In this document: piece after piece, positions 1 through 32,000 of the stretch
Position numbering within the stretch: the stretch's first letter is position 1
Layout of the letters: the number at the start of each line of letters is the position of its first letter
Assembly: GCF_032191465.1 (NCBI RefSeq)
Contig: NZ_JAQOUE010000002.1
Coordinates: 546,409-578,408, forward strand
From: Candidatus Nitronereus thalassa
Lineage (GTDB): Bacteria > Nitrospirota > Nitrospiria > Nitrospirales > UBA8639
Direction: 5' to 3'
DNA length: 32,000 bases
The notes under the pieces: model-generated
Told to the model about the DNA's origin: nothing
Databases searched by the model: none
Seen by the model: the letters and a program-made list of their open reading frames with translations, nothing else
Translations under genes and position numbers: made by a program

Positions 1-83
1 ATTGAGGAAACCCTAAGACTGTATTCACAGGACCGTGCCACCGGTCAGTTTCCCACCCATGTCGGCACCATTCAAAGAGGGGG

Positions 84-131
84 AAAAAAAGGTCGCTAGT
101 TGCTGGTCGCTGGTAAAAATTACTAGCGACA
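84..131 (-). terminator. Rho-independent terminator candidate downstream of the yqaA-like gene
   Basis: Read on the minus strand just after the stop at 141-143. The 9-bp arms at 122-130 and 92-100 are complementary (GTCGCTAGT / ACTAGCGAC). A run of 7 T follows (complement of A84-A90). Confidence 0.6.
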
Positions 132-140
132 AGCGACGAT

Positions 141-566
141 TTAGGATGCCGCCAAGACAATCACCCCATACCGAGCCGCCTTACCCAGACTCATCCAAAG
201 TACAGTCGCCATCCAATGAATCCTCAACCACCCAGCGGCGACACACAGCGGATCCCCTACGATTGGAACCCAGGATAACAAAAGCACCGGGCTCCCCCAG
301 CGTCTGACCCATGCCATCGCACGTTGATATTTTGGCTGTTGAACATTCTGAGAAGGAAACCACCAATCCACGAATCGCCCTATGCCCCAAGAAGTCATTC
401 CCCCCAGGGTATTTCCCGCCGTCGCAATAACCAACAGTGCCCAAGGATCGTGATGACCTTGATAGGCCAACGTCCCAATCACCACTTCCGAACCACCGGG
501 CAGTAACGTTGAAGCGAGAAAGGCACTCAGGAATAATGCCCAAAGAGTGGGATCGTCGGCAGACAT
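141..566 (-). CDS. yqaA: YqaA-like DedA/SNARE-associated family inner-membrane protein
   Basis: 141-aa ORF. The length and sequence pattern (LLPGGSEVV, GNTLGGMTSWGIGR, LLLSWVPIVGDPLCVAAGW, LGKAARY) match E. coli YqaA as I remember it. The overlapping ORFs on both strands look like shadows. Confidence 0.85.
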   Translation of the reverse strand: MSADDPTLWALFLSAFLASTLLPGGSEVVIGTLAYQGHHDPWALLVIATAGNTLGGMTSWGIGRFVDWWFPSQNVQQPKYQRAMAWVRRWGSPVLLLSWVPIVGDPLCVAAGWLRIHWMATVLWMSLGKAARYGVIVLAAS

Positions 567-635
567 ATCACAAGAATTTTTTCATGACACTGAAGGCTGG
601 GAAAGGCAGGATGTATTACAAGTAGTGACAGTCCG

Positions 636-857
636 TTACCGAAGTTTTTTTATTCCCACAAATTTATTGTTCTCATTGAATTGGATGGCAAATTCCCCCT
701 CAATTCCATCGTGGGTCAGAAATTGGCGCAGCACCCGCGCGGGAAATTTGACTTTCCGGCCATCCATCGCTCGAGTGACCACAGTATCCGCCGTGCCCTT
801 ATAAAAGGCCAGATACTTATCAGAGGAAATAGAAAGGCTCACTCGAATTTCCGGCAT
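636..857 (-). CDS. DUF2835-like small protein
   Basis: 73-aa ORF. The pattern (ISSDKYLAFYKG, VVTRAMDGRKVKFPARVLRQFLTHDGIEGEF) resembles the ~70-aa DUF2835 family from memory. Confidence 0.65.
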   Translation of the reverse strand: MPEIRVSLSISSDKYLAFYKGTADTVVTRAMDGRKVKFPARVLRQFLTHDGIEGEFAIQFNENNKFVGIKKLR

Positions 858-1090
858 ACCGCCATTTCACATGATAGGGCCGTGATTGGGAACGCCACAC
901 CACTTAACCATAAAATAGCAAACAAAAAAAAGAAAGGGAGCGGTGGATTTGGCAATTAGAAGTATCCTGTGGCCCCTGAATTCCCCTTCCCGTCGTTCCC
1001 GACGTTTTTAATTGGGAGCCATATTGGCTTTTCACTGAAGGTAAGCAATTGGATGAAAGGATTTGTTTCGATTTTTTTATAGCAGTCCGT

Positions 1091-2562
1091 ATGTCTTTTG
1101 TCTGGCATGGCTGCCTTCCGCATATTACAAGTGTGGAGAGGGCACCTTATCAATTCTTCAGACAGGAGACAGAACCATGAAACAACGAGCCTTTGTGGGA
1201 TTAGATGTGCTCAAGGACAGTATTGCGGTGGCCGTGGCTGTCGATGAACGAGGCGGAGACGTGCGGTTTTTGGGGGACATCGTGCATAAACCAGAAGCCA
1301 TCGCCAAGATGGCCAACAAGCTGGCAGCCACGCATGGGACCTTGGACTTCTGTTATGAAGCCGGGCCCTGTGGATACGGCCTCTACCGGCAACTCCTGGC
1401 CCAAGGCTATGCGTGTATGGTGGTCGCTCCCTCCCGCATTCCGATCGCCTCGGGGGATCGCGTGAAAACGGATCGCCGGGATGCGCAACGCTTGGCCGTG
1501 TTGCATCGCGCGGGGGAATTGACGGCGGTGTGGGTACCCGACGCCACCCATGAGGCGATGCGCGATCTCGTGCGGGCCCGGCTGGATGCGATGCGGCATG
1601 TGATGCGCGCCCGGCAACAGTTACTCGCGTTTCTGCTCCGACATGGGCGTGTATACGAGGCAGGTCGAAAGCCGTGGACGTGTCGGCATCGACGGTGGTT
1701 AGCGGCACAGAGCTTTCAGGAGCCGGCCCAGAATATAGTGTTTCAGGATTATGTGGAAGCTGTTTGGAGCGGAACGGCCCGTCGAGATGCCTTGCTTGCT
1801 CGTATAGCTGACCTGGTGCCGGCCTGGTCCTTAGGGCCTCAAGTTGAGGCGTTACGGAGCTTTCGTGGGTTGGAGTTAGTTTCCGCCGCCACTATTTTGG
1901 CCTGCCTTGGGGATCTCAGCCGCTTTGCCACGCCGCGGCACTTGATGAGTTATGTAGGGCTGACACCATCCGAACATTCCAGTGGCGGTCGAATCTGTCG
2001 CGGGAGAATTACCAAGACAGGGAATCGCGACGCCCGACGCATGTTGATTGAAGCCGCGTGGAGCTACCGCTATCCCGCGCGTGTGACTCAGGATAAATCG
2101 GATATTCTCATCAAACAACCAACGTGGGTGCGGGAGTTGGCCTGACGAGCGCAGGAGCGGCTGTGTCGCCGGTATCGGCAACTGACGAGAAAGGGGAAGA
2201 AATCAACCGTTGTCGTTACGGCCATTGCTCGCGAGCTATCTGGATTTATCTGGGCCTTGGGACGTGGCCTGACGCCGGCCTCTTGCTGAGGCCAGGAGTT
2301 CGGCGGGAGCGCGTGCGAACGGTTCGGGGAATGCTCGACAACCCTGTGGGCCAGCGCTGCTGATGCCCGTTAGCAGTCGGAGCCAGCTCCGCGACGACAC
2401 ACGTTCATGCGGTGGCAACCCGCGAAGGGAAGTTTGATCGACCGTCGCCAAAGTCGCACGGGCTCCCGACCTAACTCCTTGATCGTCATTGAACCGTAGC
2501 CAATACACTGTTTCGAGGAAACGGATGGCCGGCGTATGCGCGAATCTCTTGACAAAAGACAT
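1091..2562 (+). mobile_element. IS110/IS1111-family insertion sequence (~1.47 kb; boundaries uncertain by about 10 bp)
   Basis: A perfect 12-bp inverted repeat, ATGTCTTTTGTC (1091-1102) and GACAAAAGACAT (2551-2562), brackets a DEDD-type transposase gene. The interior is visibly GC-richer than the flanks. The left non-coding end is short (~86 bp) and the right one is long (~270 bp). Confidence 0.75.
1177..2289 (+). pseudogene. IS110-family (DEDD) transposase interrupted by one in-frame TGA at 2143-2145
   Basis: ATG at 1177 lies behind GGAGAC. Family motifs: VGLDV, YEAGPCGY, VKTDRRDA, GLTPSEHSSGG, ITKTGN. After the TGA the same frame continues as RAQERLCRRYRQLTRKGKKSTVVVTAIARELSGFIWAL and ends at TGA 2287-2289. 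That stretch is the conserved family C-terminus. The stop sits where family members usually carry Trp (W-x-AQ-x-RL). Confidence 0.8.
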
Positions 2563-2806
2563 GGAAGGGTGTCGTCCCTGCAGACGAGTCCCTTTTGTTT
2601 CGGCAAAAGGACCCAAAACCATTTCCGCCCGCGCGCAGCCCTTCCGACCTTACTCAGAAGTTAGGTCTCCAGGGTCCCTCCGCTTCCGCACCGAATCAAG
2701 ATGGCTCAGAAACTCGCTTCGAGGTGCAAAGCCACCTCTCCGTTCAAACAGTCTTCGCCAAAGAAGTCGATTCGGGGCTCCAGCTCCGCCACACCCAACG
2801 CGGGAA
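2563..2806 (-). repeat. Structured repeat, copy A (inverted relative to copies B and C)
   Basis: The reverse complement aligns along its length with 3402-3619 and 3785-4004. Shared blocks: GCGTTGGGTGTGGCGGAGC, CCGAATC, GGAGAGGTGGCTTTGCACCTC, GATTCGG, GGTTTTGGG and the hairpin with loop CCGAAA. Confidence 0.85.
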
Positions 2807-2987
2807 ACACTCACAAAACACATGCCGTTCCCAACCTAGTTGAATTACCTCTCAAAAAAGGGAAACGGCACCTTTTCCAGGTGAAATTATCCATCAGAAT
2901 ACTTTGGATTCTAACATCCTAATGCCCAGCTTCAGCCACGTGTTTTCCAGAGCGAAGCGGCACGAAACACGTCGAGGTTAGAAGGGT

Positions 2988-3245
2988 TCACTTCTTCAAC
3001 TCAAGCCCATTGGCACGACACGCCACCTCAATAAACTTCTCAAGAACCTCGGGTGCCATCCACGTTTTTTCGCATAGATGATGTACCCAACTGAGAATTT
3101 GCTGGTGAGTTCTACAGTCCGAGAGTGAGATGTTGTATTCATAGCAGACGTTGATGACGATGTGGTCGTCTTTTATCGAGACGATACGCTCCAGTTCTTC
3201 AAGACGCTTGGTGTATTTCTCGAAAATCTCTTCGTTGCTTGGCAT
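2988..3245 (-). CDS. Hypothetical small protein (85 aa)
   Basis: ATG at 3245 is preceded by GGGAGG (complement of 3253-3258). The ORF is AT-richer than its surroundings. I recognise no motif. The longer 110-aa version to 3320 lacks a ribosome-binding site. Confidence 0.55.
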   Translation of the reverse strand: MPSNEEIFEKYTKRLEELERIVSIKDDHIVINVCYEYNISLSDCRTHQQILSWVHHLCEKTWMAPEVLEKFIEVACRANGLELKK

Positions 3246-3401
3246 ATACAACCTCCCTCTAACAATGTTTAGGCCGATCCGTATAAGAACAGGATTTTCG
3301 ACTTTTTGTCCACATAACACGCCATCGATTCTTCGGAAGAATACGCCGGGGTCGTTGTCTTTTCAATTGGGTATACCCATGGCTTCATTTATCACGGCGT
3401 A

Positions 3402-3619
3402 TCCTGCGTTGGGTGTGGCGGAGCCGCAGGCCCGAATCGACTATTAGGCTCGGGCTGTTTGAGTGGAGAGGTGGCTTTTCACCTCGGAACGAGTTCCCGA
3501 GCCATCTTATTCGGGACGGAGGCGGAGGGACCCGTAGGGCCATGCACAGGCAAGAATGGTTTTGGGCACTTTTGCCGAAACAAAAGTGCCTCGTCGTGCG
3601 GGCGCGAAAGCCCGCATAA
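3402..3619 (+). repeat. Structured repeat, copy B
   Basis: Direct repeat of 3785-4004. Internal helices: CCCGAAT 3431-3437 with ATTCGGG 3509-3515; GAGGTG 3468-3473 with CACCTC 3480-3485; GGCACTTTTG/CAAAAGTGCC at 3565-3590; GCGGGC/GCCCGC at 3598-3615. Confidence 0.9.
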
Positions 3620-3682
3620 TAATTCCCAAACAACGAACCACCATGACCTGAACTCGCAACACAATCCAAATCCACGAAAAAC

Positions 3683-3714
3683 CTGGATTCCCGCTTACAA
3701 CCGCGGGAATGACG
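3683..3714. repeat. REP-like palindromic element
   Basis: Perfect 8-bp arms ATTCCCGC (3687-3694) and GCGGGAAT (3703-3710) flank an 8-nt loop. This is the palindrome type that produces spurious RGND / IPA..GM peptide translations in many genomes. Confidence 0.7.
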
Positions 3715-3784
3715 AGGTTAAAACTGGCGTAACACACCTTCCTGTGGACCTTCGTTTATTTAGAAGTTGAAGTTTCAATCCGTC

Positions 3785-4004
3785 TCCTGCGTTGGGCGCG
3801 GCTGGGCCGCCGTTCCGAATCCCACATCTCGGCGAGGACTGTGTGAGCGGAGAGGTGGTTTTGCACCTCGGAGCGAGTTTCCTCGCCATCCTGATTCGGG
3901 AAGATGGCCCAGCTCCCTGTCGTTCCGCGCACAGGCAAACATGGTTTTGGGCACTTTTGCCGAAACAAAAGTGCCTCGTCGCGTGGGCGCGAAAGCCCGC
4001 ATAA
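3785..4004 (+). repeat. Structured repeat, copy C
   Basis: Same architecture as copy B. The last 63 bp (3942-4004) differ from 3557-3619 at only 2 positions. The copy ends 6 bp before the MOSC gene stop. Confidence 0.9.
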
Positions 4005-4010
4005 AATAAA

Positions 4011-4484
4011 TCACTCCTCTACCCAAGACACTGAATCCCCAACCAAAATTTCTCCATCATCCAACACCTCCCCAAATGCCCCACCGGCCCAAGAGGCCCC
4101 CATGGCCGCTTGTAATCCTGGAAGAGTTTCTTCCATTCGTTCACAAGGTTTGGTTTCGCCTAAAATTCGAATTCTGCATCGCCCAATTAAGAGAATTCGT
4201 TTTCGTGATTTCAGGAGGCTCAAGCCACGAAGCAACAAGTTGGCCCGACGCGCGGACGGGGGCAAGTCACCTCCAACTTCGTTCATCAATCCATCCCACA
4301 CTTCACGCTCAATAAGGGTCACTTGACGCCGCCCCCCTTGGTTGGCATTTCCAATCAGCCCAACGTCCTTTTCCAACGTCGCCATTTCCACCGAATCCAT
4401 GGGGCCACGCTTCATACGCTTGATCCAAATCGCCTCAAGTGTCCCGGAAATCTTGGAATCTTGTTGAGCGACTACCCTGCCCAT
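4011..4484 (-). CDS. MOSC domain-containing protein (YiiM-like)
   Basis: 157-aa ORF with a MOSC-like pattern: [32 protein letters not shown] (conserved Cys), [13 protein letters not shown]. Confidence 0.8.
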
Positions 4485-4545
4485 TTCCCGTAACGCTCCA
4501 TTTCTTACACAAACTGAAGATAATGTTACCTTTACTCGGTTCCTT

Positions 4546-4575
4546 TTGACTCAAACCCGTTGTGAGCTTTATATT
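4546..4575 (+). promoter_or_regulatory. Sigma-70-like promoter candidate
   Basis: TTGACT (4546-4551), a 17-18-nt spacer, then TTATAT/TATATT (4569-4575). It sits only 6-7 nt upstream of the ATG at 4581. Confidence 0.35.
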
Positions 4576-4580
4576 AACTT

Positions 4581-5165
4581 ATGAACACTATGCGCGATCG
4601 AATAGCTTGTCCTACCAGACGGCCAGAAAACAACACTTCAAACTCCATCATCACCCGTCTTTTTTTTACCCTATGCGTGATTGGAAATTTCGCGCTCACC
4701 GAAACTCCGGTGCGGGCCGAACATCCCACACTCACTCCCACGCCATTTGAACAAATTAAGGGGCTGGTTGGTACTTGGCAAGGCACGAGAAAAGCCTATG
4801 ACGGGGAAGAAACGATCACAGCACGTTATTCTCTCACAGCCAAAGACACCGCGGTGATGGAGCAATTATTCCCAGGCACTCCCAAGGAAATGGTATCCGT
4901 GTACACCCAAGACGGCCACGACCTTGTCATGACGCATTATTGCATGCTCGGCAATCAACCACGAATGAAGACTCAAGGACGGGCCCCATCCAAACACATC
5001 ACCCTAACCTACGTCGACGGGACTGGCATGCGCTCTCCCCATGAAATGCATATGCATGAAGTCACCATCACGATCATGGATGACTCCCACATGACCCACC
5101 AATGGACGTTATACGATAAAGGGAAAAAAAAGGTCACACACACGTTCATGTTTACTCGGCAATAA
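4581..5165 (+). CDS. Exported hypothetical protein with a His/Met-rich C-terminal part
   Basis: 194-aa ORF. A hydrophobic signal-like segment (ITRLFFTLCVIGNFALTETPVRA) precedes the mature part. Notable strings: THYCMLGNQPRM and SPHEMHMHEVTITIMDDSHMTHQW. The start is uncertain (ATG 4581 or 4590). Confidence 0.65.
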   Translation: MNTMRDRIACPTRRPENNTSNSIITRLFFTLCVIGNFALTETPVRAEHPTLTPTPFEQIKGLVGTWQGTRKAYDGEETITARYSLTAKDTAVMEQLFPGTPKEMVSVYTQDGHDLVMTHYCMLGNQPRMKTQGRAPSKHITLTYVDGTGMRSPHEMHMHEVTITIMDDSHMTHQWTLYDKGKKKVTHTFMFTRQ

Positions 5166-5267
5166 CGAGAAAGGTTCTCCCTCAAATCCATCAAGACCAT
5201 CTGATTGTTCCTCCCCGCCTCGAAATCTTGTTCACATGCACCATTTAACCAAGGACCCAGGCCATCT

Positions 5268-6053
5268 ATGAATACGGAACTCGACATTGTCTTGGATGCC
5301 GTCAAACAAGCGGGAGCCAGGACCTTAGAACTGGCCGAGAACGGTTTTGAAACTCATCGAAAAGCAGATCGCTCACCCGTCACCTCTGCAGACCTTGCCG
5401 TAAACCAGATCTTGCACGATACCCTTTCGAAACAATTTCCCAACGACGGGTGGATGTCAGAAGAAAGTCCTGATACGGATGAACGTTTACAACGATCCCG
5501 CGTGTGGATCATTGATCCTATCGATGGTACGAGTTATTTCATTAAAGGCATTCCCCAATATTCCATCTCCGTGGCCCTGATAGAAAACCAGGAACCCATT
5601 CTTGGAGTTATTTATAATCCGGCTACCGAGGAATTGTTTTCTGCACTCAAGGGACAGGGACTGCATCTCAATGGAAAGCCCGTAACGACCAACGCCTTAG
5701 CGGATAAACCCCTGAGAATCTTAGTAAACCCATCTCGATTGGGCCGCAAGGAATTCAAGGCCCTCGAAGCCCATGCCACCCTTCAACCGATGGGTTCGAT
5801 CGCCTATAGTTTAGCGCTCGTGGCAGCCGGCCAGGCCGATGGCACCATTAACTACGATCAGTTGCACGAATGGGATATTGCGGCAGGGTGGCTGTTAGTG
5901 CAAGAAGGCCAGGGCATCGTGACTGACTCATTTGGAAAGACCCTCCCGTTTAATCAACCCGACCCCATTTCCCGAGGAGTTCTTGCTACTCGACAGAACA
6001 GGCACAAGGATTTTGAAACACTCTTGACCAAACGCCCGGAGAAAAAATCTTAA
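5268..6053 (+). CDS. Inositol monophosphatase / CysQ-family phosphatase
   Basis: Family motifs: EESPD, WIIDPIDGT, EWDIAAG. I chose the internal ATG at 5268 (MNTELDIVL) over the longer ORF starting at 5205. Confidence 0.85.
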   Translation: MNTELDIVLDAVKQAGARTLELAENGFETHRKADRSPVTSADLAVNQILHDTLSKQFPNDGWMSEESPDTDERLQRSRVWIIDPIDGTSYFIKGIPQYSISVALIENQEPILGVIYNPATEELFSALKGQGLHLNGKPVTTNALADKPLRILVNPSRLGRKEFKALEAHATLQPMGSIAYSLALVAAGQADGTINYDQLHEWDIAAGWLLVQEGQGIVTDSFGKTLPFNQPDPISRGVLATRQNRHKDFETLLTKRPEKKS

Positions 6054-6571
6054 TCCGATAGCCCCTGCAACCGAATCGTTTCAACGGGATACCAATCCTG
6101 CGGATTTAGGGATTCTGCTCGGACCAATTTCAGCTCCTCCACAATAAACTTTTTTGGAAGGTCGGAAGGAAGCGCTGCAATAATTTCTTCTTTAACTCTT
6201 GCGGGAAACAGTCCATATAACACACTGACATGGGGATTAAAGGGTAACGGAAGCTTTTGGCAAAAGAAGTCTATCCCCTGCTCTCGCGCGTCAAGAATTT
6301 CTGAATTTTTTCTCACCTTGAAATACAAACAGCGAAAATATTCATCTTCAAAAGCAGGCCCTTGAAGTTCAATTGAAATGGGGCAAAGTTTTTTTCCTAA
6401 TAAATTGGCTCGTTCCGAGAAAAGAGATTCATCTCCTAAGAGTTCTCCTAATAGCGTGATATGGGGGTCAAAGCATGGCCCCTGGTACTGCTGGCTCAAT
6501 TGACGAATGACTTGAGCCAACAGATGACCAGCCTCACCCTCAGGCGTGAGCCACAGGTAGTATTTGGCCAT
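6050..6571 (-). CDS. 2H phosphoesterase superfamily protein (LigT / cyclic phosphodiesterase-like)
   Basis: Two H-x-T/S-x motifs at the expected spacing: PHITLLG and PHVSVLYG. 173 aa. It starts 2 nt after the stop of the SRAP gene. Confidence 0.75.
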   Translation of the reverse strand: MAKYYLWLTPEGEAGHLLAQVIRQLSQQYQGPCFDPHITLLGELLGDESLFSERANLLGKKLCPISIELQGPAFEDEYFRCLYFKVRKNSEILDAREQGIDFFCQKLPLPFNPHVSVLYGLFPARVKEEIIAALPSDLPKKFIVEELKLVRAESLNPQDWYPVETIRLQGLSD

Positions 6572-6573
6572 GT

Positions 6574-7248
6574 TTATTCCGCCAAGGTCTCAATACAACG
6601 AGGATCATCGAAACGAGCATTATTAACATGAAGGCTGACTGGATTCGCCACCATTTCTTCCGAAGGATACGCTTGCAGCAAGGGAGCAAGGCGCTTCGGG
6701 TCTTTGAGTTCAGGATCCAGCCACTCGTCATAGGACGTGGGTAGAAGGATGACCGGCATACGATGATGAATAGGAGCCATGAGCGTATTAGGTTCGGTCG
6801 TGAGCAACGCACAAGACTCAATGACTTGGCCGTCGGAACTGGTCCAATGATCCCATAGACCGGCGAAGGCAAAGGGCCGTTTATCTTGCATCCGAATGTA
6901 AAATGGCTGTTTCACACGGCCATTTTTTTGCCATTCATAAAACCCATCCGCAAGGACTAGGCATCGACGCTGCTGAAAAGACTTTCGGAAGGAGGGTTTT
7001 TCCGCCACCGTTTCGGCACGAGCATTAATCAACTTCATTCCAATGGCGGAGTCCTTTGCCCAGGACGGAATCAATCCCCAGCGCAGCACGACACCTTCAC
7101 GGGTCTTTGAATCAGAAGGCTTTCTCACAGAGGCCACAACTTGCGAAGGAGAAATGTTATACCGAGGTTTCAGATCTGCCAATTCCTCAAACTGGAATTG
7201 ATCCGCCAAGACTTCGGGGGTAGTGGTTAAGGTATACCGTCCGCACAT
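6574..7248 (-). CDS. yedK: SOS response-associated peptidase (SRAP / YedK-like abasic-site processing protein)
   Basis: MCGRYTL N-terminus. The family needs Cys2 as the catalytic residue, so I set the start at ATG 7248 rather than the TTG at 7254 used by the ORF track. The length and remaining sequence are typical of SRAP. Confidence 0.88.
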   Translation of the reverse strand: MCGRYTLTTTPEVLADQFQFEELADLKPRYNISPSQVVASVRKPSDSKTREGVVLRWGLIPSWAKDSAIGMKLINARAETVAEKPSFRKSFQQRRCLVLADGFYEWQKNGRVKQPFYIRMQDKRPFAFAGLWDHWTSSDGQVIESCALLTTEPNTLMAPIHHRMPVILLPTSYDEWLDPELKDPKRLAPLLQAYPSEEMVANPVSLHVNNARFDDPRCIETLAE

Positions 7249-7358
7249 CGGCAAACAGCCTCCAACAACTATACCGTGTCGCCATGTAATAAATGCGACA
7301 ATGTTATGACTATTGATAAAATGTGACGCAACCCTCAGGGCTTGAAGGAGGCACCCTC

Positions 7359-7913
7359 ATGAAGAATTTATTCTCTACGCAACAAGTTAAAATGGTGCTC
7401 CTCGTCTGCCTCGGTGGACTACTTGCTATACTTGCCCTCTCCCCTCCACTTCATGCCCAAACCGGAATCCCAGCGCCAGACATACTCAATGACGTATGGC
7501 TCAACTCTCCGCCACAGCGGTTGAAGGATTTACGCGGCAAGGTGGTTATGGTCGAGTTTTGGACTTTCGGGTGCTACAACTGCCGTAACATCGAACCCTA
7601 TGTCAAACAATGGCACGCCAAGTATGCCGACAAAGGATTGGTTATCATTGCCATTCATTCTCCTGAATTTAGCTACGAACGATCCACGGAGAGCGTCCAA
7701 CAATATATTAACGAGCACAAACTACCCTATGCTGTCCCTATCGATAATGATTTTAAAACCTGGAAAAAATATCGAAACCGATACTGGCCAACCCTCTACC
7801 TCATAGACAAACAGGGCATTATTCAATATGTAAAAATCGGAGAAGGTGGATATGCAGAAACGGATCATCAAATACGACAACTCCTTGAAGAAAACTCATC
7901 CCCTTCATCCTAA
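7359..7913 (+). CDS. TlpA/DipZ-like periplasmic thiol-disulfide oxidoreductase (redoxin)
   Basis: GAAGGAGG precedes ATG 7359. Signal/TM segment: VLLVCLGGLLAILALSPPLHA. Thioredoxin-fold motif: FWTFGCYNCRN (CxxC). Confidence 0.85.
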   Translation: MKNLFSTQQVKMVLLVCLGGLLAILALSPPLHAQTGIPAPDILNDVWLNSPPQRLKDLRGKVVMVEFWTFGCYNCRNIEPYVKQWHAKYADKGLVIIAIHSPEFSYERSTESVQQYINEHKLPYAVPIDNDFKTWKKYRNRYWPTLYLIDKQGIIQYVKIGEGGYAETDHQIRQLLEENSSPSS

Positions 7914-9187
7914 TGAAGATTGTCTACCGACTTGGGATGAACATTCTGGCGATTCGTTTCCTTTCTCGCATCACCATCAGTGGAGGAAAGTAGTGTGGCT
8001 GGTTGAATAGCTTGGTCCCCGAATCGTGACCGAATGCTATCCAGGGCTTTTGAAATCGGAACGGCAGCTTCGTGAGCTGAAGAAAAAAGGTTTAATTGCG
8101 AAGAGTCCTCTGGTTTACCCAAATGAGAACCAGCAATGCCCAATAGTCTGACGGATTCCTGAGCGCAAGGCAGACGATCCAGCAAGGAAAGGGCTATCCG
8201 ATAAATAGTGGCATCCTGATCGGTGGACCTCGAAAGGGTAGAGGATCGTGTGAACGTGTGAAACTTGGCCGTCCGAAACTTCAAAGTCAATGTCTTGGCA
8301 GAAACACCTTCGGCCCGCAACCGACTCCCAACCCGTTGGGCCAAGTCCAACAGGGTTTGCTGAATCACCGCCAGGTCCGAAGTATCGGACGCAAACGTCA
8401 ACTCCGCGCCAATGGATTTCGCCGTTTCCTCCGGCACCACCTCGCGATCATCAATGCCATTTGCCAGTTCCCAAAAATGCATACCCTGCTTACCTAACCA
8501 GACTGAAAGCTCCGCACAAGAAGCCGAAGCCACTTGGCCAATAGACTCATATCCCCGTCTACGGAGAAGTTTTGCCGTCTTTGGTCCGGCCCCCCACAAC
8601 CGTTCAATGGGCAAATCGTGAAGAAACGCTCGTTCTCTTCCTGCCGGCACCATCACAAATCCTTGTGGCTTTTGAAGGTCCGAAGCTACCTTCGCGACAA
8701 ATTTCGTGGTCGCTACACCCACAGACGCAATCAAATGTTCCTCATTCCAAATATCCCGTTGAATCTGCGCGCCAATGGCTTGCGGAGTTCCAAATAATCG
8801 TAGACTCCCGGTGACATCTAGAAACGCTTCATCAAAACTCAAAGGCTCAACCAAGTCTGTATAGCGATGAAAAATGGAAAAAATATGCGAGGACACTTCT
8901 TGATACCTCGCCATGCGAACAGGCAAGAACACACCGTGAGGACATCGGCGATAGGCTTGACCAATGGGAAGTGCCGAATGAATACCGAACTTCCTGGCTT
9001 CATAAGACGCCGCCGATACCACACCTCGTCCCTTGCCCTCCTTAGGATCAGCCCCAACGATCACTGGCTTCCCACGATACTCCGGATAATCCCGCTGCTC
9101 TACTGACGCATAAAATGCATCCATATCCACATGGATAATCCAACGTGAATGTTGCCTGGGAGGAATGTTGGGTGCCATGAGGCCCAT
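7910..9187 (-). CDS. dinB: DNA polymerase IV (Y-family)
   Basis: HVDMDAFYASVEQ, PVIVG, SLDEAFLDVT-like (SFDEAFLDVTG) and HhH/little-finger regions. 425 aa. The start may be 9187 or 9178. Confidence 0.92.
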   Translation of the reverse strand: MGLMAPNIPPRQHSRWIIHVDMDAFYASVEQRDYPEYRGKPVIVGADPKEGKGRGVVSAASYEARKFGIHSALPIGQAYRRCPHGVFLPVRMARYQEVSSHIFSIFHRYTDLVEPLSFDEAFLDVTGSLRLFGTPQAIGAQIQRDIWNEEHLIASVGVATTKFVAKVASDLQKPQGFVMVPAGRERAFLHDLPIERLWGAGPKTAKLLRRRGYESIGQVASASCAELSVWLGKQGMHFWELANGIDDREVVPEETAKSIGAELTFASDTSDLAVIQQTLLDLAQRVGSRLRAEGVSAKTLTLKFRTAKFHTFTRSSTLSRSTDQDATIYRIALSLLDRLPCAQESVRLLGIAGSHLGKPEDSSQLNLFSSAHEAAVPISKALDSIRSRFGDQAIQPATLLSSTDGDARKETNRQNVHPKSVDNLH

Positions 9188-9247
9188 TGTAGGCCTTGTA
9201 GAAAAAAACGAAAAGGGAACCCGATGTGGAGAAAACCAAAAGGAGAT

Positions 9248-9439
9248 TTAATTAGAATTAGGAGGTTCGGGAACCGGCCGCCACCTGGCAACCGAACGAC
9301 GAAGAAACTCCTGTCGCTTCAAAAATTTGAGATGATATTGCCACGCGTAAAATTCCTGGTTTTCCTGAAAAGTCTCCAGAAACTTCGATTCATGCTTGAA
9401 ATCGTTTTTGATAACGGCGACGGGAACTTTAGGAGCCAT
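9248..9439 (-). CDS. Hypothetical small protein (63 aa)
   Basis: ATG 9439 is preceded by AAGGA. It is co-directional with dinB and 60 nt upstream of it. I recognise no motif. Confidence 0.4.
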   Translation of the reverse strand: MAPKVPVAVIKNDFKHESKFLETFQENQEFYAWQYHLKFLKRQEFLRRSVARWRPVPEPPNSN

Positions 9440-9551
9440 AAATCCTTATATCACAAATATCTAAACGGCATCCATATCATCATGGGCTATTACTGTTTCT
9501 CTATTATTAGAAATTTGTCCCTATCTAACAAAAAAAGTCTCTAGAATTTCC

Positions 9552-10154
9552 TCACTTCACTATCGACGAGGCATTTCCCCATTTGCCAGTGAAAACAAAT
9601 CCCTCCAGTGGCTTTCTTGTGCGTGGCGCTCTTTCCCGTTCAGCTAATTCTTCTGAAAGTAAGTTGGGATCTCCCATATACCCCAAGGCCAACCCCGTCA
9701 CGGGATCGAACCCTTGCGGGACACCATATACTTCTCGAATACGATCTGGAAGAATCCCGGCCATTTGATGCAGGCTGAGGCCCAAGACCGTGGCCTGAAT
9801 CACTAAGTTGCCGACGGCCAACCCGACATCATGCCACGCATGGGGATTCCCCTTGCCATTATGATCAAAGGTGGACTTGGCCACTGTCAGCATTAACACC
9901 GGAGCCAATTTGGCCCATTCTTGATTACCATCAACCAAGCACGACAGCATTCGTTGATACTCCTGGGGAGTGTCTTTGGTAGCCACGATAAAGTACCAGG
10001 GCTGCTCATTAAAGCAGGAAGAGGCCCACCGCGCAGCTTCGAAAAGACGGTATAAATCGTCTTTTTCAACTGGACGATCGATGAAGGAGCGAGGACTCCA
10101 CCGTCGCTGAATGGGATCGTGAAGCGAGTAATTTGTATCAGCGGGTTTTTCCAT
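9552..10154 (-). CDS. Nitroreductase family protein
   Basis: 200 aa. Typical nitroreductase pattern: RRWSPRSF, LFEAARWASSCFNEQPW, QATVLGLSLHQM. Confidence 0.85.
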   Translation of the reverse strand: MEKPADTNYSLHDPIQRRWSPRSFIDRPVEKDDLYRLFEAARWASSCFNEQPWYFIVATKDTPQEYQRMLSCLVDGNQEWAKLAPVLMLTVAKSTFDHNGKGNPHAWHDVGLAVGNLVIQATVLGLSLHQMAGILPDRIREVYGVPQGFDPVTGLALGYMGDPNLLSEELAERERAPRTRKPLEGFVFTGKWGNASSIVK

Positions 10155-10284
10155 AAGCTATATTCCTTATTGGATTTTTAGATATTCACAAATTCTAAGC
10201 TGAACACTTCTTCCATCATAATACCTGCCTGCACTTATAACTTCATTCCTGAAAGTTACTTTACCCATGTGCCTGAAGGTTCCT

Positions 10285-10887
10285 CTACCCTCTCGTATCA
10301 GGATATTGGGTGGAACCTGCACGAAAAAACGCTGAAGGCTCGGGAACAATCCAGGCCACCTCATCCACCATTTCCAACAGAGGGACATCATCTTCGATCG
10401 AATCTACTGAAAGATCTTGGGTTTGCACCTCGATGTTCTCTTCACGAAGAACATCGCATTCAATATTTTTCCAATCACCCCGAATGGGCCTCAGTAAAAA
10501 ATCCGTATCCCAAAAATAAATATCCACGATGGCCGTTCCATCCAAGAAACCAATTTGAAATGTACCGATCGGTCGTAAAGCCTGGGGGTCATCTTCCACC
10601 AAATCATTATGGGTTGCGCAAAAATTCCTGAGACATTCGTAGAGTAAAAGCCAATGAATATCCGTCAATTGATACACCGACGCATCACGGATCGCGGCTA
10701 ATAATTGTGCCATAAGACGAACGGCCTTGTAGGGGCCACAGAAGGTGGAAGTTTCAGGATAGAGCCCTTCCCACGAATCAATCGCCGCGTCATCGGCCAC
10801 CATCCTCACTTCGGTCATTTCACTCACCAAGGCTTCTTGCAAGATGGCTTCAAATACGACATCAGGTTTGGTTTGAAAGTAAATCAC
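10285..10887 (-). CDS. Hypothetical acidic protein
   Basis: Uninterrupted 200-aa ORF with a GTG start in the ORF track. I recognise no motif, and the start is uncertain. Confidence 0.55.
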   Translation of the reverse strand: MIYFQTKPDVVFEAILQEALVSEMTEVRMVADDAAIDSWEGLYPETSTFCGPYKAVRLMAQLLAAIRDASVYQLTDIHWLLLYECLRNFCATHNDLVEDDPQALRPIGTFQIGFLDGTAIVDIYFWDTDFLLRPIRGDWKNIECDVLREENIEVQTQDLSVDSIEDDVPLLEMVDEVAWIVPEPSAFFRAGSTQYPDTRG

Positions 10888-11132
10888 GGTGACACGTTAC
10901 ATCCTAGGAACATCCATCATTGAAACCTGCCGATTTCACGCCCACGATATCCTACCGTTCAGACGCACCATGAACAACCCAGGAGATAGGGTACACGAAT
11001 CAGTGATTCCTTTCGAATGCTTTTCGTGTATGGAAATACCCGGAGGGAAGGATGTGTACTCCAACAATTGTGATGAATGAAACCGCAGCTTGTGCGGATC
11101 GCTTGATTAATTGGAAGGGAAAGACAGTGTGT

Positions 11133-12437
11133 TCAGGAGGTGGCGTGTTGCATCTCGGACACAAAACACAAATCGTCCTGCAGGCCCTCTTCAAAAGGAT
11201 TTAGAATTCGCTCGACTCGTACGGGCTTACTGCCGGTTTTATATTCGGATAATTCCACTAGATAAGGTGAGTCTAACTTTTTTCTGCCTTTATTCCAGAC
11301 AAGTTTCACCATAGGCAGCATGTGATCTGCTTGATTCACCGACACCACCCATCCCCGCTCCCCAGTGGTAAGTTCAACCAAGCTTCCCACGGGATAAAGC
11401 CCCAAACTTTGCACAAGGGCTTCCACCCACTCCATGGAAAACTCGCCCTCTAACCCCAGTTGATATAATCGGCGAACCGCCAGCGCGGGGGGAAGCGGTG
11501 GACGATTTCCCCGTTTGCTGACCAAGGCATCATATCGATCCACTAATCCCACCAGCTGAGCAAGCAGGCTAATGGTATTGCCTTGTCGCTTCCAAGGATA
11601 TCCCTTACCATTGACGCGTTCATGATGTTCCAACACGATACGTCGGGAGACTTCCGAAACGTCCTCTGCCTTGGACATGAGCGTCGAGCCAAGCTTCGGG
11701 TGGTTTAAATACAAATTGCGTTCTTCCGAAGTAAAGGTTCCCTTTTTTAAAAGAAGATTTCGAGGAAGTCGGAGTTGGCCCACATCATGGAGCAATGCAC
11801 CGAGCGCCAAGTCGTGCAATTGAAGCGCAGACATCTGGGAACGATAGCCCACAACCAAAGCCAACACGCACACATCCACAGAATGGGAAAATAGCGTGGC
11901 ATCAAATTGTCGCATACGTTGCAGTTGTGCATCAGCCAATAAGGCGCCTTCTCGAACCTTTAAACAATCAAATATAGTTTGAGTGACTTCCCGTAAGGGT
12001 CCAGACTCCAGCACCACACCTGTTTTGATCCCTTCAAAGACCCGCTTGATCGCAGAAATAGCTTCAGTGCGGACTTCCTGAGCCACCCGAAGTTCATCTT
12101 CAAAGGCAGTCAGAGTAAAGGTGTTTCTAGCCGCCCCCAATGAATCCCCACCTGCTTGGCTTTCCTGGGGGAGCTTAAGCGCACCCCCCACTGGCAAATT
12201 TTCCCCTTCCCCGAGAACTTCACCTGTGTTCAGATTGCCATAAGAATTCTCGACATCCGCCCCCTGTTGAATATCAATCGTGACTTCACGAACTCCAGAT
12301 TGGCGGAGTTTCACAATGTCGGCTTGGGATTTGATTTGCCCACGATGGATCCAGAGGGGGGATTGAAGCCAAGACTTATCCAATCCCACCAAATGCATTC
12401 CGGGTTTGAGTTGTTCAATAGAGATGCGACGCTTCAT
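11133..12437 (-). CDS. HD-GYP domain phosphodiesterase with DUF3391-like N-terminus
   Basis: HD (LLHDVGQ) and HHERVNGKGYP motifs in the C-terminal half. The N-terminal IEQLKPGMHL..LDKSW pattern is typical of DUF3391. Confidence 0.88.
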   Translation of the reverse strand: MKRRISIEQLKPGMHLVGLDKSWLQSPLWIHRGQIKSQADIVKLRQSGVREVTIDIQQGADVENSYGNLNTGEVLGEGENLPVGGALKLPQESQAGGDSLGAARNTFTLTAFEDELRVAQEVRTEAISAIKRVFEGIKTGVVLESGPLREVTQTIFDCLKVREGALLADAQLQRMRQFDATLFSHSVDVCVLALVVGYRSQMSALQLHDLALGALLHDVGQLRLPRNLLLKKGTFTSEERNLYLNHPKLGSTLMSKAEDVSEVSRRIVLEHHERVNGKGYPWKRQGNTISLLAQLVGLVDRYDALVSKRGNRPPLPPALAVRRLYQLGLEGEFSMEWVEALVQSLGLYPVGSLVELTTGERGWVVSVNQADHMLPMVKLVWNKGRKKLDSPYLVELSEYKTGSKPVRVERILNPFEEGLQDDLCFVSEMQHATS

Positions 12438-12835
12438 AAGAAAAAGATGTTATGGAAATGAAAACCAAAATGATCCAAGAATTGTGGGCTGAAAAGAAGG
12501 GATGCCCCACTGATCAATTTTTCGGTTAAACACCCTCGACCTTGAGCTTTGGGATTTGGCCGTTGTTGTTTATTGCTACCCGTTAATGTTGGGTAAAACA
12601 GTTTTCTAAAGGTTTATACTAGCAAATTATACCTACAAAAAATCTAGAATTCCCCTTTCGATTTAAGTATTTGTGTACTTAATTTCAAGCAGGTTTTTTC
12701 TTCACGACCTCATAAAACTTTTTATGGAAATCTTTCTTTTTTTCAGAAAATTGGCATTGCGGCCTAGCTCCTCATCTCGTATTCTGAAAGAATGAAGTCA
12801 TCGCAGCTATCAAACTCTTAGCATCAGGTTTTCTT

Positions 12836-14149
12836 ATGAATCGCCTCCAGCCAATATTCTCCGTCAACATTGGGATAGGTTTTCTTTTGCTTATGGTCTT
12901 TATGCTCGCAGCCATTCCGGTCGGGAGCGCTACTATCGGAACCCCACTTTACCAACCAAAAACACCGGCCGGAGCCATTGACTACCGACAAGGTGTCGCG
13001 GCCCTCGCGAAGGGCGACCTTGATATGGCCAAACAGGCATTTCGTACCACACTTGAAAAAACTCCTTCACACGTGGGAGCCATGATCGGGTTGGCCGAAA
13101 TTGCGTTCAAAGAAGGCACCCCCGATGTCACCGAAAAATATATTCATGATGCCATGAAAGTGGCTCCGAAAAACGCCCTCATTCATCAAATGTTGGGCCG
13201 GCACCTGGCACAACAAGGCCGTCTTGAGGAGGCGGAGAACGCTTATCAACAGGCCATTGAACTCGAACCCAAACTTATGCATCTGCAGCTAGAGGTGGGA
13301 GATTTCTATCTGCAACGTTCGAATCAACCTCAAAAAGCCATCGAAGCCTATGAATCCGCCCTTGAATTAGACGTCTCGCATGCCGGGGCTCATTTTGGCC
13401 TGGGTTCAGCCCTAGCCAATACCGGAAAGATTGAACAGGCCATCCAAAAATTTCAGGAGGCCGGGCAACTTGCTCCAGATAATCCCCTTCCCTTTTTCGC
13501 GTTGGGTCGAATTCACCTAATGCGAAAGCAATTTGAAGACGCCCACACAGCATTCACCCAATCCATTTATGCGCAACCCAAATTCGTACAAGCCTATATT
13601 GCGCGGGGTGATGTCTCGATCATTCAAGAACGGGACACTCACGCCTTGGAAGATTATGAAGCGGCTCGCAACATTTCCCCGAATATCCCAGCCCTTCACG
13701 TTAAACTTGGGCTGCTCCACGAACGCAATAAGCGATTTGATCAAGCCGTCGATTCCTTTCGTACCGCGATTTCCCTCGACCCAAGACAAGCCATTGCCCT
13801 TAATAATTTGGCTTGGATTTCCGTGCAGCATAACACTCGACTCGACGAAGCCGTAGCCTGGGCCAAACAGGCGGTGGCCCTGGCTCCCAAGGTCAGCGCC
13901 TTTCAAGATACATTAGGGTGGGTCCACCGAAAACGGGGAGAACTGGATGAGGCCGCAGATGTTCTGAGTAAAGCGACGACTCTCGAACCAGAGCAGGCAG
14001 ATATCTTCTATCACTTAGGTGTGGTCGAGTCCGAACGTGGGCATACAGAGAAAGCCGTGGCTGCACTCGAAAAGGCCCTGGAGCTCAATGCCAAATTTGC
14101 TGATGCGGAGGATGCTCGACGACGACTCCAAACCCTTCAAAAACCCTAA
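12836..14149 (+). CDS. TPR repeat protein, membrane-anchored or secreted
   Basis: N-terminal hydrophobic segment, then many 34-aa TPR-like units (A..Y..AL.L.P....A...LG). Confidence 0.85.
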   Translation: MNRLQPIFSVNIGIGFLLLMVFMLAAIPVGSATIGTPLYQPKTPAGAIDYRQGVAALAKGDLDMAKQAFRTTLEKTPSHVGAMIGLAEIAFKEGTPDVTEKYIHDAMKVAPKNALIHQMLGRHLAQQGRLEEAENAYQQAIELEPKLMHLQLEVGDFYLQRSNQPQKAIEAYESALELDVSHAGAHFGLGSALANTGKIEQAIQKFQEAGQLAPDNPLPFFALGRIHLMRKQFEDAHTAFTQSIYAQPKFVQAYIARGDVSIIQERDTHALEDYEAARNISPNIPALHVKLGLLHERNKRFDQAVDSFRTAISLDPRQAIALNNLAWISVQHNTRLDEAVAWAKQAVALAPKVSAFQDTLGWVHRKRGELDEAADVLSKATTLEPEQADIFYHLGVVESERGHTEKAVAALEKALELNAKFADAEDARRRLQTLQKP

Positions 14150-14176
14150 GGGTTTCCTTATCACCCAACCAGCAGT

Positions 14177-14626
14177 TCACCAGATCCAAGGAAGCAATTT
14201 GAAGGTACGGGTTTGATAGTCCTGGAAATCAGGAAATGTTTTTTCCAACAACCGTTCTTCATATTGAAGTTTCAACATCAAATCGATGAACAACACCATC
14301 CAGACTCCGCCCCGGACATAAGAAAACTCCTCCCACACAATAGCCAAGGTAACCATGAGAAGGGCCAAATACATCGGATGCCGAATCCATCGATAGGGTC
14401 CACGGGATTGGAGAGAACTACTGGCTTTGATCTCCGGGAACGCACTGAGATGCCGAAGTTTCATGGTTAGGACTGCCCACAACCCAAGGACGACACCACT
14501 CATTTCCAAAAGCACAAGCCCTGGAATCGATGCCAACCAAGGGCCGGTCACCACCAGCAACCCCAAACAGATAAATTGAACGCCGACAAATATATAGGAC
14601 TGGACCTGATGCTTGGATTGATACAT
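14177..14626 (-). CDS. Isoprenylcysteine carboxyl methyltransferase (ICMT/PEMT) family membrane protein
   Basis: Four hydrophobic segments and the family signature RGPYRWIRHPMYLALL...EE..L...F..Y..Y. Confidence 0.8.
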   Translation of the reverse strand: MYQSKHQVQSYIFVGVQFICLGLLVVTGPWLASIPGLVLLEMSGVVLGLWAVLTMKLRHLSAFPEIKASSSLQSRGPYRWIRHPMYLALLMVTLAIVWEEFSYVRGGVWMVLFIDLMLKLQYEERLLEKTFPDFQDYQTRTFKLLPWIW

Positions 14627-14766
14627 CCTGGAATTCTCTCTTGACCCTCATTACATTATTTCAATAACCAGCCTATGGCTCCAACCATGTTCCGTCTCCC
14701 ATTCAAGCCCCCCTTTCTATCCGGCGAAAGAAAACGGTGTGCCAACAGCCAAGAGGAGTATGAAAC

Positions 14767-15909
14767 GTGTCCCTCAATGTACCAGCGTTGAAAACATTTC
14801 GAACCTTTTTGGATAAACCCTACACTCCAATTCTCTCGTTTTGCGCCGGAGTCACGTATGACACGCTCACCCTCACAAGAATTGATCGCCTCTTCGACAA
14901 TCTTATTTTGCTGCTCTATGTCGCACTCTTGGGCACTCTAATCATCCTCACGGGACGCGCCAAATTGGAGGATTGGCCAAGTGCTCCCCTCCACAGGTCC
15001 CCATGGTCTCCACTCTCCTTGCTACACAAAACCAAAACGTATCACATTCCGGCGCTCCATTTTTTATTTGGAAGCCTGTTTAGTGCCTACGCAATCGTAT
15101 ACTCACGAAGCGCATCGTTGAATTCTTCGGCCATCTTTTTAGGCGTTATCGTGATTGTCTTGGTTGCCAATGAATTCTATCATCATCGTTTCTCAACCCT
15201 CACCCTTCAAGTCACCTTATATGCATTAGTCACGTTCAGTTTCTTTACGTTTTTCCTGCCCGTGGTAACAGGATACATGAACACCTTGGTGTTCCTCCTT
15301 GGCGTTGGGCTCAGCATCGCCGTAGTGTTCCGGGTGGTCATGTTGACGTATCGCGGAGTCTCCGTGCCAAATCCATGGAGTCCGGTCTTGACTGGACTTC
15401 CCGCCATAGGCCTCGTCGCCATCTTCACCGGATTTTATTTCTTGAATTGGATTCCACCCGTCCCACTCTCACTAAAATTTGCAGGCATCTATCATCAAGT
15501 GGAAAAGATCGAAGATTCTTACCACCTGACATTCGAGGAGGGGCCCTGGTACAACTTTTGGAAAGATACCGATGATGTCATCCGAGGCGAAGGCCCAGCC
15601 TATTGCTTCATCTCAGTCTTTGCCCCGGTCAGATTAGAAACCACGAATTACCACCATTGGCAGTACCGACCCACGTCAACCATAGAAACCGAAAAGGCAC
15701 GTCCCTTCCACACTACTGATCGTATTCCTATCACCATCTCCGGTGGCCGAGAAGCCGGGTATCGCAGCTATACCGTCAAAAACCATGTAAATCCTGGAGA
15801 CTGGCAAGTCACCATCGAAACCGAAGATGAGCGAATCATCGACCGCATAGAATTTTCGGTCAAGGCGTCGGTGGCCGAAAACCCTGAGTATGAAACCATC
15901 ACCTATTAA
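14767..15909 (+). CDS. DUF2914-like polytopic membrane protein
   Basis: GTG start behind GAGGAG. Multiple TM segments are followed by a soluble C-terminal domain (GDWQVTIETEDERIIDRIEFSV) that resembles DUF2914 from memory. Confidence 0.65.
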   Translation: MSLNVPALKTFRTFLDKPYTPILSFCAGVTYDTLTLTRIDRLFDNLILLLYVALLGTLIILTGRAKLEDWPSAPLHRSPWSPLSLLHKTKTYHIPALHFLFGSLFSAYAIVYSRSASLNSSAIFLGVIVIVLVANEFYHHRFSTLTLQVTLYALVTFSFFTFFLPVVTGYMNTLVFLLGVGLSIAVVFRVVMLTYRGVSVPNPWSPVLTGLPAIGLVAIFTGFYFLNWIPPVPLSLKFAGIYHQVEKIEDSYHLTFEEGPWYNFWKDTDDVIRGEGPAYCFISVFAPVRLETTNYHHWQYRPTSTIETEKARPFHTTDRIPITISGGREAGYRSYTVKNHVNPGDWQVTIETEDERIIDRIEFSVKASVAENPEYETITY

Positions 15910-16131
15910 GTGCCTATACAGATAGTTAAATCTGTGTTTCCGTTTAGATACACGAAGCAATCCCTCTTTTCACCCAACAGCTCGCCCGTTCATAATTCAA
16001 ATCTTAAAAAAACTCATTAAAACTGGCTTCTTTCCCCGGAAAGGAATTCTTCATTTACTTTCCCAAAAATGGCATATAACCTGTTTCCCTCCTCGGAGAG
16101 ATGTTCCATATCATAAGACCGAAAGGAGCAG

Positions 16132-17037
16132 ATGATGGGAAATTTTCAAGCCCTCGATATTGGACTAGGCCTCATGTTTATCTACTTGGTACTGAGTCTC
16201 GTATGCACCGGGCTGAACGAATTTGCTGCAGGCATCTTTCAACGGCGACGCCGGAACCTCCTCAAAGGACTGGAATTCATTCTGACGCATACTCCCAACT
16301 CAAACGCCGTGGAGAATTTTAAAAATCACCCCCTCATCAAAAGTATGTATGGAAACAAGTTTCAGGCATCCTATGTCCCTCCTCATATTTTCTCCACCGT
16401 CTTGTTAGACCTCTTGCCCAAAGCCGATCCTCAGACCCCCACCACCATGCAGGATATTCGCCAGGTTATCACTCCTCCACAAACTCCAGGGCAAGCCTCC
16501 CCGCCGTCCATGCTTTATGAAACCTTACGAGTCCTCGCGAATGAGGCGGACAACAATATGACGCAACTCAAGAAGAATATTGAGGCGTGGTACAACGAAG
16601 CCATGGTCGGCACCTCGGGTCGTTTCCGTGCAAGAACTCAAGCCATTGTCTTTGTCATTGCCATCATCGTGGCCTTTGGTACCAATGCCGATACGTTTGA
16701 GATCACCAAAACCCTTTCGCAAAATTCTTCTCTACGAGCCATGCTCGTGGCCCAGACGGAACAACTCAAAAACGGGGCCTCCGATACCACGATTCCAACA
16801 TTCACTCTCGAGAACCTTAAAAAAACTGGCCTGCAACTTGGATGGGAAACATTTCCGCCTCCAATAGCGGATCTTGGTTTCAAAAAATTCATGGGACTCC
16901 TCATCACTGCCATAGCCATTTCCTTAGGCGCCCCCTTCTGGTTTGACTTGCTGAAAAAAGTCGCCAACGTCCGAGCCGGCAGCCTCTCACCAGACGAAGT
17001 TGAGAAAGAAAAGAAAAAAAGTCGAAGCACCTCATAG
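16132..17037 (+). CDS. Hypothetical membrane protein
   Basis: AAGGAG precedes ATGATG at 16132/16135. It has an N-terminal TM, a central Pro/Thr/Gln-rich segment, two C-terminal TMs with LGAPFWFDLLKKV, and a Lys-rich tail. Confidence 0.65.
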   Translation: MMGNFQALDIGLGLMFIYLVLSLVCTGLNEFAAGIFQRRRRNLLKGLEFILTHTPNSNAVENFKNHPLIKSMYGNKFQASYVPPHIFSTVLLDLLPKADPQTPTTMQDIRQVITPPQTPGQASPPSMLYETLRVLANEADNNMTQLKKNIEAWYNEAMVGTSGRFRARTQAIVFVIAIIVAFGTNADTFEITKTLSQNSSLRAMLVAQTEQLKNGASDTTIPTFTLENLKKTGLQLGWETFPPPIADLGFKKFMGLLITAIAISLGAPFWFDLLKKVANVRAGSLSPDEVEKEKKKSRSTS

Positions 17038-17087
17038 GCGTTTCTTAAAACCAGGTCCTCAAAAAGTACGAAAGTTTTTGCGGAACC

Positions 17088-17492
17088 CTAATAGCTGTAT
17101 CCGCCACTAAGGTGACGTTCGAAGGTTGAGGAAAGGCCAAGGTGATTGCGATAGATAGTTGATTCCACAATTTCTTTGTTATTCGGGGCGAGTTCTCCGG
17201 CGGCTTGGAAATGTTTCCTCGCTTGATCATGATGACCAAGCTTGTGCTCCGTCAGAGCCAAGTTGAAATGTGCCTCCGGCAATCGTGGATCATCCTGCAC
17301 GGCAGCCAAGAATCGTGCTTCCGCGCCTTTCCATTTTCCATCGTTGTACAGTCTAATCCCTTCAAGATTATGCTGAGCCGCCGTTGGGCTTGAGATGGGT
17401 AGAACCGCGAGCGGACCAGTAGTTGCGGCACATCCCGAAAGCATAGCTAAACTCCCTAAGATCATCAGGCAGTGAGTTATTCTCTGTTGCAT
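17088..17492 (-). CDS. TPR-repeat lipoprotein
   Basis: Lipobox LSGC after a signal peptide. TPR-like units follow (AHFNLALTEHKLGHHDQARKHFQAA). Confidence 0.8.
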   Translation of the reverse strand: MQQRITHCLMILGSLAMLSGCAATTGPLAVLPISSPTAAQHNLEGIRLYNDGKWKGAEARFLAAVQDDPRLPEAHFNLALTEHKLGHHDQARKHFQAAGELAPNNKEIVESTIYRNHLGLSSTFERHLSGGYSY

Positions 17493-17592
17493 ACTTTTTC
17501 CTCCCTACAAAACCTCTCAGCAAAATGCAGTCTCCTACCTTTCACCATGACCCCATTGTAGACTGTCCAACATTACGATACCATGCCGACCC

Positions 17593-18969
17593 ATGACGCA
17601 TGACGTCTTAATCATCGGTGGAGGATCGGCGGGTTACGCCGCCGCTCGAACCGCTCGCGACGAAGGTGCGAATGTCGGTATTATCGACCATGGCCCGTTA
17701 GGCGGTCTGTGTATTCTCCGTGGATGCATGCCCACCAAGACCATCCTCCGGTCATCCGACATTATAGCGCTCATCAAGCGAGCCAACGAATTCGGCCTTT
17801 CTTCCGTTTCCCCAAAAGCCAATCTCTCCGCCATCATCGATCGTAAAGCCCGGCTCATCGGTGAATTTGCCGATGACCGCATTCAGGCATTGAAGGATTC
17901 ACGTTTTACCCTGTACGAAGAGCGGGCAAGGTTTGTCTCACCCCATGAGGTTCAGGTGGGAACCCAGACCCTGACCGCGAAAGCCTTTATCATTTCAACT
18001 GGTTCGGTTGTCTCGCGCATTCCCCTACCAGGCCTTGAAGAAGTTGGCTACATCACGAGTGATGAGGCATTGGAATTACGTGATTTACCAGAATCCATGA
18101 TCGTGCTGGGCGGGGGGGCGGTCGCCGTGGAACTGGCCCAATTCTTTTCACGCATTGGCACCAAGGTCACGCTCATTCAACGCAGCCGGCACATTATGTC
18201 CGAGGGCGATGAAGACTTGGCACGACCGGTCGAGGCTCGATTCCGCGAGGAAGGCATGACCGTCTATACCAATACCCAACTTCATCGGTTTACCAAGAAT
18301 GGCACACAGAAAGTCGCGCACTTTACCCATGACGGACAAGAAAAAACCGTCATGGCAGAGATTATCCTCCAAGCGCTTGGCCGACGACCGAATATCGATG
18401 GATTACATCTTGAAGCGGCCGGGATCAAAACAGAAAAGGGTAGGGTCGTGGTGGATAGGACCATGCGTACCAATCACCCCCACATCTTTGCCGTCGGCGA
18501 TGTGAATGGCCTACACGAGATTGTACACATTGCGATTGAACAAGGAGAAATCGCTGGATGGAATGCGATGCATGCCAATGATTCTCCACGCCGCTATGAC
18601 GATCGACTCAAAACACAGGTCGTTTTTACCGACCCACAAGTCGCCAGCGTGGGATTGAGCGAAAGAGAATGTAGGAGAGAGAATATTTCCTACATGACGG
18701 CATCCTATCCGTTTAACGATCACGGGAAATCCATGACGCTGGGTGAGACCCATGGGCATGTGAAGCTCCTGGCCGATCCTCTCACTGGAACCCTCCTTGG
18801 AGCACACATTGTTGGGCCAGAAGCGGCGGAGTTAATTCATGAACTCATTGCCGTGATGTATTTCTACGGCACGGTTCATGATCTGATGCGTATTCCCCAT
18901 TATCATCCCACCTTGGCCGAAATCATCACCTATCCCGCAGAGGAACTATTGGGACGCATCCCTAAATAA
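17593..18969 (+). CDS. Class-I pyridine nucleotide-disulfide oxidoreductase (Lpd/MerA-like, substrate unknown), paralog 1
   Basis: GGGSAGY FAD motif, redox-active CILRGC (CX4C), GGGAVAVE NAD(P)H motif, and the C-terminal HYHPTLAE dimerisation/His-Glu motif. Confidence 0.9.
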   Translation: MTHDVLIIGGGSAGYAAARTARDEGANVGIIDHGPLGGLCILRGCMPTKTILRSSDIIALIKRANEFGLSSVSPKANLSAIIDRKARLIGEFADDRIQALKDSRFTLYEERARFVSPHEVQVGTQTLTAKAFIISTGSVVSRIPLPGLEEVGYITSDEALELRDLPESMIVLGGGAVAVELAQFFSRIGTKVTLIQRSRHIMSEGDEDLARPVEARFREEGMTVYTNTQLHRFTKNGTQKVAHFTHDGQEKTVMAEIILQALGRRPNIDGLHLEAAGIKTEKGRVVVDRTMRTNHPHIFAVGDVNGLHEIVHIAIEQGEIAGWNAMHANDSPRRYDDRLKTQVVFTDPQVASVGLSERECRRENISYMTASYPFNDHGKSMTLGETHGHVKLLADPLTGTLLGAHIVGPEAAELIHELIAVMYFYGTVHDLMRIPHYHPTLAEIITYPAEELLGRIPK

Positions 18970-18980
18970 CAGCATCCCAT

Positions 18981-19748
18981 TTATTTCTCTTTGAAATCAT
19001 CAGCTCCACACCATGGACAGATGCCTTCTGTTTGGGCCCGCGATGGTGGAGTTGAAGTGACCTCTACCCCAACAGGAGCCTCGCCTTGAATGAGTCGCAC
19101 CCACCAAGCGGATCGATTCCGAAGAATCAACTTCGGCAAGAAAAGAAAAAGTCCGGCCAACAGCACACCAGAAACAATCACCGGCCATTGTAACGTAGGC
19201 ACACTTCCTCCCAAATAGGTCAACGCAAACGTCGGGGGAATCATTCCAAAAAGCGTAGCGATGGCAAAGGCTTTCAAGGACATCTTGGTCAGACCCGCAC
19301 CGTAGCTGATAATGTCGAAAGAAAATATGGGCAGGAGACGGGCTAAGAAGACGAGACCCAGGAGATGATGATCAGAGCACTTTTCACAAAAAGTGACGTT
19401 GGTTTTGAATAAACGGCCCAACACTTCGCGGCCCAATCCTCGTCCAATGAGAAAACTGAGAATGGCGCCGATCTCCGCTCCCGTCACGGCATACACCATA
19501 CCCCAAAAAGGTCCAAACGTGATTCCTGCTGCAATGTCCAATGGCAGGCTAGGTATTGGGCTCACGACCACTGCCAATACCATGAGCCCGATGAATACCA
19601 CAGGAGCCCAGCTCCCCAGGGATGCCAATTGACTCACGATGAAATCTGGTTCGGTCAGGACATCGACATCCAAAAACTCAACGATCCCATAGGCACCAAA
19701 AACTAAGAGGAGCAAAATTATCAGTTTCACCACATGAGCAGTTTTCAT
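18981..19748 (-). CDS. TVP38/TMEM64 (DedA superfamily) membrane protein with two CxxC motifs, paralog 1
   Basis: I chose the start MKTAHVVKLI at 19748. SNARE-associated-type core: GAEIGAILSFLIGRGLG, RLLPIFSFDIISYGAGLT. Extra motifs FCEKCSDHH and a C-terminal CPWC. Confidence 0.85.
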   Translation of the reverse strand: MKTAHVVKLIILLLLVFGAYGIVEFLDVDVLTEPDFIVSQLASLGSWAPVVFIGLMVLAVVVSPIPSLPLDIAAGITFGPFWGMVYAVTGAEIGAILSFLIGRGLGREVLGRLFKTNVTFCEKCSDHHLLGLVFLARLLPIFSFDIISYGAGLTKMSLKAFAIATLFGMIPPTFALTYLGGSVPTLQWPVIVSGVLLAGLFLFLPKLILRNRSAWWVRLIQGEAPVGVEVTSTPPSRAQTEGICPWCGADDFKEK

Positions 19749-20005
19749 TAAGTCATTCCTTAATCCAAAAGCATTCAACTCCCATACATAATCATAGACC
19801 ACTGTGACCCAGCTTTTGTGATGAGCCTTGCGTCCTCGAAGCGGAAAGCCTACGCTTTTTTACTTTGTTTTGTCATAATCATGAACGTTCACGGCAAGGC
19901 GAAAACCTGTAACAACTCCCCCGATGACAAGACTGTAGGAACAATGGCCGACATTCCCCACTCGTCACCGTCATTTCTTACCAATAATTGTTACGAGGTT
20001 TACCC

Positions 20006-20749
20006 ATGTCGCCATCAACTACGGAGACAATCATGACGACCTCCTCGCTACCCAATACCGCTCCCAATCCCTTTGGGAAAATCGTCCTCCTGAGCGTTCT
20101 TGGGCTGGGCATTGGAGCTTTTTTCTATTTTGACCTGGGACAATTTTTCTCTCTTGAGGCCTTAAAGAGCAATCGGGACAGACTTCTGGCCTATACCGAA
20201 GCCAATTTTGGCATGGCCATGGCCTTATTCATTCTGATTTATATTGTTCAAACAGGCTTTTCGTTGCCAGGTGGCGCGATCATGACTTTGGCCGGGGGGT
20301 TCCTCTTTGGAAGTTTTCTAGGAACAGTGTTGGTGAATGTCGGGGCCACCACAGGAGCTACGCTGGGATTTTTATCCGCCCGTTACTTGTTACGCGATTG
20401 GGTAGAAAAGAAATTTGGCGACCGCCTAGAATCTATTCAAGCAGGATTTGCCAAAAATGCTTTTAGTTACCTCATGACCTTGCGGCTCATTCCTGCGTTT
20501 CCCTTTTTTCTTGTCAACTTGGTATCCGGGTTAACCCGGATCAACATCGGAACTTATATCACCGCAACATCCCTGGGAATCATTCCAGGTAGTTTCGTCT
20601 TTGCGTTTGCCGGCAGGCAGCTGGGTACCATAAATTCATTGGGAGAGATTGCGTCTCCTCCCGTCCTTCTGGCGTTTACACTGCTTGGCGTCTTAGCTTT
20701 GATGCCCATCATTTATCGGAAATTCAATCAAACTAAAAATCCCCAATGA
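20006..20749 (+). CDS. TVP38/TMEM64 (DedA superfamily) membrane protein, paralog 2
   Basis: I chose ATG 20006, which follows ACGAGG. Core: GGFLFG, GATTGATLGFLSARYL, RLIPAFPFFLVNLVSGLT. Confidence 0.88.
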   Translation: MSPSTTETIMTTSSLPNTAPNPFGKIVLLSVLGLGIGAFFYFDLGQFFSLEALKSNRDRLLAYTEANFGMAMALFILIYIVQTGFSLPGGAIMTLAGGFLFGSFLGTVLVNVGATTGATLGFLSARYLLRDWVEKKFGDRLESIQAGFAKNAFSYLMTLRLIPAFPFFLVNLVSGLTRINIGTYITATSLGIIPGSFVFAFAGRQLGTINSLGEIASPPVLLAFTLLGVLALMPIIYRKFNQTKNPQ

Positions 20750-20832
20750 AGACAACCATTTCCAGAATAGTAACGACACACCAACAAGCCATGGTGTAAA
20801 GCGCAGTAAGGTCCTTTCAGGAAGGATGACTC

Positions 20833-22386
20833 ATGCAAACAGGTACCCAAAGAAACGACTTAGTCGAAATACCCCCCATGGATGAGTTCAACCATGCCTT
20901 AATCAACAATGTGCATCCGCCAACCTGGTTCAATCCTGAGCCCACTGGACGATACAACTTGGTCGTCATTGGGGCGGGTACTGCGGGACTCGTGACTGCA
21001 GCGGTAGCAGCGGCAGTGGGAGCAAAAGTGGCGTTGATTGAACGCCACTTGATGGGTGGCGATTGTCTCAACGTCGGATGCGTGCCTTCAAAAGGTGTGA
21101 TTCGAGCCTCCCGTGTGTGGGCGGAAATACACCATGCCGCAGAGTTCGGTCTGCATATTCCACAGGGAGTCAAGCGGGATTTCGGCACAGCCATGGCTCG
21201 AATGCGTAAATTGCGTGCCAAGATCAGTCATGTCGATTCTGCTCATCGCTACAAGGGGCTGGGCGTCGATGTGTTTATCGGGGAAGGTCGGTTTGCCGGA
21301 CCGGGAACCGTGGAAGTCGCCGGTAAAACCCTCGAATATGCCAAGGCAGTAATTTGCACGGGAGCTCGCGCAGCCGCGCCACCAATACCCGGCCTTGAAG
21401 AGGCCGGGTATCTCACCAATGAAACGATCTTTTCGCTCACGGAACTTCCCCCAAGACTTGCCGTTATTGGCGCCGGCCCCATCGGCTGCGAGATGGCCCA
21501 ATCCTTCACTCGTTTTGGGAGCCAAGTGTGCTTATTCGAACGAACCAATCATATCCTTCCGCGTGAAGATGCCGATGCCGCCGAGATCGTGCAAAAACAA
21601 ATGTCCAAGGAGGGGCAATGTTTCGTATTTAATTCAAACATCACAAATATAGAAACGCGCGGACAAGAGAAGATCGTACACTTCGAACAAGATGGAGAAA
21701 ACAAGGAACGTGTGTTTGATGAAATTCTTGTCGGCATCGGACGAGCGCCGAATGTCGAGAACCTCGGCCTGGACACCGTGGGTGTCGAGTTCGACAAACA
21801 ATCCGGCGTCAAAGTAAATTCCAAGCTCCAAACATCCAATCCAAAAATCTACGCAGCAGGCGACATCTGTTTTCCCTTTAAGTTTACCCACGCAGCGGAT
21901 GCTATGGCGCAAATTGTGATCCAAAATGCCTTATTCCCCCACCCCTTTGGATTGGGCTATGCGAGCACGGACTCCCTCATCATCCCCTGGGCCACTTATA
22001 CCGACCCCGAGATTGCCCATGTGGGACTCTATGAGCAGGAGGCAAAAGAAAAGGGCCTGGAGGTGGACACTTTCACATTTAAACTGGATGAAGTCGATCG
22101 TGCGATCTTAGATGGGGAAGATGAAGGATTTGCACGAGTCCATATCAAGAAAGGAACAGATACGATTCTCGGCGCCACCATTGTCGCAGCCCATGCGGGC
22201 GATATGATAAGCGAGATTACTTTGGCCATGAAGGGTGGATTAGGCCTAAGCACAATTACCGGCACGATCCACCCGTATCCCACGCAGGCTGAGGTGATAA
22301 AAAAAGTGGCGAATGCTTGGCGAAAAACCACGTTCACCGAAGGCAAGAAAAAATTCCTGACGAAACTCTTTGCCCGCATGCGATAA
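20833..22386 (+). CDS. Class-I pyridine nucleotide-disulfide oxidoreductase (mercuric-reductase-like core, not a canonical MerA), paralog 2
   Basis: GAGTAG FAD motif, GGDCLNVGCVPSK redox disulfide, GAGPIGCE, C-terminal IHPYPTQAE. It has a ~40-aa N-terminal extension (NNVHPPTWFNPEP). It has no GMTCxxC metal-binding domain and no C-terminal Cys-Cys pair. Confidence 0.9.
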   Translation: MQTGTQRNDLVEIPPMDEFNHALINNVHPPTWFNPEPTGRYNLVVIGAGTAGLVTAAVAAAVGAKVALIERHLMGGDCLNVGCVPSKGVIRASRVWAEIHHAAEFGLHIPQGVKRDFGTAMARMRKLRAKISHVDSAHRYKGLGVDVFIGEGRFAGPGTVEVAGKTLEYAKAVICTGARAAAPPIPGLEEAGYLTNETIFSLTELPPRLAVIGAGPIGCEMAQSFTRFGSQVCLFERTNHILPREDADAAEIVQKQMSKEGQCFVFNSNITNIETRGQEKIVHFEQDGENKERVFDEILVGIGRAPNVENLGLDTVGVEFDKQSGVKVNSKLQTSNPKIYAAGDICFPFKFTHAADAMAQIVIQNALFPHPFGLGYASTDSLIIPWATYTDPEIAHVGLYEQEAKEKGLEVDTFTFKLDEVDRAILDGEDEGFARVHIKKGTDTILGATIVAAHAGDMISEITLAMKGGLGLSTITGTIHPYPTQAEVIKKVANAWRKTTFTEGKKKFLTKLFARMR

Positions 22387-22419
22387 CCCCCAATGCCCTA
22401 TGGCAAAAAGGCCTAAACC

Positions 22420-23193
22420 ATGTCTGACCTCCATCGCTATAGCCCTCAACCTCTCAGCATTTTTGGCTTTTTCCTCTGTCTCATTAGTACCTTGTGGCTG
22501 CCTAGTGCCATAGCTGAAGAAAAATTAGAAATAGGATTATTTTCATCTGCCGAGCCGGAAGGATCTTTTCCTCAAGGATGGGAACCCCTCACCTTTGAAA
22601 AAATTCCTCAACACACCGCCTACGAGTTAGTCAAAGATGGTGGCACCGTCGTGGTCAAAGCCACCAGCAAGCAGTCATCATCTGGGCTCACTCGAAAGAT
22701 GAAGATTGATCCTAAACAATTTCCCATCGTTCAATGGCGGTGGAAAATAGAAAACATTATTCAAGGTAGTGATGTCACTAAAAAAGAAGGCGACGATTAC
22801 CCTGCCAGAATTTACATTACCTTTGAATACGATAGCAGCAAGGTGGGATTTTTCGAAAAGGCCAAATTCGAACTGATTCGCCTTGCCTATGGCCAATATC
22901 CCCCAACCGGGGCCATCAATTATATCTGGGAAAGTAAGGCTCCGATTGGTGCTGTAGTGCCCAACCCTTATACGGATTACGTTCAAATGATCGTGACGCA
23001 AAGCGGAAGCCAACGCGTCGGCGAATGGGTCATGGAGGAACACAATGTGTACGAAGACTACAAGAAAGCTTTTGGGGAGGAACCGACACATATTTCCGGT
23101 GTGGCCATCATGACAGACACCGACAACACCAAAGAATCCGCCATCGCATATTTTGGAGATATTCTTTTCAAACAATCGGCCACATCAGAATAA
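22420..23193 (+). CDS. Secreted DUF3047-like protein
   Basis: Signal peptide ends at PSAIA-EE. The pattern (GWEPLTF, TAYELVKDGG..VVKATS, QWRWKIEN, DDYPARIYITFEY) matches DUF3047 from memory. It starts 33 nt after the preceding reductase. Confidence 0.75.
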   Translation: MSDLHRYSPQPLSIFGFFLCLISTLWLPSAIAEEKLEIGLFSSAEPEGSFPQGWEPLTFEKIPQHTAYELVKDGGTVVVKATSKQSSSGLTRKMKIDPKQFPIVQWRWKIENIIQGSDVTKKEGDDYPARIYITFEYDSSKVGFFEKAKFELIRLAYGQYPPTGAINYIWESKAPIGAVVPNPYTDYVQMIVTQSGSQRVGEWVMEEHNVYEDYKKAFGEEPTHISGVAIMTDTDNTKESAIAYFGDILFKQSATSE

Positions 23194-23377
23194 ACCGTCG
23201 CCTGCTGGAATTTGTAAGGTTCTTCACAGAAATATTTTTATGAAGGGCGTAACATATAATCCTTTTTATTGACATACCAGGAACACTAGGAGCCCAACCC
23301 CAAAGCTGTGGGGTATTATCACCCTAACCACATCGCTCATTTTGAGGGACCTATCATTCCACAAGGAGGAGTTCATC

Positions 23378-23659
23378 ATGATATCCACAAAATCTATTCT
23401 TGTGAGCACTGCGCTCTCCAGTCTGTTGCTTGCCTCAACCGCCCATGCAGGGCCTGGCCACGAAGGGGGGCATGGCGATTCTGCCGCAGGCCAATGTCAT
23501 GGCGTGAACGCATGCAAGGGACATGGTGCCTGTAAAGGGGCCGGTCATTCCTGTGAAGGGAAAAACTCTTGCGAAGGGAAAGGCTGGCTAAAGATGTCCA
23601 AGGAAATGTGTGAAAAATTGAAAGACGGGAAGTGGACTCCCATGCCCCAAAAGAGCTAA
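23378..23659 (+). CDS. Exported 6-Cys/His-rich mini-protein, bufferin-precursor-like (DUF2282/BufA-type resemblance), copy 1
   Basis: AAGGAGGA precedes ATG 23378. The Sec signal peptide ends AHA-GPG. The mature part has C-x5-C-x5-C-x6-C-x5-C-x12-C with CHGVNACKG and NSCEGKGW. Confidence 0.8.
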   Translation: MISTKSILVSTALSSLLLASTAHAGPGHEGGHGDSAAGQCHGVNACKGHGACKGAGHSCEGKNSCEGKGWLKMSKEMCEKLKDGKWTPMPQKS

Positions 23660-23713
23660 TTCTGGAGCAGGGTTAGCATCGAAAAATATTTGTTGATCAG
23701 GAGGTGACCGACT

Positions 23714-24016
23714 ATGAATTCAAAACATCGTTTACTGACCAGCGCTGCACTCACGGGTCTCTTACTTGCCGCTGGATGTGCCCATCATGATAGCCATGGA
23801 GTCTATGGCAAAGGGGGCTCCCATGCCGCCCTGGGACAATGCCACGGCGTCAATGCCTGTAAAGGCAAGGGAGACTGTGCGTCCGCCACACACGATTGCT
23901 CCGGTGAAAACTCTTGTGAAGGTAAGGGCTGGATCAAAATGTCAAAAGCTATGTGTGGCGATATTAAAGGCAGCACCTGGAAGGCGATGCCAGAGAATAT
24001 GAAACACAAAGGCTAA
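23714..24016 (+). CDS. Lipoprotein 6-Cys/His-rich mini-protein, paralog of 23378-23659, copy 2
   Basis: CAGGAGG precedes ATG 23714. Lipobox LAAGC. The six-Cys spacing and core (GQCHGVNACKG.G.C.....H.C.G.NSCEGKGW.KMSK.MC) are identical to copy 1. Confidence 0.8.
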   Translation: MNSKHRLLTSAALTGLLLAAGCAHHDSHGVYGKGGSHAALGQCHGVNACKGKGDCASATHDCSGENSCEGKGWIKMSKAMCGDIKGSTWKAMPENMKHKG

Positions 24017-24035
24017 CCCTTTCCAAAATGGCAAC

Positions 24036-24075
24036 AAAAAGGCTGTGCATCATCCCGAGACGCACAGCCTTTTTT
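24036..24075. terminator. Bidirectional Rho-independent terminator between convergent genes
   Basis: Arms GGCTGTGC (24041-24048) and GCACAGCC (24062-24069), flanked by AAAAA (24036-24040) and TTTTTT (24070-24075). Confidence 0.75.
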
Positions 24076-24097
24076 GTTTATCCAACAAGAGGTTTTG

Positions 24098-24676
24098 CTA
24101 AAAATAATTCGGAGATCCCCCTGCCTTCCATTTAATATTACATCCGGCACTAGGCTTTTGATCCTGAGAGACGAGTTGTTTGGCCAACACCGCATCCATC
24201 GCAGCTCGCAAGTCTTTTCCCGTGACCGGCTTGCCATTGCCAGGACGGCTGTCATCTAACTGTCCACGATAGACCAACTGTTGATTGTCATCAAAAAGAA
24301 AAAAATCTGGCGTACAAGCTGCGGTAAATAACTTGGCAACCTCCTGTCCTTCATCATAGCAGTAGGGGAAGGAAAACCCGTTCTCCTGCGCCATCGCTTT
24401 TAATTGCTCTGGACGATCATCAGGATAATTTTCTATATCATTGCTACTGATGGCAATCATTGTAATCCCTTTTTCCCCATATTCCTTTCCCAACCGAGCA
24501 ATCTCTTCTTGCACATGGATGACATAGGGACAATGCCGACAGATAAACATCACTAGGGTGCCAGGATATCCAGCAAGTTGAGTTGAGGATATTTGTTTTC
24601 CCGTCACCACATCCGGCAACTCAAAATGGGGGAGGGAAGTTCCTAGTGGCAACATTGTGGATTTGGTCAAAGCCAT
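24098..24676 (-). CDS. Thioredoxin-fold (AhpC/TSA-like) protein
   Basis: 192 aa. Redoxin pattern: LPHFELPD, GTLVMFICRHCPYV (CxxC), with a conserved C-terminal GCNIKW. Confidence 0.85.
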   Translation of the reverse strand: MALTKSTMLPLGTSLPHFELPDVVTGKQISSTQLAGYPGTLVMFICRHCPYVIHVQEEIARLGKEYGEKGITMIAISSNDIENYPDDRPEQLKAMAQENGFSFPYCYDEGQEVAKLFTAACTPDFFLFDDNQQLVYRGQLDDSRPGNGKPVTGKDLRAAMDAVLAKQLVSQDQKPSAGCNIKWKAGGSPNYF

Positions 24677-24786
24677 CGCGAATGATTCCTTCTAATTACA
24701 AAAAGATTGGAAACAGGGAAGAGCGAGAGTGAAGGCAGCCCCAGCTATCACTTCCAAGGAAATCGGGCTGCCAATCGCTACAATGG

Positions 24787-25065
24787 TTACTCCTTTTTCC
24801 ATGTCCGAAATCGTTTAAGCAATTCTTCTCGAATATCGTCAGGTATGGGTTCCGCAGGAAGCTGCCCAAGCGTGCGAATCGTTGTCTTCATTTGAGACAA
24901 ATACGCGCGGCAACCTCGGCAAAAACCCAAATGGATTTGGAAACGAAGTCGTTCTGAAAAGGACAAACTTCCCTCCAGGAAATCCGTCATTAAATTCACC
25001 AAATCCTGGCAGGAAAAATTTCCCGCCATATAATGCATGATTTGACCTTTCAGTTCGTTCGACAT
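24787..25065 (-). CDS. Soluble ZAS-type (zf-HC2) anti-sigma factor
   Basis: The ATG at 25065 shares one base with the TGA of the sigma gene (TGATG). It has the H-x3-C-x2-C motif (HLGFCRGC) plus a Cys 26 residues upstream. I see no TM segment. Confidence 0.8.
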   Translation of the reverse strand: MSNELKGQIMHYMAGNFSCQDLVNLMTDFLEGSLSFSERLRFQIHLGFCRGCRAYLSQMKTTIRTLGQLPAEPIPDDIREELLKRFRTWKKE

Positions 25066-25754
25066 CAATGGGTTGCTTTCTTTTCAATTAGTTGCTGTTC
25101 GATGAATTTCCGCACTTTGGCCCTGGCTCGATGGAGCAAAACCCGTTGATTGGTCTCCGTAATCTCCAAAATATTACAGACATCTTTTGCATCCAGTTCT
25201 TCGATATCCCGCAAAGTCATTACATGGCGCTGAACCGGCGGCAGGGCATTAATGGCTTGTTGGATAAGCACACGGCTTTCTTTTGAAAGTAAGAGCCTTT
25301 CAGGGGTTTCCTCATCCCACATACTGGGCAGAGTTGACCAATGACCGGCTAAGGCACCGGATTGAATAAATCGGTCTGGTTCTCTCCATCCTTCATCATC
25401 ACCCTCTCCCTGTCCATCGCCTGAATCCAGAGACTCATACCGCCGCTCCCGCTGGCCGCGAGTTTTGGCCCTATTCGTCAAAATCCGAAACATCCACGTT
25501 TTCAACGATGACCGGCCTTCAAACCGTGGGAGACTCTCTAAGACGCCCTGCCAAGTTTCTTGCACCACTTCCTCAGCCACAGCTCGAGAAGGCACATAGG
25601 CCATGGCTAAGCGTAACAACGCCCCATAGTATGTCTCAATCAAAAACCCAAAGGCTGATTCATTCCCTTGTCGTAATGCTTCCACGAGCACCTGCTCCTC
25701 CTTCCATTTTCCGGAAGGGGAGCCCGACGATTGTTGAGTATCCTCTTCCTGCAT
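25065..25754 (-). CDS. ECF-type RNA polymerase sigma-70 family factor
   Basis: Region 2 (EEVVQETWQGVLESLPRF, SLKTWMFRILTNRA) and region 4 (LPPVQRHVMTLRDIEELDAKDVCNILEITETNQRVLLHRAR) are joined by a long acidic linker. Confidence 0.9.
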   Translation of the reverse strand: MQEEDTQQSSGSPSGKWKEEQVLVEALRQGNESAFGFLIETYYGALLRLAMAYVPSRAVAEEVVQETWQGVLESLPRFEGRSSLKTWMFRILTNRAKTRGQRERRYESLDSGDGQGEGDDEGWREPDRFIQSGALAGHWSTLPSMWDEETPERLLLSKESRVLIQQAINALPPVQRHVMTLRDIEELDAKDVCNILEITETNQRVLLHRARAKVRKFIEQQLIEKKATH

Positions 25755-26005
25755 AATGCCTTCCCGATTTTCTCATCCATCGGCACACGTGGGGGATACC
25801 GGCACGCATTCAAGCAAAGGAACCGAGTCTGCTATGAGCCGGAAGCATTATGGCTAGGGAGGGGTGATGAATCAAGACCAAGCGGATTGGAGTAAGCCCC
25901 CATCAGCTTTCTTGATATCAGAAAAAAATAAACAGACGGAGAAGGGAAAGCTTGAATACAACTCGGCAAAATGGGGTGGGCAAGGCAAGCCGAAATGACT
26001 AGCAA

Positions 26006-26635
26006 TCAAGAAAATTTCAATATCTGTGCCATGATTCCAGTCCTCGTGGAAGACTGCGTCTTTTTGAGAATATGTTTAATATGTTCTTTCACAGTATGCT
26101 CACTAATATTCAATGAATCGGCGATTTCCCTGTTCGTCCGCCCATCCGCAAGTTGAATCACAATATCGTGTTCACGATCAGTGAGATTGAAGTGTTTTTT
26201 GGCTTCATCAGTAGGGACTTGGGTCCGCCGGCCAAGTTTTTCTAAGAGAATTAAAAACCGAGGTTCATGTTCATCCTGGCCAGGGATCAAAAACCCCCGA
26301 AGCAAAATGGGATGAGAGGCCTCACCAATCACTCGACGCAACTGTATTTCTTCGTCCTCCTTTGAATCACCCCCAGGTTGAATTTCCTGCTGCAGGGCAT
26401 GACACAAGTCTTGAATATCTTTTGGAATGCCCCCATTTCCTGTCGATTCATGACCAGAGTTCCCCTGCTCTTGTAACACACGATGGCATATGTCCTCTGC
26501 CTCGGAATTCATAAACAACAGACACATGGACCCTGTTAACGTCAGCACCCCAGGGACCGCACGTTTTTCCACAATTTTTTCGAGGAAAACCTCGGTATTT
26601 ACACTGGCTTGTTGCTTGGATACTTTATGAGTCAT
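26006..26635 (-). CDS. LuxR-family transcriptional regulator (C-terminal HTH, uncharacterised N-terminal domain)
   Basis: C-terminal LTDREHDIVIQLADGRTNREIADSLNISEHTVKEHIKHILKK is a GerE/LuxR-type HTH. I saw no receiver-domain motifs. Confidence 0.85.
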   Translation of the reverse strand: MTHKVSKQQASVNTEVFLEKIVEKRAVPGVLTLTGSMCLLFMNSEAEDICHRVLQEQGNSGHESTGNGGIPKDIQDLCHALQQEIQPGGDSKEDEEIQLRRVIGEASHPILLRGFLIPGQDEHEPRFLILLEKLGRRTQVPTDEAKKHFNLTDREHDIVIQLADGRTNREIADSLNISEHTVKEHIKHILKKTQSSTRTGIMAQILKFS

Positions 26636-27001
26636 TACTTATCGATTCCTGGTCATCAAACTGGCGTGGAACATTGTTTCATGCATGCCTTACGAACCAT
26701 TCAGGTAGGGCCCCCAAGTTGATGGAAAATGCCGATTTCAAATCCGTGGGAATTCTCAACCACCCCATGATTGGTATTCCCAGATGTGTAGTCGGCTAGG
26801 CAGAACGGTTACTTAATATTCAGCAAGTAAGTCATCACTTCCCCTAGGATCACAATGGCGCCTAACAAACAGCAATAAGACAAGCGTGAATGAACGAGGA
26901 TGATTGGCTCCCCCTTTTTTCATACACCAACACCCCGAGCATGCAAACTGAAGGAATTTGGGAAATGGGCTTATGCGGAAGGATTCATCTTTATGGAGGA
27001 A

Positions 27002-27067
27002 AGAAACAGAAAAGGCCCTCCCCCTCACTAAGAATGCCATTAGGCATTATCAAAAGGGGAAGGGCCT
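27002..27067 (-). terminator. Rho-independent terminator candidate downstream of bfr
   Basis: Read on the minus strand: GGCCCTTCCCC (27066-27056) pairs with GGGGAGGGCC (27023-27014). The loop contains the inner palindrome AATGCC-ATTA-GGCATT. TTTTCTGTTTCTT follows. Confidence 0.6.
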
Positions 27068-27089
27068 CAACCCTGGGAATCAAGAACGC

Positions 27090-27569
27090 TTAGCTCTCTT
27101 CTTTTTTAATTTGCTCGCTCAGGTAGTTTTGCAAACCCACCTGCTTGATGGTTTCTAATTGTGTTTCTATCCAATCGATATGCTCTTCTTCATCCTTAAT
27201 CATATCCTCAAGCATATGCCGTGTGGCAAAATCTCCAACCTTGGTACAATGAACGACACCCTCGCTCATCAACTTGACCATGGCTTTTTCTTTGTCGAGA
27301 TCCGCCTTCAATTGTTCCGGGACATTTTCCCCAATCTTGACTGTGCCCAATCGTTGCATGTTGGGCAGCCCATCAAGAAATAAAATATGATCAATCACTG
27401 CCTGTGCATCTTTCATCTCGCCGTAACTTCGGCCGAGCACATGGTGATGAAGTCGCTCATATCCCCAGTTCTTACACATTTTTGCGTGCAAGAAGTATTG
27501 ATTAATGACGGTCAATTCCTCCGTCAAAATCTTGTTGAGTAAACTGATCACTCCTTCTTTGGCTTTCAT
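27090..27569 (-). CDS. bfr: Bacterioferritin
   Basis: The start MKAKEGVISLLNKIL at 27569 follows GGAGG. Ferroxidase-centre pattern: ELTVINQYFLHAKMCKNWGY, EEEHIDW. The heme-ligand Met is conserved in GEMKDAQ. Confidence 0.92.
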   Translation of the reverse strand: MKAKEGVISLLNKILTEELTVINQYFLHAKMCKNWGYERLHHHVLGRSYGEMKDAQAVIDHILFLDGLPNMQRLGTVKIGENVPEQLKADLDKEKAMVKLMSEGVVHCTKVGDFATRHMLEDMIKDEEEHIDWIETQLETIKQVGLQNYLSEQIKKEES

Positions 27570-27879
27570 ACCGGCCTCCTTTCCCAATTTCTAGTTTTAA
27601 AAAATTTTGTTCATCACAATTTAGTGAAAACCCGGTGAAAATCTGGATATGTTTAGTTACCAGCCTAGTCTCATGCTACATCTCATTTTCGGAATATGTC
27701 AATAGAATACTTTAGGTATTTATTCTTAATCATGATTCTCTTTCTCAACTTCGCTGAGATGGACTCTCAAGTTCGCTGATATGAATTTTCAACTTCAGCT
27801 TACACCAGGATCGAGAGAGGGACAGAAAGTCACGAGGCATCGGTTGACCGATATTCTTGGCCAGTGCTACCGTCCCCCT

Positions 27880-30800
27880 ATGTCCTCACCCACCACCAAT
27901 CGTCCACCCAATCGTCTCATCCACGAAACCAGCCCCTATTTACTTCAGCATGCGCACAACCCTATTGATTGGTATCCTTGGGGCAAGGACGCACTCTCAC
28001 GAGCCCAGACTGAAGACAAACCTATTCTCTTATCCATAGGATATTCGGCCTGCCATTGGTGCCATGTGATGGAACGTGAATCGTTTGAGAATGAGGAAAT
28101 CGCTAAACTCATGAATCAGGACTATGTCTGTATCAAAGTGGACCGAGAGGAACGCCCCGACCTCGATGAAATTTACATGCAAGCTACGTTGGCCATGAAC
28201 CAAGGCAACGGGGGATGGCCCATGACGGTATTCCTCACCCCCGACCAACAACCCATCTTTGCCGGCACGTATTTTCCACCGACTGATAAATGGGGACGCC
28301 CGGGTTTTAGTACTGTGCTAAAAAAAATCGCGGAAGGTTGGCATAAAGACCGAGCCGAAATTGTGGACACTGCTTCACGGTTTACCGCGAAACTCCAGAA
28401 ATCCATTCAAGTTCCCTCTCCCACTACCATTGGGCAGGATGAACTGGATGCCGGAACTGAACAATTTGCGAAACATTTCGATCCCGTGTTTGGCGGATTT
28501 GGGCAAGCCCCAAAATTCCCTCCTGCCACCGGACTCTCGTTTTTACTTCGCCAATATCATCACACGGGCAACGAACATACCCTAACCATGGTTCGAAAAA
28601 CCTTGGACGCCATGGCCGCTGGCGGAATGTATGACCACATTGCCGGTGGGTTTTCTCGCTATTCCACAGATGAACGTTGGCTAGTCCCGCATTTCGAAAA
28701 AATGTTGTACGACAATGCCCTTCTCGCCAAAACTTACGTCGAAGCCTTTCAAGTCACTCAAGCGGACAACTACCGGCGAGTCGCCACTGAAATTCTCGAT
28801 TACATAATTCGAGAAATGACGTCTCCGGAGGGAGGATTTTATTCAGCCACTGATGCGGACTCGGAAGGCGTGGAAGGAAAATTTTTTGTTTGGGACCCCG
28901 AACAAATTAAAGCGATTGTTCCATCTGAAGAAGACGCGAAACGCTTTTGCGCCTACTATGACATTACCGATGAAGGCAATTGGGAACATCATAGTATCCC
29001 CAATACCCCTCGTGCTCTTGATGCTGTCGCTCAAGAAATAGACTGCTCGCCAGAGGAACTGCAACAAACAATAGACCGTGTGCGTCCCCTCGTCTATCAG
29101 GCCCGATTAACTCGAGTTCCCCCAGGGCTCGACGATAAAATCATCACCGCGTGGAATGGAATGATGATCAGCACCATGGCCGAAGCCAGTCGAGTATTTG
29201 GTCACCCTCAATATTTGCAAGCTGCCACCAACGCCGCGGATTTTCTTCTTCGAACGCTTTCAAGGCCAGATGGTGGTCTGTTTCGCACCTATCGGGAGAA
29301 CAAAGCCCATCTCGATGCATATCTTGAAGATTATGCGTTTCTCATCGAAGCCTTGATAGATATCTATGAAGCAGGCGGAAGCGAACACTATTTATCCGAG
29401 GCCGTTCGATTGGCTGAACGGCTGCTCCAAGATTTTTCCGATCAAGAATACGGTGGATTTTTCACCACGGCAAAAGATCATGAAACCCTCATCCTCCGAA
29501 GCCGTGAAGGCCCCGATGGCGCCACTCCTAGCGGAAATGCCGTGGCCGCCACGGCGCTGGCCAGACTCTCGTTTCATTTCGGACGAGAAGATTTACGTGA
29601 CGCCGCAACACAAGCCATTCGTGCCTATGGCCAACAAATCGCCCAAATCCCGCGCGGCTTTGCGAAAACCTTGATTGCCTCTGATTTACTACTCAAAGGC
29701 CCAATTGAATTAGCGTTAGTCGGAAGCCCTGAGGGCCACCAGGCATTGGAAGCCCTTTCAAAAGAACTGAGGCGTCATTTCGTGCCGAATCGAATTATCG
29801 CTCATTATGATCCTCAAAACTCCAAAACCTCGCATCCTCTTCTGAAAGACAAAACCTTAGTTAATGGACAGCCAGCGCTTTATATCTGCAAAAATTTCGC
29901 CTGTGCCGCTCCCCTTACCGACCCGAAACTGATCAAACAGGCTTTGGCCCATCAGCTTCATCCTGATCCGGATCAACCAACAACCCAAACCACCACACTC
30001 AAAACTTCCGGCATCACCGGAAAAGCGACGGCACAGGGAACGGCAGCCTATGTTTCACGCATGTTGTCCCACTCCAAGTCCAACCGCCCATCAGCTTCCG
30101 GGTATGGTCCTTTGGGATCAACGGGGTTGACGACCTCTCGAATTGGATTTGGAGGATACCGTATTACGGAAGGTCACGATGAACACCGAGAAGCCTTACG
30201 TAAAGCCTTGCGTGAGGGATGCAATATCATTGATACCTCAACGAACTATACGGATGGTAGCAGTGAACGTTTGATTGGGCAGGTGATCAAGGAATTACTG
30301 CAGGCTCAAGAAATGACTCGCGAAGAAGTGATCGTGGTTTCGAAGATTGGCTATGTACAAGGCCAGAACCTGGCTCGCGCGGAAACCAAAGAGCAAACCG
30401 GACATCCATATCCTGATATGGTGAAATATGGCGAAGGGTTGTGGCATTGCCTCCACCCTGAATTTCTTGAGGATCAGTTTGCGCTATCACTGGATCGTTT
30501 GGGGTTGGAAACACTGGACGTGTGCTTACTGCACAACCCTGAATATTTTCTTTCCGACGTTAAAAACCAGAAGCTCATCGTGGATAACGAAAAGCTCCAA
30601 GAACTGCGAAACGAATTTTACCGTCGACTACAACAAGCCTTCGAGTATTTTGAGACGCAAGTCACCGCAGGACGCCTACAATACTATGGCGTCTCATCCA
30701 ACACCTCGACGACCTCTCCCGATGATCCCGAAGCCACCTCACTCTCTCGCATCTATGAATGTGCCAAAGCCGCGGGCAACACTCTTGGAAAATCTTTCCC

Positions 30801-31584
30801 TGCATTCCGAGTCTTGCAACTCCCCATGAACTTGTTTGAATCAGGGGCATTACTCACTCCCAACACTGGCAGCGACACCTCCAAGACAGTTTTGGAATTT
30901 GCACAACAAGAACAGATCGCCATACTTGTCAATCGACCACTCAATGCCATCCCCTCAAAACATCGCGGCATGATTCGATTGGCCAATCCCCACACGGAAC
31001 CCGTGGAATCAACTTTTGAGGAGCTATACGAACAACTTGGAACCTTGGAAGAGGAATTTCGGGAAAAATTCGTCCCGCATATTCCTTACTCCGGCAAGGG
31101 CCTCGAGCCAAAAGACTTTTTCTCATTCACCGAGGAACTGAAAAATCTACGACCCCGCCTCCAGGGACTTGAACACTGGGATCAGATTGAATCACAGATG
31201 ATCGCCCCACATGTCAATCAAGCGCTTCAAGTCGTCTCCAAACACCTTGGCGAGGACCACGCGAATGCCTGGAGCAATTGGCAACACCGCTACATTCCAA
31301 AACTTTTGACCTTTTTTCTGGTGTTGCGAAAAGAATCTGCACAAAAAAACCGTGAGGCGATTTCTGCAATATCAGGACTCATCGATCCCCATCTACCGAA
31401 GGATAAACGCTCCGAATCCATTTCCTCCAAATCTCTCTGGATATTAACCAGCACCTCAGGAGTTACCTGTGTCCTCAACGGCATGAGAACATCTGCCTAT
31501 GTTGAAGAAGCACTCAAGGTCTTACACTGGGCGCCCCTTTCCAACCCCCGAGATGTGTTTGAAAAAATCAGAAATCCTCAATAG
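27880..31584 (+). CDS. Fusion protein: DUF255/YyaL thioredoxin-fold plus (alpha/alpha)6-barrel protein fused to an aldo/keto reductase domain
   Basis: A single uninterrupted frame. N-terminal: [43 protein letters not shown], and an ending of [14 protein letters not shown]-terminal: AKR pattern with all four catalytic residues ([23 protein letters not shown]). The start is uncertain (27880 or 27781). Confidence 0.85.
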
Positions 31585-32000
31585 GCACCAGACCAGTTTT
31601 TCCACAATCGAACAAAATTTTCAGTTTCTTGTTGCAACACATCACCCTTTGGATTTACCATCAAAAGCCTTTGTTCTTGCGCTGTGTGAATCTCCGTGGT
31701 CTTCGAATAGAGGTTTTGACTGACAAGAACAGCTCCGTCTTGATCAGTCCGGTATACCTTCATGCCTTGTTGTTCATAATGTTGAAGGACCGACGGCGCT
31801 GGATGCCCATATCGGTTCCGCTGCCCAGCAGATACCACTGCGATCTTTGCCGTTAATTGTTTAACCCATTCCTCACTAAACGAACTCTTTGCCCCATGAT
31901 GGGGAATTTTTATCATTGTCGCACGTTGAACCTGAGGGTCCTGGGCCATTCGCTCCAAGGCGTCCACCTCAGCATCCGCCGAGAACAAGATAGAATGATC
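31578..32000 (-). CDS. ComEC/Rec2-like protein, C-terminal metallo-beta-lactamase part (5' end beyond the window)
   Basis: [27 protein letters not shown] and YRTDQDGAV are typical of the ComEC C-terminus. The frame stays open to position 32000. Confidence 0.75.

What the first reader, a model, noticed from the sequence alone, without database searches (positions are those of the whole stretch)
17593..23193. Two paralogous TVP38/DedA + flavoprotein disulfide reductase pairs, followed by a secreted DUF3047 protein
**Seen in the sequence**
- Reductase 1 (CILRGC, HYHPTLAE) ends 11 nt from the convergent TVP38-1.
- After a ~260-bp divergent promoter region, three co-directional genes follow: TVP38-2, reductase 2 (83 nt later; CLNVGC, HPYPTQAE) and a signal-peptide DUF3047 protein (33 nt later).
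- Neither reductase has the MerA hallmarks (N-terminal GMTCxxC domain, C-terminal Cys pair).
- No 2-oxoacid dehydrogenase E1/E2 genes are nearby.

**From memory**
- TVP38/TMEM64-FAD oxidoreductase fusion proteins exist in public annotations. That would make this adjacency a Rosetta-stone pair.
- DedA-family proteins have been linked to lipid/undecaprenyl-phosphate flipping and to selenite/tellurite phenotypes.
- I know of no defined biochemical function for the TVP38 + reductase (+ DUF3047) combination.

**Inference**
- The duplication in one locus, beside Cys-rich exported proteins and a thiol-sensing sigma system, suggests a membrane-coupled disulfide, metal or metalloid reduction module.
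Basis: partly seen in the sequence, partly recalled or inferred. Interest (0 to 1): 0.72.

Follow-up and report, generated by a model that had tools for sequence, protein, structure and literature searches.

The report
DedA–reductase–DUF3047 metal(loid) stress module
A marine nitrite-oxidising bacterium carries a conserved three-gene set (a membrane DedA/TVP38 protein, a cytoplasmic disulfide reductase and a periplasmic DUF3047 protein) that comparative genomics ties to an organo-arsenic-type pathway and to a copper-peptide stress regulon, giving testable functions to three poorly understood protein families.

Summary
They are not a duplicated pair of pairs: the reductases share 31% identity and the TVP38 proteins 29%, and only TVP38-2–Red2–DUF3047 is a conserved operon (28 of 37 informative Nitrospirota loci, 0 of 23 elsewhere).

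Gene fusions link the parts: TVP38–DUF3047, [Fe-S/CCG]–TVP38–DUF3047, [Fe-S/CCG]–TVP38, TIGR04283–DUF3047 and DUF2064–DUF3047. Outside Nitrospirales these genes sit in operons with ArsS radical-SAM, TIGR04282 and TIGR04283 ('arsenosugar biosynthesis'), ArsM-like and rhodanese genes.

In this genome a σF-like ECF promoter motif (GTAAC-N17-GAC) precedes TVP38-2, TVP38-1, the two downstream 'Cys-rich exported proteins' (BufA2 bufferin precursors) and a second locus: Mo-oxidoreductase–DUF547–BufB–BufC–rSAM–di-iron-like protein–TIGR04283.

Best reading: the triad is the membrane and redox arm of an ArsS/TIGR04283-type system, here under an ECF/ZAS metal-stress switch shared with bufferins. The biochemistry is still inferred. 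I rate it a new variant of a catalogued but largely uncharacterised kind, interest about 0.68.

The parts
17593..18969 (+). Red1: class-I flavoprotein disulfide reductase paralogue (CILRGC; HYHPTLAE; QRS NADPH-type loop; no C-terminal tail)
   Evidence: Pfam and NCBIfam: below every curated cut-off, best is lipoamide_DH at 390.7 against 408.8. Conserved next to a TPR lipoprotein only in the marine clade. 31% identical to Red2. Motifs.
18981..19802 (-). TVP38-1: DedA/VTT-domain membrane protein of a distinct subfamily with two conserved CxxC motifs (FCEKC loop; C-terminal CPWCG)
   Evidence: PF09335 E = 4e-27. The CxxC motifs are conserved in 6 orthologues and absent from TVP38-2. Convergent with Red1. 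Its position varies among relatives.
19970..19994 (-). ECF-type promoter motif GTAAC-N17-GAC pointing toward TVP38-1
   Evidence: Exact pattern hit. A like-oriented hit lies upstream of TVP38-1 in L049. Less certain than the + strand site.
19909..19933 (+). ECF-type promoter motif GTAAC-N17-GAC(T) of the TVP38-2–Red2–DUF3047 operon
   Evidence: 3 hits in the window against 0.36 expected. Same motif and spacing upstream of TVP38-2 in L001, L003, L004, L005, L006 and L049. Resembles the Caulobacter σF site GTAACC-N16-CGAA (PMC3511200).
19988..20749 (+). TVP38-2: DedA/VTT-domain (COG0398-type) membrane protein, first gene of the conserved triad
   Evidence: PF09335 E = 1.6e-24. Far below the UptA cut-off, 25.6 against 250. 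Triad conserved in 28 of 37 Nitrospirota loci. Fused to DUF3047 in Manganitrophaceae.
20833..22386 (+). Red2: NF004991-family FAD disulfide reductase (GGDCLNVGC; HPYPTQAE; Glu NADH-type loop) with a conserved N-terminal motif and a basic amphipathic C-terminal tail
   Evidence: NF004991 800 bits against cut-off 620; MerA 390 against 454; Lpd 383.5 against 408.8. Extensions and motifs conserved in 23 orthologues, including Manganitrophus. Nearest PDB entries are MerA 5x1y and Lpd.
22420..23193 (+). DUF3047: membrane-anchored or secreted periplasmic β-jelly-roll protein
   Evidence: PF11249 E = 1.6e-82. AF2 pLDDT 93.5. Foldseek neighbours are CBM4/CBM22, the Emp47p lectin and the C5-epimerase β-domain, at about 11% identity. 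Fused after a TM helix to TIGR04283, DUF2064 or TVP38.
23249..23273 (+). ECF-type promoter motif GTAAC-N17-GAC upstream of bufA2a
   Evidence: The same motif lies upstream of bufA2 in L001 and L003.
23342..23659 (+). BufA2a: Buf2-type bufferin precursor (signal peptide plus Cys-rich core); likely start is ATG 23378
   Evidence: NF050166 63.0 bits against cut-off 60. Sequence.
23714..24016 (+). BufA2b: second Buf2-type bufferin precursor
   Evidence: NF050166 62.3 bits against cut-off 60.
24040..24075 (.). Bidirectional intrinsic terminator closing the + strand unit and the convergent redoxin gene
   Evidence: Hairpin -24.4 kcal/mol, z = -5.9, followed by a U-tract. No terminator lies in the TVP38-2/Red2/DUF3047 intergenic gaps.
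24098..24676 (-). AhpC/TSA–redoxin-family thiol oxidoreductase, last gene of the σ/anti-σ operon
   Evidence: PF00578 and PF08534. Conserved with the σ module in L001, L003-L006, L014, L024 and L049.
24787..25068 (-). Soluble 93-aa ZAS-type anti-sigma factor (HLGFCRGC = HxxxCxxC)
   Evidence: PF13490 zf-HC2. NF052368 47.4 against 50. A homologue lies next to the Manganitrophus module.
25065..25754 (-). ECF sigma factor, candidate regulator of the GTAAC-N17-GAC promoters
   Evidence: Sigma70_r2 and r4_2. TIGR02937 95 against 42.9. 31% identical to the ECF σ beside the Manganitrophus module.
25847..25875 (-). σ70-type promoter (TTGATT-17-CATAAT) of the sigma operon
   Evidence: Conserved in L001, L003, L005, L024 and L049. 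This implies the σ gene is not driven by its own ECF-type motif.

Best explanation
TVP38-2, Red2 and DUF3047 form one conserved, membrane-spanning module.

**The three parts**
- Red2 is a cytoplasmic, probably NADH-dependent flavoprotein disulfide reductase. It has a CxxxxC redox disulfide and a His-Glu dyad. Its family-specific N-terminal motif and basic amphipathic C-terminal tail probably dock it on the membrane or on the transporter (inferred).
- TVP38-2 is a DedA-family translocator.
- DUF3047 is a lectin/CBM-like β-jelly-roll held on the periplasmic face by an N-terminal helix.

**The wider system**
The module is the membrane and redox arm of the widespread system built around TIGR04283 (GT2), TIGR04282 (DUF2064) and an ArsS-type radical-SAM enzyme. 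NCBI names this system 'arsenosugar biosynthesis'; JGI calls it 'rSAM/selenodomain-associated'. In other lineages an unrelated HdrD-like Fe-S/CCG oxidoreductase, fused to TVP38, takes the reductase role. The conserved requirement is therefore a disulfide-type reduction at the cytoplasmic mouth of the transporter.

**The variant in this genome**
In Nitrospirales the partner genes are an rSAM/SPASM enzyme, DUF547, a di-iron-like protein and TIGR04283. In Ca. Nitronereus these lie at a second locus, interleaved with bufB and bufC.

**Proposed working (inferred)**
1. Metal(loid) or thiol stress releases the ECF σ from its soluble ZAS anti-σ.
2. The σ fires GTAAC-N17-GAC promoters in front of TVP38-1, TVP38-2–Red2–DUF3047, bufA2a–bufA2b and the Mo-oxidoreductase–DUF547–bufBC–rSAM–TIGR04283 string.
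3. On the cytoplasmic side, Red2 keeps a thiol-reactive (metalloid-bearing or dithiol) substrate or carrier reduced, while the GT2 builds a glycosylated, probably lipid-linked, product.
4. TVP38 moves the product, or the metalloid substrate, across the membrane.
5. DUF3047 binds or processes the head group in the periplasm, alongside the copper-buffering bufferins.

**Shown versus inferred**
- Shown: gene content, conservation, fusions, topology logic and the shared promoter motif.
- Inferred: the substrate, the direction of transport, the catalytic role of DUF3047 and the inducing signal.
For: **Conservation**
- The triad is present in 28 of 37 Nitrospirota species-level loci with enough flank.
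- A permuted version exists in Ca. Manganitrophus: a VTT–DUF3047 fusion followed by the Red2 orthologue (42% identity, best family NF004991). ECF σ, ZAS anti-σ, ArsS (443 bits) and TIGR04169 (193 bits) lie within 5 kb.

**Fusions**
- VTT–DUF3047 (about 23 clusters).
- Fer4-CCG–VTT–DUF3047 (P0294, P0296).
- Fer4-CCG–VTT (about 12 clusters).
- TIGR04283–TM–DUF3047 (at least 12 clusters; 272 and 234 bits against cut-off 182).
- DUF2064–DUF3047 (P0369).
- Sources.
- Literature: PF07992/PF02852 are the commonest fusion partners of COG0398 DedA proteins (PMC10127716).

**Operons outside Nitrospirales**
- L017: TVP38–ArsS–TIGR04283–TIGR04282–DUF3047.
- L055, L070, L069, L032, L046, L077 and L081.
- L088: rhodanese–[triple fusion]–rSAM–GT2–DUF2064–SelR.
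- L090: GT2–DUF3047–[DUF2064-ArsS]–[Fer4-CCG-VTT].
- L092: rhodanese–[Fer4-CCG-VTT]–GT2–rhodanese–ArsS.

**Topology**
- Every fusion places one extra TM helix, after a positively charged loop, before DUF3047.
- The stand-alone protein has an N-terminal hydrophobic helix.

**Regulon**
- The GTAAC-N17-GAC motif has 3 hits in the window against 0.36 expected, all in promoter positions.
- A fourth copy lies 30 nt upstream of the second-locus operon.
- The motif is conserved upstream of TVP38-2 in 7 of 7 marine-clade loci, and upstream of bufA2 in 3 of the 4 that have bufA2.
- It resembles the Caulobacter σF site GTAACC-N16-CGAA. That σF drives both bufferin operons and a Mo-oxidoreductase (PMC3511200; PMC11626156).

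**Red2 chemistry**
- Invariant CLNVGC and HPYPTQAE motifs and conserved family-specific extensions.

**ArsS**
- ArsS adenosylates DMAs(III) (PMC13598754).
Against: - No experiment exists on any component in this arrangement.
- The 'arsenosugar' name of TIGR04282 and TIGR04283 rests on association with ArsS only.
- The Nitrospirales loci lack ArsS, TIGR04282 and a clear ArsM. They use a SPASM-type rSAM, DUF547 and a di-iron-like protein instead, so their chemistry may differ from the deltaproteobacterial systems.
- In this genome the GT2 partner genes are not adjacent. They lie on another assembly contig (L086), and nothing relevant lies within 10 kb to the right of the window.
- The promoter motif is short (8 fixed bases). 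Over all 81 loci its count equals chance (29 observed, about 31 expected). Its weight therefore comes only from position and recurrence in the marine clade.
- The σ gene has a σ70-like promoter, so the σ-to-motif assignment is by proximity and by analogy with σF.
- The anti-σ is a ZAS protein, not NrsF.
- The structural neighbours of DUF3047 are generic jelly-rolls (TM about 0.5, 11% identity). They name no activity.
- The 80 loci surveyed were the best-scoring hits, so the sample is biased toward Nitrospirales.
Confidence: 0.5

Rival explanations
1. The triad is an accessory part of bufferin (Buf2) biology. Red2 would keep the Cys-rich precursors or the thiooxazole products reduced, TVP38 would aid export or membrane handling, and DUF3047 would be a periplasmic chaperone or receptor for the mature copper-binding peptides. 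On this reading the link to ArsS-type systems is secondary.
For: - The bufA2 genes lie directly downstream, share the promoter motif, and no terminator separates them from DUF3047.
- In L001 the string TVP38–Red2–DUF3047–DUF547–bufA–bufB–bufC–rSAM–hyp221–GT2 is contiguous.
- In Nitronereus, bufB and bufC are embedded among DUF547, rSAM and TIGR04283.
- MNIO and DUF2063 genes lie near the triad in L009, L011, L012, L052 and L078.
- The analogy with the σF–bufferin regulon holds.
Against: - Most freshwater Nitrospira triads have no adjacent bufferin genes.
- DUF3047, TIGR04283 and TVP38 systems in Deltaproteobacteria and other phyla have no bufferin genes at all.
- The published bufferin BGC survey finds additional conserved genes only in very low proportions, and its text does not mention DedA or 'oxidoreductase' at all (PMC12452194).
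- Bufferins are Sec-exported and need no DedA.
Confidence: 0.17
2. The module is a carrier-lipid glycosylation pathway of the Gtr/Arn type with no metalloid chemistry. TIGR04283 would make a polyprenyl-phosphate sugar, TVP38 would flip it or recycle undecaprenyl phosphate, and DUF3047 would be the periplasmic transferase or hydrolase that decorates an envelope polymer. The reductase would be only a regulatory or protective add-on.
For: - Some DedA proteins are undecaprenyl-phosphate flippases, and eukaryotic ones are scramblases (PMC10127716).
- The next-best NCBIfam hits of TIGR04283 are polyprenyl-phosphate and GT-A transferases: AglJ, ArnC-like and PpgS.
- The GT2–TM–DUF3047 fusions mimic a cytoplasmic-GT / periplasmic-domain logic.
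- DUF3047 has a carbohydrate-binding-module-like fold with conserved Trp, Tyr and Asp residues.
Against: - TVP38-1 and TVP38-2 score far below the UptA cut-offs: 37 and 26 bits against 250. They belong to the COG0398 branch, not the UndP-flippase branch COG0586.
- This reading does not explain the repeated, non-homologous recruitment of disulfide-reductase-type partners (FAD type or HdrD-like).
- It also does not explain the recurrent ArsS, ArsM, rhodanese, AhpD-like and SelD/SelR neighbours.
Confidence: 0.15
3. The reductases are ordinary housekeeping enzymes, such as dihydrolipoyl dehydrogenase (the glycine-cleavage L protein), a low-molecular-weight thiol disulfide reductase, or a MerA-like mercuric reductase as often annotated. 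On this reading their adjacency to TVP38 and DUF3047 has no functional meaning.
For: - Both have canonical class-I FDR motifs. Their nearest solved relatives are MerA and Lpd.
- Red1 falls only 18 bits short of the Lpd cut-off (390.7 against 408.8), has no ECF motif upstream, and is not in an operon with a TVP38 gene.
Against: - Red2 meets a separate curated family (NF004991, 800 against 620) and fails the Lpd, GR, MerA, mycothione and RclA cut-offs.
- Both lack the MerA C-terminal Cys pair and the NmerA domain.
- Red2 synteny with TVP38 and DUF3047 holds across 28 species and in permuted form in Manganitrophus.
- Red2 has conserved family-specific extensions.
- No E1/E2 genes lie in the window.
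- This reading remains open for Red1 alone.
Confidence: 0.1

Closest known systems
ArsS / TIGR04282 / TIGR04283 / TIGR04169 neighbourhood (NCBI 'arsenosugar biosynthesis'; JGI 'rSAM/selenodomain-associated transferases')
   Same: - DUF3047 and TVP38 with a redox partner are embedded in, or fused to, these genes in Deltaproteobacteria, Manganitrophus and metagenomic contigs.
- Nitrospirales, including this genome, carry TIGR04283 in the co-regulated partner locus.
   Different: - The window contains none of the named families.
- Nitrospirales lack ArsS and TIGR04282. They use a SPASM rSAM, DUF547 and a di-iron-like protein.
- Only ArsS has a demonstrated reaction, adenosylation of DMAs(III) (PMC13598754).
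- No paper I could find in the held library describes TVP38, the reductase or DUF3047 as part of this system.
COG0398 (YdjX/TVP38-type) DedA proteins fused to pyridine nucleotide-disulfide oxidoreductase domains (Todor et al. 2023, PMC10127716)
   Same: The same two domain families are involved. Here they are split into adjacent genes in one operon.
   Different: - Here a third obligatory partner, DUF3047, is present.
- A non-homologous Fe-S/CCG alternative to the flavoprotein is documented.
- Regulatory and pathway contexts are defined.
- The paper proposed only a vague link to aerobic metabolism.
Caulobacter σF–NrsF heavy-metal regulon controlling the bufferin operons buf1 and buf2 and a Mo-oxidoreductase (PMC3511200; PMC11626156)
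   Same: - An ECF σ sits beside bufferin genes.
- The promoter has a GTAAC -35 element and identical spacing.
- The regulon includes bufferin genes and an Oxidored_molyb gene.
   Different: - The anti-σ is a small soluble ZAS protein, not the membrane protein NrsF (DUF1109).
- The -10 element differs: GAC(T) here, CGAA there.
- The σ gene is not preceded by its own motif.
- The regulon additionally contains TVP38, Red2, DUF3047, DUF547, rSAM and TIGR04283.
- The published survey found σ/anti-σ genes with Buf1 BGCs but not Buf2 BGCs (PMC12452194).
Mercuric reductase MerA and dihydrolipoyl dehydrogenase (nearest solved structures 5x1y, 1ebd, 2eq6)
   Same: The class-I FDR fold, the FAD and NAD(P)H domains, the CxxxxC redox disulfide and the dimerisation domain. 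Like Lpd, both reductases have the His-Glu dyad.
   Different: - No NmerA domain and no C-terminal Cys pair.
- Both fall below the MerA and Lpd curated cut-offs.
- Red2 has a unique N-terminal motif and a basic C-terminal tail with no Cys.

Membership tests
Mercuric reductase MerA (TIGR02053) | Whole-protein score at or above the curated cut-off of 454.45 bits | tested here: not met
   Red1 374.0 bits; Red2 390.4 bits
Mercuric reductase MerA (TIGR02053) | C-terminal Cys-Cys pair that hands Hg(II) to the active site, with an optional N-terminal HMA (NmerA) domain | tested here: not met
   The C-termini are ...EELLGRIPK (Red1) and ...KLFARMR (Red2), with no Cys. Pfam finds no HMA domain.
Dihydrolipoyl dehydrogenase (TIGR01350) | Score at or above 408.8 bits | tested here: not met
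   Red1 390.7 bits; Red2 383.5 bits
Dihydrolipoyl dehydrogenase (TIGR01350) | Partner E1/E2 or glycine-cleavage genes | tested here: inconclusive
   None lie in the 32-kb window or in the +10 kb extension. The rest of the genome was not examined.
Class-I flavoprotein disulfide reductases (Pyr_redox_2 + Pyr_redox_dim) | FAD and NAD(P)H Rossmann domains, a dimerisation domain, a CxxxxC redox disulfide and a C-terminal HxxxxE dyad | tested here: met
   PF07992 and PF02852 are strong for both. CILRGC with HYHPTLAE in Red1, CLNVGC with HPYPTQAE in Red2, conserved in orthologues.
NF004991 (PRK06370.1-3) FAD-containing oxidoreductase subfamily | Score at or above 620 bits over the full 509-position profile | tested here: met
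   Red2 scores 800.2 bits over profile positions 4-504. Red1 scores 303 bits, not met. The Manganitrophus orthologue scores 516 bits, its best family but below the cut-off.
DedA superfamily, COG0398/TVP38 branch | VTT domain (PF09335) | tested here: met
   TVP38-1 95.6 bits; TVP38-2 87.2 bits; cut-off 33.9
Undecaprenyl-phosphate flippase UptA (NF052604/NF052605) | Score at or above 250 or 300 bits | tested here: not met
   36.9 and 25.6 bits
DUF3047 (PF11249) | Full-length match above 27 bits | tested here: met
   276.3 bits over profile positions 2-197 of 198
ArsS/TIGR04282/TIGR04283 'arsenosugar biosynthesis' system | ArsS radical-SAM enzyme (TIGR04167) in the locus or genome | tested here: not met
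   ArsS is absent from the window and from all Nitrospirales loci surveyed. Their rSAM is SPASM/MoaA-like. ArsS is present beside the module in Manganitrophus (443 bits), L017, L070, L090 and L092. The whole Nitronereus genome was not searched.
ArsS/TIGR04282/TIGR04283 'arsenosugar biosynthesis' system | TIGR04283 GT2 glycosyltransferase | tested here: met
   Not in the window, but present in this genome. NCBI names P0504 as TIGR04283 [Ca. Nitronereus thalassa]. It is 63% identical to the L001 orthologue, which scores 198 bits against cut-off 182.
ArsS/TIGR04282/TIGR04283 'arsenosugar biosynthesis' system | TIGR04282 (DUF2064) transferase | tested here: not met
   Not found in the Nitrospirales loci. 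The 221-225-aa protein in that position carries ExxH motifs and matches no family.
ArsS/TIGR04282/TIGR04283 'arsenosugar biosynthesis' system | Production of organo-arsenic sugars or lipids | not testable with these tools
   Needs As speciation (HPLC-ICP-MS) in cultures or heterologous hosts.
Buf2 bufferin biosynthetic gene cluster | BufA2 precursor (NF050166, at least 60 bits) | tested here: met
   63.0 and 62.3 bits for the two tandem genes
Buf2 bufferin biosynthetic gene cluster | Adjacent MNIO (BufB) and DUF2063 (BufC) maturases | tested here: not met
   Absent from the window. Present at the second locus L086 as MbnB_TglH_ChrH and HvfC_N.
σF-type ECF metal-stress regulon | ECF σ with the membrane anti-σ NrsF (DUF1109) and a GTAACC-N16-CGAA promoter | tested here: inconclusive
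   An ECF σ is present. The anti-σ is zf-HC2/ZAS, not NrsF. The promoter shares the GTAAC -35 element and the spacing but has a different -10 element. σ-promoter specificity is untested.

The most novel reading that the evidence does not exclude
COG0398 DedA/TVP38 proteins, obligatorily coupled to a disulfide-type reductase (flavoprotein or HdrD-like) and to the periplasmic jelly-roll DUF3047, form the trans-membrane arm of a widespread pathway. That pathway would make or handle organo-metalloid (As/Se) glycoconjugates or lipids. In nitrite oxidisers it has been rewired, with a different radical-SAM enzyme and a di-iron protein, into a σF-like copper and metal stress regulon shared with bufferins. 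If true, this would give the first defined biochemical role to bacterial TVP38-type DedA proteins, to DUF3047, DUF547 and NF004991 reductases. It would also show that the 'arsenosugar' gene set is a much larger envelope-spanning system.
Probability: 0.3. Interest if true: 0.85.

Novelty: new variant of a known kind. Interest (0 to 1): 0.68.

Why it matters
- **DedA/TVP38 proteins.** They are nearly universal, yet only one bacterial branch (the undecaprenyl-phosphate flippases) has a function. The COG0398 branch is known only for unexplained fusions to disulfide reductases.
- **What this locus adds.** The locus and its relatives give a concrete parts list:
  - transporter, reductase and periplasmic DUF3047;
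  - a partner enzyme set (TIGR04283, TIGR04282, ArsS-type or SPASM radical-SAM, DUF547);
  - a candidate switch (ECF σ / ZAS anti-σ with a defined promoter motif).
- **What becomes testable.** These turn an open question into experiments.
- **Wider links.**
  - It extends the barely characterised 'arsenosugar' gene set across the membrane.
  - It connects that gene set with the bufferin copper-stress response in globally important marine nitrite oxidisers.

Tried and rejected
- **The search for related loci with the 41-sequence DUF3047 alignment** failed because no stretch was conserved enough. It worked with an 11-sequence alignment.
- **An autoregulated ECF promoter upstream of the σ gene** was sought. 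A conserved σ70-like TTGATT-17-(C/G)ATAAT was found instead.
- **The promoter motif across all 81 loci** is not enriched overall (29 hits, about 31 expected). I therefore rely only on its promoter-position recurrence in the marine clade and at the second locus.
- **A motif copy inside the 3' end of the σ gene** in six relatives probably reflects the conserved coding sequence NILEITET. I did not use it.
- **hyp221/225 as a divergent TIGR04282/DUF2064**: rejected. The conserved ExxH pairs and a weak RNR-β hit point to a di-iron-like protein.
- **YdjY, next to a Fer4-CCG-TVP38 fusion, as a DUF3047 homologue**: rejected (hhalign probability 0.2).
- **Extending the window 10 kb to the right** found only housekeeping genes.
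- **Rfam** found no structured RNA in the window.
- **Literature searches** for DUF3047, TVP38 with mercuric reductase, TIGR04282/TIGR04283 and Nitronereus found no functional study of this gene set.
- **TVP38–flavoprotein fusion proteins** were not retrieved directly, because the top-120 limits are dominated by close Nitrospirales orthologues. That point rests on PMC10127716.

Full report
**1. Observation**

- Red1 lies at 17593-18969 (+).
- TVP38-1 lies at 18981-19802 (-). It is convergent with Red1, 11 nt between the stop codons.
- A divergent intergenic region of 185-284 bp follows, depending on the start codons used.
- TVP38-2 lies at 19988-20749 (+), Red2 at 20833-22386 (+, 83 nt later) and DUF3047 at 22420-23193 (+, 33 nt later).

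Pfam assigns Pyr_redox_2 and Pyr_redox_dim to both reductases, VTT_dom to both membrane proteins, and PF11249 (E = 1.6e-82) to the last gene. Neither reductase has an HMA domain or a C-terminal Cys pair. No E1/E2 genes occur in the window. The organism is Candidatus Nitronereus thalassa, a marine member of the Nitrospirales: protein P0001 is 100% identical and carries the NCBI name.

**2.

- The two 'Cys-rich exported proteins' downstream (23342-23659 and 23714-24016) are BufA2-type bufferin precursors. They score 63.0 and 62.3 bits on NF050166 against a cut-off of 60.
- They are followed by a strong bidirectional terminator.
- On the other strand lie an AhpC/TSA-type redoxin, a 93-aa soluble ZAS anti-σ (HxxxCxxC) and an ECF σ.
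- The bufferin maturases BufB (MNIO) and BufC (DUF2063) are not in the window.

**3. The two 'pairs' are not equivalent**

Red1 and Red2 are 31% identical. TVP38-1 and TVP38-2 are 29% identical over 139 residues.

Red2 belongs to the curated subfamily NF004991 (800 bits against a cut-off of 620). It fails the MerA, Lpd, GR, mycothione and RclA cut-offs. Red1 is below every cut-off; its best score is Lpd at 390.7 against 408.8.

Red2 orthologues share:
- an invariant GGDCLNVGC motif and an invariant HPYPTQAE motif;
- a Glu after the NAD-binding β2 strand, which is Lpd-like and suggests NADH;
- a conserved ~35-residue N-terminal motif;
- a basic amphipathic C-terminal tail.

Red1 has CILRGC, a QRS loop (NADPH-like) and no tail.

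TVP38-1 orthologues conserve two CxxC motifs: FCExC in a loop and CxxCG at the C-terminus. TVP38-2 has neither.

**4. Conservation**

A scan of one genome per GTDB species with a DUF3047 alignment found 593 relatives, of which the best 80 loci were kept. I analysed them by phmmer synteny and by unbiased clustering of neighbour genes.
- The order TVP38–Red2–DUF3047 occurs in 28 of 37 Nitrospirota loci with enough upstream sequence.
- It occurs in 0 of 23 loci from other phyla.
- Red1, with a TPR lipoprotein, is confined to the marine clade nearest the window. TVP38-1 is variably placed.

So the triad, not the 'double pair', is the conserved unit.

**5. Fusions tie the parts together**

- DUF3047 representatives include proteins with TVP38 at the N-terminus (P0131, P0147), with a GT2 at the N-terminus (P0148, P0192) and with an α/β-hydrolase at the N-terminus.
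- The fused GT2 is TIGR04283 (272 and 234 bits against a cut-off of 182).
- A search seeded with P0131 showed the following:
  - TVP38–DUF3047 fusions throughout Ca. Manganitrophus and the Manganitrophaceae;
  - 790-aa proteins with the order Fer4–CCG–TVP38–DUF3047;
  - about a dozen Fer4–CCG–TVP38 proteins;
  - at least 12 TIGR04283–DUF3047 fusions, which JGI names 'rSAM/selenodomain-associated transferase 2';
  - one DUF2064–DUF3047 fusion.
- In every fusion a single extra TM helix, after a positively charged loop, precedes DUF3047. DUF3047 is therefore extracytoplasmic, while the GT2, DUF2064 and Fe-S domains are cytoplasmic.
- The literature already lists PF07992/PF02852 as the commonest fusion partners of COG0398 DedA proteins, without assigning a function (PMC10127716).
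- Two unrelated disulfide-reductase-type partners, the flavoprotein and the HdrD-like CCG protein, are thus recruited to the same TVP38 clade. This is the strongest hint to the chemistry.

**6. Pathway context**

Outside Nitrospirales, DUF3047 lies in operons with curated 'arsenosugar biosynthesis' families.

| Locus | Gene order |
|---|---|
| L017 | TVP38–ArsS (445 bits)–TIGR04283 (285)–TIGR04282 (200)–DUF3047 |
| L055 | [rSAM–ArsM-like–MbdU-like]–TIGR04282–DUF3047–TIGR04283 |
| L070 | DUF3047–ArsS–TIGR04283–TIGR04282 |
| L069 | DUF3047 beside ArsM-like and ArsS-cluster genes |
| L032, L046, L077, L081 | TIGR04282 and/or TIGR04283 adjacent to DUF3047 |
| L088 | rhodanese–[triple fusion]–rSAM–GT2–DUF2064–SelR |
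| L090 | GT2–DUF3047–[DUF2064–ArsS fusion]–[Fer4–CCG–TVP38] |
| L092 | rhodanese–[Fer4–CCG–TVP38]–GT2–rhodanese–ArsS |
| L085 | [Fer4–CCG–TVP38]–YdjY–unknown–SelD (E = 2e-84) |

Ca. Manganitrophus noduliformans has [TVP38–DUF3047] followed by the Red2 orthologue (42% identity). ECF σ, ZAS anti-σ, ArsS (443 bits) and the AhpD-like TIGR04169 (193 bits) lie within 5 kb.

In Nitrospira the triad is typically followed by rSAM/SPASM–DUF547–a 221-aa protein–TIGR04283. The 221-aa protein has two conserved ExxH motifs and matches no family.

ArsS is the only component with a demonstrated reaction, the adenosylation of DMAs(III) (PMC13598754).

**7. The rest of the system in this genome**

Ca. Nitronereus has a TIGR04283 orthologue, P0504. 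Its locus (L086) reads: methyltransferase–Mo-oxidoreductase (SorA/SoxC-like)–DUF547–MNIO/BufB–BufC–rSAM/SPASM–hyp225–TIGR04283.

In the related genome L001 the same genes are contiguous with the triad: TVP38–Red2–DUF3047–DUF547–bufA–bufB–bufC–rSAM–hyp221–GT2. The window therefore holds half of a split supercluster. The 'orphan' bufA2 genes have their maturases at the other half.

**8. Regulation**

Upstream of TVP38-2, seven marine-clade loci conserve GTAAC-N17-GAC(T) in otherwise diverged sequence.
- The exact pattern occurs three times in the window against 0.36 expected. One copy lies before TVP38-2, one points toward TVP38-1, and one lies before bufA2a.
- It recurs before bufA2 in L001 and L003 and before TVP38-1 in L049.
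- It also lies 30 nt upstream of the Mo-oxidoreductase gene that heads the L086 operon.

The motif matches the -35 element and the spacing of the Caulobacter σF site GTAACC-N16-CGAA. That σF drives both bufferin operons and a Mo-oxidoreductase under metal stress (PMC3511200; PMC11626156).

The adjacent ECF σ gene sits behind a conserved σ70-like promoter. No terminator separates TVP38-2 from bufA2b.

Caveats:
- The motif has only eight fixed bases.
- It is not enriched over all 81 loci.
- The σ assignment is by proximity and analogy.
- The anti-σ is a ZAS protein, not NrsF.

**9. DUF3047 structure**

AlphaFold2 with a 41-sequence alignment gives pLDDT 93.5 and pTM 0.86: an N-terminal helix followed by a β-jelly-roll. 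Foldseek against the PDB returns the following, all at TM about 0.4-0.5 and roughly 11% identity:
- CFAP20-type jelly-rolls;
- the β-domain of glucuronyl C5-epimerase;
- CBM4-2 and CBM22;
- the Emp47p lectin.

The invariant residues are rich in Trp, Tyr and Asp: W54, W106, W108, D125, D126, R130, Y168, W170, W203, D213, D233 and D235. This fits a site that binds or processes a carbohydrate or head group, or a metal site. It names no activity.

**10. Synthesis**

- Shown:
  - a conserved three-gene operon;
  - fusion and neighbourhood links that join TVP38, a disulfide-reductase-type partner, DUF3047, TIGR04283, TIGR04282 and ArsS-type rSAM genes into one system;
  - an inside-to-outside topology;
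  - a promoter motif shared with bufferin genes and with the partner locus.
- Inferred: that Red2 reduces a thiol-reactive or metalloid-bearing substrate or carrier at the transporter's cytoplasmic mouth, that TVP38 moves a (glyco)lipid-linked or metalloid species, that DUF3047 handles it in the periplasm, and that metal(loid) or thiol stress is the signal.
- Rivals are weaker but not excluded: a bufferin accessory role, plain carrier-lipid glycosylation, and housekeeping reductases. The housekeeping reading stays open for Red1 alone.

**11. Novelty**

The domain fusion and the family names are public. No paper in the searchable library describes DUF3047, TVP38 or NF004991 as parts of the ArsS/TIGR04283 system, or as members of a bufferin/ECF regulon. 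I class the finding as a new variant of a catalogued but largely uncharacterised kind.

Noticed in passing
window 23342-24016; L086 6710-8336: Two tandem BufA2 bufferin precursor genes lie in the window without BufB or BufC. The only maturase genes found in this genome sit at a separate locus, interleaved with DUF547, an rSAM/SPASM gene and TIGR04283. The published survey notes that orphan precursors are common, but not this interleaving.
   Followed up: yes
window 18981-19802 (-): The TVP38-1 subfamily carries four conserved cysteines: FCExC in a loop and CxxCG at the cytoplasmic C-terminus. This may be a built-in metal or redox site replacing a separate reductase partner.
   Followed up: partly
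L086 9352-10029; L001 12738-13403; alignment A3: A conserved 221-225-aa protein between the rSAM and TIGR04283 genes has no Pfam or NCBIfam match. It has two invariant ExxH motifs and a weak hit to ribonucleotide reductase β. It is probably a new ferritin-like di-iron enzyme family.
   Followed up: partly
L085 10001-14258: A Fer4–CCG–TVP38 fusion is followed, co-directionally, by YdjY, a 148-aa unknown protein and SelD (selenophosphate synthetase). This echoes the E. coli ydjXYZ operon and hints at a selenium link for TVP38 proteins.
   Followed up: partly
L088 7578-7994; L090 9932-10447; L092 6802-7965 and 10615-11508: Rhodanese-domain genes recur immediately beside the Fer4–CCG–TVP38 genes in ArsS-type clusters.
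   Followed up: no
L004 9793-9817, L005 9388-9412, L006 9984-10008, L024 3482-3506, L025 2678-2702, L042 9622-9646: The GTAAC-N17-GAC pattern also occurs inside the 3' end of the ECF σ gene, upstream of the anti-σ gene. It may be an internal promoter, or just the conserved codons for NILEITET. The exact match is absent from the window.
   Followed up: no
window 27781-31584 (+): A 1267-aa protein fuses a DsbH/DUF255 thioredoxin domain, a six-hairpin glycosidase- or epimerase-like region and an aldo-keto reductase domain. It lies next to a Dps/ferritin gene and a LuxR regulator.
   Followed up: no
window 1063-2145 (+): An IS110-family transposase (DEDD_Tnp_IS110 plus Transposase_20) lies near the left end of the window.
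   Followed up: no
L052 7715-9791: One Nitrospira genome has a second Red2–DUF3047 pair without a TVP38 gene, just downstream of a bufferin MNIO/DUF2063 pair and upstream of the rSAM–DUF547–hyp221–GT2 genes.
   Followed up: no
L009, L011, L023, L051, L053, L054, L057, L060, L061, L074, L075 (cluster 8): An Oxidored_molyb (SorA/MsrP-like) gene recurs within a few kb of the triad in freshwater Nitrospira. This parallels the Mo-oxidoreductase in the Caulobacter σF regulon and at L086.
   Followed up: partly
window 19909-19994: The two putative ECF promoters in the divergent region face each other, so the predicted transcription starts cross by about 20 nt. In L049 they are arranged back to back.
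   Followed up: no

Follow-up and report, generated by a model that had tools for sequence, protein, structure and literature searches.

Two tandem Buf2-type bufferin precursor genes of Candidatus Nitronereus thalassa, probably matured in trans by a distal BufBC pair

Results

The window, that is, the whole stretch of 32,000 nucleotides analysed here, contains two adjacent genes for proteins of 93 and 100 aa, each behind a strong ribosome-binding site (RBS), as an earlier note on this DNA had described. Gene A (bufA2a, 23378–23659, + strand) encodes a 93-aa precursor of the Buf2 bufferin family; its RBS, read from the sequence as AAGGAGG (23363–23369, +), lies 8 nt before the ATG and is kept in an alignment of the upstream regions of syntenic relatives. 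Gene B (bufA2b, 23714–24016, +) encodes a 100-aa Buf2-family precursor with a lipoprotein (SPase-II) signal, and the RBS found in its sequence (AGGAGG, 23699–23704, +) precedes the ATG by 9 nt. The interval first given for gene A had begun at 23342, where the ORF-finder listing has a TTG; this start was ruled out and replaced by the ATG at 23378, which follows the RBS and gives a 93-aa product that exactly matches WP_313834823.1 (Candidatus Nitronereus thalassa). The product of gene B matches WP_313834824.1 and bears the UniRef name 'Lipoprotein', and both precursors are labelled as 'hypothetical proteins' in current databases.

Export signals of the two kinds claimed earlier were present. Gene A has a predicted Sec/SPase-I signal peptide (residues 1–24, ...TAHA-GPGH), with the hydrophobic core preceding AHA-G, and gene B has a predicted lipobox, LAAG-C22, that is kept in its orthologues. 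The claims of His-rich N-termini and of a common cysteine spacing also held: the mature product of gene A starts with the tail GPGHEGGHGD and continues into a six-Cys core, and in gene B the tail AHHDSHGVYGKGGSH directly follows LAAG-C and leads into the same core, with the spacing C-x5-C-x5-C-x6-C-x5-C-x12-C in both proteins (C40, C46, C52, C59, C65, and C78 in gene A). The two proteins are 53% identical. An alignment of 23 homologues showed that all six cysteines are invariant, and that the His-rich tails are confined to the Nitrospirales clade of gene A and gene B.

The profile search that the note had asked for upheld its reading of the pair as bufferin-type proteins of the 6-Cys BufA2 kind. 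On NF050166, the NCBIfam equivalog for the BufA2 family periplasmic bufferin-type metallophore, gene A scored 63.5 bits and gene B 62.3 bits, which exceeds the curated cut-off of 60 by only 2–3 bits, with E-values of 1.5e-17 and 3.8e-17 and coverage of profile positions 7–75 and 5–77 of 79. Membership of DUF2282, which the note had also raised, was not borne out, as neither protein matched Pfam PF10048 at E ≤ 10; precomputed PF10048 matches were found on two distant homologues, P0019 and P0026. Because there is no DUF2282 match, both proteins are assigned to the six-Cys Buf2 type and not Buf1. The sole Pfam match, of gene A to DUF7640, was sub-threshold (16.9 bits vs. 28.1). A sequence search of the PDB gave no match at E ≤ 10, and the AlphaFold2 model calculated from the 23-sequence alignment was of low confidence (mean pLDDT 56.5), with strands at 37–44 and 69–74 and a helix at 75–79; this outline, unreliable at such confidence, would be compatible with the fold expected for Buf2, a small domain in which a two-stranded sheet and a short helix are bridged by a disulfide. 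The two proteins of Ca. Nitronereus thalassa are ordinary new members of the described Buf2 family of modified, copper-binding peptides, and knowledge of the family is unchanged by them.

The selection acting on the genes was evaluated using orthologues from three other genomes. Gene A showed pN of 0.08–0.14 and pS of 0.82–0.89, and gene B showed pN of 0.11–0.21 and pS of 0.60–0.83. That pN (0.08–0.21) lies far below pS (0.60–0.89) points to purifying selection on both genes. Orthologues that are 78–88% identical are present in other genomes, and since the profile E-values are around 1e-17 and pN is far below pS, the precursor genes are not chance ORFs.

Upstream on the same strand, Pfam and NCBIfam matches identified DedA/VTT (19988–20749, +), a MerA-like FAD oxidoreductase (20833–22386, +), and DUF3047 (22420–23193, +), in an order that is kept in L002–L005 and L087–L090. 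The wider block at 17593–23193 encodes a pair of paralogous MerA-like FAD oxidoreductases, two membrane proteins of the DedA/VTT type, and a DUF3047 protein that is secreted, and is kept beside the precursor pair in all syntenic relatives. Between DUF3047 and gene A, the intergenic region (23194–23362, +) contains blocks conserved in the alignment of syntenic relatives, namely TTCTTCACAGAAATATTTTT, GCGTAACA, TTGAC, and CTCAT-TTGAG. A promoter scan of the + strand at 23194–23377 revealed no convincing sigma-70 site and no terminator-like site; because no such terminator precedes gene A, co-transcription of the precursors with DUF3047 and the upstream same-strand genes is possible. Downstream of gene B, a hairpin at 24029–24083, whose core GGCTGTGC...GCACAGCC lies between an A-run and a T-run, has a calculated RNA folding energy of −25.1 kcal/mol (z = −5.1), and none of 200 shuffled sequences folds as well. 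This hairpin is likely a bidirectional terminator for gene B and the convergent thioredoxin-like gene.

The convergent operon (24098–25754, −) encodes, by Pfam matches, a CxxC thioredoxin-fold protein (24098–24676, −), a soluble zf-HC2 anti-sigma factor with the motif H-x3-C-x2-C (24787–25068, −), and an ECF sigma factor (25065–25754, −), and is kept in syntenic relatives. In the 93 aa of this zf-HC2 anti-sigma factor no membrane segment is obvious; the protein is similar to soluble sensors of thiols or zinc of the RsrA/ChrR kind and differs from the NrsF type reported for Buf1 clusters. The ECF sigma gene is preceded by a sigma-70-like TTGATT-17-CATAAT. Control of gene A by the ECF factor was considered and found no support, as a comparison of the region upstream of gene A with that upstream of the ECF sigma gene gave only scattered shared 7-mers and no common motif. 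Separately, a 4.6-Mb relative (L087) carries a repeat of ~130 nt upstream of bufA2a and of the ECF sigma gene (~9640–9770 and 12570–12690). This repeat has the appearance of a small mobile or repeated element, and the window does not contain it.

The absence of a maturase from the window, as reported in the note, was confirmed. A Pfam scan of 30 ORFs detected no DUF692 (MNIO) or DUF2063 domain, and tblastn against all frames with the BufB and BufC of the genome itself gave a best E of 0.27. Neither bufB (MNIO) nor bufC (DUF2063) lies in the window, and so neither is adjacent to the precursor genes. Both domains were found beyond the window, where the note had proposed to look for them. A protein search with a related BufB retrieved P0060, 'DUF692 domain-containing protein [Candidatus Nitronereus thalassa]', which scored 345 bits against a cut-off of 310 on NF050167 (MNIO_BufB, 'MNIO family bufferin maturase'). 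Its scores on the HvfB model (222.8 vs. cut-off 360) and on MbnB (53.3 vs. 325) are below both cut-offs, so the MNIO is neither of the HvfB nor of the MbnB type. Directly after P0060 lies a PF09836 (DUF2063/HvfC_N) protein, which is recognised only through its precomputed Pfam match and scores 33.9 on NCBIfam HvfC, far under the cut-off of 142.

This bufB–bufC pair, annotated as 'DUF692' and 'DNA-binding domain', corresponds to MDT7044042/043 (WP_313834628.1 and WP_313834629.1), and the precursors correspond to MDT7044238/239. The pair appears to be on the same 656-kb contig as the precursors, since the longest contig recorded for P0060 and the one with the window's proteins both measure 656,439 bp, and is numbered before them, and from the accession gap of 196 proteins we infer a distance of roughly 0.2 Mb. 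No BufA2-like ORF and no other plausible Cys-rich ORF was found in up to 10 kb on either side of bufBC in Ca. N. thalassa. A precursor hidden beside the distal bufBC was accordingly rejected, with no BufA2-like or plausible Cys-rich ORF in this locus (L091) or in the related loci L010 and L008.

Among relatives, both linked and split arrangements were observed. In L001, a 2.38-Mb Nitrospirales contig, MNIO and DUF2063 genes come immediately after the gene A orthologue P0008 (78% identical), the MNIO being 70% identical to P0060. A divergent lipoprotein paralogue (P0014) lies ~430 bp from P0008, and this precursor pair stands in a context unrelated to that of the window. Of the 80 MNIO loci that are closest to the MNIO of L001 in a species-level genome collection, 70 contain a BufA2-like ORF, which nearly always abuts the start of the MNIO gene. 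Furthermore, in most of the Nitrospirales loci examined, the single MNIO-adjacent BufA2 is itself of the lipoprotein form (xxGC lipobox).

The tandem pair recurs in exactly the context of the window in at least eight loci from other MAGs or samples (L002–L005 and L087–L090), in the order DedA, DedA, FAD oxidoreductase, DUF3047, gene A, gene B, a convergent thioredoxin-fold gene, zf-HC2 anti-sigma, ECF sigma, LuxR, ferritin, and a DUF255-AKR fusion. In one of these MAGs, JAQBUF01, contig 4 (L002) carries the tandem precursors and contig 6 (L010) a bufBC pair without a BufA2-like ORF. The latter is syntenic with the bufBC locus of N. thalassa, and a third genome (L008) shares this bufBC synteny. 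Because relatives show the same split in synteny, the split is an inherited feature of the marine sublineage and not an assembly accident.

Two further loci deserve description. In the bufBC locus of Ca. N. thalassa (L091, 11646–13987), the start of a radical SAM/SPASM gene lies 19 nt beyond bufC, and next come a 225-aa protein without family match and a TIGR04283 'arsenosugar biosynthesis' glycosyltransferase; the syntenic L010 is without the radical SAM gene, and its bufC is directly followed by the counterpart of the 225-aa protein and the glycosyltransferase. In a metagenome organism, P0011 is a stand-alone lipoprotein-type BufA2 (L093, 8001–12433; L094, 6645–11077), with no MNIO within 8 kb downstream or 6.6–8 kb upstream and with a P1B-type ATPase nearby.

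Discussion

We consider it probable that the two genes encode the precursors of a Buf2-type bufferin system that is split between two loci, and that their products are modified in trans and exported, with one copy anchored to the membrane by lipid. The earlier note had left two alternatives, precursors matured in trans or unmodified Cys/His metal-binding proteins. Maturation in trans by the distal BufBC is now favoured on grounds of co-occurrence, because the genome also encodes a BufB-equivalog MNIO together with its DUF2063 partner, at a locus where no BufA2-like ORF is close by, and the second alternative is less favoured. The pair annotated as 'DUF692' and 'DNA-binding domain' ~0.2 Mb away is therefore likely the maturase of these precursors. 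A sizeable share of Buf1 and Buf2 precursors is unlinked to MNIO genes and may be modified from another locus (PMC12452194). Since surveys report such a stand-alone fraction, adjacency of precursor and maturase is typical rather than obligatory.

The steps of the proposed pathway are modelled on the Buf2 system of Caulobacter, for which the chemistry and the induction by copper have been described (PMC11626156). In the cytoplasm, BufB and BufC would modify the two precursors in trans by converting the four central cysteines (C46, C52, C59, and C65 in gene A) to 5-thiooxazoles, with a loss of 4 Da each. The modified products would be exported by Sec, and a disulfide between the first and the sixth cysteine (C40–C78 in gene A) would form after export. 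Signal peptidase I is expected to free the gene A product into the periplasm, and Lgt with signal peptidase II to anchor the gene B product in the membrane through Cys22. In the periplasm, both may then chelate surplus copper and possibly further soft metals, the copper specificity being extrapolated from Caulobacter. Moreover, the clade-specific His-rich N-terminal tails may add metal sites.

The two proteins could instead be unmodified periplasmic Cys/His-rich metal-binding or disulfide-rich mini-proteins that left the RiPP pathway on moving away from bufBC, with the distal bufBC serving another substrate. The window without a maturase would agree with this, His-rich tails could bind metal without modification, and the published survey leaves open that unlinked precursors 'are not modified' (PMC12452194). 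However, the conserved bufBC, which has no BufA2-like ORF close to it, would on this view be left without a recognisable substrate, and the six family cysteines and their flanking motifs are invariant under strong purifying selection. In the same survey, none of 864 complete genomes with Buf2 precursors is missing an MNIO gene (PMC12452194). We therefore regard the loss of modification as unlikely.

Modification may also serve a purpose other than copper buffering. The neighbours of the precursor pair (the MerA-like oxidoreductase, DedA, the thioredoxin, and the ZAS-type ECF pair) hint at redox stress or at metals other than copper, and the bufferins could counter a different thiophilic metal (Hg, Ag, or Cd) or redox stress (reactive oxygen or chlorine species) as part of the DedA/MerA-like/DUF3047 operon and the ECF-ZAS-thioredoxin unit. 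The conserved order with DedA, the MerA-like FAD oxidoreductase, and DUF3047, with no terminator seen before gene A, speaks for such a role, as do the MerC-Buf2 fusions reported in mercury clusters (PMC12452194). Nevertheless, copper induces the sole Buf2 system tested and Fe, Zn, and Mn do not (PMC11626156), no promoter motif is common to the ECF sigma gene and gene A, and L001 holds the same pair in an unrelated context. In addition, a distance of 1.7 kb separates the stand-alone relative P0011 from a YHS/HMBD P1B-type ATPase of a type typical of copper export, a proximity that fits a copper link. A main role outside copper buffering thus appears improbable. We would give little credence, too, to a scenario in which the precursors were recruited in the marine Nitronereus lineage into the DedA/MerA-like/DUF3047 operon beside a thiol-sensing (ZAS-type) ECF unit and gained His-rich tails, so that the soluble protein and its lipid-anchored partner would together serve as a periplasmic relay in metal or redox stress of a kind other than classical copper stress, with precursor supply regulated apart from the maturase.

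That the genes are decaying or non-functional remnants of a disrupted cluster, as their separation from the maturase genes and the IS110 transposase and repeats elsewhere in the window might suggest, is hardly credible and was rejected on the grounds of purifying selection (pN far below pS) and synteny, given that both frames are intact with strong RBSs and a terminator and that at least eight loci of other genomes or samples retain the tandem pair.

The proposed split system of N. thalassa is closest to the Buf2/BufA2 type (BUF_6/12Cys; NF050166/NF050167), whose founder is CCNA_03001 of Caulobacter vibrioides with BufB2/BufC2 (PMC11626156). It shares the export signal, the pattern of six cysteines, an HMM score above the cut-off, and a genome with a BufB-equivalog MNIO and DUF2063 partner, and its orthologues occur in the canonical bufA2-bufB-bufC order. 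It differs in that the precursors are two tandem paralogues, one of SPase-I and one of lipoprotein type, which lie ~196 genes from bufBC, carry His-rich N-terminal tails, and stand beside a zf-HC2-type ECF pair rather than under SigF/NrsF. With Buf1/BufA1 (DUF2282, PF10048) the proteins have in common Sec export, an MNIO and DUF2063 maturase, a C-x-G-V/I-N-type motif, and the copper-buffering role, which for N. thalassa is predicted; unlike them, Buf1 has four cysteines and often a DoxX gene and SigF/NrsF, and the window proteins are without a PF10048 match. Oxazolins (HvfA, EGKCG motif, HvfBC) and methanobactins (MbnABC) are likewise MNIO-made, Cys-derived copper-binding peptides, as is predicted for N. 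thalassa, but their precursor families and heterocycle chemistry differ.

The note had called a lipid-anchored copy unusual for a RiPP, a view that no longer stands. Lipoprotein signals are predicted in about 16% of Buf2 precursors (PMC12452194), experiments have demonstrated lipidated MNIO RiPPs and lipidated bufferins are predicted (PMC13056109), and the MNIO-adjacent BufA2 of most Nitrospirales loci examined is a lipoprotein; the lipobox of gene B is therefore expected. The lipidated MNIO-modified RiPPs (DybA/chryseobasin-like; PMC13056109) resemble gene B in the precursor lipobox and in the expected SPase-II lipid anchoring, and are unlike it in precursor family and in core chemistry (macrocycle/hydantoin vs. 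thiooxazoles).

Stand-alone, tandem, and lipoprotein Buf2 precursors have already been published, the survey covering MNIO-unlinked genes, tandem precursors, and the lipoprotein-signal Buf2 (PMC12452194), and what is added here is modest. It consists of a specific marine Nitrospirales lineage in which both split halves, the precursor pair and a bufBC without a BufA2-like ORF, are each conserved in synteny, together with His-rich tails and a pair of paralogues of which one is soluble and the other lipidated. The annotation is also corrected, in that two entries of this cultivated marine nitrite oxidiser, so far named 'hypothetical proteins', prove to be bufferin precursors of the Buf2 family. 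Furthermore, the natural split cluster offers a convenient test of whether BufBC works in trans on two substrates, one soluble and one lipidated.

Additional features of the window

An IS110-family transposase (DEDD_Tnp_IS110 and Transposase_20) is encoded at 1063–2145 (+). Just downstream of it, a repeat of ~220 nt is present in three copies that are 80–89% alike, one inverted (2583–2808) and two direct (3398–3619 and 3781–4004), and the hairpin GGCACTTTTGCCGAAACAAAAGTGCC occurs in every copy. The ORFs at 3459–3770 and 3904–4326, which run across these repeats, share 'GFGHFCRNKSASS' and are probably spurious.

At 4581–5165 (+), a 194-aa protein without a Pfam match combines a hydrophobic segment at the N-terminus with a C-terminal part rich in Met and His (...SPHEMHMHEVTITIMDDSHMTHQW...), and may be another periplasmic metal-binding protein. 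Finally, a 1267-aa fusion of a DUF255 thioredoxin-domain/epimerase-like protein and an aldo-keto reductase domain is encoded at 27781–31584 (+), and this DUF255-AKR fusion is kept at ~1232 aa in relatives.
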